A stretch of 64,000 nt of DNA. Source: Candidatus Nanoarchaeia archaeon (GTDB lineage Archaea; Nanobdellota; Nanobdellia; Tiddalikarchaeales; Tiddalikarchaeaceae). Numbering within the stretch: position 1 is the first letter of the stretch; every line of letters begins with the position of its first letter. Under the pieces are notes generated by a model that worked only from the letters and a program-made list of their open reading frames with translations, searched no databases and was not told the DNA's origin. Location of the stretch: contig JBAZFK010000001.1 of the NCBI GenBank assembly GCA_041653395.1, positions 66,728-130,727 on the forward strand, written 5' to 3'. Below are positions 1 through 64,000 of the stretch, in pieces. A program made the translations under genes and the position numbers.

Positions 1-6
1 TATGCA

Positions 7-1050
7 ATGAAAGAGGGTGAGGTTTTTTTTGCAAAAGAGCCGCAATTAAGGCTTCATGAAGCTTTTGAAATCAACCAATTGTATGAAACCTTAATGCTCA
101 CCTGCATTAACCCTGAGACTAATGTTGCTTCAATAGCCAATGATATTAGCCTGGTTTCTAATAACAAAATTCTTTTAGAAGGAAGTTCAAGAAGAGCTGA
201 TTCCCCAAATTCAGCAGTTTTGAATACTCGGGCTGCAAGGATTGGAGGATTTAATTATTCATCACTATGCCGTTATGGAAGGCTAAATAATGAAGTGGTT
301 GGAGGCACTCACGGCCACTCATATGTACTACTTCATCCTAGCGAGTACTTAGCATTCAAGGCGCAGTCAAAAGTTTTTAAAAACAATGTATGTTTTCTGT
401 TAGATACTTACAATTTAAAAAAAGCATTGAACTCTGTAGTAAAAATAGCCAAGGAAGATAAGTTGGAAAAATTCGCTGTCAGGATTGACAGCGGAGATTT
501 GCTAAAGCAATCAAGATACATTCATGAATTCATGAAAATGAATAATATAAACAATTATGGAATAGTTGCAAGTGATGACCTTAATGCTAGTAAGATTGAC
601 TATTTGGAAAAAAATAATGCCGGGATTGAAAAGTACCTTGTAGGCACAGCCTTAGTCTGCCCGCCGAAGCCTAATCCAGGAGTTTTCAAAATGTGCGCAT
701 ACAAAAAAGATAATACTTGGATTCCAACCCTTAAGGTTTCAGAGGACAAGATTAAATCAACGCTTCCGGGAATACAGCAAGTCTATAGAATCATTGATGA
801 TGAAGGATTTTATGCAAAAGACATCATTGGATTATTTGATGAAGATCTCAGCAATGAATTAGGCAGAGGGCAAGCAGCAAAAGAGCTGCTAATACCTGTG
901 ATTAAGTCAGGAAAGCAAGTCTATAGCTGCCAAAGCATCAAAGAAATCTCTAACTATAGGAATGAAGAGCTTAAAAAATTCAAAGATTTAACTAATTATC
1001 CAGTAATCATAAGCAAAGGCATTGAAAAACTATTAAGTGAACTGCTATGA
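7..1050 (+). CDS. pncB: Nicotinate (or nicotinamide) phosphoribosyltransferase, type II PRTase family. The frame is open to base 1, so the ORF may be 5'-partial at the window edge.
   Basis: It has a GSSRRA motif (FGTRR-like), a GTHGHSYV motif (GTxAHS-like), a VRIDSGD motif (RxDSGD) and VGTAL. The genes downstream are NMNAT, PncA and NadE. Confidence 0.6.
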   Translation: MKEGEVFFAKEPQLRLHEAFEINQLYETLMLTCINPETNVASIANDISLVSNNKILLEGSSRRADSPNSAVLNTRAARIGGFNYSSLCRYGRLNNEVVGGTHGHSYVLLHPSEYLAFKAQSKVFKNNVCFLLDTYNLKKALNSVVKIAKEDKLEKFAVRIDSGDLLKQSRYIHEFMKMNNINNYGIVASDDLNASKIDYLEKNNAGIEKYLVGTALVCPPKPNPGVFKMCAYKKDNTWIPTLKVSEDKIKSTLPGIQQVYRIIDDEGFYAKDIIGLFDEDLSNELGRGQAAKELLIPVIKSGKQVYSCQSIKEISNYRNEELKKFKDLTNYPVIISKGIEKLLSELL

Positions 1051-1574
1051 ACCCTGTTTTAATAATAGGAAGATTCCAGCCATTGTGCCTGAATCATGCT
1101 GATTTATTCAGCCAAGCTAAAAATTTGGGAGAACTCTTGTTAATAGGAGTGGGACAGCCTAATTATGAATTGGCAAAAAAAATCCTGCCTCCAAAGAACT
1201 ACAAATTATACGAGCTGTCTTACCTTTTTGGCTATGAAAAAGTCAAGGGATGGATTGACGAATCTCTGAAAGATTATTATCACCTTGTTAAGCCAGTTAA
1301 AGACCTCTTTAATAAAAGCCTTTACCAAAAGCATGTTGAGTCAATTTTTGGAATCAAAAAAGCAATACTTTTAGGCGAAAATGAGTCTACTTATTCCTGC
1401 TTTAATTCTGATAATTATGAAATAATAATAACTAAATTATCAACTAATTATCACGCATCAGACGCGAGAAAAGAGATATTAAACCAGGGTTTCAGCAACA
1501 AAGTGGCAGTAAAATTGACTCAAGAGGAGTTGGAAAAGATTATTAAATCAGAAACTTTGAGAACTCTTTTGTAG
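1047..1574 (+). CDS. nadM: Archaeal-type nicotinamide/nicotinate mononucleotide adenylyltransferase.
   Basis: The N-terminal GRFQPLCLNHADL matches the archaeal NMNAT motif GRFQPxHxGH. The size is 175 aa and the start overlaps the upstream stop (ATGA). Confidence 0.6.
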   Translation: MNPVLIIGRFQPLCLNHADLFSQAKNLGELLLIGVGQPNYELAKKILPPKNYKLYELSYLFGYEKVKGWIDESLKDYYHLVKPVKDLFNKSLYQKHVESIFGIKKAILLGENESTYSCFNSDNYEIIITKLSTNYHASDARKEILNQGFSNKVAVKLTQEELEKIIKSETLRTLL

Positions 1575-1641
1575 TAAATGCTACAACACTAATTTTTATT
1601 AAATAAATTAACAATAACTATTTAGTAAAAGGTGATAGTTT

Positions 1642-2301
1642 ATGAAAAACATTGAAAAAATATTGGTAATAGTTGATATGCAAAACGATTTTGTTGAGAA
1701 TCGTAAAATAAACGGAGCAGATTATAAAAGTGCTCTGCCAGTTCAGGGTTCAGGTGAAATAATTTACAACAATAAATTATTAATTGAAACTTACAGCAAA
1801 AAAAGCAATGCAGCAGTTGTAATGACCCGTGATACTCACACTTTAACTGACTCTTCAAGCATAGAAGAGTTCAATACTTACGGGAATCACTGTGTTAAAA
1901 ACACTTTTGGATGGCAATTCATTGATGAATTTAGTTATAAAACTTTTAATATTCCAAGAACCAAAGTTGTTAGCCCTGAGAAAATAATGGAATTAACTGA
2001 TTTTGCTGCTTTTGAAAAAAACACAACGAACATAAAAGTAAACAGCTCGGCAATGAAATATTTTGAATACATGCTTAATCAGAACCCTAACACTGAAGTT
2101 TACATTGCAGGATTAGTTGCAGGAATATGCGTAAAAGACACTTTTGAAACATTGAAAGGACTAGGCTACAAGAATTTATGCATAGTCTCGGATGCAACTA
2201 AAGGCTTGACAATTGAAGGCAAAGATTTGACTAACCAGGACTTAGAAGCTTTGCAAAATAATGGTGCAAAACTAGTAAGCACTTTAGAGGCATTAATATG
2301 A
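1642..2301 (+). CDS. pncA: Nicotinamidase / isochorismatase-family hydrolase.
   Basis: It has an N-terminal VDMQNDF motif and the catalytic Cys context AGLVAGICVKDT. There is an SD-like AAAGGTGA sequence upstream. Confidence 0.6.
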   Translation: MKNIEKILVIVDMQNDFVENRKINGADYKSALPVQGSGEIIYNNKLLIETYSKKSNAAVVMTRDTHTLTDSSSIEEFNTYGNHCVKNTFGWQFIDEFSYKTFNIPRTKVVSPEKIMELTDFAAFEKNTTNIKVNSSAMKYFEYMLNQNPNTEVYIAGLVAGICVKDTFETLKGLGYKNLCIVSDATKGLTIEGKDLTNQDLEALQNNGAKLVSTLEALI

Positions 2302-3047
2302 ATTGCCCTATCCCAAGCCTTAATTATGAAAGACTAAGCCTTGACTTGGCAGTTAGCATGAAAAATTACGCAAAAAGCCATAAATTAATAATTGGAATAA
2401 GCGGAGGAGTTGACAGCGCTGTTTGCGCTTACTTGGCAATTAAAGCTGTTGGAACCAAAAATGTTTTGGCTTACTTAATGCCCAGCACAAAGGAAGGCAT
2501 AGAGGTTGCAGAAACCTTAGGGTTGGAATATGAAATAATTGACATTGAGGAGTCGATCAATGCTGATTTAAAATCAAGGCCTAAAATATCAGAAGAAAAG
2601 AAAAATCTTGTGATAGGCAATATGAAATCAAGGCAAAGAGCAAAGATTCTTTACTCTTTTTCAAACGAGTTTGACGGAAGAGTGGTTGGAACAAGCAACA
2701 AGGATGAAATAGAAATGGGATATTTTACAAAAGGAGGGGATGGATTAGTTGATTTTGAGCCAATAGGGGATTTAGTTAAAGGTGAAGTTTACGGCTTGGC
2801 AAGATTAGCAGTAGTTGAAGGCTTGCTTCCTAATAGCGTTTTAGAAATTGCTCCAAGCGCAGGATTATGGGCAGGGCAAACAGATGAAAAAGAAATAGGC
2901 ATGAGCTATGAAGAGATTGACAGAATGGTAAGGGGGCTAGAGCCTTACAATGAAAAAATGCAGAAAATGCATGACAATACTATAAACAAAAGGGAGATGC
3001 CTCCAGTTTTCAAAGTGAAAATTGAAGATTACTTAATTAAGGACTAA
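2298..3047 (+). CDS. nadE: NH3-dependent NAD+ synthetase.
   Basis: It carries the PP-loop GISGGVDSAV. The length is 249 aa. The start overlaps the pncA stop (ATGA). Confidence 0.75.
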   Translation: MNCPIPSLNYERLSLDLAVSMKNYAKSHKLIIGISGGVDSAVCAYLAIKAVGTKNVLAYLMPSTKEGIEVAETLGLEYEIIDIEESINADLKSRPKISEEKKNLVIGNMKSRQRAKILYSFSNEFDGRVVGTSNKDEIEMGYFTKGGDGLVDFEPIGDLVKGEVYGLARLAVVEGLLPNSVLEIAPSAGLWAGQTDEKEIGMSYEEIDRMVRGLEPYNEKMQKMHDNTINKREMPPVFKVKIEDYLIKD

Positions 3048-3088
3048 GAAAAATTATTTAAATCCTTGCTTACAACTTAGTATTAATT

Positions 3089-3583
3089 ATGAAGAATGCT
3101 GTTTTATTTTCGCTTTTTTTGCTAGCTTTATTGTCAGGCTGCACAGCTAACTATAATTATGAACAAGATAAGCCAGCAATGTCAATTAATGATTATTTTG
3201 GCCAAGAGATTACTAACTACACTTACAAGGTTGTTAATTCAACATTTGACTGCTTAAACGGCTCATGCCCTAATGCTGAAATAAGTGTTAGGGGGATAAC
3301 AGCGAACTGCACATTCTGCGCCACTAATAATACTGGAATAATTGATGGTAAATTAAGGGTGAGATTCGGAGTGAGTGGATGGGGGGACTTGGCGGGCAAG
3401 TGCGCATTAAGCGTTATTAATAATGAAATTGACGGCTTGTTTGATATTATTTCAATGAATGAAACAGAAATTGTTGCTGAAATAATCAGGACAGGCCATG
3501 TAAAAAATGAAGGCATTAATTGCACTGAGGTTTATGAGTACAATTATGAAAATATTGAGAACTGGATTTTTAGCATTGAATAA
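3089..3583 (+). CDS. Small secreted Cys-rich lipoprotein.
   Basis: It has a signal peptide plus the lipobox LLSGC, and many Cys and N-glycosylation-like NxT/S sites. Confidence 0.4.
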   Translation: MKNAVLFSLFLLALLSGCTANYNYEQDKPAMSINDYFGQEITNYTYKVVNSTFDCLNGSCPNAEISVRGITANCTFCATNNTGIIDGKLRVRFGVSGWGDLAGKCALSVINNEIDGLFDIISMNETEIVAEIIRTGHVKNEGINCTEVYEYNYENIENWIFSIE

Positions 3584-3623
3584 TTAACTATTTAAAACAG
3601 CAATTAATATTTTATTTTTAATA

Positions 3624-6128
3624 ATGGGTAATAAAGTTTTTATCTTCAGTATTTTAATTTCAATAATCGCTTTTTCAGGCTGCACGCAACCCGGAACTTT
3701 AACAAATAATTCAGGCAATAATTTAAATTTATCAGCTGAAGAAAACATCACTTACAATCCTGACATTAATCATCCTCCAGTGGTTGAGTTATGGGATTGC
3801 AATCTTAATGACACGGGCTGCGTTATGGATCAGGCCAATCCTAACCAAATAGTTTTTGAAAATGAAGGGGTGAAAGTAACAGCTCCAGCATACTCCATTA
3901 AGTTATCTGCTGATCTCACCCCAACAGTTATTGAAAAGGATGAATTAAACGGCAAACTAACCTTTCAGGTTGCTGATTCGGATGAGCTCTTGGAGCCTGT
4001 CACTGTCCAAATAACTATGGGCGCATTAAATTTCACAGACTTAATGGTTTATGCTAAAATCAACGGAGAGTGGGTGCCTTCAGGCCTTGCCTCTTATGAC
4101 AACACAACTAATATTGCAAGCTTTGAAGCTGACCATTTCAGCGAGTGGACATGCACTGGAACAACCCTTAATCCTGCATCTTCCCTAAAGATTGACATAA
4201 TTGATTATGAGGAGCATTCCTCTGATGTGACCTGCATGGGCCCTGTCGGCTATTTTGAAGGCAAACCTTTAAGCAGGGGATTAAAATTTGAGGTGTATAA
4301 TGGGGCTGGCGAAAAAATCGACACTAATAATGTAAAGCATTATAAGATTAGTTTTCTCTCCTCAATCAAGTCTTTTTTTAATAACTTAAACAGCCCGGTA
4401 TTGGATGAAGGCACTATGTCTTTTTGCTTTGACAACACTGACCCTAACAATGCAGATACTTCAAAGTTTTTGATTAAAGTTTATGCTGAAAACGAGGTTG
4501 CCAAGATGCTAAAAAGCGGAGGAAACATTAGGTATGTCATGGATGCTTATTTAGGCGCAAGCAGTTCACTTACTTTTAATTATCCTGATGATGAGACAAA
4601 GACTGCTTTTGAAATAATCAGGCATTTCACTGAATTAGCTGACTTTTGGAGATTAAAGAGTTCTAAATCAGGCTTTGTTGCATCACAAAGAGAGGTGACT
4701 TGGCCTGATCCTGACGGCTCATATTTTTACAATAAAGGCAATGTAATAGGTTTAGCAAGAGAGGCTACCAGTGATTTTGGAATGAATCAGGGTGACGGGG
4801 ATTCAGCTGCTCATGAGTACGCTCATTGGGCTACAAGGTTTCTGTACGGCTCATATGATTACTCCAAATTGTCAACTACTTCTGCTCAGCATAGCATTGG
4901 GGATAAAACCAATGAAAACGATGCATTCAAGGAGGATTTGGCATATTTTGCAGAGAACGCTTTTGACGGAATATTGACTGATGAGTTAGATAAGGCTAAT
5001 ATAAAATTAAGGCTTCCTGAGATAGTTTCAACCTACCAAAATTATATTAATTATTATATCCAGGCAAGGGCGAACGCAATGAGTGCGAGGACTCTGGGGG
5101 GAGTGGTTGACGGAAAGGATGAGGCAGGATGGGAAAGCAGCAAGTCAACATTTTTAGGAATGATTAGGCAATATTATGAGGACAATAATGAATTTGTGAA
5201 CTCAGCCATAAATAATCCTGGAGAAATTGACGGTTTCGGAGCATTAGTTTTATGGGACTTATATAAATCAATAGGGGCAAACGGTTATAAGCAGATATGG
5301 GATTTAGTGGCAGAGTCTCAGCCAAGGAATTTTAACTCATTCGTGGCTTCTTGGAGCGCAAAATACGGCACAGGAATAATGGAGGTTGTGAAAAAATACA
5401 TTGATGAAAATGCAACTTTAATGAAAACTCCTGAAGAAATACTCGCAGAATTGCAGTCAGTCTGCTATGACAATTCAGAATGCGATGATGCTAATCCCTG
5501 CACAGAGGATTATTGCATGAGGCTTGTTGATATTGCCAGCCCAATTATTCCCGGACAGCAAAGGTACCAGATGTGCTCAATGCTTCCTGTTTGGAAAGGC
5601 TCGCATTATGACTGCTCAGGAACTGCTGGAGGGACATGCATGCACTACAAAGCAACTGGATATGTGCAGGATGATTATTCAAAACTGATAGTGAATGACA
5701 ATCAATACGGCGAATCAGCAGTAATATTGGAGTCTTACAGGGGAGAAGCTATCCCCTCCTCAGAGTGCACTGGAGACAGGTGCTTTTATATGTGCTGCCA
5801 AAAAGGCGAAGTGCAGACTAGGCTAACAATGCCAAATGAGCTGGCTTACGAAAACACTAACTGCAACGGAGTTTCGGGCGAGCAATGCATTAGTTACTAT
5901 GACACTTGGGCAGAATGCTGCACGCCTAATGATTGCGTGTCTGAAAACGCTTTTGGAAACAGGGTTCAGTCAGCAGCAATATTTCACGGGGGAAAAACTC
6001 CCTTATGCATTAATAATTTATGTGTTTATGTAAAGACTTTGCCAAAAGAAGCAGTGATTACTTGCGCAGAAGAATGCATGTATAGCGGCTGCCCAGTAAG
6101 GTGCACCTATACTTATCCTGAAGAATAA
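3624..6128 (+). CDS. Large secreted lipoprotein with an HExxH motif (putative zinc metalloprotease) and a Cys-rich C-terminal domain.
   Basis: It has the lipobox AFSGC, an AAHEYAHWAT (HExxH) motif, and about 30 Cys in the last 250 aa. Confidence 0.4.
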   Translation: MGNKVFIFSILISIIAFSGCTQPGTLTNNSGNNLNLSAEENITYNPDINHPPVVELWDCNLNDTGCVMDQANPNQIVFENEGVKVTAPAYSIKLSADLTPTVIEKDELNGKLTFQVADSDELLEPVTVQITMGALNFTDLMVYAKINGEWVPSGLASYDNTTNIASFEADHFSEWTCTGTTLNPASSLKIDIIDYEEHSSDVTCMGPVGYFEGKPLSRGLKFEVYNGAGEKIDTNNVKHYKISFLSSIKSFFNNLNSPVLDEGTMSFCFDNTDPNNADTSKFLIKVYAENEVAKMLKSGGNIRYVMDAYLGASSSLTFNYPDDETKTAFEIIRHFTELADFWRLKSSKSGFVASQREVTWPDPDGSYFYNKGNVIGLAREATSDFGMNQGDGDSAAHEYAHWATRFLYGSYDYSKLSTTSAQHSIGDKTNENDAFKEDLAYFAENAFDGILTDELDKANIKLRLPEIVSTYQNYINYYIQARANAMSARTLGGVVDGKDEAGWESSKSTFLGMIRQYYEDNNEFVNSAINNPGEIDGFGALVLWDLYKSIGANGYKQIWDLVAESQPRNFNSFVASWSAKYGTGIMEVVKKYIDENATLMKTPEEILAELQSVCYDNSECDDANPCTEDYCMRLVDIASPIIPGQQRYQMCSMLPVWKGSHYDCSGTAGGTCMHYKATGYVQDDYSKLIVNDNQYGESAVILESYRGEAIPSSECTGDRCFYMCCQKGEVQTRLTMPNELAYENTNCNGVSGEQCISYYDTWAECCTPNDCVSENAFGNRVQSAAIFHGGKTPLCINNLCVYVKTLPKEAVITCAEECMYSGCPVRCTYTYPEE

Positions 6129-6156
6129 AATAAAAAAAATTAGAAAATAAAGGGTT

Positions 6157-6357
6157 TTATTTTTTCTTTTTCTTCCCTAAAGTGTTAATCTTAAGGAGGT
6201 CATAAATAAAGCAATAACCAGTTGCTGCTGTCACAAGCAATAAAGCTGCTAATAAGTAAATCCATACACTGTACATGTATCCAAGTGCTATAGCTGCTAT
6301 TCCTAATATTGCTCTGATGATTCTGTCAATTTTGCCTATATTGTTTTTGAAATCCAT
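6157..6357 (-). CDS. DUF2892 (YgaP-like) small membrane protein.
   Basis: It reads MxxNIGKIDRIIRAILG followed by two TM helices, the typical DUF2892 pattern. Confidence 0.4.
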   Translation of the reverse strand: MDFKNNIGKIDRIIRAILGIAAIALGYMYSVWIYLLAALLLVTAATGYCFIYDLLKINTLGKKKKK

Positions 6358-6394
6358 AAAAACATTATATTCTGCTTTATTATAAATCTATCAA

Positions 6395-6592
6395 TCAAAA
6401 TGCCAAGACCGCAACTACTCCTATGCTTGCGGCGATTGCCGCATTGACTCTCTGCATGTTGCTTCCGAAAATCGCAGTTTTTTCTAATATTCCAAAAGTA
6501 ATAGCAAAGCCTAAAATAAATTTAACAAAAACATCCAAAATTCCTATGCTATTAATTAATTCAATTGCTTGGCTTACAACAGTCTCTGCCAT
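6395..6592 (-). CDS. Small two-TM membrane protein.
   Basis: It has a hydrophobic profile only. Confidence 0.25.
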   Translation of the reverse strand: MAETVVSQAIELINSIGILDVFVKFILGFAITFGILEKTAIFGSNMQRVNAAIAASIGVVAVLAF

Positions 6593-6622
6593 AATAATAT
6601 AATGCTGTGATTATTTTTAATC

Positions 6623-7495
6623 TTAATTGATTTTAACTTTTTTCATAAAATTCCTTTCTTGCTGTTTAATTGTTTCAGGCTTAACTGCATATTTTTTTGC
6701 GAGCGAAATGTACTCATCAAATAGGTCATACTTGCTTTTTTGCTTTAGCACTTTGCCATTTTTTAGGTATTCATTAATTCTTGAAAAAATGAAAGGATTG
6801 CCCATAGCTGCCCGTCCAATCATCAAGTAATCGCACCCAGTCTCTGCAAGCATTTTTTTAGCAGAGAATTCATCAATTATATCCCCATTGCCAGCAACAG
6901 GAATGTTAACAGCTCGCTTTATCTCCTTAATTGCATTCAAGTCAGCTGAGCCGCTGAATCCCTGCTTTTGGTATCTTGCATGAACTGTTAACATATCCGC
7001 ACCTGACGCTTCAATGATTTTAGCAGTCTTAACATAATCAGCCAATTTAGAAGTAATCCCTAACCTGATTTTTGCGCTAACAGGCAAATCAGTTGAGGCT
7101 CTCATTATGCTCACTATTTCCCCAATTTTTGCAGGCCTTTTAAGCAGGGCAGCTCCAGCTCCCTGCCTTACAATTTTTTCAGATGAACATCCAAAGTTGA
7201 AATCAAACAGGTCGGGATTAATAATACCAGGGTAATCATGCTCTAATATTTTTATTGATTCCTTTATTAGCTCAGTTTTTGTTCCGAACAACTGAACCCC
7301 AACAGGCTTTTCGTCATTTAAAGTTCTTGCAAGTTTAATAACTGCCTTATTTCCCCTAGTGACTGCATTCACGCTAATCATTTCAGTGAACTGCAGGCTT
7401 GAGCCGTACTTGTGGCACATCAGCCTGAATGCCGGGTCGCTTACAACTTCCATTGGAGCAAGAAACAATTTAGACTTAAAAATTGGAAGTTTCAT
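6623..7495 (-). CDS. tRNA-dihydrouridine synthase (Dus family, FMN TIM barrel).
   Basis: The N-terminal LAPMEVVSDPAFRLMC matches LAPMxxxTDxxFR. The length is 290 aa. Confidence 0.7.
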   Translation of the reverse strand: MKLPIFKSKLFLAPMEVVSDPAFRLMCHKYGSSLQFTEMISVNAVTRGNKAVIKLARTLNDEKPVGVQLFGTKTELIKESIKILEHDYPGIINPDLFDFNFGCSSEKIVRQGAGAALLKRPAKIGEIVSIMRASTDLPVSAKIRLGITSKLADYVKTAKIIEASGADMLTVHARYQKQGFSGSADLNAIKEIKRAVNIPVAGNGDIIDEFSAKKMLAETGCDYLMIGRAAMGNPFIFSRINEYLKNGKVLKQKSKYDLFDEYISLAKKYAVKPETIKQQERNFMKKVKIN

Positions 7496-7578
7496 CTTTA
7501 ATACAATCTTTTTAGGTATTTTTAATCTTTTTAATTCTTAAATAACCTTTTTAAATAGTTTTTATTCTTTTATCTCTT

Positions 7579-7962
7579 ATGGTATACCTCTTAATTAAGG
7601 ATGACACCCTTGAGCGCGTTTTAAACATTGTTTTAGGCAAAAAAACTATTGGATTTGTCTCAGGGTTTGAGCCTTATTCTGAGGAATATTCGAAAATTTT
7701 GAACGGTCGAGCCTGCGTAGGATGGTATATTCAAATTTTTAACAAGTACCAAAGGAAAGGCCATTGCCTTAATGTCATAAAACAAATGATTGAAAGCAGT
7801 GATTGCGAATACTTCGTGATTTCAAAGCCATTGGACCAGGAGTTATGGAGTGATTTATGTGAAAAAATCAAGCAAGAAAATATCATTAAAGAATTCTATA
7901 TTAAACAGGTTATCAAAAGAGATGCTTGCGAAATAAAGGAAGATTTAATTATTAGAAAATGA
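7579..7962 (+). CDS. Hypothetical protein, possibly a small GNAT-like acyltransferase.
   Basis: There is a weak YQRKGHCLNVI match to GNAT motif A. Confidence 0.2.
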   Translation: MVYLLIKDDTLERVLNIVLGKKTIGFVSGFEPYSEEYSKILNGRACVGWYIQIFNKYQRKGHCLNVIKQMIESSDCEYFVISKPLDQELWSDLCEKIKQENIIKEFYIKQVIKRDACEIKEDLIIRK

Positions 7963-7966
7963 ATGC

Positions 7967-8236
7967 TTATTTCTTTTTCAGCGCAGATTCTAATTTGTTC
8001 TCGAAAATTTCAAATTTTTTTTCAATGCTCTCGAATCTTTTTTCAATGCTTTCAAATTTGTTGACAAGTTTTATCATATCTTCTTTTATCTCTTTTCTAA
8101 TGACAAAATAGTAAAAGATTATGAAAAAAGAGATTATCCCAAGCTCTATTACTATGTTGCTGTCTAAGATTTGCCCTAATATTGCTAAAACTACAAGCAA
8201 GGCAATTATCATAAATGGGGTAATCTTTGAATTCAT
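7967..8236 (-). CDS. Small membrane protein with a coiled-coil tail.
   Basis: It has an N-terminal TM segment and a repeated FESIEKRFESIEKKFEIFENKLE heptad. Confidence 0.3.
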   Translation of the reverse strand: MNSKITPFMIIALLVVLAILGQILDSNIVIELGIISFFIIFYYFVIRKEIKEDMIKLVNKFESIEKRFESIEKKFEIFENKLESALKKK

Positions 8237-8356
8237 TAATTAAGACTTGTTTTCCTTTTTTTAAATTATTTTCCTTTTTTTACAGAAATTAAAATTCTTT
8301 AATAATTTTATTTAAGTTAAATAATTATTTAAATCTTAAAAGATTAATTTTATTCT

Positions 8357-9109
8357 ATGAATCATGGGTACTTATTGCTGATATTATTGGTTATATTAAT
8401 TGCCGGCTGCTCTTCTCCAGCACCAACTTCATGCCCAAGCAGCTGCGATGACAGCCTCTCTTGCACAACTGATTATTGCTCAAACGAGACAAGCTTTGTA
8501 TGCGTTCATAATATGACTTACTTAACCCCAATATTTGAAGACAGCATGAGCAATGATTTAAGCAAGTGGAATGATGTTTACAAAAGCAATGCATGGAATG
8601 TAAGCGATGGAGTTTTGAAAACTGATTATGTAAGCATTCCTAATTCCCTGCCTTCGTACTTGCTTGCTTCAGGAATCAATGCTTTCAAAGGGGATTATGT
8701 TTTGGCAGGGAAGTTTAAATTAGAAGACGGAGTGTTTGTAATAATCCTAAGATTAAATGATTTCAAGGGTTATTCTTTATGGCTGATGGAAAACATGGCG
8801 TTATTACTTAAGGTTAATTCCACAACTCCAGGAACTCCCCCAACAATCCTTGCAATGGCTCAAACTCCAATCACTAAAGATGTGTGGCTTAATTTTAAAG
8901 CAATAGCTGTTGGTGATAAGTTCCTAGTGTATCTTGAAGACATAAAAATAATGGATGTAGTTGATGATAATGGCTTGTTGTCAAGCGGAAATTTCGGATT
9001 CACAATGTCAAGCCAGGCTTTTGACAACATCTATGAAAAAGCAGCAGTAGAAATTGATGATGTAATGATTTATGAAGTGAATGAATCAAATTATTTATGC
9101 ACTCCATAA
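8357..9109 (+). CDS. Secreted lipoprotein with a Cys-rich N-terminus and a LamG/DUF1080-like jelly-roll domain.
   Basis: It has the lipobox IAGCSS. The stretch WNDVYKSNAWNVSDGVLK...DYVLAGKFKL...ILRL resembles the DUF1080 pattern. Confidence 0.35.
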   Translation: MNHGYLLLILLVILIAGCSSPAPTSCPSSCDDSLSCTTDYCSNETSFVCVHNMTYLTPIFEDSMSNDLSKWNDVYKSNAWNVSDGVLKTDYVSIPNSLPSYLLASGINAFKGDYVLAGKFKLEDGVFVIILRLNDFKGYSLWLMENMALLLKVNSTTPGTPPTILAMAQTPITKDVWLNFKAIAVGDKFLVYLEDIKIMDVVDDNGLLSSGNFGFTMSSQAFDNIYEKAAVEIDDVMIYEVNESNYLCTP

Positions 9110-9137
9110 TAAAAGCTTTATAATTTGTTGATAATCA

Positions 9138-9824
9138 ATGATTAATACTATGAAATTATATTTTTTAGCTATTTTAGGCATTGTTATTATTGTAATATTA
9201 GGATTAAGCAACATTAATTTTTTTTCAGTTAATCCGCCAAAAGGTGAGGGAAACTATATTGGCAATCTGCACACCCATACTATTGCAAGTGACGGAGAAA
9301 ATGACTACAATCAGGTTATAAAAGAGGCTGTAAGACTGGGCTTTGATTTCATTGCAATAACTGACCATGACACAATAAGTCCCACATTATCCGTGCTTTG
9401 CCCTTTAGACAAAAGGATTTTATGCATAGTTGGGGAAGAGGTTTCAACATTAGAAGGCCATGTTTTGGCTTTAGGCATAACTAAGGTTATTGCAAAAGGC
9501 TTAAGTGCCAATGAAACAATAAGATTAATTCATGAGCAGGATGGTTTGGCAATAGCTGCTCATCCAGGAATTAATTTAGGCGTAACTCAAGACTTGCTAA
9601 TCCTTCTTGATTTTGATGCAGTTGAATGCAACAGCGCATTAATGCCTGAAGACCAGCAAATGGGCTGCAATAATTCTTATGTTAAAGTCTATGATTCTGA
9701 TGCCCATAGTTTAGAAATGCTTTCAACAAGCGCGAACAACTGCTCATTAATGAATCTTACATGGGAATCAATTAAAGAAAGCATCAAATCAGGAAATTGC
9801 CAACTGTTTTCGCCAAAAATATAA
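9138..9824 (+). CDS. PHP-domain metal-dependent phosphoesterase with an N-terminal TM helix.
   Basis: It has the PHP motifs NLHTHTIASDGE, ITDHD and DSDAHS. Confidence 0.55.
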   Translation: MINTMKLYFLAILGIVIIVILGLSNINFFSVNPPKGEGNYIGNLHTHTIASDGENDYNQVIKEAVRLGFDFIAITDHDTISPTLSVLCPLDKRILCIVGEEVSTLEGHVLALGITKVIAKGLSANETIRLIHEQDGLAIAAHPGINLGVTQDLLILLDFDAVECNSALMPEDQQMGCNNSYVKVYDSDAHSLEMLSTSANNCSLMNLTWESIKESIKSGNCQLFSPKI

Positions 9825-9847
9825 ACCTTTGCCGCTTAAGAGTTCAT

Positions 9848-10222
9848 ATGAAATTTATTGAATATTTCACAAAAGCAAAGAATTATTTCGCAATCTTAAT
9901 CTTAATTACTGTTTTGCAGTCATTGGCATTATTGTTCGCAATCTATCCTAAGTTCTCATTTGACCCTGTAGGTATAATTAAGATTTTGATTGCAATCTAT
10001 GCAGGATTTAAGCTAAAAATAGGCTTTAAGCGCTCGGCAATGCTTGGAGCATTAATGTTTCTGTCAATAATCTGGTATGTGCCAATAGCTTTGCCAGGAA
10101 TAGTGTTCATTTCAGGAACTTTCATAATAATTTTGACATTCGCAATCACTGCAGTAATTAATTTAGTAATTTATGCCTTAGCTATGATGCTAGGAAATTT
10201 GCTGGCAAGACTAAAAAAATAA
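9848..10222 (+). CDS. Polytopic small membrane protein. The start is placed at an internal Met to avoid overlap with the upstream gene.
   Basis: It has three or four predicted TM helices. Confidence 0.3.
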   Translation: MKFIEYFTKAKNYFAILILITVLQSLALLFAIYPKFSFDPVGIIKILIAIYAGFKLKIGFKRSAMLGALMFLSIIWYVPIALPGIVFISGTFIIILTFAITAVINLVIYALAMMLGNLLARLKK

Positions 10223-10267
10223 AAAATTTAGCAAATTTTATAAAATCAGCAAAGCAGTGTTAGCATT

Positions 10268-10546
10268 ATGAGAGAAACAGTTGATGCCTATATTAATAAG
10301 CAGAACTCTCCTAAAAAAGAGATACTTACAGAATTAAGAAGGCTGATAAAAAATAAATACCCAGGAGTTAAAGAAGAGATGCTAATGGGAGCTGTAAGGT
10401 TTGGCGACAATAAATGTTATATAATCAGCTTGGCTGACCGAGTTAATCTAGGAATCTTGTCCTTTGATGGCAAAAAAACAATGAAAACCAAGGAAATAAA
10501 GGCATTAAAAGACATAAATGAAGCAGAGATTACTAGGTTAATCTGA
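10268..10546 (+). CDS. DUF1801/YdhG-like small protein.
   Basis: The pattern VDAYINKQNSPKKEILTELRRLIKNKYPGVKEEMLMGAVRFG resembles the YdhG family. Confidence 0.3.
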   Translation: MRETVDAYINKQNSPKKEILTELRRLIKNKYPGVKEEMLMGAVRFGDNKCYIISLADRVNLGILSFDGKKTMKTKEIKALKDINEAEITRLI

Positions 10547-10632
10547 AAAAATATTTTTTATATATCCCTGTATGATTTTTTATTAATTTTAAAAAAGCAT
10601 AACTTATTAAAATCATTAATGAATAAATTTTT

Positions 10633-11586
10633 TTGATGATTATTGAACTAGGTATAATGCTTGCCAGCATGATTTTTTTGGCAATAGCCAGTGATAAAGC
10701 AGTTGATTATGCTATTAAGATTTCAAAGTATTTAGGGATAACTGGATTATCCGCAGGTTTTATAATACTTTCAGTTTCAACATCTTTGCCTGAATTATTC
10801 GTTTCAATACATTCATCTTTGGTGAAAGAAATTGGCTTGTCACTCGGAAACGTGCTCGGCTCAAATATCGCCAATGTTACAATAATTTTGGGCTTGGCTT
10901 TTTTTTTAAGTGGCAGGCGTTTTATAAAATTTAACAGAAGAGTTTTTCAGGGGCTTTTAAGCTTCTTGTTTGTGGCATCGATTATTCCGTTATTCATACT
11001 TCAAACAGGCAATTTATCCTCAATAATGGGTGTGATTCTTCTCATTCTTTTCATTTTCTTTGCAGTTAAGACTCCTAAAAAAATAGAGGGAATTCAGGAG
11101 ATGGAGAAAGCAAAAAAAAGCGAAACAACAATCACTGTCATAAAATTCATAGTATCATTAATAATTGTTTTATTTTCTTCAAAATTATTAGTTGATAATA
11201 GTATAATCATTGCTGAACTCTTAGGCATACCTAACTCAATAATAGGTGCCACAATCATAGGCTTTGGAACAAGCTTGCCAGAGCTTTCAACAACTATTCA
11301 GGCTTTCAGGAAAAAATTATATGATGTGGGTATTGGAAACATTATTGGCAGCTGCATCACTAACTTAACTCTTATCTTGGGTGTGTCTTCATTATTAAGC
11401 ACAGTGCCTATCAACATTTTGTCTTTTTCAACGTTAATATTTTTCACAATACTCTCAATGATTATAACTTGGTATTTTGTAAGCACTGACAGAAAAATTG
11501 ACAGAAAAGAGGCAGCAATATTAATAATAATTTATCTAATTTTCCTGCTTCAGGAGCTAGGGATTATTGCATTTTTGTTCAAATAA
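10633..11586 (+). CDS. Na+/Ca2+ exchanger-family (CaCA, YrbG-like) cation antiporter.
   Basis: It has two alpha-repeats, GNVLGSNIANVTIILG and GATIIGFGTSLPELSTT, and about 10 TM helices. Confidence 0.7.
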   Translation: MMIIELGIMLASMIFLAIASDKAVDYAIKISKYLGITGLSAGFIILSVSTSLPELFVSIHSSLVKEIGLSLGNVLGSNIANVTIILGLAFFLSGRRFIKFNRRVFQGLLSFLFVASIIPLFILQTGNLSSIMGVILLILFIFFAVKTPKKIEGIQEMEKAKKSETTITVIKFIVSLIIVLFSSKLLVDNSIIIAELLGIPNSIIGATIIGFGTSLPELSTTIQAFRKKLYDVGIGNIIGSCITNLTLILGVSSLLSTVPINILSFSTLIFFTILSMIITWYFVSTDRKIDRKEAAILIIIYLIFLLQELGIIAFLFK

Positions 11587-11661
11587 GAATATTTTTTAAA
11601 TTGCCAAAAATACTGTAATTCCCAAATCTTTAAAAATCTTCATAATTATTATTCTATAACT

Positions 11662-13359
11662 ATGAATAAGCCTGTCTTAATCTTAAGTTTATTATTATTA
11701 ATAGAAATAGCAAGCGCTGTAGAGTATGGTCCAACAGGAGCAGTTGGCGCGCCTGATATTTCCGAGATGGGGATTCCAGCAGAAGCTGCAGTCAGAGCTA
11801 GCCAAATACCAAAAGTTATACCTCAAGAAATTATTGATGCAGGAGCTGAAACTGAATATTTAGCTGTTAGCTGCGCAATGGCAAAGTATAATATGCAGAA
11901 GTTCGTTGATGGAGCTGATGCTGTGAAAGCAATATGGGATGAAGTGGTTGTAAGCTTAAGCTCGGAAGGAATAACATTGGATACTAGTGCATTATTATCT
12001 ATCAAAGAAGGTGTTTTAAGCAGGGTTGATGCTTTATGCTCTGCAACACCGCAAACTTATGCACAAGCAATTCAGGGTATTATTGATTATTCATTAGGAG
12101 CTAATGGGCTTGAGCAGCAGCTTAAAAGCATGGGCTCTGAATTAGAGACTAATATTAGGGCTAAAATGGATGGATATGCTGCAGAAGGTGAGGCTTTGCA
12201 GGCGCAGATTGATGCCTTAACTGGTGGCAAAAGCCCTGAAGAGATACAGGCAATAGTTAGCCAGATTCAGGCAAAGAGCACAGAGTATCAGGGAATTACT
12301 GCAAATCCCATGGCTATGCAAGATCCAGCAACTTCAGCAAGAGCAGCAGCATTATTGAGTGAAATACAAACTTTGCAAGCCTCAATTGGTGGAGCAACCC
12401 AAGAGGGCCAAGATGAAGGGGTAGCTTTAGGTGAGCAAGCTCAATCATTAGGAGATAAAGCTCAATTTTTAGGCACAAAAATTGAGAGCATTTTTGGAGG
12501 AATAACCGAAAAGATGAAGCAAGCGTTTGAGGGCAATGATTATTCTACTCAAAAATCAGAAGTTAATGAGGCTTATTATGCATTATTCTTGAAAGTATTT
12601 AATGCAAAAATCATTGATGTTAATGAAAAGAAAGCTGAAATCTCTGCTTATAATATAAACACGAGCATGTTTGATGAAGTCACTGAGTGGGCTGCACAGA
12701 AAAAAGAACAAGCCAAGTCAGTCTTTGTTGAAACAGCAACAGAAGAGGATATAAAAGAATTTATTGAATTAATCAATCTTGAAAGCGCTGAGATGGAGAT
12801 AAGAATTAATAGTATTATTGAAGGATTAATAAGAGAAAAATATGTTGAAAGCCTTGATGAATTAAGAAGCAATGCCAATGCAGGAATAGTTGCAGCAAAT
12901 AATGGGGGTTTAGACACAACCGAATTAGAAGCTTTGACTGCAGAGCTAGAAACTTTAAGGGATGAAGCAATAGCTTTGGATAATGCTGGTAATGATTCTT
13001 TGGCTTTTGAAAAAATAGGCGAGGCACAAGCAGTTGTTGCATTGGTTCAGGAGGAATACGCGAAGCTTCAGGCTCAAGGTGAAGGGGTTCAGATTCAGGC
13101 TCAGGCAGTAATTGCAGCAATTAACTCAGAGAAGGATAAATTATTGTCTTTAAAGCAAGCAGCGCAAAGCTTAAGCCTTGACACTAGTTTGCTTGAAAGC
13201 TTAGAAACTGATTTATATTCTTTAGAAGCTCAAGCGCAGGAGTTATTGGATGCTGGGCAGAATGCTCAGGCATTATTGTTAATCCAGGAGACTAAGGATA
13301 AATTTGAAATTTTGAAAGCTGAATATTCTAGATTATTATCTGAGGTGAGGGCTGAGTGA
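11662..13359 (+). CDS. Secreted Ala/Gln/Glu-rich coiled-coil surface protein.
   Basis: It has a signal peptide. The composition is low-complexity AQE-rich with heptads. Confidence 0.35.
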   Translation: MNKPVLILSLLLLIEIASAVEYGPTGAVGAPDISEMGIPAEAAVRASQIPKVIPQEIIDAGAETEYLAVSCAMAKYNMQKFVDGADAVKAIWDEVVVSLSSEGITLDTSALLSIKEGVLSRVDALCSATPQTYAQAIQGIIDYSLGANGLEQQLKSMGSELETNIRAKMDGYAAEGEALQAQIDALTGGKSPEEIQAIVSQIQAKSTEYQGITANPMAMQDPATSARAAALLSEIQTLQASIGGATQEGQDEGVALGEQAQSLGDKAQFLGTKIESIFGGITEKMKQAFEGNDYSTQKSEVNEAYYALFLKVFNAKIIDVNEKKAEISAYNINTSMFDEVTEWAAQKKEQAKSVFVETATEEDIKEFIELINLESAEMEIRINSIIEGLIREKYVESLDELRSNANAGIVAANNGGLDTTELEALTAELETLRDEAIALDNAGNDSLAFEKIGEAQAVVALVQEEYAKLQAQGEGVQIQAQAVIAAINSEKDKLLSLKQAAQSLSLDTSLLESLETDLYSLEAQAQELLDAGQNAQALLLIQETKDKFEILKAEYSRLLSEVRAE

Positions 13360-13577
13360 AAAAAATAATTCCATTAATTTTTGCAATAATCCTTTTTGCT
13401 GGATGCACGCAATCAAGCAATGCTGACTTAAGCAATTTGCAGGAGTTAGGGGATTTACCTAACCTTAATGTTAATGGTATGGAAGAATTAGGAAATCTTC
13501 CTTCAACTAATGTATCCATAGATTTAGGCTCAGGAATACCTAGCAATAACCCTTTTCCTAGCGAGCCTATAATATAA
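13356..13577 (+). CDS. Small secreted lipoprotein.
   Basis: It has the lipobox FAGCTQ. Its start overlaps the upstream stop (TGA/ATG). Confidence 0.3.
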   Translation: MKKIIPLIFAIILFAGCTQSSNADLSNLQELGDLPNLNVNGMEELGNLPSTNVSIDLGSGIPSNNPFPSEPII

Positions 13578-13583
13578 TAAAAT

Positions 13584-14657
13584 TTATGGCTGTTCAGGAT
13601 TATTTGGCAGCAGCCCAATCTTTTTAACCCACCACCAAGAAATAAAAGTGGCAACTACTGTAATGAAAATTAAGAATGACAAGTACCATCCAGTGTCTGC
13701 AGGGGTGAACAAGAAAATATTGGTCTGTGACAATATTGTTGCTATAGTGTTAGGTACTAACAATGCTGTTCCAATAACTGTCAGAATTCCCATCATGTAA
13801 GTCATTCTATTGTTGATTACTTGCAATTGATTATTGTAAATTGACTGAAGCACTGCGAGCCCTGAAGCCAAAACATTGGATAAATCTTCAGCAAGTGAGA
13901 TTTGGGTGTGCACTTTTTCCAGTTGAACAGTTATTCCTTCAAGTATTTTAGGGTTATTAGACAATACTTCAGCATCGCCGTAATCAAGCGATGAAAGCAC
14001 GCTGGTTGTTGACCATAATCCAGATAAGTATTTTACAAGCGCATGCTTCATGTGATAAATCTTAACCCCTAATATCTTCCTTGATGCAGAGTTGTCAATC
14101 AATTCGCGGCTTATTTTATCGCTGGAGTCTTCTATTTCAGAAACTTGCTCAAAATTAAACCTGTTATTCTTTGCAATTATTCTGATAAGCAATAATGTGG
14201 GCAAGTCTTCTTTTTTTGATTTCTTTATTATGGACTCAGCATAAGCGTATAATTGCTTTAAATGAAGGGATTTGGTTGATTGTATTGATAATATTAAATC
14301 TTTTTTAATAAGTATCATTAAAGGGTCAATTTTTACATCAAAATTATTCACATCAATTACTGGAAGGATTAATCCCATCTCTGAATTCAAGTCTTCATAC
14401 CTGCTTGTTGTGCGATCATGTTTATCTTTTGATAATTTTATAAGATTATTCACTAACGTTTCTGAAAATCCTAATTTAGATGCTATTTCCAAGGATTCTT
14501 TTGTGAAATCATTTGCGGAATGGTCAACCCATGAAAATGATGCATGCTTTATTAAGGGCATAAGCTCGTCAAAATTGTTTGCTTGCTTGCTGTTGGTGGC
14601 ATTTTTTATCAGGCTTGCGCAAAAACTTAAATAAGTAGTTGGTTCTTCATTTGCCAT
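13584..14657 (-). CDS. CorA-like divalent cation transporter with an atypical pore motif.
   Basis: It has a long cytosolic N-terminal domain and two C-terminal TM helices. NNRMTYMMGILTVIGTALLVPNTIATILSQTNIFLFTPAD aligns to the CorA NxxMKxLTxxxxIFLPLTLIAGIYGMNFxxMPEL, with GMN replaced by QTN. Confidence 0.45.
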   Translation of the reverse strand: MANEEPTTYLSFCASLIKNATNSKQANNFDELMPLIKHASFSWVDHSANDFTKESLEIASKLGFSETLVNNLIKLSKDKHDRTTSRYEDLNSEMGLILPVIDVNNFDVKIDPLMILIKKDLILSIQSTKSLHLKQLYAYAESIIKKSKKEDLPTLLLIRIIAKNNRFNFEQVSEIEDSSDKISRELIDNSASRKILGVKIYHMKHALVKYLSGLWSTTSVLSSLDYGDAEVLSNNPKILEGITVQLEKVHTQISLAEDLSNVLASGLAVLQSIYNNQLQVINNRMTYMMGILTVIGTALLVPNTIATILSQTNIFLFTPADTGWYLSFLIFITVVATFISWWWVKKIGLLPNNPEQP

Positions 14658-14735
14658 AATTATTAAAAGTTAAAGAAACATTTTAAACTTTTCTTTATAA
14701 AAAATGAAATAAAAAAAATCAAAAAATAGTGTGAA

Positions 14736-14981
14736 TTATTTTTTCTTTTTATACGATGCCCATTCTTTCGGAACTTTGCTTATTTTTTCAATGATATCAA
14801 ATATCATCTTTTTAATTTCTGACGATTTGACAGCATCTTTTGCTTTTAATTCTGCTGTAATCATTTTAGCAATAGTTTCCGCAACTGGTGCAGGCATTTT
14901 TGCTCCAATACATGCTTTGGCAATTTTTGCTTCACTGTAAGGCTGTATTGATTTATTGTTTTTAATTACTTTAGTAACCAT
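14736..14981 (-). CDS. Stand-alone ATP-cone domain protein.
   Basis: VIKNNKSIQPYSEAKIAKA...VAETIAKMI fits the ATP-cone consensus. The length is 81 aa. Confidence 0.4.
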   Translation of the reverse strand: MVTKVIKNNKSIQPYSEAKIAKACIGAKMPAPVAETIAKMITAELKAKDAVKSSEIKKMIFDIIEKISKVPKEWASYKKKK

Positions 14982-15078
14982 ATTAAAAATTAATCTTTAA
15001 GTGCTCTTTAATATTTCCAAAAAGCAACCGATATATATCTCTTTAATATTTATAATGTTAGGATAACTAATAAAATTC

Positions 15079-16698
15079 ATGTTTAAAAATTTTTTTTTAT
15101 TGTTAGCATTATTGTTTTTTTCAAAGATTTATGCTTTTGACATTAGCCAAATAAGCCACTATGATTTTGACACCTTTGACTGCAGCCAATTCGACGAGGA
15201 GGAACTAATAAGGCACTGCGAATCAACAAAGTCATTCATAAAAGGATGCTATATAAACCCTAACTCTTGCGATTGCTCATACTTTTCAGAGGATGAAGCT
15301 AAAGCTGAGTGCCAAAAATGGGTTGATGAAGGCATTAAATTAATGAGCCAAAAATCCGAGGAGTGCATGAATGATTTGACTGCTTGCTCGTGTGCTGACT
15401 TGCCTCATCCACGATTAGTTGATGTTTGTGAGAATGAAAAAGCAAAATTTATAGGGAAACTGAAAGCTTTAGAGCAATTATGCTTTGATACTCCGGAGGC
15501 TTGTGACTGCTCAATTTTTGAAAAGTCAGAATATGTTTCTAAATGCAATGAAGAACTAGCCAAAGGTGCAGAAATCAAGGCAGCATGCGAATCAAATATT
15601 TCTTTATGCGACTGCTCAATCATCACTAACCTGGTTGCCAAGCAAAAATGCGAAGAAGCCAAGACTTATTATGTAGATTATGAGTCAAATTTTAGGCAAA
15701 AATGCGAAGATAATTTTGATGAATGCGACTGCACAAAAATACCGAATCTGAACGGTCAAAAACAATGCGAAGAAGCAAAAAAGCAGGCAGTAACTCAAGC
15801 AGAGGGCCAAGTGTATGCAATGCTTTATGACTGCTTCAAAGACATTAATTCCTGCGACTGCACAAAATTAGAAAATACGGGTTACATTAATTATTGCGAA
15901 GAGACTAAGAGTTACGGCTTTGCTTGCATGCAAACAGGAGGAATGGGCTGCGAGCAGCTTGATAACATTGTTTTTTATCCTCCAGGCTTGCCAACATTTT
16001 TGCAGCCTTATTTTGCCCAAACTTTTAAGAGCTTCATTGATGCTGAGAAGTTGAAAGGAATGGCAGCTTCAGCTGAAATTGCCAAAACTTGCGTAATAGA
16101 CCCGGAGAATTGCGACTGCTCAGCTATACCTGTCTATGCAAGGGAGTTTTGCCTAGACAAAAAAGAGATGCAGCTAAACTGCATTAATGGCAACATAACT
16201 GCTTGTGAATTATTAGACCAGACAATTAATGTAGTTCCCTTAACTGCCCCGAAATTTGTCAGGGATTTTCTGGATCCAATACTCAGGCCTTTAGTGTTGC
16301 TTCAAAAGGAGCAAATCAAAGGTCAGTATGCAGAGAAAGTGAAGGATCAAATGCTTGCCTGCATTGATGATGAAAATTCATGCAATTGTGAAAGCGTTCC
16401 TTTGCAATATCAAGAGTTCTGCAGTAATAAGATTAATCTGGTGAAAGAGTGCAGGCTAAAGAATTATGAGTCATGTTTCAGATTAATGGATGAGTCTAAT
16501 ATTCCTGATGATATTCCAGGATTTATCAGAATCTTTGTGGAAAGCTCTGTAAATAGCCAGGTTAACCAGAGAATGAATGAAGTGTTTTTAGAAATAAGGC
16601 CAAGTGCTTGCATAAGCATGAGCGTATCAGAATGCAGGAAATATTATGAGGACAATTGCAAAGGGTTAAGTGTCAATGAGTGCCTAGTTACTCAATAA
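15079..16698 (+). CDS. Secreted Cys-rich repeat protein with about 8 CDC[ST]-x9-11-C-x-E repeats.
   Basis: It has a signal peptide. The repeats include SCDCSYF..AECQ, ACSCADL..VCEN, ACDCSIF..KCNE, LCDCSII..KCEE, ECDCTKI..QCEE, SCDCTKL..YCEE, NCDCSAI..FCLD and SCNCESV..FCSN. Confidence 0.5.
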   Translation: MFKNFFLLLALLFFSKIYAFDISQISHYDFDTFDCSQFDEEELIRHCESTKSFIKGCYINPNSCDCSYFSEDEAKAECQKWVDEGIKLMSQKSEECMNDLTACSCADLPHPRLVDVCENEKAKFIGKLKALEQLCFDTPEACDCSIFEKSEYVSKCNEELAKGAEIKAACESNISLCDCSIITNLVAKQKCEEAKTYYVDYESNFRQKCEDNFDECDCTKIPNLNGQKQCEEAKKQAVTQAEGQVYAMLYDCFKDINSCDCTKLENTGYINYCEETKSYGFACMQTGGMGCEQLDNIVFYPPGLPTFLQPYFAQTFKSFIDAEKLKGMAASAEIAKTCVIDPENCDCSAIPVYAREFCLDKKEMQLNCINGNITACELLDQTINVVPLTAPKFVRDFLDPILRPLVLLQKEQIKGQYAEKVKDQMLACIDDENSCNCESVPLQYQEFCSNKINLVKECRLKNYESCFRLMDESNIPDDIPGFIRIFVESSVNSQVNQRMNEVFLEIRPSACISMSVSECRKYYEDNCKGLSVNECLVTQ

Positions 16699-16774
16699 TT
16701 CTGCATTCATAAACAATATTATTTTCAGCTTTTCAATAAATAATCTTATTTAAATTATCAGAATACGAATTAAA

Positions 16775-17620
16775 TTAAAAATTATGCAGCAATTTCATTG
16801 ATTTTAAAAAATATTCAATATTAAATTTTTCTTTGTTGTCTTCAACAATCATTCCAATCATTCCAAGATCATAAAAATCCTTTAATATCTTTGTATTATT
16901 CAAATAAGTTAAATATTCCTTATTTTGCATTTCAGAGCTGTCTTCGCAATAATTTTCTCTTCTAAGGTTGATAAATTCCTCTATTTTTGTTTCAGGGTCA
17001 AAATTTAAGCAAGCTATTTTTATGTTTCCTGACCTTATTTCTGAAAGCTTCTGAGATTCTTCCTCATCTAAAAGTCCCTGATTATCCATAAAATTAAGCC
17101 TTTTGGTTTTATTGACAACTAAATCTTCAAGATTATGGACTTTTACTGAATAATCTTTAGTTTTTATAATATTAGCATTTTCTATCTCTCTCTTTTTTTC
17201 ATCATAATGTTTTTTCCAATAACCTTCAGAAAAAGTTGACAAGTGGAAAAAAACAGGAGAAGTATTGTCACTTTTGTCATACATTGCTATTTCATATCCT
17301 CCTCTATTTTTTGAATGAGAAACATGATAATTAAAAAAACCTTGATTATATAGTGCTATATCGAATTTGTTCCCAATATCAACAAGAGAATTTTTGCTTA
17401 TAAATCCTAAATATTCTGGCAAAAAATCAGTATCATTAGTTACTCTTAATAATTTTTCATCTTTTGGAAAATATTGTTTGCAGTAAATTTGAACAGCGAC
17501 CCCTCCAACAACAATAATTGGAATAAATGTAGGAATTAATTCAAGACCTTTTTTAATTTCAGCCGAGTTTATGGTGTATTCTCCAAATTCTTTTTTTAAT
17601 TCCATTCTAATTATAAGCAA
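16775..17620 (-). CDS. Hypothetical protein, possibly a Pol-beta-fold nucleotidyltransferase.
   Basis: There is a weak VVGGVAVQIY...RVTNDTDF match to the hGGxA...R.T.DiD pattern. Confidence 0.2.
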   Translation of the reverse strand: MLIIRMELKKEFGEYTINSAEIKKGLELIPTFIPIIVVGGVAVQIYCKQYFPKDEKLLRVTNDTDFLPEYLGFISKNSLVDIGNKFDIALYNQGFFNYHVSHSKNRGGYEIAMYDKSDNTSPVFFHLSTFSEGYWKKHYDEKKREIENANIIKTKDYSVKVHNLEDLVVNKTKRLNFMDNQGLLDEEESQKLSEIRSGNIKIACLNFDPETKIEEFINLRRENYCEDSSEMQNKEYLTYLNNTKILKDFYDLGMIGMIVEDNKEKFNIEYFLKSMKLLHNF

Positions 17621-17937
17621 GATTTCTATTTAAAAGATTTTTCTTTGCTAAATCATTTGTTTAAAAGGTTAACTAAAGCCTTTTTTGCGAATTTCTTATC
17701 TAAATAGCAATTAATTAACTTTTTATTGAATTTTTTATTATTTTGCCAATACAAGCTTTTTTAATGCATTTTGGATAAATATATTTATAAACTTTTTTGA
17801 ATTTTGGCAAGGTTTAAATACTCTTCTTTGTTATTAGTATTTTATCCTATGATAATAAAAAACACTAATGAACGTTCATATAAAAGGATAAATCTAAATT
17901 ATTCTCAAAAAAAAATATTTGAGGGAGGGTTGAGAAG

Positions 17938-18000
17938 ATGAATACAAAGAAACCAGAAGCTCCAAAATCAAAGAAACCAGAAGCACCAAAAAATGAATGA
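17938..18000 (+). CDS. Possible 20-aa micropeptide, MNTKKPEAPKSKKPEAPKNE.
   Basis: There is a strong SD-like GAGGGAGGG sequence 4 nt upstream, and an internal KKPEAPK repeat. Confidence 0.2.
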   Translation: MNTKKPEAPKSKKPEAPKNE

Positions 18001-18096
18001 TTATAATTCATTTTTTTTGAAAATTAAATAAAGAATAGGGCCCTATTCTTTATTTGATAATTTTTTTTTAATTCTTTTAAAATATTAAAGAACAAA

Positions 18097-18480
18097 TCAT
18101 TTTCTGCTATAAAATGCTTTCTTTATAGGCTGAAACTTTTTCTCGCTCATCTTATTGGATAAATTAGGAATAATTGCTTCATTAATCTCCTTAATCTCGC
18201 TTTTTCTGCTATTTGTTAACTTCATCACATTGTTAAAAACTGTTAGCCTAGCATTAGTTATCTCATAATTTTTGCCTTTTTTAACTAAACTAATGAAATC
18301 ATCCCATAAATTAAGCAAAATAGTTGCAGAATCATCAGCGATTAAGAAATCCATTGTTTTATGCTCTGAGCCATCCTGGAAACTAACAGCTCTTATTTCA
18401 TAAGTGTCAATAATCTTAAACTGAATAGTCACCCCCCAAACCCTTGGGTCAAGCTTTTCAATTTTAGTAATCTTTGGCAT
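18097..18480 (-). CDS. Single OB-fold ssDNA-binding (SSB/RPA-like) protein.
   Basis: GVTIQFKIIDTYEIRAVSFQDGSEHKTMDFLIADDSATILLNLWDD matches the RPA/SSB OB-fold signature v.v.g.V....r.....G.e..v..l.DeTG.i.ltlW. Confidence 0.45.
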   Translation of the reverse strand: MPKITKIEKLDPRVWGVTIQFKIIDTYEIRAVSFQDGSEHKTMDFLIADDSATILLNLWDDFISLVKKGKNYEITNARLTVFNNVMKLTNSRKSEIKEINEAIIPNLSNKMSEKKFQPIKKAFYSRK

Positions 18481-18484
18481 AAAA

Positions 18485-19141
18485 TCATTTAATCTCCTGA
18501 TTCTTTAAAAGATTTGATATTTTCTTAAAAAAACCTTCTTTATGGACTTTAGTATAGCAGTCAAAATAGATTTTTTCAATTTCTTCCTTCATTTTTTCAA
18601 CTTTTTGCTTGTCATTCATGACTTTAAGTATGTTATAATTATTTAAGCAACTTTGAATAATTTCATACTTTTTAGTTAAATCCTTATTTATTGAACTAAT
18701 CGGATTAAATTCATTTTTAAAAGAATTAAGGACGATTTTTGCCAATTCGTTGCCTCTTATTTTGCCTAAATAATCACTGATGTTTAAACTGGCAAGCTTA
18801 AGCTTTTCGTAGATTTGGTCTATTTTAACGAATAATTTATGAAAAAGCTCATTGTTTTTTTCATAATTTTGCAAGTATTTCTCTAAGCAATCCTTAGCTT
18901 TTTTTGAGCCATTAAGGCATTTCTCAGAATTCAGATACCTTCTTTTTTTCTCAACAGGATAGCCTTTATCTTTTAATGATTTTTCGCAATTAAGATTATA
19001 CTCCAAATCTTGCATGAAACTTGAATATTCATTATAAGTGATTAAAGAGTTAGATAAGTAGTCATTAAATTTTGAAACATTCAAATGCTTGGCAACTATC
19101 CAGCTTTGCATTAATTCATTGATTAAGTGATTGTTTTCCAT
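18485..19141 (-). CDS. Hypothetical protein.
   Basis: It is an ORF on the same strand, 4 nt upstream of the SSB-like gene. Confidence 0.3.
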   Translation of the reverse strand: MENNHLINELMQSWIVAKHLNVSKFNDYLSNSLITYNEYSSFMQDLEYNLNCEKSLKDKGYPVEKKRRYLNSEKCLNGSKKAKDCLEKYLQNYEKNNELFHKLFVKIDQIYEKLKLASLNISDYLGKIRGNELAKIVLNSFKNEFNPISSINKDLTKKYEIIQSCLNNYNILKVMNDKQKVEKMKEEIEKIYFDCYTKVHKEGFFKKISNLLKNQEIK

Positions 19142-19235
19142 TTAAGATTATTAGAAATAATCTTATTTATAAGGGTTTTTAAAAATATTAAAAAAAATAA
19201 TAAATATATGAATTATTGAATATAAAGATTGAACT

Positions 19236-19538
19236 TTATTCTTCGTCTTCTGAATCTTCTTCTATTTCTTCTTCAACTTCTTCTTTTTGTGCTTTTGGCT
19301 TAACTGAGCCTGGATTCTCTTTATTTTTCATATAGCATTCCCTGCAATATACAGGTAATCCTTCTTTTGGCTTAAATGGCACTTCTGCATCTTTTCCGCA
19401 AGCTGAGCACTTTACTTTGTGCATCTCTCTTGGTCCGCCGAAGCTTCTATTTCCGCCTGAAAATCCTCTATTTCCACCTGAAAAGCTTTTTCTTTCTCTT
19501 CCTTGATAAGGCATAAATTTTTTCCCTCCGTTTAACAA
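19236..19538 (-). CDS. Small nucleic-acid-binding-type protein with an RGG/GGN repeat, a CxxC-x17-CxxC zinc ribbon and an acidic tail.
   Basis: It has FSGGNRGFSGGNRSFGG, then KCSACGK...PVYCRECY, then a C-terminal EEVEEEIEEDSEDEE. Confidence 0.45.
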   Translation of the reverse strand: MLNGGKKFMPYQGRERKSFSGGNRGFSGGNRSFGGPREMHKVKCSACGKDAEVPFKPKEGLPVYCRECYMKNKENPGSVKPKAQKEEVEEEIEEDSEDEE

Positions 19539-19642
19539 AAAATACCATTTTATTGTTTATAAAACTTGGCTATTTGATAAAACTCTAAAAAATCATTAAA
19601 AATTGATAATATTTTAAAATCCTTAGCAGTTTTAAATTAAAT

Positions 19643-21052
19643 ATGCCTTTAATGATTCATAATTCTTTAAGCAAAAAAATTGAAGAATTCAAGCCCTTAA
19701 AAGGGAAAAAAGTGGGATTTTATGTTTGCGGACCAACAGTTAATAATTATGCGCATATCGGGCATGCAAGGACTTACATTACTTGGGATTTGGTTTCAAG
19801 ATATTTATCCTTTTTAGGCTATGAAGTAAAGCTTGTTTCAAACATTACAGACATAGCAATTGATGACAAAATATTAAAAGAGCTAAAAAAAACCAAAAAA
19901 AGCTTCTTTGAGTTAACAACTCATAATATGATAGCTTACTATGAAGACAGAAAAAAAATAGGGCTAAAAGAGCCTGATGTGAACTGCCTAGCAACTCAGC
20001 ATGTTATTGAAATGATAGATTTAATTCAAAAATTGTTAGACAAAGGCTATGCTTACAAAGCAGAGGATGGAATATATTTTAACATAAAAAAATTCAAAGA
20101 CTACGGAAAACTGTCAGGAATAAAGCCAAAGGAATTAAAGGACGGGGCAAGCAACCGCGTCAAAGCTGAGGAATATGACAAGGATTGCGCAGCTGATTTC
20201 GTGCTTTGGAAAAACAAGAAAGGTGACGAGCCTTACTGGTACAGCCCCTTTGGCATAGGAAGGCCAGGATGGCATATAGAATGCTCAGCAATGAGCATGA
20301 AATATTTGGGAGAAACTTTTGACATTCATAGTGGAGGGGAAGATAACATGTTTCCCCATCATGAAAATGAGATAGCCCAAAGTGAAGCAGCAACAGGAAA
20401 GCTTTTTGCAAAATATTGGCTTCATTCAAAACATGTTTTGATAAATGGTGAAAAGATGAGCAAAAGCAAAGGAAATTTCATAACAATAAGGGATGCTGTT
20501 TTAAAATATGGGGCTTTAAATTTAAGATTTTTTTTCTTAAATACTCACTATAGAAAAACCATAGACTTCAATGAAAAAGAGCTTAAAAACACTAATTTGA
20601 AGCTTGAAAAACTCATTTCTGCATATGAATTTTTAAAAGCAGCAAAAGGCAGCAATGATTCAAAAGAATTAATCAAAAAATTGGCAGAATTTAAATCAAG
20701 CTTTGAAGCAGCATTGAATGATGACTTCAATACTTCGCTTGCAATAACTCATTGGATGGCATTAGGCAAAGAACTACAATCAATTAAGGAGTTGTCAAAG
20801 AATTCAGCAAGAATAATATTAGATTATTTTGACAGGATTTCAAAAGTGTTCTTTGGAGACCTAGAGATTACAAAAGAGGAGAAAATAAATGACAAGCTCT
20901 CTGTTTCATTAATAGAGTCATTAATTTCTTTAAGGAATAATGCAAGGGCTGAAAAAAATTTTAAGCTAAGCGATGATATAAGGCAAGAGCTTGAAAAGAA
21001 CGAAATAATCATAAAGGACTCAAAAGATTCAACAGCCTGGGAGTTCAAATAA
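19643..21052 (+). CDS. cysS: Cysteinyl-tRNA synthetase.
   Basis: It has HIGH ([10 protein letters not shown]), KMSKS (KMSKSKGN), and the zinc-site [10 protein letters not shown]. Confidence 0.85.
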
Positions 21053-21085
21053 TTATTAATCTCCGCAAGTATTATATTAACCTGA

Positions 21086-21652
21086 TTGCTATTTAATCCA
21101 ATGGTTAATGCTTTAAACTTAATAAAAAAATATTACAACAAGGATTCTGTTAGCTATAAAATCCTAATTAAACATGGAAAGCAAGTAACCCTAAAAGCCT
21201 TGGAAATTGCCAAAAAAGTTCCAGAATTGCAACCTGATATTGAATTCATCAAAGAGGGTTGTATGCTTCATGACATAGGGATATTCAGGATTAATGCGCC
21301 TGAAATAGGATGCTTTGGCAATGAGCCTTATATTAAGCATGGAGTGCTTGGCAAAGAGTTGCTAGAAAAGGAAGGATTGCACAAACTTGCCTTAGTCTGC
21401 GAAAGGCATACAGGTGTTGGCATAACAAAAGAGGAAATCATTAAAAATAAGCTTCCCCTGCCAAAAAGGGATTTAGTGCCCTTGTCAATTGAAGAAAAAA
21501 TAATCTCTTTTGCTGACTTGTTTTTTTCAAAAAATCCAAAATCAATAAGCCATGAATTCACTTTGCATGAAATAATAGAAAGGCAAAAAAAGCACGGCAA
21601 AGAAAAAATAGCTAAATTAAAAGAATGGATTAAGAAATTCAAATATGACTAA
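21086..21652 (+). CDS. HD-domain phosphohydrolase.
   Basis: MLHDIG and CERHTG follow an H..HD..D pattern. Confidence 0.5.
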   Translation: MLFNPMVNALNLIKKYYNKDSVSYKILIKHGKQVTLKALEIAKKVPELQPDIEFIKEGCMLHDIGIFRINAPEIGCFGNEPYIKHGVLGKELLEKEGLHKLALVCERHTGVGITKEEIIKNKLPLPKRDLVPLSIEEKIISFADLFFSKNPKSISHEFTLHEIIERQKKHGKEKIAKLKEWIKKFKYD

Positions 21653-21687
21653 TTAGTTTTATAAAAACTAGTCAGTTAAAAAATATA

Positions 21688-22344
21688 ATGAACAACTTAT
21701 ATGTCTTTGATTTTCATGGAGTATTAGAGAAAGGCACAGAAAAAGCAGTGGCAATAGTCTCTAATTTAGCGCTTAAAAGATTAGGATATGATTTTACACT
21801 AAGCCATGAAGAAATAATGAAACATTATGGACATAAATGGCATGATATTTTTCTGAAAACAATTCCACAATTATCCTCTGCAGAGGCTTATTCCCTTTAT
21901 GAGGAATGCCTGAAAGTTGACGAGCTGTTTCCTTCAATAATTCTTGAAAACACTAAGCAAAATGACAATGCAAAAAAAGCCATTGAAAAAATAATGCACA
22001 ACAATGATCAGTTCATTCTAATATCAAACACCAACCCTAACGCGCTTAAAACCTTCATAAAAGCAGCAGGTTTGTCTGAATTTTTCAGCGAAAGCAATTC
22101 TTTCGCAGTCAACCAGCATGACAAGGGTGCGAGCCTTACAAAAGAAAATGTTCTAAGAGCATATCTCAATGGAAAATCTTACGAAAAAATAATAATAATA
22201 GGGGATTCCCCAGGAGATATTGAGCTAAAAAAAGTAAACCCGAATAATTCAGTGACTTTCTTATACACTCATCCAGGCTTAAACTTCAGGGATTGCGAAG
22301 CAGACCATAAAATCAGGGACTTGATGGAAATTTTTTTAAACTAA
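21688..22344 (+). CDS. HAD-superfamily hydrolase.
   Basis: The N-terminal VFDFHGVL is an atypical DxD-like motif I. IIIGDSPGDIE is motif IV. Confidence 0.4.
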   Translation: MNNLYVFDFHGVLEKGTEKAVAIVSNLALKRLGYDFTLSHEEIMKHYGHKWHDIFLKTIPQLSSAEAYSLYEECLKVDELFPSIILENTKQNDNAKKAIEKIMHNNDQFILISNTNPNALKTFIKAAGLSEFFSESNSFAVNQHDKGASLTKENVLRAYLNGKSYEKIIIIGDSPGDIELKKVNPNNSVTFLYTHPGLNFRDCEADHKIRDLMEIFLN

Positions 22345-22365
22345 AAATTTTGGATTACAAGCCAT

Positions 22366-22734
22366 ATGATTAAGACAAAAAATATTTACCTAAGCCATTG
22401 CTACAAAAGCAGGTATAACCTAATTTTGATAGATGAATGCGTTTGCCCAGAATTAAAAGACTATCTCTTATGCAACATCTCAAAATATTTCAAAAAAAAA
22501 TTCACATTATTAAGTGTTAATCATGAGCCTAAAATGAAAGGCATGAATGACAGGGATTTGTCAGATTTATGCTATGATTACAATGGGGTTTTAATAACTG
22601 CTGACAAAGATTTTTTTAACACCTACTTAGGCTACAAAATACTTTATTATGAAGGCCTGAACTGGAATAAGATTATTCAAAAATCAGCGAAATTCCTGAA
22701 AATTAACTCCTTAAATATGAAACAAAAAGCTTAA
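22366..22734 (+). CDS. PIN-like (DUF5615/Mut7-C-like) small nuclease-fold protein.
   Basis: LILIDECV and GVLITADKDF resemble the LaDEN ... lvTkDkDF pattern. Confidence 0.3.
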   Translation: MIKTKNIYLSHCYKSRYNLILIDECVCPELKDYLLCNISKYFKKKFTLLSVNHEPKMKGMNDRDLSDLCYDYNGVLITADKDFFNTYLGYKILYYEGLNWNKIIQKSAKFLKINSLNMKQKA

Positions 22735-22765
22735 TAAAAAGAACTTTTTTAAACTTAATCTTGAA

Positions 22766-23458
22766 ATGAAAGATTGTGTTTATTTTGATTCCCATGTGCA
22801 CATAAGCAATGATAAGGCTTATGATTATTTTATTGATGCTTCCAGATTGGATGAAATTTTAAAAGATAAATTCCTTGATGGTTGCTTGGCAGTAATTCAT
22901 TCAACAGATGAAAATTACGAGAAAGACTGTTCAAAAATCAAGAAATACTGCAAGAAATATTCAAACATTATTCCCTGCGTTGAACTAGCCCAAAAATTTA
23001 TTTTCAATAACTCTGAAATTAAGTGCCATGTAATGTATTTGGCGGATATGCCTATTTATGATGATATCAGCTATGGCTCATGGTTCTGTCATGTTAAAAA
23101 AAAAGGAGGGCTTTTTTTTTCATACGACTTTCGCAACAATTATGTATCTGAGGCCTTAATATGCAATCCAAAAAATGGCAATAAATCAAAAGTGAACATT
23201 GTGGAATCAACCACTGATTGCGAAGAGGCTATTTTTTTGAAATCCCTAAACCTAACAGTGCTTTTAGGCACTGACATTCACCCAAACAAAAACAAAAAAT
23301 ATGCTTCCTATTTAGGTTCAAGAGGCACAATAATAAAATCAGATAAATTTAATTATAACACATTTATGCAAGCTTTGCAGGAGAATTCTTTCGGCTATTT
23401 TTCAAAAACAGTAAAAGCTAATGAACTAATTACATGCAGTTCCAAATTAAAAAAATAA
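22766..23458 (+). CDS. Metal-dependent hydrolase (PHP/TatD-like).
   Basis: It has the N-terminal FDSHVHIS and a later GTDIHP motif. Confidence 0.3.
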   Translation: MKDCVYFDSHVHISNDKAYDYFIDASRLDEILKDKFLDGCLAVIHSTDENYEKDCSKIKKYCKKYSNIIPCVELAQKFIFNNSEIKCHVMYLADMPIYDDISYGSWFCHVKKKGGLFFSYDFRNNYVSEALICNPKNGNKSKVNIVESTTDCEEAIFLKSLNLTVLLGTDIHPNKNKKYASYLGSRGTIIKSDKFNYNTFMQALQENSFGYFSKTVKANELITCSSKLKK

Positions 23459-23965
23459 TCATTTTATTAATAACTTGATTATCTCTTTTGCGAACTCTTT
23501 TGAAGCTGCCGGCCCATTTGCTGTAATGACTTTTCCGTCAACAACGCAGCTTTGGCTGATGTATTCTGCGCCTTGAATAGTAAGATTATTTGCCATTGAT
23601 TCTGATACAGTGGCTTTTTTGCCTTTAAGTATTCCTGAATTAGCAAGTATTACTGGAGCAATGCAGATAGCTGCAACAACTTTGCCTTGAGCGTAAAATT
23701 GTTTTGCAAGACTAAGCATAATAGGGTCATTGAAATACTTACTCATGCCTGTTCCTCCTACAAAAATTATTGAATCATAATTCTTTGCAACTGCATCGCT
23801 GACCAACATGTCAGGCATTATGGTCTTTTTAAGCATTCCAGTGCATTCAGCCATTTTGCTTGAGGCAACAATAGTTTTTATCTTATAATTTTCAAGCTCA
23901 GATTTTGTTACAAATAATTCCTCATCCCTGAAATCTTTATCGGCAATTATTAGCAACGCATTCAT
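23459..23965 (-). CDS. DJ-1/PfpI-family protein.
   Basis: The nucleophile elbow AAICIAPVILANSGILKGKKATV is present. The length is 168 aa. Confidence 0.65.
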   Translation of the reverse strand: MNALLIIADKDFRDEELFVTKSELENYKIKTIVASSKMAECTGMLKKTIMPDMLVSDAVAKNYDSIIFVGGTGMSKYFNDPIMLSLAKQFYAQGKVVAAICIAPVILANSGILKGKKATVSESMANNLTIQGAEYISQSCVVDGKVITANGPAASKEFAKEIIKLLIK

Positions 23966-24142
23966 AGTATAAGCAATTGAGTATTTTATTAAAAATTTTT
24001 TGAGTCATTGCTTTTTTTTGCCATATTGCTTTTAAACATTTGTTTATGTTTTCTTTAAAAAAAAAAGTTTTTAAATGCTTGTATTCAATATTAGTATAAC
24101 ATTTTGTTAAATGTTTAAAACTCGTGAGGAGGAAGTGTGGCA

Positions 24143-24229
24143 ATGGCACCTGTAAAAAAAGGAGCAAAGAAACCTGCTGCTAAAAAAGTAGCTAAGAAAT
24201 CAAAAGCACCAGCTAAGAAAAAAAAATAA
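24143..24229 (+). CDS. Micro-ORF encoding a 28-aa lysine-rich peptide, MAPVKKGAKKPAAKKVAKKSKAPAKKKK. An in-frame GTG at 24137 is also possible.
   Basis: I read this by hand. A GGAGGA SD lies upstream. The composition is H1/HC1-like and basic. Confidence 0.35.
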   Translation: MAPVKKGAKKPAAKKVAKKSKAPAKKKK

Positions 24230-24249
24230 TTAAAAAAGAGGTTTGAATA

Positions 24250-24390
24250 ATGAACAACTACAATTTTAAAGCAAATGACGATGACGAAGACTTCGATGAT
24301 GACGAAGACTTAGATGATGAAGACTCTGATGATGAAGATTTTGATGATGAAGACTCATCAGAAGATGAAGATTCGAGTGAGGATTATTAA
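24250..24390 (+). CDS. Micro-ORF encoding a 46-aa hyper-acidic peptide, MNNYNFKANDDDEDFDDDEDLDDEDSDDEDFDDEDSSEDEDSSEDY.
   Basis: I read this by hand. A GAGGT SD lies 7 nt upstream. It starts 21 nt after the basic micro-ORF. Confidence 0.35.
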   Translation: MNNYNFKANDDDEDFDDDEDLDDEDSDDEDFDDEDSSEDEDSSEDY

Positions 24391-24461
24391 CAGTCGTCAT
24401 TAACTTTTAATTACTTTTATTTTTTTATTTAATTTTTTAAAAAAACTTCAGGTAATACGTT

Positions 24462-24626
24462 ATGAAATGTGACATATGCAAAAAAGCAATGAAGGGATTG
24501 ACAAAATGCGTTGAATGCGGTTCAATGTTTTGCGTTAATTGCGGAGAACAAAAAAGGGAAAGATGCAGTATTTGCATGCAGTTTGAAGACGATTTTGACA
24601 ACCAAGACAGCTCTTCAGATGATTAA
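24462..24626 (+). CDS. 54-aa zinc-ribbon protein (four CxxC pairs) with an acidic tail.
   Basis: I read this by hand: MKCDICKKAMKGLTKCVECGSMFCVNCGEQKRERCSICMQFEDDFDNQDSSSDD. It shares the KC.ECG..FC.NCG core with the ORF at 58718. Confidence 0.4.
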   Translation: MKCDICKKAMKGLTKCVECGSMFCVNCGEQKRERCSICMQFEDDFDNQDSSSDD

Positions 24627-24677
24627 GCTAATTCTTTTATATTAATTTTTTTAAATAATCAGGGAATACCATAATCC

Positions 24678-25754
24678 ATGTTTTCAGTTAATAAATGCGG
24701 CTCATATGAATATTCTGAAGTAAAAAAATCATTGGATCTTTGCCTGAATGAATTAGGCGGGCTCAATAAATTTATCAAAAAAGATGACACTGTGCTAATA
24801 AAGCCGAATCTTTTGATGCCTGCTGACCCTTCGCTTGCAATAACAACTCACCCGATAATAATAAAAATCTTGCTGAACAAGCTTAAAAGAATAGGGTGCA
24901 AAGTGATAATCGCGGATTCCTCTTCAGGTTATTATACTCCTGAATGCATGATGAAGGTGTACAAAGAATGCGGGTACTCGGACTTTAAAGAAATAAACAC
25001 GGATTTTTCAAGCAAAGAATATTCTAATGCTAAAGGCTTCATAAAAAAATATGACTTAATTTCATCTTTTTTCAAAGCTGATAAGATTATCAATGTCTGC
25101 AAGGTAAAAACCCACATGCTTACAACCATGACCTGTGCCACAAAGAACTTGTTCGGATTAATTGCAGGGAAAAACAAGACATATTTTCATTCAAGATTTA
25201 AGACAGTTGATGATTTTTCAAAAATGCTTGTGGACTTGGCATTAATTGCAAATCCCTGTATTAATATTGCTGAGGGAGTAATGGGTATGGAAGGAGAGGG
25301 CCCAAGCAGGGGAAAACTAAAAAAACTAGGATTAATTGCAGTAAGCACGAATTGCTTTGAAATGGACTATAATATCTCAAAAATAATCAGCATTGACTAC
25401 AAAAAAATTCCATATTTAAACATTGCAAAAAATAAAGGGCTATTTAAGGAAAACAATAACTGCTATTTAGACTATAAAACTCCTTTCAAGATGCCTAATT
25501 CAGAGCTACTATCAAGGCTTTTTAAGCTAATACCTTCAAGATTAAGGAGCATTTACACTGATTTTTTTGTAAAAAAACCCTTCATTAAAGATAACTGCAT
25601 AGGCTGTGGCTTATGCGTGAAATCATGCCCTGTAAAAGCCATCTCATTGAAAAAAGGGAAAGCCCATATTGATTATTCTAAATGCATTAGGTGCTATTGC
25701 TGCCATGAAATATGCAGGCATGATTCAATAGAACTCAGAAAGGGAAGGTTATGA
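24678..25754 (+). CDS. DUF362-domain protein with a C-terminal 2x[4Fe-4S] ferredoxin domain.
   Basis: It has the DUF362-type VLIKPN, and CIGCGLCVKSCP plus CIRCYCCHEICR clusters. Confidence 0.6.
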   Translation: MFSVNKCGSYEYSEVKKSLDLCLNELGGLNKFIKKDDTVLIKPNLLMPADPSLAITTHPIIIKILLNKLKRIGCKVIIADSSSGYYTPECMMKVYKECGYSDFKEINTDFSSKEYSNAKGFIKKYDLISSFFKADKIINVCKVKTHMLTTMTCATKNLFGLIAGKNKTYFHSRFKTVDDFSKMLVDLALIANPCINIAEGVMGMEGEGPSRGKLKKLGLIAVSTNCFEMDYNISKIISIDYKKIPYLNIAKNKGLFKENNNCYLDYKTPFKMPNSELLSRLFKLIPSRLRSIYTDFFVKKPFIKDNCIGCGLCVKSCPVKAISLKKGKAHIDYSKCIRCYCCHEICRHDSIELRKGRL

Positions 25755-25790
25755 ACAACTTTTTAAAACAATGATTTTTTAATTTATACT

Positions 25791-26204
25791 ATGGTTGAAG
25801 AAAAAAAGCTTGAAAATAATGAAGAAAAGCTTGAAGTTGAAGAAGATTTAGATGAAGAAGAAGAGTCAAAAATGGCTTTTGCAAATGCAGAAATAGTAAG
25901 ATTAATCAAGAAGAATTTGCCTGAAGGAAGAATGATAAAGAAAAGGGTGAAGGTTGGAATGAACAAATTTTTGGAAGAGATGGCAACAGAAGTTGTCAAA
26001 AAGCTTGCAAATGAGCCGTATTCTTACATAGAAATAGACATGCTTGAAAGAGCAATTGAGCCCTATAAAAACATTAAAAGCTTGGAAGTTGAAAAGAACA
26101 GAATCATTGCGAATCTTAACAAAATCAAGGCTGATTGCGATGTAATGGTTGATGATATCAACAGAAAATTCTCAATGTTCGAATCTGAAGAAAAAGAATA
26201 CTGA
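25791..26204 (+). CDS. Acidic-N-terminus protein with a possible histone-fold (NF-Y/NC2-like) core.
   Basis: FANAEIVRLIKKNLPEGRMIKKRVKVGMNKFLEEMATEVVKKLA fits the lPiAnv.RimK..LP...is.dA pattern. Confidence 0.3.
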   Translation: MVEEKKLENNEEKLEVEEDLDEEEESKMAFANAEIVRLIKKNLPEGRMIKKRVKVGMNKFLEEMATEVVKKLANEPYSYIEIDMLERAIEPYKNIKSLEVEKNRIIANLNKIKADCDVMVDDINRKFSMFESEEKEY

Positions 26205-26629
26205 TTTTTTTAATTTATTTCATTAAATACTAATTACTTAATACTTCTTTTTTTAAATAACCAATTTTTTCTTTTTTATAGAGAAACTTTAGAAACCACC
26301 ATTCATCCTGAATTGTTTTTAGATTTTAAAACTCAAGTGCTAGAATACGGCGCAAAGTTCGCAAATGTCTGCTACAGCGAAAAAGAATTCAATGGGGATA
26401 TACAATGAAACAAAAGAAGAAGCAAGGTATACCCAAATGAGTGACATCTCTTCTAAAGAGAAAACATTATATGACAAATGGATGAATGTATTTGGCGCTA
26501 AAACCTGTCATATAAACCCAAAAAAATAAAAATATAGAAACATTTTTAAAGCAATGAGATTTTTTTTAATCATTATGTTGGGCTCATATTCTAGTTCTGT
26601 TTTTATAGATAAATTTAAAAAATGATTGA

Positions 26630-26650
26630 TTGTTAATTTAATTTATCCGC
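26630..26650 (+). promoter_or_regulatory. Candidate archaeal BRE/TATA element (TTAATTTAATTTAT) about 25 to 35 nt upstream of tRNA-Lys.
   Basis: I judged this by position and the AT-rich TATA-like sequence only. Confidence 0.25.
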
Positions 26651-26671
26651 AAAAAATTCCAGACTAGAGAC

Positions 26672-26745
26672 GGGCTCGTAGCTCAGCTTGGCAGAGCACT
26701 TGACTTTTAATCAAGGGGTCGTGGGTTCAAATCCCATCGGGCTCA
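26672..26745 (+). tRNA. tRNA-Lys, anticodon UUU.
   Basis: The hand fold gives a 7-bp acceptor stem GGGCTCG/CGGGCTC, D-arm GCTC..GAGC, anticodon stem CTTGA/TCAAG with loop CTTTTAA, and T-arm GTGGG TTCAAAT CCCAT. There is no encoded CCA. Confidence 0.85.
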
Positions 26746-26779
26746 AAAAAAAGATTTTTAAAAAAGAGGGGAAAAAATA

Positions 26780-27043
26780 GTGAGTGAAGAAAAAAAAGAG
26801 GCAAAAGAGGATTTTATCCTAACACATAATTACAATCCTAAATTCGAGCTTTTAAACGCTGACGAAATACCAAAATTGTTTGAAGAATTAAAAATTTCTT
26901 CAGGGTTAGAGCTTCCAAAAATAAATGTAAACGATCCGGTTTCCAAGCTTTTCAAGGCAAAAGCGAATGACATTTTTAAAATCACAAGAAAAAGTTACAC
27001 TGCAGGAGAGAGCGTTTTTTACAGGGTGGTAATTGATGAATAA
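26780..27043 (+). CDS. rpoH: DNA-directed RNA polymerase subunit H (Rpb5-like).
   Basis: It has LPKINVNDPV...ITRKSYTAGESVFYRVV. It sits immediately upstream of rpoB with an overlapping stop and start. Confidence 0.75.
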   Translation: MSEEKKEAKEDFILTHNYNPKFELLNADEIPKLFEELKISSGLELPKINVNDPVSKLFKAKANDIFKITRKSYTAGESVFYRVVIDE

Positions 27044-28526
27044 AGAAACCAGCAAACTATTGCTTGATTCATATTTTGAGCAAAGGGAATTAACAAACCA
27101 TAACTTGGAGAGCTTCAATGTTTTTGTGGAAAAAAGTCTTCAGAAAATAATTGATGAAAACAAATTCATAATCCCAGACATATTGCCTAATGATGTCACT
27201 GAATTAAAAATAAGAATGGGAAAGATATGGATTGAAAAGCCAAGCATAAAAGAGGCTGACGGCACAAAAAGAATGATTACTCCAACAGAGGCAAGGCTAA
27301 GAAATATCACTTATGAAGCTCCATTAATCCTTGAATTAACTGTTGTAAAAGATGATGTTGAAGAGGAATCAAAGCAGGTTTGCATTGGAAGCCTGCCTAT
27401 AATGGTAAAAAGCAAATACTGCTGCTTAACAGGATTAAGCGAGGAAGAATTAATTAAGATGGGTGAGGATCCATATGACCAGGGAGGATATTTTATAATA
27501 AACGGCACTGAAAGAATAATAATAGTTGTTGAAGATTTGGCTCCGAACAAGATTTTAGTTGAGAAATCAAGCGCAAAAAAAGGGTTCATCTCAAAAGTTT
27601 TCAGCGATGACGGGCAATACAAGATTTTGCACAATGTTTACAGGGAAAAGGATGGAATAATACTTACAAATTTCTCAAGAGTTAAGGAAGTTCCTGCTTT
27701 CGGATTGCTGAAAGCTTTAGGCTTTGAAGAAGACCAAGAAATAGTATCACTGCTTAATCTTCCTGAAGAATTCATGGGAGAAATCTATATTAACTTGTTA
27801 AAAATCAGTGACTTGAAAAACGCTAATGATGCATTTGATTTGGTTGGAAAAAAAATGGGAATAACTTATAACTCAAGCATTAGGGTTGAAAGGGCTGAAG
27901 AAATAATTGACAAAAGCTTATTCCCTCACATTGGTCATGACAAGAGCTCAAGAAAGCTCAAAGCTTATTATTTGGCAAGCATGATAAAAAAAGTGATACT
28001 TGTCTCGCATGGGCTAATCTCATCAGATGACAAGGATCATTACAAGAACAAGAGATTAAAATTATGCAAAGAAATGATGGAATCTCTTTTCAGGTCAAAT
28101 TTCAGGATGTTTATAGGAGACATGAAGTATAATTTTGAAAGACTGGTGAAAAAAGGAAAAATGCCATTAATCAACAGCATTACAAGAGGGAAGCTACTGA
28201 CAAGCATGATTAAAAGAAGCCTAGCAACAGGGCAATGGGTTGGAGGAAGGCAAGGAGTATCTCAGCACTTAGAGAGGAATAATTATTTTGGAACACTAGC
28301 CCACCTTAGAAGAGTGGCATCACTGCTTACAAGCCAAAGGGAAAACTTCAAGGCAAGGGATTTGCACCCAAGCCACTATGGAAGACTATGTGTCAGTGAG
28401 ACTCCAGACGGCCCAAACGTAGGGCTCAGAAAGAACTTGGCAATAATGGCTGAGATAAGCATTGAAAACAGCGAAGATGAAGCAGTGGTTAATAAACTAA
28501 CTGAATTAGGATTAAAGAGGTTTTAA
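27033..28526 (+). CDS. rpoB2: RNA polymerase subunit B'' (N-terminal half of the split B subunit).
   Basis: The length is 497 aa with conserved Rpb2 N-terminal regions, followed directly by B'. Confidence 0.9.
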   Translation: MMNKETSKLLLDSYFEQRELTNHNLESFNVFVEKSLQKIIDENKFIIPDILPNDVTELKIRMGKIWIEKPSIKEADGTKRMITPTEARLRNITYEAPLILELTVVKDDVEEESKQVCIGSLPIMVKSKYCCLTGLSEEELIKMGEDPYDQGGYFIINGTERIIIVVEDLAPNKILVEKSSAKKGFISKVFSDDGQYKILHNVYREKDGIILTNFSRVKEVPAFGLLKALGFEEDQEIVSLLNLPEEFMGEIYINLLKISDLKNANDAFDLVGKKMGITYNSSIRVERAEEIIDKSLFPHIGHDKSSRKLKAYYLASMIKKVILVSHGLISSDDKDHYKNKRLKLCKEMMESLFRSNFRMFIGDMKYNFERLVKKGKMPLINSITRGKLLTSMIKRSLATGQWVGGRQGVSQHLERNNYFGTLAHLRRVASLLTSQRENFKARDLHPSHYGRLCVSETPDGPNVGLRKNLAIMAEISIENSEDEAVVNKLTELGLKRF

Positions 28527-28529
28527 ATA

Positions 28530-30338
28530 ATGACTGAAGTATTTTTTAATGGAGTAATAATCGGAACAGTAAAAGAGCCAAAAGAATTCGTGGATAATTT
28601 AATCAAGCTAAGAAGAAATAATGGAATAACAAATAGTTTAAATGTTCATTATGATTCAAAAGCAGATTCAATAGAAGTATTAACAGAGGCAGGAAGAACA
28701 AGAAGGCCATTAATAATTATTGAAAACGGCAAATCAAAATTAACAAATGAGATTGTAGAAAAAGTAAAAAGCGGAATGATAAAATGGAATGATTTGGTAA
28801 AAATGGGAATTGTTGAATATTTGGATGCTGAAGAGGAAGAATCAGCTTATATTGCCTTAGATGAAAAGGACTTGAATCCTAGGCATACTCATTTGGAGAT
28901 AATAAAAGCAGCAATACTTGGAAGCCAGGCAAACTTGGCGCCATTCTCAGACCATAACGCAACAAATAGGGTAATGCTTGCGGCAAAAATGATTACTCAA
29001 GGGCTCGGAATCTACACAACCAATTATAATCTAAGGATTGACAGCGATGTAAGCATAATGCACTATCCCCAAAAGCCAGTAGTTGACACAGTGATTTATG
29101 ACAACGTGAAATTTGACAGCCACCCTGTTGGGCAAAACATAATCATTGCAGTAATGACTAGCGAAGGGTACAACATGGATGACTCAATAATCTTCAACAA
29201 AGACAGCGTTAATCTAGGATTATTCCGTTCAACTTTTTTTAAGCCATATAATTGCGAAGAATTAAGGTATTCAGGTGAAAAAGATGAAATAACGAGGCTG
29301 CCTGACCCTGAAAAAGGAGTCACTAAATTAAGGGGAATGGAATCAGATTATGCGAAATTAGAGGATGATGGAATAATTTATCCAGAAGCTCAAATCTTTC
29401 CAAACAGCGTATTAGTCGGAAAAGTAAGCCCTCCAAGATTCTCAATGGGAACTGAAGAGTTCAGGATGGAAATGAAAGACAAGAATGACTCAAGCATTGC
29501 ATGCGAAAGGGAAACTGGAAAAGTTGACTCAGTAATATTAACGGAATCAGAGGAAGGAAACAAGTTCGTAAACATAAGATTAAGGCAGGCAAGAACTCCA
29601 GAGATAGGCGACAAGTTTGCAACAAGGCACGGGCAGAAAGGAGTAATAGGAATGCTTGTCCCAAAAAAAGATATGCCATTTACATGCGAAGGAATCTTCC
29701 CTGATGTAATCTTCAGCCCCCACAGTATACCTTCAAGAATGACTGTCGGGCAATTAATTGAGGTAATTGCAGGAAAAGTGGGAGCATTAGCAGGAAGGCA
29801 CATTGACGGAACAATCTTCACAGGAGAAAGCGAAAAAGACTTAAGAAGCCAGCTTCATGAGCTAGGTTTCAGGGAAAATGGCTCAGAAACATTATATGAC
29901 GGAAAAACAGGAAGAATGCTTAATGTCAGAATATTTGTCGGAAATATTTATTATATGAGATTAAAATACATGGTTTCAAACAAATACCATATGAGAACAA
30001 GAGGTCCAGTGCAGCTTTTAACAAGGCAGCCAACAGAAGGAAGAAGCAAAGAAGGAGGACTAAGGCTTGGGGAAATGGAAAAGGATGTATTAGTTGCTCA
30101 TGGAGCAGCATTGCTACTTAAGGAAAGGTTTGATTCAGATAAGGAAATAATGCCAGTATGCACTAAGTGCGGAATGATAGCTTACCTGAATTATTACAGA
30201 AACAAAGGAGTATGCAGCATTTGCGGAGAAGATGCTCCAGTAACCTTTATAGAGATGAGCTACGCATTCAAATTACTGCTGGATGAATTAAAGAGCTTAT
30301 GCATCTATCCAAAACTAAATATTGATTACAAGGACTGA
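28530..30338 (+). CDS. rpoB1: RNA polymerase subunit B' (C-terminal half of the split B subunit).
   Basis: It has the Rpb2 C-terminal motifs GDKFATRHGQKG, the hybrid-binding region, and a C-terminal Zn-ribbon CTKCG...CSICG. Confidence 0.9.
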   Translation: MTEVFFNGVIIGTVKEPKEFVDNLIKLRRNNGITNSLNVHYDSKADSIEVLTEAGRTRRPLIIIENGKSKLTNEIVEKVKSGMIKWNDLVKMGIVEYLDAEEEESAYIALDEKDLNPRHTHLEIIKAAILGSQANLAPFSDHNATNRVMLAAKMITQGLGIYTTNYNLRIDSDVSIMHYPQKPVVDTVIYDNVKFDSHPVGQNIIIAVMTSEGYNMDDSIIFNKDSVNLGLFRSTFFKPYNCEELRYSGEKDEITRLPDPEKGVTKLRGMESDYAKLEDDGIIYPEAQIFPNSVLVGKVSPPRFSMGTEEFRMEMKDKNDSSIACERETGKVDSVILTESEEGNKFVNIRLRQARTPEIGDKFATRHGQKGVIGMLVPKKDMPFTCEGIFPDVIFSPHSIPSRMTVGQLIEVIAGKVGALAGRHIDGTIFTGESEKDLRSQLHELGFRENGSETLYDGKTGRMLNVRIFVGNIYYMRLKYMVSNKYHMRTRGPVQLLTRQPTEGRSKEGGLRLGEMEKDVLVAHGAALLLKERFDSDKEIMPVCTKCGMIAYLNYYRNKGVCSICGEDAPVTFIEMSYAFKLLLDELKSLCIYPKLNIDYKD

Positions 30339-30344
30339 TAAAAA

Positions 30345-32936
30345 ATGATAAATGTTGTTAAAGAAAAAATAAAAAGTATTGAATTCAGAGTGCTAAGCCC
30401 TGAAATGATTAAAAAAATGAGTGTTGTAAAGCTTATAACCCCAGAATTATACGACGCTGACGGCTACCCAATAGAGGGAGGATTAATGAATCTAAGAATG
30501 GGAGTAATAGAACCAGGATTAAGATGCAGAACTTGCGGCGGAAGAGTAAAAGAATGCCCAGGCCACTTTGGATACATAGAATTAGCCAGGCCAGTTCTTC
30601 ATATCAAATATTTGGAGTTTTTATACAGCGCTTTAAGAAGCACCTGCACGCATTGCGGAAAAATAGCATTAGATGAAAAAACTTTAGAGAAACTGAAATT
30701 AAAAATTAAGCTAACAGAGAAGCACCAAGGAGAATTAGAGGCATGGAAAGTATCAAAAGAGATAATATCAAAGGCGAAGAATTCACTAGTCTGCCCTCAT
30801 TGCGGAGAAAAAAGAATCAAGATTAAGCTAAAAAAACCTTACTTTTTTTACGAAGACAAAACAAGAATAACCCCAATTGATATAAGGGAAAGGGTTGAAA
30901 AAATAAGCGACGAAGACTGCTTACTGCTTGGGCTTAACGCAGTTGGAGGAAGGCCGGAATGGATGGTATTAACTAACCTGCCAGTGCCTCCAGTAACAGT
31001 AAGGCCGTCAATAACATTAGAAAGCGGGCAAAAATCAGAGGATGACTTAACCCATAAATTAGCTGATATAGTAAGAGCTAACCAAAGGTTAGCAGAGAAT
31101 CTGAATGCAGGAGCTCCTGAAATAATCATTGAAGACTTATGGGATTTACTCCAATACCACATCACCACATTTTTCTCAAATGAAAACAGCCAAATTCCTC
31201 CAGCAAGGCACAAGAATGGAAGAGCGCTAAAGACCTTGTCAGAAAGAATAAAAAGCAAGGAAGGAAGATTCAGGAAAAACTTGGCAGGAAAAAGGGTTAA
31301 TTTCAGCGCAAGAAGCGTTGTTTCTCCAGAGCCAAACATCAGGGCTAATGAAGTTGGAGTTCCTCAAGTTATGGCAAACGAATTAACAGTTCCTGAAAGA
31401 GTAACCAGCTGGAATATTGAATGGCTAAAAAAATTAGTGAATAATTACCCAAAATATCCCTGCGCGTTATATATTTTCTCAGCTGACGGCAAGAAGAAAA
31501 AAGTGACTGAAGAAAGCAAAGAATTAATAATCTCAGAGTTAGCTCATGGCTACTCAGTTGAAAGAACAATAATGAATGGGGATACAGTATTATTTAACAG
31601 GCAGCCAAGCCTTCACAGAATGAGCATAATGGCCCACAAAGTAATAGTTTTGCCTGGAAACACATTCAGAGTCAACCCCTTAGTGACTGACCCTTACAAC
31701 GCAGATTTTGATGGTGATGATATGAACTTACATGTTCCGCAGACAGAGGAAGCAAGAGCTGAAGCAGATGAATTAATGGAAGTTAACACTCAAATAATAA
31801 GCCCAAGATACGGATTGCCTATTATAGGCTGCAAGCAAGACCACTTAAGCGGACTGTATTTGCTTACAAGGCAAGGGGAAATGTTTGACAAAGAAGAAGC
31901 ATTCCAATTATTAACAAGAGCGGGAGTCTATGATGCTGAACTAAAATTTGACAAATCAGGAAAAGTTAGCGGAAAAGAAATCTTCTCAAGCATGCTGCCA
32001 AAAGACTTTAATTATATTGGAAAAAGCGGAGTAAAAGAAGAGCAAAACCCTGATGTAATAGTGAAAATAGTTAATGGAAAACTAATAAGTGGAGTAATAG
32101 ATGACAAAAGTGTTGGTTCAAAAAAAGGATTAATGCTTGCAGAGATAGTTAAAAACTATGAAAGAGAAGATGTTAATTTATACCTGCAAAGAATGTCCCT
32201 TCTAGGAATAGCAGTATTAGACATTAAAGGCTTCACAGTTCTAAGCAGTGATTCAGACTTGCCTGATAAGACTGTTGTTGAAATAAGAAAAGAATTGAAA
32301 GAGTCAATTGAAAAAGTCAACAGCGACATTGAAAGCTTCAAGAAAAAAGACATGATTGCCTTGCCAGGAAGAACGCTAAGAGAGACATTAGAGCAAAAAA
32401 TAATCAACTCATTAAACAATGCCCGTAACAAAGTAGGATTGCTCGTTTTAAAGAATGCTTCAAAAGATAACTGCAGCATAATAATGTCTAGCAGCGGAGC
32501 AAAAGGAAATGTATTAAACCTTGCCCAAATGGCTGGCTGCGTAGGACAGCAAGTACTTAGAGGATTCAGATTCAAAAGAGGATACAGCGGAAGAGTATTG
32601 CCTCATTTCAGGAAAAATGATTTAGGAGCAATGTCAAGAGGATTCATAAGGCATGGTTATAAGGCAGGGCTTAATCCTACAGAGTTTTTCTTCCATGGAA
32701 TCACTTCAAGAGATTCGCAAATGGATACCAGCCTTAGAACTCCAACAAGTGGTTACTTCCAAAGAAGATTGATTAATGCATTGCAGGATTTCAAAGTTTA
32801 TAATGACTTAAGCGTAAGAACCAGCGATGGAAACATCATACAATTCAAAAGTGGAGAGGATGGAATAGATGTTTCAAAAAGTGACGCCGGAAAAATTGAC
32901 ATTGATTTAATAGTAAAGAAGGTGCTTGAATTATGA
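30345..32936 (+). CDS. rpoA1: RNA polymerase subunit A'.
   Basis: It has the catalytic [12 protein letters not shown] and an N-terminal Zn-binding CRTCG...CPGHFG. Confidence 0.9.
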
Positions 32937-34069
32937 AAATGGATGATGCTGAAAAAATCCTGCCAAAAAGCATGATTGAAGAGCTTAAAAGTAAAATTGA
33001 AGAATATAAGATTACTAACTCAAAAAAGATTGAGACAATAATAGATGAAGTGCTGAAATCTTATGACAAAGCACTGATTTGCCCAGCTGAAAGCATTGGA
33101 ATAATCTCAGCGCAAAGCATTGGAGAGCCAGGCACCCAGATGACATTAAACACTAAGCATTTCGCAGGAGTTAGCGAAATGAATGAAACAAAAGGGCTTC
33201 CTCGTATTATTGAAATCTTTGGAGCAAGAAAACAAAGCTCAACCCCAGGCATGAAGATTTATTTGAAAAAACCCTTCAATAATGATGAGAAATTTGTAAG
33301 GCAATTCAGCGCCAACATCATCGAAACATTGCTTAGGGATATAAGCAAGGAAATAAATGTTGATCTGATTAATTTCAGGGTTGAAGTTGTGCTTGACTTG
33401 GATGAAATGAGAAACATGAGCATTTCAATGGATACAATACTCAGCCAAATCGGAGCTAGCAAGATAAAAGCAGAGATAAAAGATGAAGGGAACAAGATTT
33501 ATCTTAACTCAAAAGTTCAGGAAGTGGACTCACTATTCAAGTTAAAAGTTCAGGCTTCAGAGATTTTTATCAGCGGAATAAAAGACATAAAGCAAGTCTT
33601 GCCCCAGAAAAAAATCAACGAATTCATAATAACAACAGCAGGAAGCAACCTAAAGCAAATACTAAACCTTCCTAATGTAGACACTCAAAGAACAATAACT
33701 AATGATGTTTTTGAGCTAAACAAAGTATTGGGTGTTGAAGCGGCAAGAACAGCAATAGTTGAAGAAGTAATGAATGTATTTAATGAGCAAGGATTATCAA
33801 TAGATATAAGGCACTTGATGCTAATGGCTGATGTCATGACTCATGATGGAATAGTAAAAGGAATAGGAAGATACGGAGTTAGCGGGCAAAAATCAAGCGT
33901 TTTAGCAAGAGCAAGCTTTGAAGTCGCATTAAAGCACTTGTTTTCAGCAGCAGTTCATAGTGAAGTGGATGAGCTTACAGGTGTTGTAGAAAATGTAATG
34001 ATAAACCAGCCAATACCTGTTGGAACAGGAGCATACAAGTTAAAACTAAAAGAGGTTAAGAAAAAATGA
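32933..34069 (+). CDS. rpoA2: RNA polymerase subunit A''.
   Basis: The length is 378 aa, with an Rpb1 C-terminal trigger-loop region. The start overlaps the rpoA1 stop. Confidence 0.9.
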
Positions 34070-34332
34070 ATGCAATAGATAGTATAAAAAAAGCAATAAG
34101 TGATAATAAATTGTTGATAGGGGAAAATTCCACAAAAAGAGCTCTTAAAGGGGGGAAAATTTCAATGGTTGTTGTTTCAAAGAATGTGCCAAGCGTTGTT
34201 GAAAAAGAGCTTGAATCATTATGCAAAATTGGAAAATGCGAATTCGCAAAATTAGATAAAGATAATCTAGAATTAGGAGTTACTTGCAGGAAACCTTTCG
34301 GAGTCTCAGTTCTTTCAATTAAAAAGGGATAA
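34066..34332 (+). CDS. rpl30e: 50S ribosomal protein L30e.
   Basis: It is an 88-aa L7Ae/L30e-fold protein at the conserved position after rpoA''. Confidence 0.75.
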
Positions 34333-34337
34333 ATAAT

Positions 34338-34748
34338 ATGTCAAATGTGATAAAACTAGATTCAGATCAAATACAGAAACTGGCAATTTTTGAATCAATA
34401 ACAAGAACTAGCCTAAAAGATTTCTTAGAGGATGAAACCGAATTAACTTTTATTGTGAATTCAAAAGATTTAGGAAAAGCAATAGGCAAAGGCGCAAGCA
34501 ATGTTAAAACTTTAGAGAACAAATTCAAAAAAAGAGTGCTAATGCTCGGGTTTGAGCCTGATTATCAGGACTTTGCAAGAAACATTTTTAAGCCAATAAC
34601 TATAAAAAATATGTCACTGCAAAATGATTTATTGAACATAACAATATTCGGTTCACAAATGGCCTTTCCAAGCAAAAAGGTTAAAAAGGCTAAAATACTT
34701 TTAACAAAGTATTTTGATAATATAAAAGACATAATGGTTAAGGTATAA
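34338..34748 (+). CDS. nusA: Archaeal NusA-like transcription termination factor (KH domains).
   Basis: It has the KH GxxG motif [13 protein letters not shown]. The length is 136 aa, at the conserved position. Confidence 0.7.
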
Positions 34749-34752
34749 AACA

Positions 34753-35190
34753 ATGGCGAAAAAAACAAGAGGCTTATTTGCTGGAAAACAGCTGGAAAAG
34801 AGAAGAGAGAAATTTCAATATGCCAGAAAAGGCTCAAGAGAGCAGGATTATGGGCTGTGGAAAAAATTCGACCCAATGCAGGGAGCTCCAGCAGCAAAAG
34901 GAATTGTTGTAAAAAAGAAAACTGTTGAAAAAAAGCAGCCACACTCAGGTTTAATCAAATGTGTCAGCGTCCAGTTAATAAAAAATGGCAAAGTAGTAAC
35001 AGCATTTGTTCCAGGAGACGGAGCTATAAAATATGTTGATGAGCATAATGAAGTAGTTATTGAAAGAATCGGTGCTCCGCAAAGAGGAGCAAAAGGTGAC
35101 ATTCCAGGAGTTAAATTCAAGGTTATAAAAGTTGCAGGCAAGTCATTGAATGAGCTGCTTAAAAACAAGAAAGAGGAAGTTAAGAAATGA
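34753..35190 (+). CDS. rps12: 30S ribosomal protein S12 (uS12).
   Basis: It has the conserved [23 protein letters not shown]. Confidence 0.9.
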
Positions 35191-35777
35191 TGTTATTTAA
35201 CAAATATGACACAAGCAATGTAGTTGTAGGAGACCCTGGGTTAGTCAGGTATATTAATTTAAAGCAAGTTGTTGTTCCAAAAAGCCAGGGAAGGAATGTT
35301 AAGAAAAGATTCTGGAAAAGCAAATGCCACATTATTGAAAGATTAATGCTAAAAATGGCAGTTGCAGGGCATAAAGGAAAGAAACACTGGAGAACAAGCG
35401 GAAGAAACACAGGAAAATACACTGTTCAGCAAAAAATAATAATGGATGCTTTGGATATTATAGAGAAAAAAACCAAAAAGAACCCAGTGCAAGTCTTAGT
35501 TGACGGCATTGCCAACTCAAGTCCATGTGCAGAAATCACAGTAATAGAATATGGAGGCATGAAGCATCCTAAAGCAGTTGATGTTGCTCCTCAAAGAAGA
35601 ATTGACCTAGCGCTTAGGTGGATTAGCCAAGGAACTTACCAAGCATGCGCTAACAAAAAAATCAATTATGCCCAAGCTTTAGCTGCTACTTTAATGCAGG
35701 CAGCAGAAAATGACATAAAAAGCTTCTCATTAAGCAAAAAGAATGAGACAGAAAGGCAGGCAGCAGCAAGCAGATAA
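35187..35777 (+). CDS. rps7: 30S ribosomal protein S7 (uS7).
   Basis: The length is 196 aa. It contains [11 protein letters not shown] and [16 protein letters not shown]. Confidence 0.85.
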
Positions 35778-35830
35778 AACGATTTAATTTTTGATTACTT
35801 TTTTAAACCTTCAATTATTATTTTTAATCA

Positions 35831-37444
35831 ATGAAGTCAATCACTCCAGTAGTCAGTGTTATCTTAATGGTATTAATTACAATAGTAGCAAGTGTTAGTG
35901 CTTTCTTTTTTATTAATTCAAATGTTTTAGATTTAGAATCGCAGGGCAATTTAGACAATTATCCAGGAGCTGACAATTCAAGGCTTAATTTAGTCTCAAT
36001 CACCGGAAGCAAGGCAATTGTCAGGAATGACGGCTCAAGCCCAGTTAATGAAGTCATAGTTTTTATCAATGGCGAAATGTTCAACTACTCATTAGACACT
36101 CCACTTTTGCCAGGAGAATACAAAGAAATCACTTACACACCTCAATTAATCTCAAGGGATTTGGAAATAAAAATGATTTATAATAATGGAAAAATAGCCC
36201 AGCAAACAAGCCCTGCAAGGGTTAATACAGAAAATTCCGGATTCGTTGACTCGCATTGCCCTGACAATATTTGTGACATTGAAGGGGGAGAAACTCTTAT
36301 TAACTGCTTTCTTGATTGCGGAACAAAAATCTCTATGCACCAGCATGAAAACTTTGATGGAACAAATGATGCAATAATAAAAGTTGAAAGAATAGTTAAT
36401 GAAGACGGAATATTTTTCGGGAACAGAAGCGTTGTTTATTCTCCAGGGGATGAATTAGTTAATGACAGGGAAAATTTTTTGGATAATAACTACTGTTTCA
36501 GCTTATTTGGATATGAAGAGAACTTAAAATATTTTTATTATGACGGAACCCAATTTTCAGAGCTTATGAATCTCACTAATTTAAGGAATACTCATGAATC
36601 AAGAGCTGTCAGGGCAAATAATAATGTGCATATAATGTTCATAAATTGCACAACTTCTTATAATAGTGGATGCGATTTAGTTTACCTTAATTGGAGCGTC
36701 TCTAATGGTTTTTCAAGCTTTGAAAAAATAACTGATTTAGGTTTGGTTGAATCCGAGTTCTATGAAAGTGATAATGTTGAATCCCCCATCATTTCAGTAA
36801 GCAACAATGAAAATTATAAATTAGCTGCATGGATTAATTCAGGAATAATAAATTACACAGTTTATAATAACATCTGGAATGAAATAAGCACCCTAATAAT
36901 TGACCCTGATGTTGATGAATTATTATCAGCAAGGATAAACAATCAAGGACACATAATAATGATTTATTATAATAATTCAGAAAACCAGATAATATACTAT
37001 AATGGCTCTGATTGGGAAAAATTAGACAATAGTCTTTTTTTATCAAGCTCGCTTATAAGAGCTGAAGCCTTAGATGATTCCTTTATAATAATGTATCAAT
37101 CAGGAGCTTATTTTAATTCAACACTTTTATCAAATAATGAATACTCAAATATTCAGCGCATACTCAATGAATCATCTGCAGTTGTAATGCCTTTTAAGAC
37201 AAAATATGATTACATTATCGGATTTGTGATAAGGCCTAATGGGCATGGCACAAGTTTATTTTATGATTCCTCAGATAATTCATGGAAGAACCCAATTAAT
37301 GTGACAATTTCAGGAGGACCCATACCTGCTTGCGAAAAATATGAAAGATATTCTGGAGAGTGCTCAACTGAAACTTGGTGCAATGACAGCGTTGACAACG
37401 ATGAAGACGGGTTATATGATAATGATGACTCTGACTGCCCATAA
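35831..37444 (+). CDS. Archaeal type-IV-pilin-like (class III signal peptide) surface protein with an acidic Cys-containing C-terminus.
   Basis: The N-terminal MKSITPVVSVILMVLITIVASVSAFFF matches the archaeal flagellin/pilin N-terminal domain. The C-terminus is DNDEDGLYDNDDSDCP. Confidence 0.4.
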   Translation: MKSITPVVSVILMVLITIVASVSAFFFINSNVLDLESQGNLDNYPGADNSRLNLVSITGSKAIVRNDGSSPVNEVIVFINGEMFNYSLDTPLLPGEYKEITYTPQLISRDLEIKMIYNNGKIAQQTSPARVNTENSGFVDSHCPDNICDIEGGETLINCFLDCGTKISMHQHENFDGTNDAIIKVERIVNEDGIFFGNRSVVYSPGDELVNDRENFLDNNYCFSLFGYEENLKYFYYDGTQFSELMNLTNLRNTHESRAVRANNNVHIMFINCTTSYNSGCDLVYLNWSVSNGFSSFEKITDLGLVESEFYESDNVESPIISVSNNENYKLAAWINSGIINYTVYNNIWNEISTLIIDPDVDELLSARINNQGHIIMIYYNNSENQIIYYNGSDWEKLDNSLFLSSSLIRAEALDDSFIIMYQSGAYFNSTLLSNNEYSNIQRILNESSAVVMPFKTKYDYIIGFVIRPNGHGTSLFYDSSDNSWKNPINVTISGGPIPACEKYERYSGECSTETWCNDSVDNDEDGLYDNDDSDCP

Positions 37445-37514
37445 AATTATACAACAATCTGTTAACACTATTTCAAGCTTATTTTGCTATTTTACACAAT
37501 TTTATGCGATTAAT

Positions 37515-37528
37515 CCCTTTCCAAAGGG
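37515..37528 (+). terminator. GC-rich hairpin (CCCTT-TCCA-AAGGG) followed by a T-rich tract, between the pilin-like gene and EF-2.
   Basis: I saw it in the sequence. It is a GC-rich stem in an otherwise AT-rich intergenic region. Confidence 0.25.
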
Positions 37529-37598
37529 TTAAATTTATAAAATCTTCCTAATTTTCTTTAATCTAATAAAAAAAAATAAATTAGGGTGAAAAAATTTT

Positions 37599-39788
37599 AT
37601 GGCAAAAAATGAAGGCATAAGCTTAGTGGATTTGATGCATACTCCTAAAAAGATAAGGAATTTAGGGATTATTGCGCATATTGACCACGGAAAAAGCACA
37701 TTATCCGACTCATTGTTAGCAGGAGCAGGATTATTAAGTTCAAGAATTGCAGGGCAAGCAAGGGCAACTGATACTTTGGAAGAAGAGCAGGCAAGGGGAA
37801 TAACTATTTTAGCCAGCGCTGTGACAATGGTTCATCATTTTGAGAATGATTATTTTTTAATAAATTTATTAGACACTCCAGGTCATGTTGATTTTGGTGG
37901 AGAAGTATCAAGGTCTTTAAGGGCTGTTGACGGAGCACTCGTTGTTGTGTGCGCAGTTGAAGGATGCATGCCTCAGACTGAAACTGTTTTAAAGCAGGCA
38001 ATAAGGGAGAGGGTAAAGCCAGTATTATTTATCAACAAAGTTGACAGGATGATAAAGGAGCAGAAATTAACTCCTGAAAAAATGCAGGAAAAATTTATAA
38101 GTATTATAAATAAAATCAATAAAATGATTGTAAGCTTAGCGCCTCCAGAGTTCAAGGAATCATGGCAGGTAAGAGTGCAGGATGGAAGCGTTGCTTTCGG
38201 TTCAGCTCACAGCAAATGGGCTTTAAGTGCAGGATACATGAAAAAAACCGGGTTAGGTTTCAAGAATGTCATAGAAGCTTACAGCGGAACTGAAGATGAG
38301 AAGAAGGAAAAAATTGAGCAATTAGCTTTGAAAGCCCCTCTTCATGAAGTAGTTTTAGACATGACTATTCACCATCTTCCAAACCCGGAGGAAGCCCAAA
38401 AATACAGGGTTCCTCATTTGTGGAAAGGGGATTTGGAATCAGATGTTGGTAAATCATTGAAAAATTGCGACCCAAAAGGCAAGACTGTTTTTATAGCAAC
38501 TAAAGTGAAAACTGACCCAACTTTTGGGGAGTTAGTCTTTGGAAGAGTATTCTCAGGAACATTAAGGCAGGGACAGGAGTTATACATGTCCCAAAAGCAG
38601 GAAACCCAGAAAGCCCAGAAAGTTTTTATAATGGTTTGCGACAAGAGAACTCCATTAGATGAAATACCTGTTGGCTGCACTTGCGCAATCATAGGAATAA
38701 AGGATGCAACAAGCGGCGAAACCTTAAGCGAAGGAGTAGTCACTCCTTTTGAAGGAATAAAGCACATCTTTGATGCAGTAGTAACTAAAGCTATTGAAGC
38801 CAAGAATCCTTCAGATTTGCCTAAACTAATACAGGCATTAAGGGAAGTTAACAAGGAAGACCCAACAATTAATATTAAAATAAATGAAGAAACAGGAGAG
38901 TACTTGATAGCAGGATTAGGTGAATTGCATTTAGAGGATGTTATTGACAGAAGAATAATCAAGGAAAGAAAAGTGCAAGTAAAAGCAAGCCCTCCAATAG
39001 TTGTTTACAGGGAAGGAGTAAGCGCCAAGAACCCTAATCCTATTGAAGGAAAAAGCCCCAACAAGCACAACAAGTTCTACATCTATGTTTCTCCACTTGA
39101 ACCAGGAGTTATTGAAGGAATAAAGGACGGCAGAATTGCAGAAGGAAGGGCAAAAAAATTCCCTAAAGATTTCTGGAAAGCCTTGAATGAATGCGGAATG
39201 GATAAGGATGAAGCAAGGGCTGTAAAAGACATCTTTCAAGGAAACATTTTCATTGACTCAACCAAAGGTGAGGTTCACATGATTGAAATCATGGAGTCAG
39301 TTCTTGAAGCTTTTGAAGCAGTGATGAGAGAAGGGCCATTATGCAGGGAGCCAGTTCAAGGTGTTAAAGTAACACTTGTTGATGTTAAGATGCATGAAGA
39401 TTCAATTCACAGGGGTCCAGCTCAAATCATTCCAGCAGTAAGGGATGGATTAAAGGAGGCATTCAGGGAGGCTAAGCCTACAATGCTTGAGCCAGTTCAG
39501 GACATAAGAATTGACGCGCCTAACCAATACTTAGGAAATATCTCCAAATTGATTGGAGCAAGAAGAGGGCAATTGCTTGACTCCCAGTTTGAAGGTGAAG
39601 AATTAATAGTATTAGCAAAAGTACCTGTTGCTGAAAGCTTCGGTTTCACAGGGGATTTAAGAAGCGTCACTGAAGGAAGAGGAGTATGGAGCTTAATGGA
39701 ATCAAAGTTTGAAAAGCTTCCTAGCTCGCTGCAGGCAGGAGTAATCCAGTCAATAAGAACAAGGAAAGGATTATCTGAGAATCAGTAA
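37599..39788 (+). CDS. fusA: Elongation factor 2 (aEF-2).
   Basis: It has G1 AHIDHGKST, G3 DTPGHVDF, and the diphthamide His context DSIHRGP. Confidence 0.9.
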   Translation: MAKNEGISLVDLMHTPKKIRNLGIIAHIDHGKSTLSDSLLAGAGLLSSRIAGQARATDTLEEEQARGITILASAVTMVHHFENDYFLINLLDTPGHVDFGGEVSRSLRAVDGALVVVCAVEGCMPQTETVLKQAIRERVKPVLFINKVDRMIKEQKLTPEKMQEKFISIINKINKMIVSLAPPEFKESWQVRVQDGSVAFGSAHSKWALSAGYMKKTGLGFKNVIEAYSGTEDEKKEKIEQLALKAPLHEVVLDMTIHHLPNPEEAQKYRVPHLWKGDLESDVGKSLKNCDPKGKTVFIATKVKTDPTFGELVFGRVFSGTLRQGQELYMSQKQETQKAQKVFIMVCDKRTPLDEIPVGCTCAIIGIKDATSGETLSEGVVTPFEGIKHIFDAVVTKAIEAKNPSDLPKLIQALREVNKEDPTINIKINEETGEYLIAGLGELHLEDVIDRRIIKERKVQVKASPPIVVYREGVSAKNPNPIEGKSPNKHNKFYIYVSPLEPGVIEGIKDGRIAEGRAKKFPKDFWKALNECGMDKDEARAVKDIFQGNIFIDSTKGEVHMIEIMESVLEAFEAVMREGPLCREPVQGVKVTLVDVKMHEDSIHRGPAQIIPAVRDGLKEAFREAKPTMLEPVQDIRIDAPNQYLGNISKLIGARRGQLLDSQFEGEELIVLAKVPVAESFGFTGDLRSVTEGRGVWSLMESKFEKLPSSLQAGVIQSIRTRKGLSENQ

Positions 39789-39912
39789 AGCTTATTAGCT
39801 TTACTTTTTTATTTATTTTTTTAAATAACTATTTAAACCAATCAAAATCTTTAAAAAAGCATAATAGTATTCATAACTATATAAAAAAACTATTAAAAAG
39901 GTGAAATGAAAT

Positions 39913-41187
39913 ATGGCAAAAGCAAAACCACATTTAAACTTAGTTTTCGTAGGTCATGTAGATCACGGAAAATCAACATTAATGGGTAGAATGTTATTCG
40001 AAACAGGAGTAGTAAGTCCCCAAGAACTTGATAAGTTTAAAAAATTAGCAGCAGAGCTAGGTAAAGGTACATGGGAGTACGCTTACGCTTTGGATGCTTC
40101 TCCAGAAGAGAGAAAAAGAGGAGTTACTATTGATTTAGCTCACAGGAAATTTGAAACTCCTAAATATGAAGTCACATTAATTGATGCTCCAGGGCACAAA
40201 GATTTCATTAAAAACATGATTACTGGTGCAAGCCAGGCAGATGCAGCATTATTAGTTGTAGCTGTTGGTGAAGGAGTACAGCCTCAAACGCAAGAGCACG
40301 TATTCTTGCTTAAAACTCAAGGAGTAAAGCAAGTGGCAGTAGCGCTTAACAAAATGGATACTATAAACTATGACCAAGCAAAATATAATGCAGTTAAGGA
40401 AGATTTGAAAAAATTGCTAGGAAGCGTTGGATACAAAGCTGATGAAATTAATTTCATACCAACAAGCGCATTAGATGCTGAAGCATGCAATGTTAAAGTT
40501 AAGAGCCCAAAAACTTCATGGTATACCGGACCAACGCTTTTAGAGCAGATTGATTCATTCAAGTTGCCTGAAAAGCCAACAAGCTTGCCATTAAGAGTGC
40601 CTATACAAGATGTTTACACAATCACTGGAATTGGAACAGTTCCAGTAGGAAAAGTTGAATCAGGAATATTAAAGAATAACTCTAAAGTTATTTTCATGCC
40701 TGAAAATCTTACTGCTGATGTAAAAACTATTGAAATGCATCATGAAATGGTGGAAACTGCAGAGCCAGGAGACAACATTGGATTCTCAGTAAAAGGAATC
40801 GACAAGAAATCAATCAAAAGAGGAAGTGTTATGGGAACACCAGACAGTCCTCCAACAGTTGCGAAAAGATTCAAGGCTCAAATAATGATTTTGCAGCACC
40901 CAACAGTAATAACTGTAGGATACACTCCAGTTCTTCACTGCGGAACAGCGCAAGTTGCTTGTAAGATTGTTGAAATCACTGCACAGCTAGACCCAAAAAC
41001 TGGCGGTGTTAAGGCAGAGAAGCCAGACTTCATTAAAAGAGGAGACGCTGCCATTGTAGTATTTGAACCAAGCAAGCCAATGGTTATTGAAGAAAAAACA
41101 GTTATTCCACAAATGGCAACATTTGCTATAAGGGATATGGGAATGACTATTGGAGCAGGAGTATGCATTAAAGTAGAAAAGGCTTAA
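39913..41187 (+). CDS. tuf: Elongation factor 1-alpha (aEF-1A).
   Basis: It has GHVDHGKSTL, DAPGHKDF and NKMD motifs. Confidence 0.9.
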   Translation: MAKAKPHLNLVFVGHVDHGKSTLMGRMLFETGVVSPQELDKFKKLAAELGKGTWEYAYALDASPEERKRGVTIDLAHRKFETPKYEVTLIDAPGHKDFIKNMITGASQADAALLVVAVGEGVQPQTQEHVFLLKTQGVKQVAVALNKMDTINYDQAKYNAVKEDLKKLLGSVGYKADEINFIPTSALDAEACNVKVKSPKTSWYTGPTLLEQIDSFKLPEKPTSLPLRVPIQDVYTITGIGTVPVGKVESGILKNNSKVIFMPENLTADVKTIEMHHEMVETAEPGDNIGFSVKGIDKKSIKRGSVMGTPDSPPTVAKRFKAQIMILQHPTVITVGYTPVLHCGTAQVACKIVEITAQLDPKTGGVKAEKPDFIKRGDAAIVVFEPSKPMVIEEKTVIPQMATFAIRDMGMTIGAGVCIKVEKA

Positions 41188-41282
41188 AGCCTTTTCTTAT
41201 TTTTCTTATTTTTTTTAAACTATTAATTTTTTTTAGAAACTATGGAAATCTTTTTAAACTATTCCATTTTATTTTCATTATT

Positions 41283-41591
41283 ATGTCCAGTGTAAGAATA
41301 AAACTATCAAGCACGAATATTAGCCAATTGAATGATATTTGCAGTCAAATAAAAGACATTGCTGACAGGATGAAAGTCAAGATGAAAGGCCCAATTCCTT
41401 TGCCAAGAAAAGAGATGAGGGTTCCAGTAAGAAGAAGCCCATGCGGCAGCGGAAGGGAATCTTATGAGACTTGGGAAATGAGGCTGTCTAAAAGGTTTAT
41501 TGACTTGGCAGTTAACGAGATGGCTTTAAGGCTTATTATGAGAATACCAATGCCTAAAGGCGTAAATGTTGAAATGGAAATAAGGGAATAA
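41283..41591 (+). CDS. rps10: 30S ribosomal protein S10 (uS10).
   Basis: The length is 102 aa with an S10 fold signature. It sits at the conserved position after tuf. Confidence 0.85.
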   Translation: MSSVRIKLSSTNISQLNDICSQIKDIADRMKVKMKGPIPLPRKEMRVPVRRSPCGSGRESYETWEMRLSKRFIDLAVNEMALRLIMRIPMPKGVNVEMEIRE

Positions 41592-41638
41592 AGAATTCTT
41601 CACAATATTTTAAAAATTAATTACTATTAGTTATTATT

Positions 41639-42166
41639 ATGATAATAATCTATCCAACTGAGACTTGCTATGGACTTGGCTGCAGCGCATTTGACAAGGA
41701 AGGCATTAAGAAAATTTATGAATTAAAAAAAAGGGATTCATCTAAGCCATTAATACTTTTAGTAGATTCCATTAAGATGTGGAAACAAATTGCTAAAGTC
41801 AGCAAAAAAGCAGAAGCTTTAGCTAAAAAGCATTGGCCCGGAGCTTTGACAATAATTCAGCCAAAAAAATCCTGCATTCCTGATTTATTGGCCAAAGAAG
41901 AAATTGGAGTGAGGTTGAGCCCGCACAGAATTCCAAACAAATTAATTAAAGAGTTAAAAGCGCCAATTGTCAGCACTAGTGCTAACATTGCAGGAGGAAA
42001 AACACCTTACAGCATTGGCGAAATTCCAGAGTCAATAAAGAAACATGCTGACAAGATTATTGACTATGGTAAATTAGAGTTTAATCCTGCAAGTACTGTT
42101 ATCAAGATTGAAAAAAACAAGGTACTTCTTGTCAGAAAGGGAAGCATAGAAAATTTTGAATTATAA
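41639..42166 (+). CDS. YrdC/Sua5-family L-threonylcarbamoyladenylate synthase (YrdC domain only).
   Basis: It has YPTETCYGLGC (the PTDTVYGLG motif). The length is 175 aa. Confidence 0.65.
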   Translation: MIIIYPTETCYGLGCSAFDKEGIKKIYELKKRDSSKPLILLVDSIKMWKQIAKVSKKAEALAKKHWPGALTIIQPKKSCIPDLLAKEEIGVRLSPHRIPNKLIKELKAPIVSTSANIAGGKTPYSIGEIPESIKKHADKIIDYGKLEFNPASTVIKIEKNKVLLVRKGSIENFEL

Positions 42167-42170
42167 TATT

Positions 42171-42863
42171 TTATGCTAACAAATTTCTTAAAGCCCAAAA
42201 AGCAGAAAAAAGAACAATAATATGAATAAAATAAATTTTTAATGAATGCTTGCCCATGAAGCAAACACTATTAATTATTCCGTTTTTCATTTTTTTAGCT
42301 TTCCTATTTTTATAAAATTCACTGCCTAAATATGTGCCTATTAAAAAAACTCCAAGCCAAGGAATAAGAGGATAATAATCAAAAGTGCTTAAATTAGCAT
42401 AGTTAAAGCCGAGTATTGATAAGTATTTGAAATTGACAGCATAATTATTTATGAACTCACTAATAAACAATATTGCTATCCCAAAAATTAAGGCAAGCTT
42501 TTTATTGCTTATAAAATAAGATAATATAATGCAGGCTCCAATGCAGTGAAGTATTCCAAAAAAAACGAAATCATGAGGGAATAACAGAAACGTAGCAATA
42601 GTTATTAATAAAGCCAGCCCAAAAATATTAAAGCCCCTTATTAAGACTGATTTTTTGCCAAAAACTCTTGCCTGTATGCTTGAAGAAATACCGCTTACTG
42701 TTAAAAAAATCAGGGGAATAGTCATTTGAAACTTTCCAATAAATCCCGAATAAAGACTTAACTTCATAAACCCAAAATAATCAAGGTAAAAAAGGAAATG
42801 AAAAATAATCATCATTATAACTGCTGCTCCTCTGAAAAAATCAAGCTCCCAAAACCTTGCCAT
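42171..42863 (-). CDS. DUF1624 (acyltransferase-3-like) polytopic membrane protein.
   Basis: The N-terminal RFWELDFFRGAAVIMMIIFH matches the R..sLDllRG...lMi..H signature. Confidence 0.4.
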   Translation of the reverse strand: MARFWELDFFRGAAVIMMIIFHFLFYLDYFGFMKLSLYSGFIGKFQMTIPLIFLTVSGISSSIQARVFGKKSVLIRGFNIFGLALLITIATFLLFPHDFVFFGILHCIGACIILSYFISNKKLALIFGIAILFISEFINNYAVNFKYLSILGFNYANLSTFDYYPLIPWLGVFLIGTYLGSEFYKNRKAKKMKNGIINSVCFMGKHSLKIYFIHIIVLFSAFWALRNLLA

Positions 42864-42868
42864 GAAAA

Positions 42869-43510
42869 TTACCTGAAATATTGGATTTCCTTTGATTTAT
42901 AATATTTTGAAACAATGAAACCAACAATGAAGCCAGCAGCATGAGCAATGTGGCCTATTCCATCTCCCCCTAATACTGATAAGACTAGTTCAATAATCAA
43001 AAATATTGGCCCGACAACGCTTATTTTTAATGGAACTGGGAAGGGGAAGATGAAGATTCTAGTATTGGGCTCAAAGATTACCACACTTCCAATTATTGCG
43101 TACACAAAGCTGCTAATTCCTAGCCCGTAAATTCCAGGATTAAAGACTCCGAAAATGATGTTTGAAATAACAGTGCTTGAAAAGAATAATTTAATCATGA
43201 AATTAGTGCCTTTTCTTTGCTCTAAAAATGAGCCGAACATGAATATTGCCCAGCAGTTAAAAAATAAATGCTCAAAATTTGCATGAAAGAAAGAGTTAGT
43301 GACTAAAATCCATGGATACTTAAAGACATTTAAGCTATTGAATAAGACTAACTCAAACAAGTCATTGCCAAAAAAGCTTGAGGCAACAAAGCATACAGCG
43401 CATGAGATTAATAAGAATTTGGTGAATTCTCCCATTAAAACAACCGGCTTTTTCTTTGCTTTGCCGTAATAAAACTGCTTTAAATCCTCATCATTGTAAT
43501 ACTCATCCAT
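42869..43510 (-). CDS. Rhomboid-family intramembrane serine protease.
   Basis: It has the TM2 HxxxN (HANFEHLFFN), the Ser motif GISSFVYAIIGS, and the His motif HIAHAAGFIVG. Confidence 0.6.
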   Translation of the reverse strand: MDEYYNDEDLKQFYYGKAKKKPVVLMGEFTKFLLISCAVCFVASSFFGNDLFELVLFNSLNVFKYPWILVTNSFFHANFEHLFFNCWAIFMFGSFLEQRKGTNFMIKLFFSSTVISNIIFGVFNPGIYGLGISSFVYAIIGSVVIFEPNTRIFIFPFPVPLKISVVGPIFLIIELVLSVLGGDGIGHIAHAAGFIVGFIVSKYYKSKEIQYFR

Positions 43511-43566
43511 GAATAATCCTTACCAACCTAAAGTTTTAAAAGTTTTTAATTGTTTTAGTTAAAACA

Positions 43567-44178
43567 ATGAAAAAAGCAATAATTCCACTACTTATGATTT
43601 TAATATTATTTTCAGGATGCGTTAAGCTTAACACTACTGAGGAGCTTAAAAGAAATGGTTTAATGAATGTAATAGTAATATTTGAGTCTTCTTACTTCAC
43701 AATCTCTGATTTGGTTAATTCTTCAATAACTCCTAATCCTAACCTGAATCCAATTTCTGAAAGGGTGAACAACACTTTAATTTATTATTTTTCAAATGTC
43801 AACCCTTTTGAGTCGGACTTGTTTGTCAATTCTGGCGAGAATGAGTATTTAAATGTTAATCCTTCAGGATTCTTAGGAGGCAACACTTTCAAGTATAGCA
43901 CTGAATTCCAATTCCCTTATTATTACTATTATTACACTGCTGATTTTGGCAATGCTTCTATCCAAGGAGATGAGGCTTTTAACAAGTCTTATTTGCTTGA
44001 TTTGGCCCAGAATTACACTATTGATTATGATGTAATTTACTTTGGTGAATTAGTAAGCACTAATGGGCAAGAAATTAGTGATAAAAAAATAAGGTTTTCT
44101 CCGCAAATCAGTAACGACTACGAGCTTACTTTTAGGGAGTTTTTTTTAATAAATTGGCTTAAAAGATTAACTGAGTGA
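43567..44178 (+). CDS. Secreted lipoprotein.
   Basis: It has the lipobox LFSGC, many NxT/S sites, and a YYYYY run. Confidence 0.35.
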   Translation: MKKAIIPLLMILILFSGCVKLNTTEELKRNGLMNVIVIFESSYFTISDLVNSSITPNPNLNPISERVNNTLIYYFSNVNPFESDLFVNSGENEYLNVNPSGFLGGNTFKYSTEFQFPYYYYYYTADFGNASIQGDEAFNKSYLLDLAQNYTIDYDVIYFGELVSTNGQEISDKKIRFSPQISNDYELTFREFFLINWLKRLTE

Positions 44179-44742
44179 TTACAATAATCTTGAACCTTTT
44201 TTTATCATTGAGTTGTCGTTTAATGTTTCAAACACTATTTTAGTTTTTGACATTTTTTTGTAAAATTCGTATTCTTCCTTTATTTTATTAGGCCCAAAGA
44301 TGTAGATATCCATTCCTTGCCATAAAAAAAACACCCCCATTGGCTCAAATACAACAAAGAACATGCTTAAAACCAATCCTGATTGGTTTTTTAAATAATA
44401 ATGCAGCAAGGTTGAGCTTATTAGCAAAGCTGCTGAAATAATTATGAACAATAATCCTTTTTTTATGATTGACTTTTTCTTTAAGCCAGTTAATACTTGG
44501 TGTTTTTTGAAGTGATTCAAAAGCCTTTCCTTTATTATGCTTTCTTTTCTCTCATTCTTAATGGCTTTAGGGATTAATATTTGCAGCTCCAAACCATCAT
44601 ATCCTTTGTCCTGGCTTGCCTTTTTGCACTCGGACAAGAAATCATCTGACAAGGATTTTTTGTCATAATCCCTGCTGTCAAAATCTGAGAATAAGTCCTG
44701 ATAATCATCCACTACAAAGTTTATTTGCTCTGATTCTTCCAT
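44179..44742 (-). CDS. Hypothetical membrane protein (acidic N-terminus, two TM helices).
   Basis: It is supported by the ORF and hydropathy only. Confidence 0.3.
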   Translation of the reverse strand: MEESEQINFVVDDYQDLFSDFDSRDYDKKSLSDDFLSECKKASQDKGYDGLELQILIPKAIKNERKESIIKERLLNHFKKHQVLTGLKKKSIIKKGLLFIIISAALLISSTLLHYYLKNQSGLVLSMFFVVFEPMGVFFLWQGMDIYIFGPNKIKEEYEFYKKMSKTKIVFETLNDNSMIKKGSRLL

Positions 44743-44829
44743 ACTGCTTAATTAAGGTTCATTTTTTTAAAAACTTGATTGTTTCATAATTCTTATAAAT
44801 ACAAAATATTAATATTATTCTTGTTAAGT

Positions 44830-44913
44830 GCTATGATGGCGGAGTGGTCTATCGCGTCGGTCTAGAAAACCGATTCTCGCAAGGGAGCACAGGTTCAAAT
44901 CCTGTTCATAGCG
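44830..44913 (+). tRNA. tRNA-Ser (type II, long variable arm). The anticodon reads AGA in my fold, so it has A at position 34.
   Basis: The hand fold gives acceptor GCTATGA/TCATAGC with G73, D-arm GCG..CGC, anticodon stem TCGGT/ACCGA with loop CTAGAAA, a 15-nt variable arm, and T-arm ACAGG TTCAAAT CCTGT. Confidence 0.75.
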
Positions 44914-44954
44914 GTCCGAGACTAATTCTATACGCCATCCAGTTTTCTTTATAA

Positions 44955-45245
44955 ATGACTTTGGGAGTTGATGTAGTCTTTGGAAGCAACAATAAGATTA
45001 AAGTAAAAATGGACGAATCTTACAAATTCCCCGGCAAAGGCACAGAAGAAAGAGAAGAGCTCATGAAATTATTAAAAAAAATAAAGAAATACGAAGAAGT
45101 CGTAGATTTAGACATATTTTCTCTAAAAAAAATAATGAAAGACGAGCTATGGACAAAAGAAGAGCTAAAACAATTAAAGAAATTCGCCGAGAAAACACAA
45201 AGCACCACAATTTACCCAAGCAAAATAAACAAAAACGAGGAATGA
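44955..45245 (+). CDS. Hypothetical Lys/Glu-rich protein.
   Basis: It is supported by the ORF only. Confidence 0.25.
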   Translation: MTLGVDVVFGSNNKIKVKMDESYKFPGKGTEEREELMKLLKKIKKYEEVVDLDIFSLKKIMKDELWTKEELKQLKKFAEKTQSTTIYPSKINKNEE

Positions 45246-45418
45246 AACTCCTTCTCTCCCTGCAAGTATTTTAAGCTCCTTCGCTCAAGCTCAGAGAGCA
45301 TTAAAAAACTTGCTGCCACAGTATAACACTGTGTTTGGCACCGCTCGAGAAGAAAAGCCTCTCTCTTTCCTTTGAACTGACTGCCCAAACCCCGAATTTT
45401 TTCAACGAAAGTCTTTGA

Positions 45419-45679
45419 TTGAAAAAATCGGAGGTTTGTAAAATGAATACAAAAATGTTAGTAAGTAGGGTGTGGGCAACCACTGGATTAAGCTTCAAGG
45501 TAAAGAAGCTAATCGACGAAAAAACCAGAAAGGTTTTAGAAGAAACCAATCCAGAAATCAACCAGATAGGCATGCTGGAAGACATCAGTAAGCTACTAAG
45601 CTTAGACTGGAAGGTCTCAAGGCAGCTATGGAGAATGAGAGAAGAGCTGAAAGCTGTTAAAGAAGGTGCTCAAGAATGA
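45419..45679 (+). CDS. Hypothetical protein encoded in the GC-rich patch.
   Basis: The ORF has atypical codon usage (CTG, CTC and AGC codons). Its stop overlaps the next start (ATGA). Confidence 0.3.
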   Translation: MKKSEVCKMNTKMLVSRVWATTGLSFKVKKLIDEKTRKVLEETNPEINQIGMLEDISKLLSLDWKVSRQLWRMREELKAVKEGAQE

Positions 45680-45954
45680 GCACCTTCATAAAAGACAGCA
45701 AAGTCGGCGACAAGCTGATAATAAAAGCTTGGGAATCTTTCTCAGGCATCTACTGGCTAGCTACTGAGCTAGCCTACAAGCAAGACTCAGTCATTAACGG
45801 AAAAGTCTACAAAGATGACGAAATCTACTTCGGATTCGTTACAGGTCCATATCCAGAATGGGGCTATTTTAGCAAAACCGAAATAGAACTTCTAAAGCCA
45901 ATGGCTTGGGAGCTAAAAAAAGAAGCCATCGGATGGCTAACCAAAGAATGCTAG
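45676..45954 (+). CDS. Hypothetical protein encoded in the GC-rich patch.
   Basis: The ORF is translationally coupled to the previous one. Confidence 0.3.
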   Translation: MSTFIKDSKVGDKLIIKAWESFSGIYWLATELAYKQDSVINGKVYKDDEIYFGFVTGPYPEWGYFSKTEIELLKPMAWELKKEAIGWLTKEC

Positions 45955-46100
45955 GTTCTACCTAGCTATTAATAAACAATTAGCTTCGCTTGTTGTTAGG
46001 GCTCGCTCTTCGAGCTTGCCTATTTAAATATATTTATGATTATATTTTTTAAAAATAGTAATCATAACATTTTTAAATATAAATTTATTTTTAAATTTTT

Positions 46101-46352
46101 ATGAGTTGTTTAACAAAAATCATAATCAATTTTAATTTAAATAGAATTGAAAATTCAGATATTTTAGGTGAGACAATAAGTAAATATTTGACTAAATCTT
46201 ATGAAATGGCACTAAAAGGAGATATCAAAGCAGTTGAATATGCGTTAGATTCTGCATTATCTGTAAGACTTATTGGTCCAAAGGGATATTTTGATAGAGA
46301 AATAAATACTGCTAAATTGATTTATAATCTTGCTCAAAAAAGAAGTCATTAA
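46101..46352 (+). CDS. Hypothetical small protein. Its 3' end is a diverged copy of the 3' end of the 45676 ORF.
   Basis: The 37-nt stretch at 46335-46372 is about 31/37 identical to 45915-45952. Confidence 0.25.
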   Translation: MSCLTKIIINFNLNRIENSDILGETISKYLTKSYEMALKGDIKAVEYALDSALSVRLIGPKGYFDREINTAKLIYNLAQKRSH

Positions 46353-46475
46353 CTGGCTTACCAAAGAATGCTTTATAAAAGATTTTATCCTATTTATTGG
46401 TTTTTTAAAAAAAATAATTGATTAACTATTATTTTAATAATAATTGTTTTATAGATTTATTTATAAATTATCTAT

Positions 46476-47195
46476 ATGTATATTTTAAAAATGGATGAGC
46501 AAGAATTTTTTACTCTTAATTGGGAAATGAGCGTTGATAAAAAAGATGCTAAGAAAAGGGCAGATTATGTTAAAAAATATGTAGTTAAATATAATAAGCA
46601 TGCTAATAAGATATTAGAATTGGGTGTGGGCATAGGAGAAGTATTAGTTCATTTTTCAAAGGATTATCTTGTTCATGGTCTTGATATTGAGAAAGAATGC
46701 ATTAAAATATGCAGAAAAAAAATGCCAAATGGGAAATTTTTGGTTGCAAGTATGCACAATTTCAAAATTGATGAAAAATTTGATGTAATATTTTCCGCTC
46801 AGGATTCGTTAAACTTTCTTGAAACTTTTAGCAAATGGGAATCAACATTTAAAAATGTCCATAATCATTTGATTAAAAATGGGCTGTTTATCTTTGATAT
46901 ATATACCCCTAAAGTGTTAAAAGAAAATAAAAACAAAGAAGTTCTTGAAAAAGTGCCTGCAGGCTTTTCTTATTACAAAGTAAATGTTAAAAAGAATGTT
47001 TTAGTTTTTGAAGAGAAAATCTTTGAACAAGTAATCGGAAAAGAAAAAACATATAAACTTCATGAGGATAAATTCAATGAAATTATATGGCCAGTTTCCA
47101 AGGTTAAAAAAGCATTGTTAAAATACTTTAAAATTGTTGAAACATTTAATTTGAATCAGGGTTTAAGGATACTTTTTATATGCAAGAAAACTTAG
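46476..47195 (+). CDS. Class I SAM-dependent methyltransferase (small-molecule / Methyltransf_11-12-like).
   Basis: It has motif I ILELGVGIGE, post-I HGLDIE, and motif II FDVIFS. Confidence 0.6.
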   Translation: MYILKMDEQEFFTLNWEMSVDKKDAKKRADYVKKYVVKYNKHANKILELGVGIGEVLVHFSKDYLVHGLDIEKECIKICRKKMPNGKFLVASMHNFKIDEKFDVIFSAQDSLNFLETFSKWESTFKNVHNHLIKNGLFIFDIYTPKVLKENKNKEVLEKVPAGFSYYKVNVKKNVLVFEEKIFEQVIGKEKTYKLHEDKFNEIIWPVSKVKKALLKYFKIVETFNLNQGLRILFICKKT

Positions 47196-47205
47196 TTTTT
47201 TATAA

Positions 47206-48264
47206 TTACTTCTTTCTTCTTCTAAATAAGAAGAATATCAGGTATGCTACTGTTGATAGCCAGTATCCTATTTCGTATTGTTTTTGGCCATAGAACATGT
47301 ATCTCATTGTTATCATTAAGTAGGCAATATTAACTATGTTGTTTGAGCTGATTAGGTTTATTCTTTTAGTGCTTGGCTTGACATGTTCTACAAGCTTGTT
47401 TTCTTCATTCAATTCTTTTAGAGCTAAATTTTGTTCGCACACTTTTTTTATCTGTTCTGGGCTGTTGTTGGTGCTGTTTTGGACTATTCTTATTACTTCA
47501 TTTGTGTTTTCGCATTTGCCTTCTAAGAGTTTCATTATTAATTGGTTGGCTTCTTGGTTGGTTAATGATTTAAGCTTAATAGTGTGGTCAAATTCAATGT
47601 ATGCTTTGTTGTTAATTCCTGCTCCTATGAATTGGTAGTTGTTTCTCATTAAATCCTTGATAATTTTCTTGTCATTAACAGTGGCTGATTCTAAAGAGTC
47701 TAACAAAACAATTATATGATTGTTGTCTTGGCGTAATTTATTCATTAATTCCTGCTTATTGGCTGATTTGCTGGTTATTATTCCTTTGGCTTTGCATATT
47801 GTTTCTAGGCAAGTCTTTATGGGCTTAATCTCTGCATAAACGCTGCCTTTCAAGTATTTATCATTTAATCTTTTAAGCAAAGCTGTTTTTCCAAATCCGC
47901 TCTCTCCTAATAAGAGGACATTTTTCTTCCTTTCAGCATTGTAAAGAATTTCATTAATAACTTCCTTGTTTTCAATGAATAAATCTTTATTGTCAAAAAC
48001 TAAATCTTGTTTTAATTCTGTATTTATTGATTCAAACTTTCCTAAAACTGTTAAAGCTAAAAGTTTTCCTTTAGAAGTTAATGAATACTTGTTTTCTTTC
48101 TTGTCAACTATTCCATTAATAATATAAGAATTAATGATTCTGTAAAAAGTCTTTTTATTAACATTCTTGATTTCATTAAAAGCTTTAGAATTATCAAACA
48201 ACTCTTCCAATATTAATTGATGATTCTTTGTTTTAGAACACAACTGCACAAGCTTTGACCACAT
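47206..48264 (-). CDS. Winged-helix / P-loop ATPase with a C-terminal transmembrane anchor.
   Basis: It has an N-terminal wHTH-like FYRIINSYIINGIV, Walker A LLLGESGFGKTALL, Walker B IIVLLDSLE, and a hydrophobic C-terminal tail. Confidence 0.5.
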   Translation of the reverse strand: MWSKLVQLCSKTKNHQLILEELFDNSKAFNEIKNVNKKTFYRIINSYIINGIVDKKENKYSLTSKGKLLALTVLGKFESINTELKQDLVFDNKDLFIENKEVINEILYNAERKKNVLLLGESGFGKTALLKRLNDKYLKGSVYAEIKPIKTCLETICKAKGIITSKSANKQELMNKLRQDNNHIIVLLDSLESATVNDKKIIKDLMRNNYQFIGAGINNKAYIEFDHTIKLKSLTNQEANQLIMKLLEGKCENTNEVIRIVQNSTNNSPEQIKKVCEQNLALKELNEENKLVEHVKPSTKRINLISSNNIVNIAYLMITMRYMFYGQKQYEIGYWLSTVAYLIFFLFRRRKK

Positions 48265-48332
48265 GAAAGGTATTAGTTTTAAAGATGTATAAAAACAAAT
48301 ATGTTTTTAATAAATTAAATATTTAATTTATT

Positions 48333-49094
48333 ATGGTTGATTTGGTTAACAAGAAAAGGGTTAATTATGACAAACTTGTAGGTTCTTCAAGGGATTTTAC
48401 TAAGCAAATAGAATGGATGGATAAATTATTTAAAAAATATGGAGTTAAGACTGTTCTTGATGCAGGTTGTGGGACAGGAACTCATGCAGTTTTATTGGCA
48501 AAAAAAGGATACCTAGTTTCAGCTTTTGATTACAGCAAAGGGCAGGTAGAACTTGCTAAAGAAAAAGCAAAACAAAACAATGTTAAAATAAATTTTTATG
48601 TGGGAGATATTAGGGATTTTGATTTTGGAAAATTTGATGCAATAGTGAGCTTTTTTGCTCCAATAATGTTTGGATGCAAAAATAAATCCGATTTAAAAAA
48701 AGCCATTTTATCCATAAAGAATTCATTAAGCCCAAATGGCATAGCTTTTATTGAAACTATGGATTCTAAAATGATGGAATCTTCAGGTCTTGAAATACTC
48801 AAACATGCTGACAAAGATTTCAAAGCTGCAAGACTGGCATTCTATGATTTTAATAAAGATAAAAAATCAGCTAAAATAAAATATGTTGAAGTTATTGAAA
48901 ACAATAAAAAAATAACTATTGACAAATCAGAAGCAAATCATTATTACTATGACAAGAAAGATTTTGAAGAAGTGTTTAAATCCCTTGATATTAAACTAAT
49001 TAATTGGTATAGTTCATTTAATGATAAGAAAGGAAAGTATGATTTATTTTCAGATAAAGTATCTTGGATGATTACCCCTTTATTTAGAAAATAA
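48333..49094 (+). CDS. Class I SAM-dependent methyltransferase.
   Basis: It has motif I VLDAGCGTGTHA, post-I SAFDYS, and motif II FDAIVSFF. Confidence 0.65.
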   Translation: MVDLVNKKRVNYDKLVGSSRDFTKQIEWMDKLFKKYGVKTVLDAGCGTGTHAVLLAKKGYLVSAFDYSKGQVELAKEKAKQNNVKINFYVGDIRDFDFGKFDAIVSFFAPIMFGCKNKSDLKKAILSIKNSLSPNGIAFIETMDSKMMESSGLEILKHADKDFKAARLAFYDFNKDKKSAKIKYVEVIENNKKITIDKSEANHYYYDKKDFEEVFKSLDIKLINWYSSFNDKKGKYDLFSDKVSWMITPLFRK

Positions 49095-49134
49095 TTTAAT
49101 TTAAAGAAAATAATATACACTATTCGCTTCATTC

Positions 49135-49674
49135 TCACCATTTGAGACTAAAACCTAGCTCAACTATCACACATGCCAAAACCATGAAAACAAAGCCAAT
49201 TATGGCATCTTTAGCGGAACCAGTCTCTACTGGACCATTAAAAATCACGAATCTTGACTTGTTTGGATAGAATAACTGCACTCCAGATGGTGTAAATAGG
49301 TCTAAAATGATATGAGATGTGTATCCAACTAACATAAACAAGCAATTGGTCTCTACAAATGATAATAAACCAAGCAGTAGAGACCAATAAATACTATGAA
49401 AAAGCCCCCTATGGCCAAAAGTTTTGTATAAATAATCACTAATTCCAGGCAAAAACTTACCTAATAAGGTATTTGGGTTGTCTATATCAGGTATTAAAGA
49501 AAAAACTAAAAGCCAAGCATTGGCCTTTAAGCCAAATAGCATAGAAATCATTATTGCAAGGTTTAAATGAGTAAACCAAATCATAAAATAAAAACAGTTA
49601 AAGTTATATTTAAATAAAAATATAAAATAGTAATGATTAGACATATTTTTTGGGCAGTTATTATTGTATTCCAA
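49135..49674 (-). CDS. DUF457 (YdjM-like) membrane-bound metal-dependent hydrolase.
   Basis: It has FGHRGLFHS and SHIILDLFTPSGVQLFYP motifs with TM helices. Confidence 0.5.
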   Translation of the reverse strand: MEYNNNCPKNMSNHYYFIFLFKYNFNCFYFMIWFTHLNLAIMISMLFGLKANAWLLVFSLIPDIDNPNTLLGKFLPGISDYLYKTFGHRGLFHSIYWSLLLGLLSFVETNCLFMLVGYTSHIILDLFTPSGVQLFYPNKSRFVIFNGPVETGSAKDAIIGFVFMVLACVIVELGFSLKW

Positions 49675-50292
49675 AAAATTTATGCATTTCTTGATTTTAT
49701 TTATGAAATAACTTCAAATTTTTTTCTTGGATGGAAATATGTTGGAAATACTTTTGATATCTATTCAATAAAAAACATTCATCCAACTATTATAAAAATA
49801 TTAGAAAATAAAGCTAAAAAAAAACAGAAGCTTTGGAATAAAAAAAATAAGGGATTTATTTCATTAGGCAGGACTATTAGGGGAGTAAAAAATGAACATG
49901 ATATTCCTTCAGTTATTGTTTATGTTAATGGAAACACTTGGAAATATAAAGGTAAGAAATCTTCAAGTCAATGGATTGATAATCATGGCCATGGAGGAAG
50001 ATTAAGTTCTGGAATGAAAATTTGGAGAAAATTAAAAAATAATAAAAATAAAACTCCAAAAATTCTTTTATTATCTGAAAAAGTAGGTAAATGGAAAGAA
50101 AAAAGAGAAACTAAACATTTTTCATATCCAACTAATCCTTGGCCTAATAATATAAGATTACCAGAATATGTTAATGGGAAAAAAGTAAGATTTTGGAAAC
50201 AACAAAGTGATGATGATTCTGAAGGATATGTTATTCCTATTTTTTATAAAAACCCCAAAGATAAGCTTTTTAATAAGAAATTATTAAAATAA
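49633..50292 (+). CDS. Hypothetical basic Trp/Lys-rich protein.
   Basis: The ORF's 3' end and downstream region are repeated at 50933. Confidence 0.3.
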   Translation: MIRHIFWAVIIVFQKIYAFLDFIYEITSNFFLGWKYVGNTFDIYSIKNIHPTIIKILENKAKKKQKLWNKKNKGFISLGRTIRGVKNEHDIPSVIVYVNGNTWKYKGKKSSSQWIDNHGHGGRLSSGMKIWRKLKNNKNKTPKILLLSEKVGKWKEKRETKHFSYPTNPWPNNIRLPEYVNGKKVRFWKQQSDDDSEGYVIPIFYKNPKDKLFNKKLLK

Positions 50293-50330
50293 ATAATATG
50301 AAATGGTGGTATTGGGTATTAATAATTGGA
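50257..50330 (+). repeat. Direct repeat, copy 1 (about 75 nt, 51-nt identical core). It spans the gene 3' end, the intergenic region and the MKWW start module.
   Basis: AAAGATAAGCTTTTTAATAAGAAATTATTAAAATAAATAATATGAAATGGT is identical at 50933. Confidence 0.8.
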
Positions 50331-50915
50331 TTTTTTTTCTTTTATATGAATTCTATTAAATATTTTGAATCTATTATAATTTTATCAATATTACTTTTAC
50401 CAATATTAGGATTAATATTAATTCCACTTATGCTTATAAAAAATCAAGCTGATAAAAAAGAAGAAGAAAAATTGGAAACACAAATAACAGAAAAAGAAAG
50501 AATGGAAGAAGAAAAATTGGAAAGACAAAGAAAACAAGAAGAAAGAATGGAAGAAGAAAAATTGGAAAGACAAAGAAAACAAGAAGAAAGAATGGAAGAA
50601 GAAAAATTGGAAAGACAAAGAAAACAAGAAGAATCAATAAATAGTGAAATAAAAAAACGGAATAAATCATATTTAAAAAGTTCTCATTTTATAAAGACTG
50701 AAAAAAAATCATTAGATGATAAAATATTTTGTTTAAAATGTCATAAAAGATATGAAAATACTTTTGACAGATTTCTGTGCCATTATTGTGATAACTATTA
50801 TTGTTCCTCCCATAGATTACCCGAAAATCATAATTGTAAAGGTAATTTAAAATCACATTCTTCAAGTTTAATGGAGTCCTATTCTAAAGGAAACTTAACC
50901 GCAAGAGGAAAATAA
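50298..50915 (+). CDS. Membrane-anchored AN1-type zinc-finger protein with an internal 15-aa x3 charged repeat.
   Basis: It has an N-terminal TM (MKWWYWVLIIGFFFFY), the repeat ERMEEEKLERQRKQE x3, and C-x2-C-x12-C-x2-C-x4-C-x2-H-x5-H-x-C (CLKCHKRYENTFDRFLCHYCDNYYCSSHRLPENHNC), which is an exact AN1 spacing. Confidence 0.55.
   Translation: MKWWYWVLIIGFFFFYMNSIKYFESIIILSILLLPILGLILIPLMLIKNQADKKEEEKLETQITEKERMEEEKLERQRKQEERMEEEKLERQRKQEERMEEEKLERQRKQEESINSEIKKRNKSYLKSSHFIKTEKKSLDDKIFCLKCHKRYENTFDRFLCHYCDNYYCSSHRLPENHNCKGNLKSHSSSLMESYSKGNLTARGK
50496..50630 (+). repeat. In-frame tandem repeat of 3 x 45 nt inside the AN1 protein gene.
   Basis: Three perfect copies encode ERMEEEKLERQRKQE, preceded by a degenerate partial copy. 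Confidence 0.85.
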
Positions 50916-50932
50916 TATTCTAAAAAGTCCTT

Positions 50933-51006
50933 AAAGATAAGCTTTTTAATAAGAAATTATTAAAATAAATAATATGAAATGGTATCATGGGGTATTAATA
51001 ATTGGT
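50933..51006 (+). repeat. Direct repeat, copy 2 (duplicate of 50257-50330).
   Basis: See copy 1. Confidence 0.8.
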
Positions 51007-51480
51007 ATAATTTATTTTTTAATTTCTAATTTAAATTCAGATGTTATTTCTGATTCAAATTCAGAGGTTACAGGTTTAATTACTGCTAGTTCTAATCCTT
51101 TATCTACTTATGAATTAGAGGATATTTTTATGAGTATGAGTGTAGAAGGTGCCTATGATTATAGAACTCAACTCTTTGAAGGAGATGCATATTATGCATT
51201 TAGCGATTTGTTTCCATTAAATAGTGAGTGGGAATATGTTTATACTCCTTTAGGGTATGATGAAAATATGAATTATCATAATCCTAAGGATTTTTGTCAT
51301 GCTGGTTCAAGTCAGGGAGAAAATGTTAATTATGTTTATTGTTCATTCCCTGTTAAAATAACTCCTGTTAGTAATGATGGAACTATTGGGATTGTTAAAA
51401 CAATAAATTTAAATGTAAAAATTGATTCATATTGTTTTCGTGAACCATTTCCTTATTGTGTTTTTACAATAAAAGAATAA
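50974..51480 (+). CDS. Membrane-anchored hypothetical protein sharing the duplicated MKWYxxVLIIG N-terminal module.
   Basis: Its N-terminal TM segment is paralogous to the 50298 ORF start and to the C-terminal anchor of the 52673 ORF. Confidence 0.35.
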   Translation: MKWYHGVLIIGIIYFLISNLNSDVISDSNSEVTGLITASSNPLSTYELEDIFMSMSVEGAYDYRTQLFEGDAYYAFSDLFPLNSEWEYVYTPLGYDENMNYHNPKDFCHAGSSQGENVNYVYCSFPVKITPVSNDGTIGIVKTINLNVKIDSYCFREPFPYCVFTIKE

Positions 51481-51482
51481 AA

Positions 51483-52024
51483 TTAGTATTTGAGCATCAT
51501 TTCTCTTTTTAGGTGCCTTAAGGCTTTGAAGAGCAGTTTCTCGTTTAGGTTTAACTTTGTAGCTATTGCTGTCATTTTTAGTTCTCCTCCGTAGTTCTTG
51601 ACTACATAATATGCTAGGGCTCCTATTGATAGGCCTAGTTCTCTGCCTTGTGTCAGGTTGCTTTGTAAGGCTTTGAAGTATAGCCTTTTGATTTCGCTTA
51701 TTTGGTGCTCTTTTAGCTCCAATTTATCGCACATTATGTCTATTTCTGGTTCGTTTATTCCGAATCTTCTCTCATTGTAGTTTGTCATATTTACCCGCAC
51801 CTCACAGGGCAAGCCATACTTATTATTATGGCTCTGCCGTTTATTATTTTTGCTTCAGTCAATGTTTGCCTGAAGTTGCATCTCCAAGCATTGTACAAGC
51901 TTTCCTTAGTTGCCTTCACGTTCCCTCCATAATAGATGTAGTTATCTATTACATAGCCGCAGTGATAGCAGTAGTACTCGTATCTCCCTTTCATCATTAC
52001 TATGTCGCAGTTAGGACAAAGCAT
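51483..52024 (-). pseudogene. Minimal TFB/TFIIB-like gene, frameshifted. A Zn-ribbon ORF runs 52024-51791 and a single cyclin-fold ORF runs 51812-51483.
   Basis: The upstream ORF has the TFIIB Zn-ribbon MLCPNCD...YYCYHCGYV. The downstream ORF has the cyclin-like helix ELGLSIGALAYYVVKNYGGELKMTAIA. They overlap by 22 nt in different frames. Confidence 0.4.
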
Positions 52025-52219
52025 AAATTAACACCTCCATTTAATGCTTTTTTTTTAACCTAATTACATTTTAACAAAAAAATTATTCAAAAACTCTTAT
52101 TCAATAGTTTTAAAAGATTAATCTGACGTTGTCTATGCTTTTACTACTATACTGCTATAATAAAATATAGTTGACATCATAATAATATGGTGTGTTAAAG
52201 TAATATATAAATACTCTTT

Positions 52220-52459
52220 TTAGTATTTCAGCTTGCGTTTTATCTTGAACTCTTCATTCTTCTTCTTAACATATTCTATTATATCAATTGGAACTCTCTT
52301 GCCAATGTATCTGATGATTTCAGGCCTGACTTTGCCATTTACCCTTATACTCATAGCTACATAATAGTAAACTCCGAGTTTTCCGTTTTTTAGTGTGACT
52401 ATTTTCTTTTTTATATACATAAAAAGTATTGTTCCTAAAGAAATATTTAAACAAAACAA
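52220..52459 (-). CDS. Small basic protein, possibly a beta-sheet DNA-binding (integrase-N/AP2-like) domain.
   Basis: KKIVTLKNGKLGVYYYVAMSIRVNGKVRPEIIRYIGKR is the basis, by pattern impression only. Confidence 0.2.
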   Translation of the reverse strand: MFCLNISLGTILFMYIKKKIVTLKNGKLGVYYYVAMSIRVNGKVRPEIIRYIGKRVPIDIIEYVKKKNEEFKIKRKLKY

Positions 52460-52482
52460 GCTAAGTTCTTACTGTTCTAAAA

Positions 52483-52613
52483 TGCGGATTTACGGATTTG
52501 CTAAATTGAAGGCTTGCTGTTTAATTTTGTTCGTTTTTAACAAATTCGCGAGCCGCGAATTTCTTATTTTTGCATAAAATAAACAATCAAGCCTTATTGC
52601 TAAGAAATCCGCA
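52483..52613. promoter_or_regulatory. Divergent intergenic control region: 9-nt inverted repeats TGCGGATTT at 52483-52491 and 52605-52613, flanking a GC-rich palindrome AAATTCGCG-AGC-CGCGAATTT (52542-52562).
   Basis: I saw these in the sequence. It is a perfect 9-bp-arm palindrome in AT-rich DNA between divergently transcribed genes. Confidence 0.35.
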
Positions 52614-52672
52614 AATACGGAAAAATAAAGTGTAAGAAATGCTTTTAAATAGAATTAAATATTTATTTTATT

Positions 52673-53983
52673 ATGGTAATTAAGGATAAAATCCTTGAAT
52701 TTAAGAAAAGTAAATTCAAAAGTGTTGTTGAATCTGTTTGTAAAGCTAGAAATTTGTCATTACCCACTATTAATTTTGATGGTTGTTCTGAAGAAACAGA
52801 AAATCAATTAGCACATTATCATAAAGATAATAATACTATTTGTGTTTCAGAAAGACAATTAAATAAAATGAATTCTGATGTTTTAGAAAATAACGCAGCT
52901 CACGAAGTAAGTCATATTCTTGAATTTAATCATAGTTCAAGTTTTCATAATGAAAATGCTATAAGTCGTCAAGCATCTTTTGTTAAAAAATATAATCAAA
53001 AAAGTCCTGATATAAGTGATTTAAAAGAAAAAGAAGCAGATAAAGATGAATGTGCTTTTCATCTGTGTCATTACAAAGGTGATGAATTATATTATTGTTC
53101 TTTTTGTAAAAAATATTACTGTCATAAACATAAAATACCAAAGTCTCCTTCCATGCCTAATTTTAGATCTGCATCATTAGAAAATGAGGATAAATTATAT
53201 GATTATAGACAAGAAGGTCATCCATGCCCTAATTTTAGAGGATATTATCATGAAGATGTTCATGATCAAAAAATAATTGTTAAAAATATTGAAAGAAAAC
53301 CAAAAATAGATATTAAGGAAAATCAAAGGATAAAAAAAGAAGAATGTGGTCAAGCATTAGATAAGGCACTAAAAACTCCTATAAATAAAAACAATTTCAA
53401 TTCTCAAAAAAAAGAACAGGTATATGTTGATCAATGGATTAACCTAGGTTATGGACAAAAAACTGCTAGTGAATCACTTAATAACTCAAAAAAATATAAA
53501 TCTATTTATGATGAAGATAATGCGCAAATAAAAAATGAAATCTGTGATTTTTGTAAAGATAGAGTTTCTAATGTATTTTATTGCGAACATTGTAACAAAT
53601 ATTTTTGTTATAAACATAGAAATACTCAAAGTCATAACTGTAAAGTTGATAAAAATTCAGAGTATTATAAGAAAAAACTAGAAGGACTTAAAAAAACTTC
53701 AGAAGCATATAATAAATTAAAAAAAGTAAAAAATGAAGATATTAAAGAAGATGAAAAAGAAGTTGTTGAAATTAAACCAGAAATACAAAACAAAAAAACC
53801 ATAAAATGGTATTGGCCAATAATAATTGGTTTTATTTTATTTTATTTAAATTCATTTTTAATTTATATTGATTCATTCAATTATTATGAAAATATTTTTA
53901 TTCTTGTAATATTTTATTTTGTAATTATTTTATTTTCAGTAATTATTTCAATTATTTTATTTTTAAATGAAAATCATAAATAA
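52673..53983 (+). CDS. SprT/Wss1-like HExxH zincin fused to two AN1-type zinc fingers and a C-terminal transmembrane anchor.
   Basis: It has ICVSERQL...AAHEVSHILEFNHSSSFH (SprT-like), CDFCKDRVSNVFYCEHCNKYFCYKHRNTQSHNC (AN1 spacing) plus a degenerate first finger, and a C-terminal WYWPIIIGFILFY TM segment. Confidence 0.5.
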   Translation: MVIKDKILEFKKSKFKSVVESVCKARNLSLPTINFDGCSEETENQLAHYHKDNNTICVSERQLNKMNSDVLENNAAHEVSHILEFNHSSSFHNENAISRQASFVKKYNQKSPDISDLKEKEADKDECAFHLCHYKGDELYYCSFCKKYYCHKHKIPKSPSMPNFRSASLENEDKLYDYRQEGHPCPNFRGYYHEDVHDQKIIVKNIERKPKIDIKENQRIKKEECGQALDKALKTPINKNNFNSQKKEQVYVDQWINLGYGQKTASESLNNSKKYKSIYDEDNAQIKNEICDFCKDRVSNVFYCEHCNKYFCYKHRNTQSHNCKVDKNSEYYKKKLEGLKKTSEAYNKLKKVKNEDIKEDEKEVVEIKPEIQNKKTIKWYWPIIIGFILFYLNSFLIYIDSFNYYENIFILVIFYFVIILFSVIISIILFLNENHK

Positions 53984-54044
53984 AAACTATTTTCTAAAAT
54001 AATAATCTTTTATTTATATATTTCTTTGTTTCTATTAGTATTTC

Positions 54045-55193
54045 ATGTTAGATGATGCTCCAGCTTTACTAAAGGATAAGAATTTCTTGGATGTTTTGCA
54101 TAATGAATGGAATAAGAGAATAGTTGGAGAAGTAATGGCTAGGGAAATAATCTTTGCTATGTGCCTTGGAGGGTGCTTATGTATGAATGCCCAAAAAACA
54201 AGCAATAACTTAATAGTTAACAGCAAGAGTGGTTCAGGAAAGGACTACATTACTACTCAAGTGTTAAATATCATTCCTGGAAAGGAATCTAAATGGATTA
54301 AAAGAACCAGAATTACTAAGACTGCGTTCACTTATTGGCATAACAGCATTATTGAGCCTAACTGGACATGGAATAATAAGATATTTTATGGAGAAGATAT
54401 GAGCAGTGATGTGATTAACAGTGATGTTTTCAAAGTTATTTGCTCAGGAGAAAACTACTCTACTATTGTTAAGGATCAGAAAGCTATTGAATTAAAGATT
54501 AACGGCAAGCCAAGTATTATAGTTACTGCAGCCAAAGCCATACTAGAAGAGGAGTTGCTTAGAAGGTTCGCAGTATTGAATTTAGATGAGTCTAAAGAAC
54601 AGGATGATTTAATCATTGACTTTCACTCAAAAGCTGCAATGAATGAAGGCCTGCTTAACTACGATGAGTCTGTGATGAAAGCTCTTGATAGTTTAAGACC
54701 TGTTAGTGTGGTCATAGATTTCGCCAACAAGTTTGGAAAATACTTCAAGGAAATGAATGCTAATGTTATAGTCAGAACTAATTATAATAGATTCATTGAC
54801 TTAATCAAGTATAGTGCAGTGTTATTTCAGCATCAGAGATTCTGGCTAGATGGAAGCACCATTAAAGCAGAGCCTGAAGATTATGATAGGGCTATTGAAT
54901 GGTTCACTTACTTATTCAAGAATCCATGCTTATTGCCAATCACTAAGGATCAGCAGAAGCTCATTCAAGTAGTGTGGGATTTGAAGCATGCAACAGTGGA
55001 TGAAATCATTTCAGAAGTAACCTTTGCAGGAAGAACATGGGTATATACTAACTTAAACTTATTAACAGAGAAAGGATTCCTAGAAAAGACTAGAATAGAT
55101 GATGAGTTATCCAATTCAAGAAAAAAACTGGATTCTTACACAGCTACAGGCCAAGCCAAAATAAAGCTGCCTTACTGGGTAGACTTAGAGTAA
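54045..55193 (+). CDS. P-loop NTPase with a C-terminal winged-helix domain, a putative replication/partition protein of the element.
   Basis: It has a Walker A-like VNSKSGSGKD, an acidic FYGEDMS stretch, and a C-terminal wHTH-like QQKLIQVVWDLKHATVDEIISEVTFAGRTWVYTNLNLLTEKGFLE. Confidence 0.35.
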   Translation: MLDDAPALLKDKNFLDVLHNEWNKRIVGEVMAREIIFAMCLGGCLCMNAQKTSNNLIVNSKSGSGKDYITTQVLNIIPGKESKWIKRTRITKTAFTYWHNSIIEPNWTWNNKIFYGEDMSSDVINSDVFKVICSGENYSTIVKDQKAIELKINGKPSIIVTAAKAILEEELLRRFAVLNLDESKEQDDLIIDFHSKAAMNEGLLNYDESVMKALDSLRPVSVVIDFANKFGKYFKEMNANVIVRTNYNRFIDLIKYSAVLFQHQRFWLDGSTIKAEPEDYDRAIEWFTYLFKNPCLLPITKDQQKLIQVVWDLKHATVDEIISEVTFAGRTWVYTNLNLLTEKGFLEKTRIDDELSNSRKKLDSYTATGQAKIKLPYWVDLE

Positions 55194-55513
55194 GGCTAAT
55201 TGTTTTTATATTACTTTATTATTATTAATTATCATGGATAAAGAACTTGAAAAATTTTTTACACCAGTTGAATTAAAGATACTGGAAATAATTGAAGAAG
55301 CAAAGAAAGAAAAGAAACTAAAAGAAGAACAAGAAAAAAACAAAAAGAAAGAATAAAACTAATCTTTTTATTATTTTTTTATTAATAGAAAATTCTAACA
55401 ACGTTTTTAATTAATCAATGCTTAATTTTAACCTGCAAATCATTTATCGGGAAAACACTGAAGGATAATTGTTGACTTTTGATTGATTGGCGTATATACT
55501 TAGTATAGGCAAG

Positions 55514-55526
55514 CCTGTTCATAGCG
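55514..55526 (+). repeat. 13-nt exact direct repeat of the tRNA-Ser 3' end (CCTGTTCATAGCG), a candidate attR.
   Basis: It is identical to 44901-44913. It is GC-containing, so a chance match is unlikely in AT-rich DNA. Confidence 0.4.
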
Positions 55527-55664
55527 AAAAATTCTATTCTTAGTTGTTAATACTAAATTAGTGTTTAAAGAAAATATTTTTCGGAGTCAAAAAATATGAA
55601 TAGTATCACAAAAATAAGCTGAGTAAACATAGTTTTATAACTTATTGAATTATTATTAAAAAAC

Positions 55665-56813
55665 ATGAAAAAAACTTATTTAATGCTTTTATTTTTAATT
55701 ATTTTTATTTCCGGATGCTCGCAGCAGCAAACTGGAAGAATGGCTTATACTGAAGATTTGAACATTTATGGTGAATTAATTGATTATTCTCAAAATGGTA
55801 ATTTTACTTTTTTTAAAATTCAGCCCGGATTTGTTGATTACGAATTGAATGATTCCTTGCTTGATATTAATTTAATATACATGAAAACGTTTAGCAAGTT
55901 AGATGAGTTAATTATTTGCTTAGGGCTTTATACTGAAGATTATGGTTCTTCAGGCTTTGTGGGAATGCTAAGAAATGATTATATTAGTTTGGATTCATAC
56001 TTAAAGGAAAAAGGAGTCAGTGCTGATAAGCTTGATTCATGCAAATCAAGTGTTTTTGAAGAGGCTAAGCAGGAGCTAGGTTGCATCAATGCTTATTTAT
56101 CTGAAACTTATATGGACAATATAAAAAAAGGATATGGTGATTTTTGGAATTTTGGAGTTTCATGTTATATGAATATTAATATAACTAAAGGAAATTCTTA
56201 CGCTTTTTATTTTATCAGAGAGGAAAATAGCGAGCCTTGGTCTTTATTAAGCTTTTCTCAAAATTTCAGCAAATATGCAAAAGAGGGTGCCTTTGGTCAT
56301 GAGCGAGACCTGATGATTGACAATAGAAACTTGTTAATTAGTGATGGCGGATCAGGAAGCGCTTCAAGAATAATGCCCCAAATTATTTATAGGGGAGCAT
56401 CCAGCATTAATTCAACTTTAGTTAATAATCAGGATGTTAATATTAGTTATAGAATTAAAAATTTAAGATTAATTAATTTGATTGGGAATTGCAATGTTAA
56501 TTTTGATGAATTAAATCATTCAATCCAAGCGAAATCTAGTGAAACATTAAACTTTGATTTAAACTGCTCTGAAAATGTTGAATTATCAGGCTTTTATTAC
56601 TTATGTTCAGGAGGTTCGAGAAAAAACTGCGCTGAAAGGCCTGATTTTCCAAACTCATTTGTATGTGACGAATGCCCGAACAATGAAACATTCAGTGTAG
56701 TTTATGTTAATAATGATGTTCAACTTGTCGGAACACTTGAATACGCTGATGAGCTAGGAAATCTTCACATTATCTTTGATAAAGAATTCAGCCAAAATAT
56801 AGAGATTAAATGA
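55665..56813 (+). CDS. Secreted lipoprotein with a Cys-rich C-terminus.
   Basis: It has the lipobox FISGCSQ and a signal peptide. Confidence 0.35.
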   Translation: MKKTYLMLLFLIIFISGCSQQQTGRMAYTEDLNIYGELIDYSQNGNFTFFKIQPGFVDYELNDSLLDINLIYMKTFSKLDELIICLGLYTEDYGSSGFVGMLRNDYISLDSYLKEKGVSADKLDSCKSSVFEEAKQELGCINAYLSETYMDNIKKGYGDFWNFGVSCYMNINITKGNSYAFYFIREENSEPWSLLSFSQNFSKYAKEGAFGHERDLMIDNRNLLISDGGSGSASRIMPQIIYRGASSINSTLVNNQDVNISYRIKNLRLINLIGNCNVNFDELNHSIQAKSSETLNFDLNCSENVELSGFYYLCSGGSRKNCAERPDFPNSFVCDECPNNETFSVVYVNNDVQLVGTLEYADELGNLHIIFDKEFSQNIEIK

Positions 56814-56925
56814 TATTAATAGAAAATTCAGGAAATATTTATATAAAATCGCTGATTTATTTGATCTTTGTAAATAAAAAAACATGCTAAAATTAATAGC
56901 GGTTGACCTTTTACGTACCGCGTGC

Positions 56926-58308
56926 TCATAGCGGTTCTCTGATTGGAGTTATTTGGGCTCTTCTGTAAAAATCTCTTTTGAAAAGATTTTTTTCAATGTT
57001 GAATAATCCTTCTTTTCCTTCCATCAAATATTTTACTCCATTTAAGTAAATATCCATTCTTGAATTAGCCATTATATTGTTTTCATGGATTATTCGATCG
57101 TTGTCATTCATGACTGAAGCATTAAATGCTCTCATCATCATCCATTCAGTTTCTTCCAAGAATTTATGGGGTTTGAATAAGTGTTCAAGGTTCATGATTT
57201 CATAATACCTAGTTTTTTCTCCATCAAGCTTTGTTCTTAACACAGTGAATAAGCTATAATTTTTTAGTCCAAAAGGAAAATCATGGTTTTTATAACGAGT
57301 TGGAGGAGCGTTTTTTATTCCTCTGATTTGCTCTTCAAGCTCTCTTAGGGTTGTTTTTGCGTCGCTTAATATTATGAAGCTATTAGTGCAGATTTCTGAG
57401 TTTTTTAAAATGCTTAATGATTTATTATTATCTTTTACAGTGGTTTTTTTGTTCCATCTGTTAAGTTGAGATTGCGAAAATGATTCAATGCCTATGCTGA
57501 CTTCCTCAATGCTTTTGCAATAATCCTTAAATATTGATTCATTCTCTACAACACTATCCGCTCTTGAAAGAAATAATGCTTTTAGATTATTCTCACTTAA
57601 GTATTCAAGGATTTTTTCAGCCCTTATCGGGTCTGACATGAAGTTATCATCCATGAACTGAATCCTGCTTAAATTTTTGTGATATTTTATTAATTTGTCT
57701 ATCCAGTTGATTACTGTATTTGCATTCATACCTCTTAATCCTTGGTTGAAATATTTTGCCTCGCAGAATGAGCAGTTTCCATTGCATCCTCTCATTGTTG
57801 ACAGCTGCACAATGCTATTAAGATTCTCTCCATAAAATAAGGGTGTGACAGCATTGTTAATATCAATAGGGTTTCTTTTTGAAAAATTGCTGTTTCTCTG
57901 GTAAATTCCTTTAATTTTTGAAGTGGATTCGTTGTTTTTTATTGCTAAAACATACTCCAGTAATGTTTCCTCTCCTTCTCCCCAGCATATTGCATCTATG
58001 TACTCATTTTTTAGCAATTCTTCATGAAAAATGCTTACCTGCCCTCCAACTATCACATAAATTCCAGGATTTGCATTCTTGATTACTTTTGAGTATTCTT
58101 TTATGTCATAAATATCCTCTGGGAAGCCACTGAGCCCTACGACTTTTGGATAAATCATCATTTTAGGATCATCTCTAAAATTGTCAATGCTGCAGCTTAC
58201 TCCATTTTTAAGCATGTATTCTTTCAAGAATTCAAGACCAAGAATCGGCCTTTCATACTTTGTGTTTCCAGCTTTAATCAAAAGAACATCCACTTTGTTA
58301 TAATCCAT
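56926..58308 (-). CDS. B12-binding-domain radical SAM protein.
   Basis: It has the CxxxCxxC motif CNGNCSFC and an N-terminal B12-binding-like domain. Confidence 0.6.
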   Translation of the reverse strand: MDYNKVDVLLIKAGNTKYERPILGLEFLKEYMLKNGVSCSIDNFRDDPKMMIYPKVVGLSGFPEDIYDIKEYSKVIKNANPGIYVIVGGQVSIFHEELLKNEYIDAICWGEGEETLLEYVLAIKNNESTSKIKGIYQRNSNFSKRNPIDINNAVTPLFYGENLNSIVQLSTMRGCNGNCSFCEAKYFNQGLRGMNANTVINWIDKLIKYHKNLSRIQFMDDNFMSDPIRAEKILEYLSENNLKALFLSRADSVVENESIFKDYCKSIEEVSIGIESFSQSQLNRWNKKTTVKDNNKSLSILKNSEICTNSFIILSDAKTTLRELEEQIRGIKNAPPTRYKNHDFPFGLKNYSLFTVLRTKLDGEKTRYYEIMNLEHLFKPHKFLEETEWMMMRAFNASVMNDNDRIIHENNIMANSRMDIYLNGVKYLMEGKEGLFNIEKNLFKRDFYRRAQITPIREPL

Positions 58309-58541
58309 GAACTATTATTTAAGAATTTTTAATTATAAATATTGCCCTTGGAATTGCATTATCTTATTTTTAATGGTTTTTTTATATTATTTAAATATTT
58401 TTTCAATACTAATTTATAAATGCTTAAGGTTTAAAGTATTATTTAGCATAAGAAATTATTTCAGGTAAAGGATTATTAATAATTTTTTAAAAAATTCTTT
58501 CAAGGGATTAGGGAAAATAATTTTGTGTCTAAGAGGTAAAA

Positions 58542-58718
58542 ATGAAGGTATATAATTACAATATAAGGTGCAAAGCATGCAATAAGGGTTTTAATCCTAA
58601 AGACAAGCAGAATATGTACACCAAATTATGCCCAAAATGCTACAAGTTAAGGGCAAAAGTAATGGAAAAATTTGAAATTGAGAAAAAAAATCTAATCTTA
58701 TCAATGGTGAAGCAGTAA
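58542..58718 (+). CDS. 58-aa zinc-ribbon protein.
   Basis: I read this by hand: MKVYNYNIRCKACNKGF...KLCPKCYK. An AGAGGT SD lies upstream. Confidence 0.35.
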   Translation: MKVYNYNIRCKACNKGFNPKDKQNMYTKLCPKCYKLRAKVMEKFEIEKKNLILSMVKQ

Positions 58719-58861
58719 TGCAGTGCGGAATATGCAGTAACAGCAGGACCAAGACTGTTTTTAAGTGCAAGAAATGCGGATTAAAATTTTGCTTGAATTG
58801 TGGGGATAAGCAAACCCTGATTTGCGCGTTATGCGAGCAGTCAATTAAAAACAAGCAGTAA
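58718..58861 (+). CDS. 47-aa zinc-ribbon protein, a paralog of the 24462 ORF.
   Basis: I read this by hand: MQCGICSNSRTKTVFKCKKCGLKFCLNCGDKQTLICALCEQ. Its start overlaps the previous stop (TAATG). Confidence 0.4.
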   Translation: MQCGICSNSRTKTVFKCKKCGLKFCLNCGDKQTLICALCEQSIKNKQ

Positions 58862-58921
58862 TTAATTAGAAACCTTTTTTAATAGTTCTTTGCCTAATTA
58901 TTAATAGGTGATATTTTTAAA

Positions 58922-60640
58922 ATGGCTAAAAAACAAGTTTCAAAAAAAGACAGCAAAGAAGACCCTTTGGTTTCTGAATTAAAATCAATTTTTAATGAAA
59001 ATCTTATTTCAGTCTCTAAAGTTGAGTTTGTAAAAGATGCTGAAGAAGGCGAAGAAAAAAGCAAAGAGATAAGCCTTCCAAAAACTGAAGAGCAAATAAT
59101 TGCAGTAATCAATGACTTGGCAGATGAAAAAGTCTCAAAAATAATGGAGAATTATAAAGGCACAAAAGCAAAAATTTTGCCATTAAGCGGATTATGGCAA
59201 AGCTGCTATGACCAAAAATATGAATTAATGAGCGCAATAACCAATCCTCAAAGCAGCAAAACCTTATATGACAAAGGATTCATTAAAGGATTAACTGCTG
59301 CCCAAGTTCTGAAATCAATGGCACTAGAGAAGCTAAAAAGATATATTTTGTCAATAATTCTTGTTGGAAGCGTTTCAAGAGGAACAATGCATGAGCACAG
59401 CGACGTGGACATATCATTCGTAATTGATGATACTGATGTAAAAAAAATGTCCAGGCATGAAGTCCTAGCAAGATTAAGGGGCATGATTCTTCAAATGGCA
59501 GCTCAGACAGGGTTTGAATTCAACATCCAGGTCTATTTATTGACTGATTTCTGGCAAGCATTAAGGGATACTCAGCCAGTGATATTCAGCATGGTAAGGG
59601 ATGGGGTCCCATTATATGACACAGGAATGTTCATGCCTTGGAGAACTCTTTTAAAAACAGGGAAGATGAAGCCAAGCCCTGAAGCAGTTGACCAATTCTA
59701 TAAAACAGGAAGATTGCTGATTGAGGATGTTAACAACAGCCTTAAAGAGATAGTCATTGAAAGGCTGTTTTTATCAATGCTTAATCCTGCGCAGGCAGCA
59801 ACAATGCTTGTCGGAATACCCCCAACTCATCATGGAGACACTCCGAAAGTTTTCAAGAAATACTTTGTTGATGAATACAAATTAATCGAGCCAAAATATG
59901 TTGGTTACTTGAATGAAATACTTGAATTAAGGAAAGGGGTTGAATATGGAAAAATTAAGGAAATCTCCCCTGAAAAATTCTTAGAGCAAATGAATCACGC
60001 AAAAGAATTCCAGGACAGAATGGACAAGCTCTTCAATGACATCAGGCATGATTTGATAAAGAACTCCCTTGAGGAATCAGAAAAGAAATGCACTAAAGCA
60101 ATAATGAATGTTCTGAAAGCAATGAATGTCAAGGCAGCAGAAAAAGACGTGATTGACCTATTCAGAACCAAACTGTTTGATTCAGGATTAGTAACCCAAA
60201 AAGACTACAATTTCTATGTTAAAAAGCTCAAAAATGTTTTTAATGACTTCAAAAGGGATTTATTGACAACAGAGGAAGCTTCAAGCATTGAAAGAGAAGC
60301 GCTTGAATTCACGAACAGGATTACTGGCATAGAAGAAATGCTTGAAATAAAATCAACTGAAAGGTCAAGGGTTCATTTCAGGGCTAATAATGCCAACGGA
60401 GAGCTTTGGATTTTTAAAAATGAGATTTTTATAATCAGTGACTTGAAAAAAATGACTGTTTATAAGGCTAAGCTCAAAGATGACGGAAGCTTTGAAAAGC
60501 CGACAATAAGCAACACTGAAGAGCTTTTAAAAACAAGAAAATCAATCAAGCCTGATGAAATGACTTCAGTAAGCTCAAAGATGCTTGAAAGCCTTAAGAA
60601 AGCGCTCAATGTTTCAGAAGTTGAAATAATTATTGTGTGA
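58922..60640 (+). CDS. Pol-beta-superfamily nucleotidyltransferase-domain protein with long N- and C-terminal extensions.
   Basis: It has the NTase motif LVGSVSRGTMHEHSDVDISFVIDD. The length is 572 aa. Confidence 0.45.
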   Translation: MAKKQVSKKDSKEDPLVSELKSIFNENLISVSKVEFVKDAEEGEEKSKEISLPKTEEQIIAVINDLADEKVSKIMENYKGTKAKILPLSGLWQSCYDQKYELMSAITNPQSSKTLYDKGFIKGLTAAQVLKSMALEKLKRYILSIILVGSVSRGTMHEHSDVDISFVIDDTDVKKMSRHEVLARLRGMILQMAAQTGFEFNIQVYLLTDFWQALRDTQPVIFSMVRDGVPLYDTGMFMPWRTLLKTGKMKPSPEAVDQFYKTGRLLIEDVNNSLKEIVIERLFLSMLNPAQAATMLVGIPPTHHGDTPKVFKKYFVDEYKLIEPKYVGYLNEILELRKGVEYGKIKEISPEKFLEQMNHAKEFQDRMDKLFNDIRHDLIKNSLEESEKKCTKAIMNVLKAMNVKAAEKDVIDLFRTKLFDSGLVTQKDYNFYVKKLKNVFNDFKRDLLTTEEASSIEREALEFTNRITGIEEMLEIKSTERSRVHFRANNANGELWIFKNEIFIISDLKKMTVYKAKLKDDGSFEKPTISNTEELLKTRKSIKPDEMTSVSSKMLESLKKALNVSEVEIIIV

Positions 60641-61124
60641 AAAAAACTACATCATTGTAGTTTTCTTTTTCCTTTATTTTTTTGAACTCTTTTTTTAATA
60701 ATTTTCTTGCTTCATTTATCCTATTCTTATTAAGGACTGATAATAATATTTTTCCGTCAGGCTTCAGTACCCTTTTAATCTCAGAGATTGCTGATTTTAA
60801 GTCATTAACATCCTGCAGAACTGTAAGCGAGAAGACTAAATCAAAAACTTTGCATTTAAAAGGCAGCTTAGAGCTATCAGCGCACACAACCCTTAAATTT
60901 TTTGGGCATACTTTGAGCATTCCAATAGAATAATCAACTCCTATAATATTTTTTATTTTCTCTGTAATGAATCCTGTGCCGCACCCTAACTCAAGGATTA
61001 AGCCTTTTTTAGGAATCAAATCTTTGATGTTTTCGAACTTTTTAATCTGCTCAGACATGTAAAGCGAGTTATAGCCTTTAGCGATTGAATCATAATAATT
61101 CATAAAGAAATAAAAAGCAGGCAT
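60630..61124 (-). CDS. Small class I SAM-dependent methyltransferase.
   Basis: It has motif I LELGCGTGFIT, post-I GVDYS, and motif II FDLVFS. Confidence 0.55.
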   Translation of the reverse strand: MPAFYFFMNYYDSIAKGYNSLYMSEQIKKFENIKDLIPKKGLILELGCGTGFITEKIKNIIGVDYSIGMLKVCPKNLRVVCADSSKLPFKCKVFDLVFSLTVLQDVNDLKSAISEIKRVLKPDGKILLSVLNKNRINEARKLLKKEFKKIKEKENYNDVVFFTQ

Positions 61125-61139
61125 TATTATTTAACAGTT

Positions 61140-61565
61140 ATGAAATATGAGTACTTGGAGCATGAAGCAACAGCTGATTTGGCAATAAAGGCTTATGGCA
61201 AAACATTGAAAGAAGCCTTTGAGAACAGCGCGAACGCTATATGCAACGCCATTTCTGAAACTAAAAAAATAGATGAGCAGGAAATTAAGCTGGTCAAAAA
61301 AAGCTCCGAAAACTTGAAAATGCTGCTTTATGAATTCTTGGAAGAACTATTGTTCTTGCATGATTCTGAGAATTTGATATTCAAAAGAGTAATTATTGAT
61401 GAATTGGACGAAAAAACTAATTCCTTGTCAGCAATTTTTTACGGAGAACCTTTTGAGCCTAAAAAGCATATCCCTAAATCTAACATTAAAGCAATAACTT
61501 ACTTTGACATGCAGATAAAAAAAGAGAATGGCAATTTTGCAATCAAATTCATTGCTGATGTATGA
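61140..61565 (+). CDS. Archease (RtcB cofactor).
   Basis: The N-terminal MKYEYLEHEATADLAIKAYGKTLKEAFENSA is an archease signature. It is followed by RtcB. Confidence 0.7.
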   Translation: MKYEYLEHEATADLAIKAYGKTLKEAFENSANAICNAISETKKIDEQEIKLVKKSSENLKMLLYEFLEELLFLHDSENLIFKRVIIDELDEKTNSLSAIFYGEPFEPKKHIPKSNIKAITYFDMQIKKENGNFAIKFIADV

Positions 61566-61604
61566 TTGTAAAGATTTTAAAGAGCAAACAATTAGCAATT
61601 ATTT

Positions 61605-62981
61605 ATGAATATTGTTAAAAATTCTGATTATGAATTCATGATAAAAAAAGAAGGAAGCATGCTTACTGATGCTTTAATATTTGCAGACAAAAAATTGCTG
61701 GAATTAATAAAAAAAGACAGGACTTTAGAGCAGCTAAAAAACATGGCATGCCTTCCAGGAATAGTCGGCAACGCATGCGCCTTGCCAGATGCCCATCAAG
61801 GATATGGTTTTTGCATAGGAGGTGTTGCAGCGCTTAGCGCAGAAACTGGAGGAATCAGCCCTGGAGGAGTTGGCTTTGATATCAATTGCGGAGTAAGAGT
61901 GCTAAAAACTAACTTAACAGCAAAAGAAGTCTTGCCTAAAATTAAGGAACTATTGAACAGTTTATCTGATGCTGTTCCCAGTGGTTTAGGAAATAAAGGC
62001 CTTAAAAAGTTCAGCAATGATGAATTCTTTGAAATTTTAAACAAAGGAAATAATTATTTAAAAGAAAAGGGTTTGGCAACAAAAAATGATTTGCTAAATT
62101 GCGAAGACAATGGAGTGATGAAGCAGGCAAGCCATGCATTCATAAGCCAACGAGCACTTGCAAGGGGAAAAAATACTGTTGGAAGCTTAGGCAGCGGGAA
62201 TCATTTTGTTGATTTATTAAGGGTTGATGAATTAATGGATGAAAAATTAGCCAAAAAGAATGGATTGTTTCTAGGCCAGGTAGTTATTATGATTCATTCA
62301 GGTAGCAGAGGGTTAGGTCATCAGGTTGCAAGTGATTACATCAATGAAATAATGAGAACTTACCCTGAGTTAGTGAAAAAATTACCAGATCCTGAACTGT
62401 GCTACGCGCCTAGCGGCTCAGAGCTTGCCCAAAAATATTATAGCTCCATGTGCGCTTGCGCTAATTATGCTTATGCAAACAGGCAATTAATGACAAACAG
62501 CATTAAGGAAATCATGTGCAATTTTTTTGATTCAAAGCCTGAATCTTTGGGCTTAGAACTATTCTATGATGTCACCCATAATGTTGCAAAAATCGAGAAA
62601 GTGAATGGTATTAGCTGTTATGTTCATAGGAAAGGCGCAACTAAGTGCATAAAAGACGGCAAGATTATAATTCCAGGAAGCATGGGAACCAGCAGTTATT
62701 TAATGATAGGGCAAAATGCAGCTATATCAATTAACAGCAGCGCCCATGGAAGCGGGAGAGTAATGAGCAGGTCAAGCGCAATCAAAACCCTTAACAAAAA
62801 AGAGATATTAAAATCTTTAGGAAATCAAGGGATAATTGTGAAATCCTCAAGCAAAAACATTGTTTTAGAGGAAGCTCCAGAGGTTTACAAAAACGTTACT
62901 GATGTCATCAATGTAACTGAAAAATTAGGATTTGCAAAAAGCTTGGCAAAGCTAAACCCTTTTGCTGTGCTTAACGGCTAA
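61605..62981 (+). CDS. rtcB: RNA-splicing ligase RtcB.
   Basis: It has GYGFCIGG, FDINCGVR, GSGNHFVDL, HSGSRGLGHQVA and SAHGSGR motifs. Confidence 0.85.
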   Translation: MNIVKNSDYEFMIKKEGSMLTDALIFADKKLLELIKKDRTLEQLKNMACLPGIVGNACALPDAHQGYGFCIGGVAALSAETGGISPGGVGFDINCGVRVLKTNLTAKEVLPKIKELLNSLSDAVPSGLGNKGLKKFSNDEFFEILNKGNNYLKEKGLATKNDLLNCEDNGVMKQASHAFISQRALARGKNTVGSLGSGNHFVDLLRVDELMDEKLAKKNGLFLGQVVIMIHSGSRGLGHQVASDYINEIMRTYPELVKKLPDPELCYAPSGSELAQKYYSSMCACANYAYANRQLMTNSIKEIMCNFFDSKPESLGLELFYDVTHNVAKIEKVNGISCYVHRKGATKCIKDGKIIIPGSMGTSSYLMIGQNAAISINSSAHGSGRVMSRSSAIKTLNKKEILKSLGNQGIIVKSSSKNIVLEEAPEVYKNVTDVINVTEKLGFAKSLAKLNPFAVLNG

Positions 62982-63946
62982 ATATCATCAATAACCAATT
63001 CTTCCCAATAAGCCATTGATTTATTTAAGAAAACTAACTCTCCTATTTCAGGATTCATTGATTCCAAATAAGCAATTATTATTTCATAAGAATCCTGGTA
63101 AATGCTCTCCTTCGCAATAGCTATAGGTATGCCGTTATTATCCAAGCACATCTCATACCTTAACTGCAACAAATCACTGAACTCTTCATGATTAATATCT
63201 ATTTCAAAGAATAAAGGGGCGCAAGCAATATTTGTCAAATTCCAAACCTCTTCCCTTCCTGATTCATTAGTGTAATAATTGTTAACTAAATTGTAAACCT
63301 CATCATATAAGCTGATTATTAATGCATTATTCATTCTTAATGAATCAGTACTTGTCTTTGAGTAATTGCCACTTACATCATAATATAAATAATTATTCTG
63401 CTCCCTGCTTATTATGTCCCTTTGAGGAGACTGCATTATTGCAGTGATTTTTGAATTATCAAGGTAATAATATTGTTTCCCTAAAAATTCTAAGCTGCTA
63501 GAGTTATATAAGAATGTGTAATTAAGGTAAGTGTCATTTAAATTGTTGAAGATTTGATAGCCTAATCTTAATGAATTCCTTGAAGTGTCCCCTGTTGGAG
63601 GATTTGACAGCCAAAAGAATCCAATAGCTGATAGCAATAATATGCCAATGACTGCCATTGAAAGAATTGCAAAAGCAGCAGGATTAGATTTTTTTTGGCC
63701 GCTTTTTTTTACAGGCTTTGAAATAACTGGCTTAGAAGTGATTTTTTTTAAAGGAATTAAAACAGGAGGTTTTTGGTTTTTTGGGCTAATGGCTGCTTTT
63801 GGCTTAATTTCAGGAACAGCAACGTTTTGGGTTTTAGGAGCAGGTTTTTGGATAGTTGGCATTGCTTTCTTTTGAATGTTCAAATTATTTTGACTTGGCT
63901 CCGAGCTTTTGTAAGGAATATCACTGTTAAGGTTAAGCATTATCAT
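62978..63946 (-). CDS. Membrane-anchored Pro/Lys-rich hypothetical protein.
   Basis: It has an N-terminal PK-rich spacer, a single TM segment, and an extracellular domain with many NxT/S sites. Confidence 0.3.
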   Translation of the reverse strand: MIMLNLNSDIPYKSSEPSQNNLNIQKKAMPTIQKPAPKTQNVAVPEIKPKAAISPKNQKPPVLIPLKKITSKPVISKPVKKSGQKKSNPAAFAILSMAVIGILLLSAIGFFWLSNPPTGDTSRNSLRLGYQIFNNLNDTYLNYTFLYNSSSLEFLGKQYYYLDNSKITAIMQSPQRDIISREQNNYLYYDVSGNYSKTSTDSLRMNNALIISLYDEVYNLVNNYYTNESGREEVWNLTNIACAPLFFEIDINHEEFSDLLQLRYEMCLDNNGIPIAIAKESIYQDSYEIIIAYLESMNPEIGELVFLNKSMAYWEELVIDDI

Positions 63947-64000
63947 TATTTTAAAGTAAGCATCATAATCGCTTTTCTTAAGCTTTCTAAGCTTCTTTTT

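Follow-up and report, generated by a model that had tools for sequence, protein, structure and literature searches.

Three small genes between CysRS and the RNA polymerase operon

The stretch of DNA analysed, referred to as the window, spans 64 kb (64,000 nt) of a Candidatus Nanoarchaeia archaeon, a member of the DPANN archaea. Three small open reading frames (ORFs) were confirmed on the plus strand at the coordinates originally predicted, in the interval between the CysRS gene and the RNA polymerase operon, a region of stable housekeeping synteny:

24143-24229, plus strand: upstream micro-ORF, encoding a basic 28-aa peptide rich in Lys, Ala and Pro (net charge +13; sequence MAPVKKGAKKPAAKKVAKKSKAPAKKKK)
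24250-24390, plus strand: acidic gene, encoding a polyacidic 46-aa protein (net charge -27; sequence MNNYNFKANDDDEDFDDDEDLDDEDSDDEDFDDEDSSEDEDSSEDY)
24462-24626, plus strand: gene for a Cys8 zinc-finger micro-protein of 54 aa, with its core in residues 1-40 and an acidic tail after it
24678-25754: DUF362/4Fe-4S gene, the next gene after the finger

The acidic protein starts 20 nt past the stop codon of the micro-ORF. Asp and Glu make up 28 of its 46 residues (61%), which is below the figure of about 70% given in the original prediction.

A charge scan of the 64-kb window found no other extremely charged ORF among the intergenic ones of 20 aa or more. Such ORFs were also absent from 30 shuffles of the window, and the trio is therefore more than a product of chance. 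Strongly acidic segments were found in only three ORFs of the 64 kb, all inside 19.2-26.2 kb, so acidity is not a proteome-wide trait. The codon usage of the small ORFs was like that of the rest of the genome and is uninformative on expression level.

The three genes had been described as missed by standard pipelines. This was correct for the 28-aa and 46-aa peptides in the NCBI protein collection, from which both are absent. It did not hold for the JGI, ENA and Logan contigs: the gene calls that accompany them have the 46-aa and 54-aa ORFs on every contig and the 28/30-aa ORF at four of seven loci. The 54-aa protein also has an NCBI record, as a hypothetical protein (MFA5303184.1). None of the three proteins matched a curated family, as Pfam, NCBIfam, PADLOC and PHROGs gave nothing usable.

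The reading frames are under selection for coding

The ORFs were compared with relatives of about 90% DNA identity. All 11 substitutions within the three ORFs were synonymous, and the neutral probability of the all-synonymous pattern was 1e-4, 3e-4 and 9e-5 for the three ORFs. The substitutions clustered at third positions in the annotated frames only, and every length change was a multiple of 3. One relative, L008, carried a compensating +3/-3 pair of indels that preserved the frame. The dN/dS values across the three ORFs were 0-0.38, and that of the DUF362 gene, taken for comparison, was about 0.1. The remaining open frames of the region failed the same substitution test. The original prediction had staked its case on conservation of the frames in relatives, and on this point it was borne out: the frames were kept and the substitutions were synonymous.

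Two antisense frames were considered and rejected. A His-rich ORF opposite the acidic gene showed 0 synonymous and 15 non-synonymous changes. For the ORF opposite the finger gene, the sense frame was favoured more, and the antisense product was without family or fold support.

The dS of the basic and acidic ORFs against the relative L012 was about 0.3, compared with about 1.4 in the flanks. This pointed to some additional constraint on these two ORFs at the nucleotide level, beyond coding.

Could the region encode no protein at all, being a low-complexity, purine-rich repeat or a leader in which the open frames are accidental? In line with such a reading, GATGATGAAGAC units make the DNA repetitive, antisense frames stay open because of GAN codons, and synonymous divergence is unusually low. 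It is countered by the third-position bias confined to the annotated frames, the in-frame indels, the invariant SD sites and start codons, the lack of such ORFs in the shuffles, and the confident predicted fold and wider family of the finger. The reading is effectively refuted for the acidic and finger ORFs, and for the region as a whole we consider it scarcely credible. At the gathering score, an Rfam scan of the whole window returned two tRNAs and nothing else.

From these comparisons, we conclude that the locus carries three genuine, conserved and lineage-restricted small-protein genes of a DPANN archaeon.

Signals suggest two transcription units

The following elements surround the three genes:

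24060-24122, plus strand: promoter/leader block, ultra-conserved and nearly invariant in six aligned sequences (five lineages)
24068-24076, plus strand: A-rich/TTTTTAAAT element within the block
24095-24099, plus strand: TATAA within the block
24098-24115, plus strand: inverted repeat AACATTT-N4-AAATGTT within the block
24114-24120, plus strand: TTTAAAA within the block, at -29 from the micro-ORF ATG at 24143
24128-24133, plus strand: GGAGGA, SD-like site, 10 nt ahead of the micro-ORF ATG
24238-24242, plus strand: GAGGT, SD core 7 nt upstream of the acidic ATG
24391-24461, plus strand: acidic-finger spacer, with a conserved block GTCATTAA..TTTTTTTATTTAATTTTTT across lineages
24405-24408, 24415-24418 and 24420-24426 (T7), plus strand: T-runs resembling archaeal terminators, in this spacer
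24435-24441, plus strand: TTTTAAA, TATA-like box of the finger gene, at -27
24450-24453, plus strand: AGGT of the finger gene, in the same spacer
24627-24677, plus strand: spacer after the finger; its T7 run and the TATA-like box of the following gene, at -29, mark the end of the finger unit

The leader block was nearly invariant where the coding flanks were only 75-91% identical in protein sequence, and most of it was kept even in L022, the most distant lineage. Three TATA-like elements lie within it. A structured leader RNA found no support: no covariation was seen in the inverted repeat, and the fold of the leader RNA was not significant (z = -1.1). The inverted repeat was also rejected as the mark of a regulon within the window, with 6 matches against 3.0 expected and the locus itself as the only exact match.

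In the window, 39 of 56 genes had a TATA-like box whose first base lay between 45 and 18 nt upstream, with a mode at -33 to -28. The box of the micro-ORF lies 26-31 nt upstream of its ATG, at the genome-wide mode; the alternative TATA boxes and the GGAGG would suit a short leader equally well. The GGAGGA can be used as an SD site only if transcription starts upstream of it, and the GGAGG could then be the real SD of a short leader. A GTG at 24137, in frame two codons upstream of ATG 24143, was not favoured as the start, since the relatives keep the ATG and the TATA spacing suits the ATG.

SD cores preceded 16 of 64 genes, compared with a background of 8%, and were found mainly at operon-internal genes. 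The two SD-like sites predicted for the basic and acidic ORFs were both present. At the acidic gene, the SD region AAGAGGTTT was invariant in five aligned lineages, and AGAGGTTT was present in L022. The same arrangement is seen ahead of operon-internal genes, such as rpoB'' at 28530. No TATA-like box was found upstream of the acidic ATG. In the spacer after the finger, TAATTCTTTTATATTAATTTTTTTAAA was invariant in five lineages.

This layout suggests two units, the first consisting of the micro-ORF and the SD-led acidic gene, and the second of the finger gene with a promoter of its own.

The acidic protein is kept where the basic peptide is not

The acidic ORF and the finger were adjacent in six lineages, with finger identity down to 65%. 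In five of them, the acidic protein had a length of exactly 46 aa and a charge between -26 and -28; that of L022 was 52 aa long. Its dN/dS was 0-0.38, with indels in frame.

The micro-ORF behaved differently. Compared with L001, which groups with the window, and L012, it showed 6 synonymous and 0 non-synonymous changes (P of all being synonymous about 1e-4), and L012 carried an in-frame deletion of 6 nt (two codons). The intact K/A/P-rich form was limited to the window/L001 group and L012. At the same position, L014, L009 and L022 had micro-ORFs of 21, 16 and 24 aa, respectively, with different sequences and modest net charges, about +3 to +6. On a single Logan contig, the micro-ORF was disrupted in L008, a nearer relative of the window than L012: the SD was lost (TAATTAGG), the ATG was changed to AGG, and an in-frame TAA was present. 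The acidic gene of this lineage nevertheless had a dN/dS of 0.06. Thus the charge of the upstream peptide ranged from +13 to about +3, with loss in L008, while the charge and length of the acidic protein held constant (46 aa, five lineages). Judged from these alignments, the conserved pairing is that of the acidic protein with the zinc finger, not that of the basic with the acidic product.

These results bear on the proposal that the first two ORFs encode a charge-complementary pair, in which DNA is compacted by the 28-aa polycation and the 46-aa polyanion serves solely to chaperone or neutralise it, as a scaled-down prothymosin-alpha and H1. In its favour, the two ORFs lie side by side and are probably transcribed together: 20 nt separate them, no T-run intervenes and an SD leads the second cistron. 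Purifying selection acts on both in the window/L001/L012 clade, they carry opposite charges (+13 and -27), and disordered polyelectrolyte complexes of this type are known, as formed by prothymosin-alpha and linker histone H1 (PMC7661507). An obligate pair is difficult to reconcile with the relatives, which lose or replace the basic peptide by short, weakly basic and unrelated ones, and keep the length, charge and low dN/dS of the acidic protein. The charges are also not one-to-one. We therefore regard the obligate pair, as originally put forward, as improbable.

The description of the basic peptide as a histone H1/HC1-like tail was apt for its K/A/P-rich composition but not for its ancestry, as neither Pfam nor NCBIfam detected an H1 or Hc1 family domain in the 28/30-aa peptide. 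The resemblance to prothymosin-alpha and H1 (PMC7661507) lies in the pairing of a disordered protein of strong acidity with a polycation that, like an H1 tail, is rich in Lys, Ala and Pro, and it comes from charges and low-complexity composition. The eukaryotic proteins are about 110 and 200 aa long and separately encoded, whereas those described here are 46 and 28 aa long and co-encoded, with a cationic partner that is evolutionarily dispensable.

A second proposal was that of a toxin-antitoxin-like pair. Many DNA-mimic inhibitors are small and acidic proteins, and the module might be either a polycation toxin with a polyanion antitoxin or an anti-defence device in which a DNA mimic inhibits restriction or CRISPR systems. 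The genes are indeed small, adjacent and oppositely charged, and small acidic inhibitors of this kind are common. However, the putative antitoxin remained under purifying selection in L008 after loss of the putative toxin, and the synteny between CysRS and the RNA polymerase operon is that of a stable housekeeping locus. No mobile or defence context was found: there were no PHROG matches, no relatives on viral contigs and no usable PADLOC match (none for the basic and acidic peptides, and for the finger only a meaningless one at E = 0.36). We consider such a module highly improbable.

The CysRS gene and a protein of 132-137 aa were kept in synteny in every lineage whose contig reaches them, and the accessory neighbours DJ-1 and DUF362 come and go between lineages. 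The neighbour of 137 aa in the window, at 25791-26204, is a very conserved basic protein that has an acidic N-terminal tail and a possible histone fold; another basic protein, with an OB fold, is encoded at 18097-18480. The histone fold found no confirmation, as AF2 run on the single sequence gave a low-quality model (pLDDT 57) and a profile of the orthologues matched nothing in the PDB.

The upstream ORF as a possible leader

In five of six lineages, the start position of the micro-ORF and its short distance to the acidic ATG were kept. The gap between its stop codon and the acidic gene was 20 nt in the window, 17 in L012, 14 in L014 and 22 in L009, and in L022 the two overlap. SD-like cores accompanied the intact micro-ORF in L012 (GGAGG), L014 (AGGTGA) and L009 (GTGAGG). 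An A-rich tract always ends the upstream ORF, directly before the SD. Frameshifting on the A9 tract, which would fuse the basic and acidic ORFs, was rejected, as a TGA occurs in that frame two codons before the acidic ATG.

Similar arrangements have been described in mycobacteria, where leaderless polycistronic mRNAs carry 5' small ORFs that are conserved in position and variable in sequence (PMC4633059). These ORFs also stop just before the next gene or overlap it, their linkage and position are better kept than the peptide, and they are often missed by annotation. The present ORFs likewise stop near or within the next gene and encode peptides that are unrelated beyond the closest clade. On the other hand, the mycobacterial ORFs are bacterial, with measured start sites and ribosome occupancy, while the archaeal architecture is read from TATA and SD positions alone, and in one clade here the peptide itself is under purifying selection.

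It is conceivable that the upstream ORF acts only in cis, as a leaderless entry ORF or leader peptide through which ribosomes are loaded or regulated for the acidic gene, and that the Lys-rich peptide is a by-product of an A-rich leader, without function. The retention of position and spacing but not of peptide sequence or length, the constant placement of the A-rich tract and the mycobacterial precedent (PMC4633059) are all in line with this. The substitution pattern and the two-codon deletion in the window/L001/L012 clade argue for selection on the peptide. The Ala and Pro codons were maintained as well, which an A-rich leader alone would not explain, and L008 retains the acidic gene with no intact ORF upstream. 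A purely cis-acting role thus appears unlikely, although it deserves to be taken seriously.

Features of the acidic protein

The acidic protein consists of an MNNYNFKA head, repeats of four to five Asp or Glu residues followed by a hydrophobic residue, and an SSEDY tail. A hydrophobic residue occurs every 5-6 positions, and the protein contains only one Lys. The MNNY-FKA head, the regularly spaced hydrophobics and the terminal Tyr were all conserved. Sequence searches with the peptide alone or with a five-lineage profile found no homologues even at E <= 10. As compositional correction removes matches of the acidic family, its distribution was read from synteny.

Based on its composition and on analogy with prothymosin-alpha and H1 (PMC7661507), the protein may be a polyanionic binder or chaperone of basic proteins. 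It might instead be a buffer or store for cations (Mg2+, Ca2+ or Fe) or a generic Hero-like charged protector, in line with its content of 61% Asp/Glu and the conservation of charge rather than sequence. The conserved head, the spaced hydrophobics and the terminal Tyr suggest specific contacts, and the conserved adjacency to a finger whose tail is similar hints that the two share a macromolecular partner. Neither point is decisive; we regard a buffer or generic protector as very unlikely.

The finger resembles a cross-braced two-zinc domain

The core of the finger (residues 1-40) has a net charge of +4, and its tail (FEDDFDNQDSSSDD) of -7. The cysteines are spaced CxxC-x9-CxxC-x4-CxxC-x7-CxxC, and all eight were invariant in an alignment of 15 family sequences. 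The family is small, with only 11 representatives among 1.8e9 proteins. More distant members mostly have acidic and often aromatic C-terminal tails, some of them very long. The dN/dS of the finger was 0-0.18.

In the AF2 model, the pLDDT was 92-95 over the core (residues 1-40) and fell to 49-58 in the tail. The best Foldseek matches were PHD, FYVE, RING, AN1 and ZZ domains, none of them significant. The Pfam matches were all below threshold: ANCHR-like B-box (17.7, cut-off 27), zf-C3HC4 (16.7, cut-off 21) and Prok-RING_2 (15.4, cut-off 22.4). There were no NCBIfam matches.

The protein had been labelled a zinc ribbon. A classic zinc ribbon is made of two beta-hairpin knuckles, each with one CxxC, and binds a single zinc ion with four ligands per domain. 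The cysteine spacing, the sub-threshold Pfam matches and the top, non-significant fold matches point instead to a cross-brace. Overall, the finger appears to be a cross-braced domain for two zinc ions, followed by an acidic tail that is disordered, and not a ribbon of the classic type. It shares the C2-C2-C2-C2 ligand order and the x4 spacing between the fourth and fifth ligands with the cross-braced binuclear fingers (PHD, FYVE, RING, B-box, AN1 and ZZ). It differs from them in that all matches are sub-threshold, its ligands are Cys only, without His, and it is a prokaryotic, stand-alone domain of just 40 residues.

Very small proteins of comparable build are known elsewhere. YacG of E. coli has a C4 finger and an acidic, Trp-containing tail and inhibits gyrase, and the eukaryotic DSS1/Sem1 is an acidic-aromatic DNA mimic of 70 aa. 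Each works by covering the surface with which a partner binds nucleic acid. The likeness lies in the very small size and in a finger and/or acidic runs broken by aromatic or hydrophobic residues. YacG has a single zinc site, and we know of no homology of the DPANN proteins to YacG or DSS1/Sem1.

With 54 aa and two CxxCG motifs (CVECG, residues 16-20; CVNCG, residues 24-28), the finger falls within the C(P)XCG micro-proteins, a descriptive class rather than a homology family. Archaeal examples are HVO_2753 and HVO_0758 of Haloferax volcanii and Brz of Halobacterium (PMC6562870, PMC10716476, PMC11241148, PMC2253796), which are likewise encoded by stand-alone genes, no longer than 70 aa and essentially composed of one zinc-binding domain. 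The DPANN finger differs from these haloarchaeal proteins by its eight invariant cysteines, a cross-brace spacing that implies two zinc ions and a disordered acidic tail, and it shows no detected sequence homology to them.

Discussion

We propose an explanation in which the locus consists of two units, a bicistron whose acidic product binds as a polyanion and a separate cross-brace finger. We hold it tentatively, as slightly more apt to be wrong than right. Coding status, the pattern of retention and loss, the layout of the signals and the likely fold class of the finger come from the observations above, and the transcript boundaries, the translational coupling and the polyanion binding are what the explanation proposes. 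The first unit would begin with the 5'-proximal micro-ORF, leaderless or with a short leader, followed after 14-22 nt (or with overlap, in one lineage) by the SD-led acidic gene. Ribosomes translating the micro-ORF would be delivered to the acidic gene. In the lineage of the window, the micro-ORF would have become a selected 28-aa K/A/P peptide resembling an H1 tail, a young and dispensable accessory that is neither an obligate partner nor a toxin. The conserved product of the unit would be the acidic protein, a disordered polyanion fixed in length and charge in five lineages. We infer that it resembles a nucleic acid electrostatically and in this way binds or chaperones basic proteins that bind nucleic acids, and the co-translated Lys-rich peptide may be one of its clients where present.

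The second unit would be the separately promoted, cross-braced two-zinc finger of 54 aa. The acidic protein has a C-terminus similar to the disordered acidic tail of the finger, so the finger probably engages the same kind of basic partner.

A bolder version, which we consider a rather distant prospect, sees in the 46-aa protein a polyanionic chaperone of archaea in minimal form, or a mimic of nucleic acids. Together with the acidic-tailed finger, it would handle basic proteins of the chromatin or the ribosome in DPANN cells, whose genomes are reduced. The 137-aa neighbour would be among the candidate partners, and the 28-mer would be a newly evolved client. If true, this would be a prokaryotic counterpart of prothymosin-alpha and H1, caught in the act of arising from a leader ORF.

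The solid result is modest: three real, lineage-restricted micro-genes that are conserved. Hardly any work exists on small proteins of DPANN archaea, and this trio lies outside all curated families. If the mechanism is true, the locus would yield a model polyanionic binder of conserved charge, small enough to be made by chemical synthesis, and would define a new family of acidic-tailed, two-zinc micro-proteins. It would also provide an evolutionary series across six lineages, leading from a leader ORF to a selected Lys-rich peptide in one clade.

Arrangement of the locus

Three small ORFs were reproduced on the forward strand at their predicted positions, two of them preceded by Shine-Dalgarno (SD)-like sites.

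24128-24133: GGAGGA, SD-like site upstream of the basic ORF
24143-24229 (+): basic ORF (upstream micro-ORF), ATG start at 24143, encoding MAPVKKGAKKPAAKKVAKKSKAPAKKKK
24238-24242: GAGGT, SD-like site upstream of the acidic ORF
24250-24390 (+): acidic ORF, 46 aa
24462-24626 (+): Cys8 zinc-finger ORF, 54 aa

The start coordinate of the original prediction came from a GTG at 24137, in frame with the basic ORF. No other intergenic ORF of at least 20 aa in the window was of extreme charge; 30 shuffles produced none. On one side of the three lay a DJ-1/PfpI gene, transcribed divergently, and on the other a DUF362/4Fe-4S gene. The window (~31% G+C) also carried genes for split RpoB'/B'' and RpoA'/A'', NusA, S12, S7 and two elongation factors, a gene content that marks it as archaeal. 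An Rfam scan of it returned two tRNAs and nothing else.

The Asp/Glu content of the acidic peptide was 61%, below the roughly 70% predicted. Neither the basic nor the acidic peptide matched a family in Pfam, NCBIfam, PADLOC or PHROG. The predicted absence from standard annotation held only in part. On the JGI, ENA and Logan contigs, annotation had picked up the 46- and 54-aa ORFs every time and the 28/30-aa ORF at four of seven loci, and the 54-aa finger is in NCBI as a hypothetical protein.

Elsewhere in the window, the adjacent genes 50298-50915 and 50974-51480 (+) were preceded by almost identical 45-nt regions, C[CT][CT][CT]AAAGATAAGCTTTTTAATAAGAAATTATTAAAATAAATAAT, which suggested that they arose by tandem duplication. 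A 539-aa protein (15079-16698, +), whose N-terminal part includes a hydrophobic segment and which repeats CDCS/CxC motifs many times, was apparently a secreted Cys-rich repeat protein.

Conservation of the reading frames

Exact-protein look-ups, a word-indexed search, a full HMMER scan and two collection scans found the locus in six lineages.

Lineages carrying the locus: source, identity to the window, and upstream micro-ORF (L numbers denote related loci in other assemblies)
Window, L001-L007, L011: several samples; ~90-95% DNA identity; K/A/P-rich, 28 aa, net charge +13
L008: Logan SRR7589087; DUF362 83% aa identity; SD lost, ATG changed to AGG, in-frame TAA, remnant VAKKSAAKKVAKK still recognisable
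L012: NCBI MAG JAQVLH01; DUF362 79%; K/A/P-rich, 26 aa, net charge +12
L009: JGI 3300037067; DUF362 76%; 16 aa, MMHSKKRQQRNMPPKK, +6
L014: JGI Ga0265297; zinc finger 83%; 21 aa, MMNSNQGAKNASKNAPAKKTK, +5
L022/L023: GCA_030154545.1; zinc finger 65%; in L022, 24 aa of unrelated sequence overlapping the acidic start

Distant zinc-finger homologues (L013, L015-L021, L024, L025) lay in unrelated genomic contexts.

The closest comparison aligned the small-ORF segment over 774 columns at 97% identity, versus ~90% in the flanks. The ORFs themselves differed by 11 substitutions (2, 4 and 5 per ORF), each a synonymous third-position change. The neutral probability of an all-synonymous outcome was 1e-4 for the basic ORF (L012 pooled), 3e-4 for the acidic ORF and 9e-5 for the finger. 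Across lineages, the basic ORF had a dN/dS of 0, with 6 synonymous and no non-synonymous changes; values were 0-0.38 in the acidic ORF and 0-0.18 in the finger, and DUF362 stood at ~0.1. Length changes between lineages always came in multiples of three: L012, for example, lacks 6 nt of the basic ORF, and in L008 the acidic ORF carries compensating +3 and -3 changes. From these comparisons, all three ORFs are almost certainly protein-coding.

Frame loss in relatives, named in the original prediction as evidence against it, was not seen for the acidic and zinc-finger genes, whose frames were kept. The six-frame control ruled out an antisense His-rich ORF that overlaps the acidic gene (0 synonymous vs 15 non-synonymous changes). 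Against L012, dS was ~0.3 for the basic and acidic ORFs versus ~1.3-1.4 for the finger and flanks; codon usage did not account for the low values.

Loss of the basic peptide

The basic and acidic peptides had been proposed as a charge-complementary pair, either a DNA-compaction protein and its chaperone or a toxin/antitoxin-like pair. L008 is nearer to the window than L012, and the disruption of its micro-ORF was therefore a secondary loss. The acidic gene of L008 nevertheless remained under strong purifying selection (dN/dS 0.06). This argued against the first proposal as an obligate pairing and against the second, the basic peptide being dispensable and the acidic gene retained. The acidic protein was found in 6/6 lineages, and the finger was the next gene in every lineage with the locus. 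Because the micro-ORF varies or is lost while the acidic gene stays selected, the sequences indicate that the conserved pairing is acidic protein plus finger, and that the basic peptide is a lineage-restricted addition.

In mycobacteria, short 5' ORFs occur on leaderless polycistronic mRNAs, their linkage being conserved better than their peptide sequence, and the authors suggested that such leaders may incubate new first cistrons (PMC4633059). The micro-ORF series across lineages fits this picture.

Expression signals

In 39/56 window genes a TATA-like box began between 45 and 18 nt before the ATG, its positions peaking sharply at -33 to -28, and most window genes were without an SD; leaderless mRNAs are therefore implied across the window. 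SD cores preceded 16/64 genes (8% background), mostly operon-internal ones such as rpoB'', rpoA'' and S7.

The micro-ORF ATG had TTTAAAA at -29. The acidic gene had no TATA and an invariant AAGAGGTTT, an arrangement matching rpoB''. T-runs, one a T7, lay downstream of its stop codon, and the finger and DUF362 had TATA-like boxes of their own at -27 and -29. From the positions of these boxes, SDs and T-runs, we somewhat favour separate expression units: micro-ORF with acidic gene, finger, and DUF362 onwards.

Sequence conservation in the locus was highest in a block of 60 nt that precedes the micro-ORF (24060-24122). Three TATA-like elements lie in it, allowing more than one start site, along with an inverted repeat of 7 perfectly matched bp, AACATTT-N4-AAATGTT (24098-24115). 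GGAGG would be a functional SD if transcription begins at the upstream boxes. Five lineages conserved the repeat, L009 with a single change to a G-U-compatible base, and it showed no covariation. Folding of the leader RNA was not significant (z = -1.1). Elsewhere in the window the motif was not enriched and had no further exact copies. The repeat may be an operator.

The promoter block was kept throughout, despite gene gain and loss just upstream (window 22366-23965 vs L001, L008, L009 and L012). DUF5615-like 122-aa and 230-aa genes occurred there in the window and L008 and were missing from the L001 group; L009 had only a ~226-aa gene of this pair. The window, L001, L012 and L014 carried the DJ-1/PfpI gene; L008, L009 and L022 did not.

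The acidic protein and its neighbourhood

The acidic protein was exactly 46 aa, with a net charge of -26 to -28, in five of six lineages despite many D/E exchanges (52 aa in L022). Its head was always MN(N/K)Y-FKA-DDD, a hydrophobic residue recurred every 5-6 positions, and the SS-acidic tail usually ended in Tyr. We interpreted it as a probable disordered polyanion, selected for length and charge, not exact sequence. From the aromatic head and spaced hydrophobics, it may contact basic surfaces of other proteins, and for this reason it might work as a nucleic-acid-like binder or chaperone, a mechanism we consider rather unlikely. Its closest functional analogy is prothymosin-alpha/H1 (PMC7661507).

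Strongly acidic segments (at least 10 D/E in 14 aa) occurred in only three ORFs of the 64 kb window, all within 7 kb: the acidic micro-protein, the C-tail of a treble-clef finger (zf_Tbcl_2; 19236-19538, -) whose N-terminus is RGG-like, and the N-tail of a 137-aa protein (25791-26204, +). The acidic tail of the Cys8 finger falls in the same stretch. The order from Tbcl finger and CysRS to acidic gene, finger and 137-aa protein was syntenic wherever lineage contigs reach those genes.

The 137-aa protein (orthologues L001 7331-7744, L008 9332-9745, L009 9332-9727, L022 3244-3642) was 85-98% identical across lineages where DUF362 was only 75-91%, and directly followed the finger in L022. It matched the Pfam histone fold CBFD_NFYB_HMF below cut-off (E = 0.0015; 19.2 vs 21.4 bits). 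A PDB profile search gave no matches, and AF2 run on the single sequence gave a poor model.

The zinc finger

All eight Cys were invariant across the 15 sequences of the family alignment. Only 11 representatives had E < 1e-3 among 1.84 billion proteins; members were mostly 53-67 aa, with one two-domain protein of 101 aa, and nearly all had an acidic, often aromatic C-terminal tail. No relatives turned up on viral contigs.

AlphaFold2 (13-sequence alignment) modelled residues 1-40 at pLDDT 92-95 and the tail at 49-58. Foldseek of this model against the PDB found nothing significant (best E = 0.34), and the matches were mainly cross-braced two-zinc fingers (RIM/FYVE, PHD, AN1, ZZ, RING), in agreement with the sub-threshold B-box and RING matches in Pfam and the ligand spacing. 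The predicted zinc-ribbon mini-protein was a 54-aa Cys8 finger, probably of cross-braced two-zinc fold rather than a classic ribbon. It can be placed descriptively among the archaeal zinc-finger micro-proteins (PMC6562870, PMC10716476, PMC11241148), to which homology was not detectable.

Its acidic tail, FEDDFDNQDSSSDD, resembles the C-terminus of the acidic protein, FDDEDSSEDEDSSEDY, and distant family members have the same finger fused to long acidic tails. This hints that finger and acidic protein share a common type of partner.

Taken together, coding, layout and mechanism fall just short of an even chance. By their conservation, the three ORFs are real micro-genes limited to a narrow DPANN clade, and they represent known kinds: a leader ORF with a small-protein operon, and a zinc-finger micro-protein.

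Follow-up and report, generated by a model that had tools for sequence, protein, structure and literature searches.

Tyrosine recombinases mobilise integrative elements and genomic islands that target tRNA genes. Examples from Thermococcales and Methanococcales that encode MCM-like helicases were reportedly described by Krupovic et al. in 2010 (Mol Biol Evol 27:2716, cited in 10.1101/2025.02.15.638363). In SSV-type (fusellovirus-type) integration, attP lies within the integrase gene, which is split when the element integrates. Bacterial cis-mobilisable elements (CIMEs) are islands flanked by att sites that have no integrase, and bacterial islands can accumulate in tandem at tRNA and tmRNA genes. 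A free relative of interest is pME2001, a cryptic plasmid of Methanothermobacter marburgensis that replicates autonomously and whose replicon is used in shuttle vectors; no statement that MTBMA_p00010 acts in replication was found in that source (PMC8609365).

We analysed a window of 64,000 nucleotides from a Candidatus Nanoarchaeia (DPANN) archaeon. The segment 44914-55526 is very probably an integrated plasmid-like mobile element without an integrase of its own, located at a tRNA-Ser gene. As in the known tRNA-targeting integrative elements, insertion at the 3' end of the tRNA gene has left that gene restored, and the island is bounded by direct repeats of the gene's last nucleotides. Other common features are the existence of empty and occupied alleles, deviant composition, an MCM-like protein as the sole recognisable replication protein, and a tyrosine recombinase adjoining attL in the relatives of the island. 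It differs in that an integrase is absent from the window copy, the identical att sequence is very short, with 13 nt in the island and 11 nt in an intact relative, a DPANN archaeon serves as host, and the replication protein (Rep), which has no MCM N-terminal domain, falls into a separate family, PF27228.

The target tRNA-Ser gene (anticodon AGA) is intact. ARAGORN places it at 44829-44914 on the plus strand, and Rfam at 44830-44913 (59.9 bits). Its final 13 nt, CCTGTTCATAGCG (44901-44913, plus strand), are the core of attL. They comprise the 3' strands of the T-stem and the acceptor stem along with the discriminator base, and thus stop exactly at the end of the tRNA. The same 13 nt, displaced from the tRNA, form the attR core at 55514-55526 in the same orientation. 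The initial annotation had noted this exact repeat, and indeed the window contains no further occurrences of CCTGTTCATAGCG at up to one mismatch. The chance expectation is 0.04, and two or more matches were seen in 0 of 100 shuffled sequences.

The repeat had been interpreted as the result of integration into a tRNA gene that placed attL inside the tRNA and left a partial copy as attR. This is borne out by an empty site at the same tRNA-Ser gene. In L003, a related metagenome contig whose flanks share about 92% identity with the window, the tRNA 3' end is joined directly to a homologue of 55527-55570 (plus strand), the flank, denoted F, that follows attR in the window. Positions 8870-8929 of L003 match the window att copy and F over 60 nt with 90% identity (E 1.4e-16). 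To the right of attR, collinearity with the empty site extends over just the 44 nt of F and gives way to 2.8 kb of non-homologous sequence (55571-58389), and homology picks up again at 58390-63872. Thus the right boundary is defined by a short match, though a significant one when the core is included. Within the window's own population, neither an empty site nor a circular junction was found; the empty-site lineage of L003 shares only about 92% identity with the window. On the left, the homology and synteny with a related genome (L002/L008, MAG contig JBAZGS010000002.1, 92% over 5.1 kb) end at 44915, that is, at the tRNA end. The tRNA-Ser gene falls inside the approximately 92% blastn match between the window and its relatives, and its 3' half, searched as a 22-nt pattern, is present exactly in L002/L008 and L003. 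The left junction was assembled also in L001 (99.5%) and L018, and the right junction, attR with F, was assembled independently in L012 (100%). F also lies 3' of the att copy in L009 and of the second of two tandem att copies in L005, and in both loci the core is directly abutted by the right ends of related elements. The neighbourhood as a whole is variable among the relatives: the region 55571-58389 is replaced, and there is a 1.3-kb indel at 58849/58866.

The same tRNA end is occupied by a different, larger element in L008/L009, from a Candidatus Nanoarchaeia MAG that is a near-identical relative of L003. The L008 and L009 flanks are 99.9% and 100% identical to L003 and overlap by 11 nt, TGTTCATAGCG, which is the entire att identity of this element. 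It starts with the tyrosine recombinase P0121 (Pfam Phage_integrase, E 8.8e-25), whose gene is whole (385 aa) and situated inside attL. The archaeal host, the tRNA gene target and the recombinase family are as in SSV-type integration. However, the L008 integrase is not split, and no integrase fragments were found at either end of the window island.

The expected deviation in composition is also observed. The GC content of the island is 0.288 as compared to 0.344 in the left flank and 0.342 in the right one, and the tetranucleotide distance has z of 1.8-6.0 in 2-kb windows starting at 44001-53001.

A third, degenerate att-like copy, CGTGCTCATAGCG, with two mismatches to the core, occurs at 56921-56933, outside the interval originally annotated (44830-55526). 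The region 56814-56933 (plus strand) is 85% identical to L005 7120-7250 and 76% identical to L009 11994-12113, and each of these segments forms the right end of an element. This suggests the relic of at least one earlier insertion beyond attR. The att sites without an integrase, the degenerate copy and the tandem copies in L005 resemble CIMEs and tandem accretion. On the other hand, the host is archaeal, mobilisation of the island in trans is hypothetical, and the presumed second element (55527-56920) is only 1.4 kb long and shows no inverted repeats.

The gene adjacent to the right-hand repeat (54045-55193, plus strand) encodes a predicted replication protein of 382 aa, with an MCM-like AAA+ ATPase and a C-terminal winged helix, in line with its initial description as a P-loop and winged-helix Rep-like gene. 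The identical protein P0001 bears PF27228 (MTBMA_p00010_2nd) in the precomputed annotation of the database. The name of the family presumably derives from MTBMA_p00010 of pME2001, judging by the locus-tag prefix. On this reading the island protein shares its family assignment with the plasmid, but pME2001 exists free in a methanogen, whereas the island is integrated, 10.6 kb long and resides in a DPANN archaeon. Rep has at least 156 homologues and the invariant residues G63, G65, K66 and D67. Its AlphaFold model (pLDDT 86) resembles the AAA+ and winged-helix domains of MCM, and MCM proteins are the top Foldseek matches (E 1.7e-9). The gene is intact, and its dN/dS ratio of 0.035-0.054 indicates purifying selection.

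The remaining genes are partly shared with related elements and partly cargo. The GC-rich patch (45246-45960, GC 0.417) had been considered to have foreign codon usage. The high GC content stands. However, it is not a separate foreign insertion, since it belongs to a conserved module of the element family (45251-46056, plus strand) with 85% nucleotide identity to L008 16147-16952. The module consists of a non-coding leader (about 45252-45372) and two small ORFs (about 45443-45679 and 45676-45954), whose products are 79% and 91% identical to those of L008; one has 75% identity to L010. Two class-I SAM-dependent methyltransferases, both cargo (46476-47195 and 48333-49094, plus strand; Pfam Methyltransf_25, E 9e-12 and 6e-19), flank the membrane ATPase, as originally described. 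The latter (47206-48264, minus strand) is a core gene of the family and encodes a winged-helix and P-loop NTPase with a hydrophobic C-terminal membrane segment; its Pfam matches AAA_16, NACHT and HVO_A0261_N are all under the curated cut-off, and it is 82% identical to the protein of L010 and 48% identical to that of L008. Next is a YdjM-family membrane hydrolase (49135-49674, minus strand; Pfam YdjM, E 2e-19; 75% protein identity to L010). The two AN1 zinc-finger proteins are recognised as zf-AN1. The first (50298-50915, plus strand) has 45-nt internal repeats and an N-terminal membrane anchor paralogous to that of the next ORF (50974-51480). The second (52673-53983, plus strand) is a 436-aa cargo protein with a C-terminal membrane anchor, and the relatives carry a different gene, of about 260 aa, at its place. 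A 79-aa ORF beside Rep (52220-52459, minus strand) is conserved across the family, its product being 85-90% identical in L004-L007 and 56-68% identical in L009, L010 and L011. The duplicated gene ends are real: 45912-45952 and 46332-46372 are 83% identical, and 50239-50343 and 50915-51019 are 84% identical.

The minimal TFB had been described as frameshifted. Instead, there are two adjacent ORFs (51483-52024, minus strand), a TFIIB zinc-ribbon ORF (51791-52024; Zn_Ribbon_TF, E 0.0019, a weak match) and an ORF with a single TFIIB cyclin repeat (about 51483-51788 (to 51812); Pfam TFIIB, E 2.6e-5), joined by a stop codon, 2 nt and an ATG. The same layout is retained in the diverged relatives L009 and L010, and thus this is probably a genuine two-gene arrangement rather than a frameshift.

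No recombinase had been recognised in the initial annotation, and our searches agree. Pfam analysis of island ORFs (the 40-aa ORF after Rep and all those with 75 aa or more, unless antisense to a larger gene) identified no tyrosine or serine recombinase, tblastn found no recombinase or integrase in the island, and the integrase-family HMM detected none in the six frames of the 64-kb window (best E 0.2). The tyrosine recombinase of intact relatives has a C-terminal zinc ribbon and is encoded immediately inside attL. Its gene adjoins attL in L008 and L011, in the latter next to tRNA-Asp, and lies at the contig end in L004 and L007. It co-occurs with a Rep homologue in L004, L007 and L011, and the integrase P0136 and the Rep homologue P0007, each on a contig of 29146 bp, suggest a fourth case. 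In L008 the integrase, a methyltransferase and a helicase occupy 6.2 kb, and the relatives have an integrase and a restriction-modification module at this place. The left end of the island (44914-45250, plus strand) has just 337 nt there, with a 9-nt inverted-repeat arm, TATACGCCA (44929-44937), and a 96-aa ORF (44955-45245, plus strand) without a Pfam family; a short stretch of this end is similar to the sequence preceding the integrase gene of L008. The right end (55194-55513, plus strand) is homologous to L005 through the att copy and contains a conserved 40-aa ORF (55234-55356, plus strand) and the arm TGGCGTATA (55488-55496). The predicted junctions are …GTATAGGCAAG-CCTGTTCATAGCG-GTCCGAGACTAATTC… for attP and …GGTTCAAATCCTGTTCATAGCGAAAAATTCTATTC… for attB. 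Inverted repeats flanking the core of the reconstructed attP of the window island were matched by 66 of 2000 shuffles (p about 0.03, a modest value), and by 5 of 2000 shuffles in the L008/L009 element, the one integrase-bearing element with both ends known.

The element probably entered by site-specific recombination of its attP with the final 11-13 nt of the chromosomal tRNA-Ser gene. As judged from the junctions, the insertion rebuilt an intact tRNA at attL and moved the original tRNA 3' end, together with F, 10.6 kb away to attR. The tyrosine recombinase seen in the relatives would catalyse both integration and excision. The comparison with L008 indicates that the window copy lost the integrase-to-helicase module, in which case its own mobility would be gone. 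Alternatively, the ancestor may have had no integrase from the start, being, for example, a satellite assembled by recombination. Either a decayed element or one with an unrecognised integrase had been suggested initially; the former agrees with our data, whereas the latter is unneeded, as the relatives encode an ordinary tyrosine recombinase and 337 nt replace 6.2 kb.

One possibility, though rather unlikely, is that the island is no dead remnant but a non-autonomous satellite, cis-mobilisable, with its own Rep and functional att sites, for which a related helper element in the same cell or population supplies the tyrosine recombinase for excision and integration in trans. Indeed, the two cores are identical, the 9-nt inverted repeat is retained on either side of the core, Rep is intact with low dN/dS, and integrase-bearing relatives target the same tRNA-Ser site. 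The core, the integrase-less left end and the 96-aa ORF recur at 99.5-100% identity in L001 (JGI 3300035208) and L018 (ENA ERZ27247358). The contig L018 starts within the att core, as expected if the assembly graph branched there. However, these contigs may be resamplings of the same host population, no circular junction or second genomic location of the island was found, and there is no integrase within the window. Moreover, the inverted repeats differ, TGGCGTATA in the island and GCGAGTGAC in the L008/L009 element, and thus the integrase of the latter may not recognise the island.

A viral origin, with the island being what is left of a defective provirus and not of a plasmid-like element, seems improbable. 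Four IMG/VR contigs of 29.5-41.7 kb carry distant Rep relatives (38-44% identity), and a phage portal and a Mu F-like protein are encoded on one of them, L013; capsid proteins of small archaeal viruses can evade profile searches. On the other hand, Pfam and PHROGs detect no capsid, portal, terminase or other virion genes in the island, the closer relatives sampled, L004-L011, have no virion genes in the precomputed Pfam annotation, and the Rep family is apparently named after a protein of a small cryptic plasmid.

Still less probable is an autonomous element with a new kind of integrase among ORFs of no assigned family, such as 44955-45245, 49633-50292 (219 aa, plus strand) and 50974-51480 (168 aa, plus strand). 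The 96-aa ORF does lie next to attL, where the relatives have the integrase. However, it is short, rich in lysine and glutamate, has no conserved motifs, and among the loci fetched is seen only in L001 and L018. The other two ORFs have no homologues in the related elements fetched, and the N-terminus of the 168-aa product is hydrophobic, as in a membrane or secreted protein. Every relative whose relevant end is visible has an ordinary tyrosine recombinase. Finally, a chance repeat in an ordinary variable region, with strain differences caused by other processes, can practically be dismissed: although 13 nt is short and the neighbourhood is variable, the homology breakpoints match both copies to the base, the low chance expectation argues against coincidence, and this reading is contradicted by the empty site in L003, the recombinase-bearing element at the same 11-nt core in an almost identical background, and the abutting right ends in L005 and L009.

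The preferred reading is an integrated plasmid-like element, which is apparently not self-mobile. The identical att cores, the flanking 9-nt inverted repeat and the intact Rep under purifying selection point to an island that has been immobilised recently or may be moved by an integrase in trans. The island shares the GC-rich two-ORF module, the winged-helix/P-loop/membrane ATPase, YdjM, the TFB-like pair, the 79-aa ORF and Rep with L008, L009, L010, L011 and L004-L007. The gene set of the family thus comprises the PF27228 Rep, the split TFB-like pair, this ATPase, YdjM, small conserved ORFs and variable cargo: two methyltransferases and zf-AN1 membrane proteins here, and restriction-modification genes, Piwi/DUF4365 or OLD-TOPRIM/HEPN/UvrD in the relatives. 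It is a real but ordinary genomic island, a member of a family of tRNA-integrating, plasmid-like DPANN elements.

A tRNA-Ser gene with the anticodon AGA lies on the + strand at positions 44829-44914 according to ARAGORN and 44830-44913 (59.9 bits) according to Rfam. The gene is intact, and it is the sole match in the Rfam scan of 44700-57100. Read against this tRNA, the 13-mer CCTGTTCATAGCG comprises the 3' strands of the T-stem and of the acceptor stem, followed by the discriminator base, so that its end is exactly the end of the tRNA. It occurs on the + strand within the tRNA (44901-44913, attL) and again at 55514-55526 (attR), with 13 of 13 nucleotides identical. No further copy with at most one mismatch was observed in the 64-kb window; the chance expectation is 0.04, and two matches were reached in none of 100 shuffles. 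The repeat described in the initial annotation is thus real, and its interpretation as integration into the 3' end of tRNA-Ser is right for the region between the copies, below called the island. The anticodon of the target implies adenosine at position 34, and the same anticodon is present in the related contigs at L002 6832-6917 and L003 8913-8998. Archaeal tRNA genes with A34 are very rare, since archaea are not known to have A34-to-inosine editing.

When the 3' half of the tRNA was used as a query, the GTDB species representatives yielded one contig, JBAZGS010000002.1 (a Candidatus Nanoarchaeia MAG), and the same scan of a metagenome collection yielded contig Ga0172381_10004351 (L003). The former is 92% identical to window 39840-44915, the similarity ending at the end of the tRNA (44915), and continues past the tRNA with a tyrosine recombinase gene, P0121 (Pfam Phage_integrase, E 8.8e-25). 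In L003, 44 nt homologous to window 55527-55570 directly follow the tRNA (the 60-nt match including the core has E 1.4e-16), and farther along the homology resumes with window 58390-63872. By this alignment L003 is an empty site, a tRNA-Ser without the island, whose breakpoints coincide with both copies of the 13-mer. An empty site in a related genome had been named in the initial annotation as a test of integration. Other assemblies contain the two junctions of the window as well: L001 spans attL (99.5%), L012 spans attR (100%), and L018 is a further case, which makes an assembly chimera unlikely.

A second comparison places an empty and an occupied site in one genetic background. L008 (the end of JBAZGS010000002.1) and L009 (taken from a contig of 144 kb in the same metagenome) are 99.9% and 100% identical to the left and right sides of L003, respectively, and the stretches of L003 that they match have exactly TGTTCATAGCG in common. 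Since these contigs are nearly identical, the site in this background is either empty or occupied. The occupying element, with an integrase at its start and a homologue of the island replication protein at its end, is bounded by CCTGTTCATAGCG (attL) and CGTGTTCATAGCG (attR). It spans contigs Ga0378408_0000264 and Ga0378408_0000168; a 237-aa integrase fragment, P0139, seems to lie in the initial 5.8 kb of the second contig, and the occupant may be a single element or a tandem pair. The sequences thus show integration at the last 11 nt of tRNA-Ser as an apparently current process in this group, and a very short core as normal for the element family. This removes the main worry about a repeat of only 13 nt.

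The island is compositionally distinct, as expected by the initial annotation: its GC content is 0.288, whereas the flanks have 0.344 and 0.342, and the tetranucleotide z-scores of 2-kb windows starting at 44001-53001 range from 1.8 to 6.0. Pfam matches bear out most of the gene content noticed earlier, namely two class-I methyltransferases flanking a winged-helix/P-loop protein with a hydrophobic tail, two zf-AN1 proteins, and a 382-aa P-loop/winged-helix protein (Rep) adjoining the right-hand repeat. A YdjM-family membrane protein was found in addition. The duplicated gene ends are real as well (repeat families D2 and D11). The zf-AN1 membrane protein at 50298-50915 contains three 45-nt in-frame tandem repeats at 50438-50662 (EEKLERQRKQEERME). 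Its N-terminal membrane anchor and upstream region are doubled, at 50239-50343 and 50915-51019, and a shorter copy of the anchor lies at 53807-53853.

Much of this content is shared with related elements. The GC-rich patch (45246-45960, GC 0.417) had been noted for its foreign codon usage; it is a module of the element family rather than a separate foreign insertion, as window 45251-46056 is 85% identical to L008 16147-16952 and the two small ORFs are 79% and 91% identical at the protein level. The winged-helix/P-loop/membrane protein is 48% identical to a gene in L008 and 82% identical to one in the related element L010. YdjM, the TFB-like ORFs, the 79-aa ORF (52220-52459) and Rep have homologues in L009, L010 and L011, and the block 52073-52638 together with Rep is common to L004-L007 at 75-88% nucleotide identity.

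The two GC-rich ORFs are preceded by a non-coding leader of about 120 nt (45252-45372), which is nearly identical in L008, where it is much better conserved than the ORFs after it, and is partly kept in L010. It has no Rfam match and a modest fold signal (z = -2.15), and a 38-nt piece of it had no match in viral contigs. Its possible functions are those of a promoter/operator, an origin or a small RNA.

The TFB-like genes form a pair of ORFs, one of 77 aa with a weakly matching zinc ribbon and one of about 101 aa with one TFIIB repeat, joined by a stop codon, 2 nt and ATG. Archaeal TFB, in contrast, has its zinc ribbon, B-reader/linker and two cyclin repeats on one polypeptide. The initial annotation described a frameshifted minimal TFB. 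The TFB-like ORFs are indeed present, but the frameshift is not upheld: in L009 and L010 the pair likewise consists of two ORFs, with different junction geometries, and since the split recurs in this way it is probably a real two-gene arrangement.

The Rep gene (54045-55193) has at least 156 homologues, mostly in DPANN MAGs and in metagenome contigs that are often 6-10 kb long. An exact-protein look-up returned no record for it; an identical protein, P0001, is present in the homology database. Precomputed annotation assigns PF27228 (MTBMA_p00010_2nd) to P0001 and to essentially all listed homologues; the local Pfam scan of the island ORFs did not report this domain for Rep. From the locus-tag prefix, we take the namesake of the family to be a protein of the Methanothermobacter marburgensis cryptic plasmid pME2001. 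This plasmid functions as a replicon in shuttle vectors (PMC8609365).

The Walker A residues G63, G65, K66 and D67 are invariant in 31 aligned sequences, and an AlphaFold model built from this alignment has pLDDT 86. In a PDB fold search, the model is best matched by MCM proteins of archaea and eukaryotes, in their AAA+ core and winged helix (E 1.7e-9, probability 1.0, TM about 0.5 on the query). Normalised to the full-length MCM targets, TM is about 0.3, so the match covers only a part of MCM. At the sequence level, the C-terminus has a weak winged-helix match, the Rep profile gave only weak winged-helix matches against PDB sequences, and no MCM match was found in Pfam. A bona fide MCM has an N-terminal OB-fold/zinc domain and about 600-700 aa, whereas Rep, at 382 aa, lacks that domain and is therefore not one; from the model, it is predicted to work like a minimal MCM-type ATPase. 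The dN/dS values of 0.035-0.054 against L004-L006 indicate strong purifying selection on the gene.

Distant relatives of Rep (38-44% identity) were found on four IMG/VR contigs with the Rep alignment as the query; the single Rep sequence retrieved none. One of these contigs, L013, encodes a portal protein, so the Rep family is common to viruses and plasmid-like elements. The relative in L013 (17814-19736, IMG/VR UViG_3300017963_000425) is a 574-aa protein of a predicted tailed virus with portal and Mu F-like proteins, and the same contig carries glycosyltransferase, methyltransferase and radical-SAM genes. Neither the island ORFs, scanned with Pfam and PHROGs, nor the closer relatives, in their Pfam annotation, show virion genes, and we therefore call the element plasmid-like.

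The island resembles known tRNA-targeting elements of tyrosine recombinases in its att repeats, intact tRNA, insertion polymorphism and deviant composition. However, such elements usually carry their own integrase beside one att site, as do L008, L011, L004 and L007, whereas the island does not. In agreement with the initial annotation, no recombinase was recognised. The Pfam and PHROGs scan covered the island ORFs of at least 75 aa that are not antisense to a larger gene, together with the 40-aa ORF after Rep, and yielded no recombinase. No remnant was matched in the 64-kb window by tblastn with the partial and full L008 integrase, and an integrase-family HMM built from 80 homologues found nothing in all six frames of the window (best E 0.2). 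At the place where L008 has 6.2 kb with the integrase, a 48-aa ORF, a 272-aa ORF, an N6/N4 methyltransferase and a ResIII helicase, the window has 337 nt (44914-45250) with a 96-aa ORF. Integrases of the P0121 family are encoded in L008, in L011 (Candidatus Tiddalikarchaeum), where the gene adjoins tRNA-Asp, and in L004 and L007, where it is cut off by the contig ends. In the protein tables, the integrase P0136 and the Rep homologue P0007 are each assigned to a contig of 29146 bp, which suggests that the contig holding L010 has one too.

Judged by these comparisons, the island is an integrase-less variant within a family of elements that, when intact, carry the gene for an ordinary tyrosine recombinase. 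The initial annotation had also allowed for an unrecognised integrase. This option is unnecessary, since the relatives have an ordinary tyrosine recombinase. SSV-type integration, which splits the integrase gene and leaves its N- and C-terminal fragments at the two ends of the element, is excluded, as the window contains no such fragment in any frame and the L008 integrase is an intact 385-aa gene.

Joining the right and left ends of the island gives the reconstructed attP TTAGTATAGGCAAG|CCTGTTCATAGCG|GTCCGAGACTAATTCTATACGCC, the corresponding attB being GGTTCAAATCCTGTTCATAGCG|AAAAATTCTATTCTTAGTTG; no contig with the attP junction was found. In the reconstructed attP a 9-nt inverted repeat flanks the core: 17 nt separate the arm TGGCGTATA (55488-55496) from the start of the core, and 15 nt separate the end of the core from the arm TATACGCCA (44929-44937). 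An inverted repeat of this length was reached in 66 of 2000 shuffles. The inverted repeats of the L008/L009 element differ from those of the island: the script found TTAAAAACACA (5 of 2000 shuffles), and by eye the printed ends showed a further pair, GCGAGTGAC/GTCACTCGC, at distances of 15 and 11 nt to the core. The repeats of both elements could be integrase-binding sites. Contig L018 (1-569, ENA ERZ27247358) starts inside the att core (TCATAGCG), continues with a left end and 96-aa ORF identical to the window, and diverges from it in the leader. Its start at the core could reflect an assembly-graph branch with alternative left contexts, or simply low coverage.

Cis-mobilisable elements have intact att sites and no integrase of their own, as does the island, and require a helper integrase of matching specificity in the same cell. 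One could imagine, although we consider it unlikely, that the island is a functional integrase-less DPANN satellite with its own MCM-like Rep and a 13-nt core with 9-nt inverted repeats, moved by the tyrosine recombinase of related helper elements in competition for this tRNA-Ser site, which would account for the tandem arrays and relics downstream. If so, the island would represent, in hosts which are obligate symbionts themselves, an archaeal counterpart to the cis-mobilisable elements of bacteria.

The neighbourhood 3' of tRNA-Ser is a variable zone. The genes that come after the 44-nt flank beyond attR (55527-55570) differ between the window, L003/L009 and L005. The core occurs a third time, in degenerate form (CGTGCTCATAGCG), at 56921-56933. 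Ahead of it stands a relic right end of about 110 nt (56814-56933 when the copy is included), which shares 85% identity with the right end of another element in L005 (7120-7250) and 76% with that of the element in L009 (11994-12113). Within this third copy falls the stop codon of a gene for a B12-binding radical-SAM protein (56926-58308, - strand; absent in L003 and L009). L005 itself, a contig of 8.6 kb, has two tandem att copies (2903-2915 and 7238-7250) enclosing a 4.3-kb segment that lacks an integrase and carries genes for an AP endonuclease and two Fic-domain proteins, which suggests that in another lineage, too, elements have accumulated in tandem at this tRNA end. Our reading is that the region past attR may consist of piled-up, decayed elements. 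A second element at 55527-56920 was rejected, having no inverted repeats like those of the main island, and is kept only as a possible relic. Farther on, 17 nt of the window (58849-58866) stand against L003 4998-6277; the extra 1.3 kb of the relatives contains a 204-aa gene (NUDIX/winged-helix annotation in L009) and a 169-aa gene.

Two other compositional outliers of the window showed no mobile-element signature. The low-GC stretch 17001-19500 (GC 0.27, z 2.9), considered as another island and rejected, contains small genes only, among them those for an SSB-like OB-fold protein and a treble-clef zinc-finger protein. The other is the high-GC stretch 4001-6000 (GC 0.41, z 2.8).

The related elements carry further modules. 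L007 (4316-7214) encodes DUF4365 and a protein with a faint Piwi match, possibly an Argonaute system, and L010 (377-3918 and 7758-9566) encodes UvrD/PD-(D/E)XK, HEPN and a Gabija-like AAA_15/OLD-TOPRIM protein. Methyltransferase/helicase and methylase/Vsr modules are present in L008 and L011.

Tyrosine-recombinase insertion into the 3' ends of tRNA genes is well known in archaea and bacteria, as are integrase loss and tandem island accretion, and an MCM-like protein as the sole replication protein of an archaeal element is well known too. With tRNA-linked islands, MCM-like Rep proteins and integrase loss all familiar, no general concept is changed. The extra interest is modest, and lies in the very short core, the base-exact empty/occupied pairs and the possible movement in trans of an integrase-less copy.

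Descriptions of mobile elements in DPANN archaea are still sparse, and base-exact positions of both ends are available for few of them; a catalogue of viruses and mobile elements from DPANN archaea (Wu et al. 2024) is cited in PMC13573593. The island, together with the exact empty/occupied pair of L003 versus L008 and L009, establishes the last 11-13 nt of tRNA-Ser as the target and defines the short core; the likely integration enzyme is a tyrosine recombinase that bears a zinc ribbon at its C-terminus. The genes common to the family are the PF27228 MCM-like Rep, the split TFB-like pair, the winged-helix ATPase and YdjM, and relatives have cargo of defence type, including Piwi/DUF4365, OLD-TOPRIM, HEPN and restriction-modification genes. 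The att sequences enable a search for excision and integration in metagenomic reads, and the island should be masked when the core metabolism of the host is inferred.

Follow-up and report, generated by a model that had tools for sequence, protein, structure and literature searches.

In the 64,000-nucleotide stretch of DNA analysed here (the window), a complete gene on the + strand (52673..53983; ATG start in the list of open reading frames) encodes a protein of 436 amino acids. Its modules, joined by K/E-rich linkers, run in the order zincin, AN1-like finger, linker, AN1 finger and transmembrane (TM) hairpin. The identical protein is recorded for a 'Candidatus Nanoarchaeia archaeon' MAG and for two further contigs (NCBI, JGI, Logan). 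A reading frame with a zincin and fingers is no chance feature here, because it spans 436 codons in DNA of 24% GC, a single-sequence query with the protein returned homologs down to E = 1e-34, and the family comprises ~650 cluster representatives. The sequence-only reading had placed the open reading frame, an HExxH core and an ICVSERQL segment at this locus, and all three are present, the last as residues 56–63. Upstream, a sequence read found the TATA-like motif TTTTAAATA (52643..52651, + strand; ~22–30 nt 5′ of the ATG), a weakly suggested, possible promoter of a leaderless transcript. TATA-like motifs showed no enrichment above chance in the AT-rich 64-kb window.

A neighbouring gene (50298..50915, + strand) encodes a 205-aa protein built of paralogous modules (Pfam zf-AN1, 29.8 bits). 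Its layout comprises N-terminal TM segments, three 15-aa EEKLERQRKQEERME repeats and an AN1 finger. The TM motif and the AN1 finger are common to this protein and the zincin protein in reversed order; by BLASTP, the TM motif is identical at 11 of 16 positions and the finger at 33% over 75 aa. The two genes also have the DNA repeats D1 and D8 in common.

The N-terminal domain is a minimal zincin

Residues 1–108 (52673..52996, + strand) form a minimal zincin metalloprotease domain of the Wss1/WLM–minigluzincin type, as an AF2 model, Foldseek and profile matches showed. The predicted order of secondary structure is a helix, three strands, the HExxH helix and a further helix. Confidence was high over residues 1–100 (pLDDT ~97; 90.1 for the N-terminal model), and the model used in the fold search was built on a deeper alignment. 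A full-length model from 10 sequences (pLDDT 60, poor beyond residues 1–100) was left out of that search. Because single-sequence searches of Pfam, NCBIfam and the PDB gave only sub-threshold YgjP-like, HtpX and ADAMTS matches, the zincin assignment needed profiles of 33–84 sequences and the deeper-alignment model.

Selecase and jannalysin headed the Foldseek matches in the PDB (4qhi, 4qhf, 4jix; E 5e-4 to 1e-2), followed by Wss1, and HtpX was also matched. The Wss1 structures 5xbv, 5xbn and 5jig aligned over 102–110 columns with TM(target) 0.60–0.64, rmsd 2.8–3.1 Å and probability 1.00. Phage SprT-like models were numerous among the fold matches. When the zincin-only family profile was compared with the PDB, the best match was Wss1 (E = 7.7e-6), in which every residue of HExxHx5H-D-xx-F was aligned, followed by selecase (E = 1.2e-5; profile positions 13–97 against selecase residues 4–87) and HtpX (3cqb; E = 1.6e-5).

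Library models placed the domain less sharply. The WLM model (PF08325) did not match the window protein at E ≤ 1 or E ≤ 0.1; 42 of 84 family members matched it below threshold (best E 2e-6). For SprT-like (PF10263), the window protein scored 14.6 bits against a cutoff of 25.6, 43 of the 84 members matched below threshold, and the fold match to SPRTN was marginal (6mdx_A; E = 1.5, rmsd 6.8 Å). NCBIfam HtpX equivalog models gave 12–17 bits against cutoffs of 245–369. The earlier call of a SprT/WLM zincin therefore stands for the Wss1/WLM–SprT–minigluzincin group, on the fold search and the profile match to Wss1, but not for SprT specifically.

The catalytic zinc motif AAHEVSHILEFNH (52901..52933, + strand) reads H77-E78-x2-H81-x5-H87. 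H77, E78 and H87 are conserved in all 156 family representatives (clusters at ≤50% identity to each other) and H81 in 155, which indicates a maintained active-site pattern. In the profile alignment these residues pair with H115, E116, H119 and H125 of S. cerevisiae Wss1, of which the three histidines are the zinc ligands (PMC5557861). H87, in the predicted coil 81–88, is the counterpart of the third of these, His-125; this predicted third ligand is invariant. By this alignment, on which the putative geometry rests, H77, H81 and H87 would form a tetrahedral zinc site with E78 as general base. A second, family-specific set lies inside the zincin (52784..52843, + strand): C38, H48, H50 and C57, conserved at 84%, 96%, 95% and 95%, with H48/H50 and C57 on the predicted strands 48–50 and 55–57 of the AF2 model. 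The Wss1, selecase and HtpX sequences in the alignment lack this set, which may bind a second metal or serve as a cysteine switch.

Set beside known systems, the window zincin has the minimal fold of Wss1/WLM (S. cerevisiae 5xbn, S. pombe 5jig), with an identical HExxH-x5-H-D-xx-F whose third His likewise sits on the loop that follows the active-site helix. In contrast to the soluble, nuclear Wss1, the window protein is archaeal and carries AN1 fingers and a membrane hairpin. The minigluzincins (selecase MJ1213 of M. jannaschii, 4qhf; projannalysin, 4jix) are archaeal and are the best fold matches, with a catalytic fold of ~100–110 residues and HExxH plus a downstream His in both. Unlike the 436-aa window protein, they are stand-alone soluble proteins of ~110 aa without zinc finger or membrane anchor; they lack the conserved C38/H48/H50/C57 set, and the stretch separating the second from the third His is six residues long in selecase, against five in the window protein. 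The profile match to HtpX (M48; 3cqb) extends from the N-terminal helix through the HExxH helix. In M48 proteases the third zinc ligand is a Glu on a later helix, unlike the His five residues past HExxH found here. The HtpX protease domain is also embedded among TM helices, whereas the window zincin is a soluble module on a distal C-terminal hairpin. SprT-like proteins and SPRTN (PF10263; 6mdx) share the small-zincin superfamily and a zinc module directly after the protease; this module is AN1-type in the window protein and a SprT zinc-binding subdomain in SPRTN.

AN1 fingers and membrane anchor

Of the two AN1 fingers claimed by the sequence-only reading, the second is bona fide and the first is AN1-like by family-level tests and divergent. 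Finger 2 (residues 291–323; 53543..53641, + strand) is a canonical AN1 finger, scoring 31.7 bits against the Pfam zf-AN1 (PF01428) gathering cutoff of 27.9. Its spacing, C291-x2-C294-x9-C304-x2-C307-x4-C312-x2-H315-x5-H321-x-C323, matches the earlier description ligand for ligand. Such a second, canonical finger is present in 9 of 156 family representatives.

Finger 1 (residues 127–185; 53051..53227, + strand) belongs to the family core, and its ligands are 92–100% conserved. Its pattern, C127-x4-C132-x9-C142-x2-C145-x4-C150-x2-H153-x29-H183-x-C185, keeps the AN1 ligand order, although the first pair is spaced by x4 and a 29-residue insert precedes the final H-x-C. The segment of the window protein alone had no Pfam match, and 15 of 27 isolated finger 1 segments of the family matched zf-AN1 at E ≤ 0.01. 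The hhalign comparison of finger 1 with finger 2 gave 92%; against the PDB finger 1 matched AN1 domains at E ~0.016–0.06, alongside B-box and zinc-ribbon proteins. The Cuz1 AN1 domain superposed on it with an rmsd of 0.9 Å over 30 columns. On these family-level tests and the predicted model, finger 1 is assigned as AN1-like and divergent.

AN1 domains of the eukaryotic ZFAND and Cuz1 proteins act with the proteasome/Cdc48 machinery. Stimulation of the proteasome by ZFAND5 requires AN1, and ZFAND and Cuz1 proteins cooperate with the protein-degradation machinery (PMC8224753). The window protein shares the finger 2 type with these proteins (PF01428), but they have no protease domain and pair AN1 with A20, UBL or UIM modules, whereas the window protein carries no ubiquitin-system modules. 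Finger 1 differs further from their AN1 domains in that its 29-residue insert falls inside the second zinc site.

The only hydrophobic segments of the window protein lie at its extreme C-terminus (53807..53965, + strand). A Kyte–Doolittle scan placed TM1 at ~379–400 and TM2 at ~407–431 with a loop of ~6 residues between them; the membrane anchor predicted earlier is thus retained, as a two-segment hairpin instead of a single helix. A K-rich segment precedes TM1. The positive-inside bias is family-wide (mean K+R 4.35 in the 15 residues before TM1 vs 1.09 after), which puts the protease and fingers on the cytoplasmic side. A TM segment follows the core in 81 of 144 family members of ≥230 aa (~56%). 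Membrane tethering is not universal, since ~44% of representatives have no predicted TM, some of them gene fragments on short contigs. In many members a single TM separates the cytoplasmic core from an ectodomain of CAP, transglutaminase-like, NosD or adhesin-like type; no ectodomain is present in the window protein.

Family and genomic neighbourhoods of homologs

The family comprises 652 cluster representatives at E ≤ 1e-3 and 166 at E ≤ 1e-30. Its N-terminal core of ~210 aa consists of the zincin and finger 1, and finger 1 always accompanies the zincin. With a median pI of 8.4, the core is mildly basic. Most named members come from DPANN archaea. Homologs sit in chromosomal housekeeping contexts of DPANN genomes, among ribosomal, translation and repair genes, and a Micrarchaeum homolog shares the chromosomal region of the window gene, close behind EF-1alpha/S10. 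Searches of phage, plasmid and IMG/VR collections gave no relatives. The family is chromosomal, not mobile. The window gene very probably encodes an active zincin with AN1 fingers and a membrane tether that belongs to a chromosomal DPANN family.

A LemA gene lies ≤6 kb away in 7 of 28 homolog loci, and also in L037 and L040 (between roughly one in four and one in three loci). This partial association resembles S. pneumoniae, where htpX and lemA are adjacent and co-regulated (PMC8546594). By tblastn, no LemA was found in the 64-kb window. NUDIX and LigT genes recur near homologs as LemA does. In single loci, a CAP-domain gene adjoins a homolog (L013) and another homolog directly follows an ERCC4/XPF nuclease gene. 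Beside homologs we found neither recurrent DNA-repair genes nor a conserved repressor-like gene. A conserved Cdc48 linkage was rejected: the Cdc48 gene occurs within 4 kb only in Micrarchaeum loci.

Both Wss1/SPRTN-type proteases and AN1-finger proteins are regarded as eukaryotic parts of proteostasis and genome maintenance. In the present case one polypeptide joins AN1 fingers to a Wss1-like catalytic domain. It defines a large family without a name, found in genome-reduced DPANN archaea, usually membrane-tethered and often fused to surface domains. A literature search found no paper describing the combination of zincin, AN1 and membrane tether, which agrees with the earlier suggestion that the architecture is undescribed, nor one describing AN1 fingers in prokaryotes or DPANN. 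Source labels for the family read 'hypothetical', and one homolog is an 'M48 family metallopeptidase' at NCBI. With current libraries giving 'hypothetical' or 'M48', the family merits its own profile. If characterised, it could offer a tractable prokaryotic partner for the AN1 finger, whose role is called unclear in eukaryotes (PMC8224753), and could show a job of Wss1/minigluzincin-type minimal zincins beyond DNA repair. It could also reveal a route of membrane-proximal proteolysis or signalling in host-attached organisms.

Proposed role and alternatives

Our best explanation, which we hold tentatively at somewhat under an even chance, is a zinc metalloprotease that sits on the cytoplasmic side of the cell membrane and carries out regulated or quality-control proteolysis. 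In this proposal the predicted active protease is tethered at the membrane, the AN1 fingers would, by analogy, dock a protein partner or substrate, and the hairpin would confine the enzyme to membrane-proximal targets. Docking by the fingers together with restriction by the hairpin leads to the proposal that proteins are cleaved at the inner face of the membrane, an HtpX-like job done by a tethered soluble domain; HtpX itself acts at the cytoplasmic face. The protein probably works there instead of on DNA, and regulated or quality-control proteolysis at that face is the likeliest biological role, though at less than an even chance. Points that weigh against the proposal are the LemA association, partial in the family and absent from the window, the Cdc48 gene near family members solely in Micrarchaeum loci, the ~44% of representatives without a predicted TM, and the window copy without an ectodomain. 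In relatives with a single TM and CAP, transglutaminase-like or NosD domains, the cytoplasmic module might be coupled to extracellular events.

Such relatives also favour an unlikely but not negligible alternative, in which the zincin is the cytoplasmic output module of a BlaR1/MecR1-like transmembrane signalling protease: a surface event would activate it, and an AN1-docked regulator would be cleaved. Beyond the many members with an ectodomain and the CAP-domain gene beside one homolog, the minigluzincin fold is the accepted soluble model of the catalytic domains of M48/M56 membrane proteases, and BlaR1 and IrrE/PprI-type regulatory zincins are among the weaker fold matches. The BlaR1 matches are very weak, however (E > 2), no repressor-like gene is conserved beside members, and the window protein has only a ~6-residue loop between its two hydrophobic segments and no ectodomain.

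We give a similarly low probability to a Wss1-type protease that docks through its AN1 fingers onto archaeal Cdc48 or the proteasome at the membrane. The zincin–AN1 module would then correspond, in prokaryotes, to two eukaryotic proteostasis devices at once. Ectodomain relatives would act in a new kind of one-component transmembrane signalling or remodelling, in which CAP or transglutaminase-like domains at the surface connect to proteolysis in the cytoplasm of host-attached DPANN, and C38/H48/H50/C57 would be the second metal site or cysteine switch that keeps the enzyme latent. Wss1 carries Cdc48-binding SHP/VIM and SUMO-interaction motifs, which are short and eukaryote-specific, and its proteolysis is DNA-activated (PMC4559962, PMC6945406).

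An archaeal DNA–protein-crosslink protease, a functional analogue of Wss1/SPRTN whose finger after the protease binds DNA, is distinctly unlikely. The likeness to Wss1 speaks for it, as the best PDB profile match with an identical HExxHx5H-DxxF and a close structural match, as do the sub-threshold WLM and SprT-like matches, each in about half of the 84 family members compared, the zinc finger directly after the protease as in SprT-domain proteins, the mildly basic core and the homolog directly after an ERCC4/XPF gene. This crosslink logic, raised by the sequence-only reading, nevertheless fits poorly, because ~56% of members are membrane-tethered and many have extracellular domains; the TM hairpin of the window protein is an odd location for a chromatin protease. 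The SPRTN structure 6mdx reached only E = 1.5, and AN1 domains are known from protein–protein contexts (PMC8224753) and are unrelated to the SPRTN ZBD. No known DNA-binding domain was detected in the window protein or family members (Pfam), and LemA, NUDIX and LigT, not repair genes, are the recurrent neighbours.

The sequence-only reading had also framed the gene as cargo of an integrated mobile element, a defence protease or element-encoded effector, which is very unlikely. The surroundings fit this framing in part: GC content around the gene, at 24%, is the lowest in the window (33–38% elsewhere), the gene lies downstream of a tRNA-Ser whose 3′ end (44898–44913) recurs at 55511–55526 (13 nt exact, 15/16; 0.04 expected per window), and close by are ORFans, duplicated modules, a truncated TFB-like gene and wHTH-ATPases. 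The low GC, the flanking tRNA-Ser and the 13–16-nt repeat, without an integrase, weakly indicate an island in the window. Alignment of the flanks did not extend the repeats beyond 16 nt. If the segment at 44.9–55.5 kb was integrated, CCTGTTCATAGCG would be the expected end of the empty tRNA-Ser site. Among the open reading frames of this segment, Pfam and PHROGs identified no integrase or recombinase, mobility or viral hallmark genes, and searches of the phage collection and the PDB gave no match for the downstream ATPase-wHTH protein. The zincin protein had no match in PHROGs, and PADLOC defence models matched neither it nor the TM-AN1 neighbour; the defence role was dropped as unsupported. 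Against mobility stand the chromosomal settings of homologs among ribosomal, translation and repair genes, the absence of relatives from the phage, plasmid and IMG/VR searches, and the Micrarchaeum homolog placed just after EF-1alpha/S10 as in the window. Taken together, the domain calls are supported and the mobile-element, defence and crosslink readings are not.

A catalytically inert pseudo-protease scaffold that uses its zinc fingers alone is extremely unlikely. In its favour, latency or auto-inhibition is common in minigluzincins and Wss1 (PMC4559962), but H77, E78, H81 and H87 are conserved in 155–156 of the 156 representatives.

The zincin domain

The target ORF (52673..53983, + strand) begins with ATG and encodes 436 aa, as the sequence-only reading had placed it. 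It lies within the most AT-rich part of the window (24% GC), where long random ORFs are improbable. An identical protein is on record from one 'Candidatus Nanoarchaeia archaeon' MAG and two other contigs. We located both motifs reported earlier, the ICVSERQL segment at residues 56-63 and the HExxH string AAHEVSHILEFNH (H77-E78-x2-H81-x5-H87, nt 52901-52933).

Searched against profile libraries as a single sequence, the target gave a weak YgjP-like match (E = 0.007), scored far under the cutoffs of the HtpX models, and had no SprT or WLM match. We retrieved nine relatives and then performed an exhaustive profile search, which yielded 652 cluster representatives at E ≤ 1e-3, of which 166 reached ≤ 1e-30; the ~210-aa module is N-terminal in family members. 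The homologs, unlike the single sequence, settle the zincin assignment. H77, E78 and H87 were invariant in 156 representatives, and H81 was present in 155/156. Sub-threshold Pfam matches among 84 members were SprT-like (43), WLM (42), YgjP-like (33) and M48 (12). The viral structure library gave the same mixture of SprT-like, IrrE-like and M48 models.

Residues 1-212 were modelled with AlphaFold2 from 84 sequences (mean pLDDT 90.1; ~97 for the zincin part). The model has helix 2-25, strands 32-34, 48-50 and 55-57, a helix carrying HExxH (68-80) and a further helix at 89-108. In a Foldseek search of solved structures, selecase and projannalysin, both archaeal minigluzincins, came out on top (E 5e-4 to 1e-2), followed by Wss1 of both yeasts (TM 0.60-0.64, rmsd ~3 Å) and thereafter PprI and HtpX; SPRTN was marginal (E = 1.5). 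A zincin-only profile of 33 sequences matched Wss1p (E = 7.7e-6), selecase (1.2e-5, whole domain) and an HtpX homolog (1.6e-5), and its alignment paired Wss1 HELTHNLFGPHDKKF with the family HEvtHlleksHdskF column for column. The zinc ligands in the Wss1 crystal structure are His-115, His-119 and His-125, of which His-125 sits on the loop following the helix (PMC5557861). These align with H77, H81 and H87, and H87, the predicted third zinc ligand, likewise lies in a predicted loop. Together, the profile, fold and ligand-alignment results identify the N-terminal domain as a minimal zincin of the Wss1/Spartan/minigluzincin group, members of which were already grouped by Balakirev et al. and Yang et al. 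(PMC4559962, PMC5557861). It is nearest to Wss1 and selecase and falls under the threshold of every curated family.

Four further residues of the zincin domain, C38, H48, H50 and C57 (nt 52784-52843, residues 38-57), are conserved at 84-96% within the family. Their predicted position is on a hairpin or next to it, and Wss1, selecase and HtpX lack them. The set may serve as a second metal site, or as a latency (cysteine) switch comparable to the one proposed for Wss1 (PMC4559962).

Zinc fingers and membrane tether

Finger 2 (residues 291-323) has the exact C-x2-C-x9-C-x2-C-x4-C-x2-H-x5-H-x-C spacing and scored 31.7 bits on Pfam zf-AN1, above the gathering score of 27.9. Finger 1 (residues 127-185; C127-x4-C132-x9-C142-x2-C145-x4-C150-x2-H153-x29-H183-x-C185) keeps the AN1 ligand order but has a long insert. 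It lies within the conserved core, and its ligands are 92-100% conserved. The target's own isolated finger-1 segment did not match zf-AN1; 15/27 such segments from family members did, more commonly than they matched any other family. hhalign of the finger-1 profile with finger 2 gave 92% probability. A PDB search with finger 1 placed the AN1 domains 1x4v, 7y7l and 1wfe among the best matches, with B-box and ribbon proteins scoring equally, and the modelled finger superposed on the Cuz1 AN1 domain (rmsd 0.9 Å, 30 columns). We read finger 1 as a probable divergent AN1 finger in which the insert displaces the last two ligands. An additional canonical AN1 finger of the finger-2 type occurs in 9/156 representatives.

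The single C-terminal helix proposed earlier proved to be a hairpin of two hydrophobic segments (~379-400 and 407-431); the membrane segment itself stands. Among representatives of at least 230 aa, 81/144 had one or more hydrophobic segments beyond the core (24 tail-anchored like the target, 48 with 40 or more residues past the TM, 9 polytopic). Around the first TM, mean K+R was 4.35 over the 15 preceding residues vs 1.09 on the far side; this bias puts the core in the cytoplasm. Post-TM domains in the family include CAP/PR-1, transglutaminase-like, NosD, CarboxypepD_reg and SpaA-type, all cell-surface types; CAP/PR-1, transglutaminase-like or NosD domains follow the TM in the larger members P0006, P0085, P0147, P0152, P0058, P0156 and P0099. 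In one homolog locus (L013), a separate Zn-ribbon-CAP gene (5187-5918) adjoins the family gene.

Gene neighbours and a proposed role at the membrane

Judged from its sequence, the target pairs a conserved, apparently active HExxHx5H zincin with AN1-type fingers and a cytoplasm-facing membrane tether. The individual parts are all of known kinds. For the fusion, its tether and the extent of the unannotated DPANN family, we found no description in the literature searched. AN1 domains of ZFAND proteins act on the proteasome, in a role called unclear in its exact nature (PMC8224753). The fingers would serve as docking sites for a partner protein or a substrate, and the tether would keep cleavage at the membrane's inner face. 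On the strength of the ZFAND precedent and the inner-face tether, the role we tentatively prefer, for the statement as a whole, is proteolysis at the membrane, either regulated or for quality control.

The homologs with named sources come from Woesearchaeota and Micrarchaeota, apart from a few MAGs that carry the labels Bathyarchaeia or Methanosarcinales; around them lie genes for ribosomal proteins, EF-1alpha, helicases, nucleases and the like. All-against-all comparison of the ORFs of 28 loci found loose partners only: LemA (7 loci), LigT-like 2H phosphoesterase (4), NUDIX (several) and tandem paralogs; beyond those counts, LemA also occurs in L037 and L040 and the phosphoesterase in L037. 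LemA-family genes lie a few kb from family members in L007/L010, L008, L009, L013, L014, L018, L021, L037 and L040, often together with NUDIX and LigT-like genes in an arrangement that differs among lineages. Neither LemA nor any of this arrangement was found within the 64-kb window. In S. pneumoniae, htpX and lemA are adjacent and co-regulated (PMC8546594); by this analogy, the LemA association weakly favours an HtpX-like membrane role. In L038, an ERCC4/XPF-type nuclease gene (4239-4874) is directly upstream of the homolog on the same strand, the only DNA-repair neighbour seen.

Signalling proteolysis of the BlaR1 type would suit the ectodomain-bearing relatives, but the target has no ectodomain, and we consider it unlikely. 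The DNA-protein-crosslink protease logic of the sequence-only reading draws on the resemblance to Wss1; membrane tethering and the gene neighbours point away from it, making this role more doubtful still.

The low-GC interval around the target gene

The window is an ordinary archaeal chromosome segment (split RpoB, RpoA', EF-2, CysRS). GC is 24-28% across 46-54 kb vs 33-38% elsewhere. The last 16 nt of tRNA-Ser(aga) (44829-44914) recur at 55511-55526 (15/16, 13 nt exact; 0.04 expected), and the two copies, 10.6 kb apart, flank the low-GC stretch with the target gene. As a pair they may be the attL/attR of an integrated element, now degraded. Genes of the interval include ORFans, two SAM methyltransferases, two wHTH-ATPases and a truncated TFB-like gene, alongside modules that have been duplicated locally. 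Against the mobile island proposed earlier, no integrase or viral hallmark was found in the interval, the repeat is short with a match that does not extend into the flanks, and homologs are chromosomal; the Micrarchaeum homolog likewise lies just past EF-1alpha/S10. Integration of this interval is possible; a mobile-island setting is no trait of the family.

That the target itself is mobile-element cargo or a defence protein is very improbable despite this setting: the family had no relatives in phage, plasmid or IMG/VR collections, its homologs sit among housekeeping genes, and PADLOC and PHROGs gave no match for the target. The earlier domain calls held, and the mobile-element, defence and crosslink-repair framing did not. 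An inert scaffold is barely credible.

A 205-aa neighbour (50298-50915, +) carries TM segments at its N-terminus, then a 15-aa EEKLERQRKQEERME repeat in three tandem copies (45-nt repeats in the DNA), and an AN1 finger (29.8 bits) at its C-terminus. Its TM motif WYW.IIGF..FY.NS and its AN1 finger are also present in the target, in reversed order; no homolog of this neighbour was found beside family members at other loci. A direct repeat of 105 nt (84%; 50239-50343 vs 50915-51019) takes in the sequence upstream of ORFs 50298 and 50974 together with their first codons, so that the start and N-terminal TM segment of these two neighbours are duplicates (MKWWYWVLIIGF / MKWYHGVLIIGI). The TFIIB/TFB-like gene (51483-52024, −) consists of two overlapping ORFs in different frames, a 77-aa Zn-ribbon piece and a 109-aa single cyclin-repeat piece. 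This could be one gene, truncated and frameshifted, or two mini-genes side by side; an independent JGI contig (L001) has calls for both ORFs as well.

The SAM methyltransferase at 48333-49094 matched PADLOC mad2 (E = 4.7e-24), and the divergently oriented wHTH-P-loop ATPase (47206-48264) weakly matched mad8; both matches may come from domain similarity of a generic kind rather than from a MADS defence system. A 44-nt upstream element with a TATA-like box (48294-48337 vs 52634-52677, 77% identical) precedes the methyltransferase and target genes, ending at the ATG in both. Just beyond the putative island, a B12-binding radical SAM protein (56926-58308, −) matched PADLOC's candidate model PDC-M51A (E = 5.7e-13). 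Four large ORFs in the window's housekeeping part are without a Pfam match at E ≤ 1e-5: 3624-6128 (834 aa), 11662-13359 (565 aa), 15079-16698 (539 aa) and 35831-37444 (537 aa).
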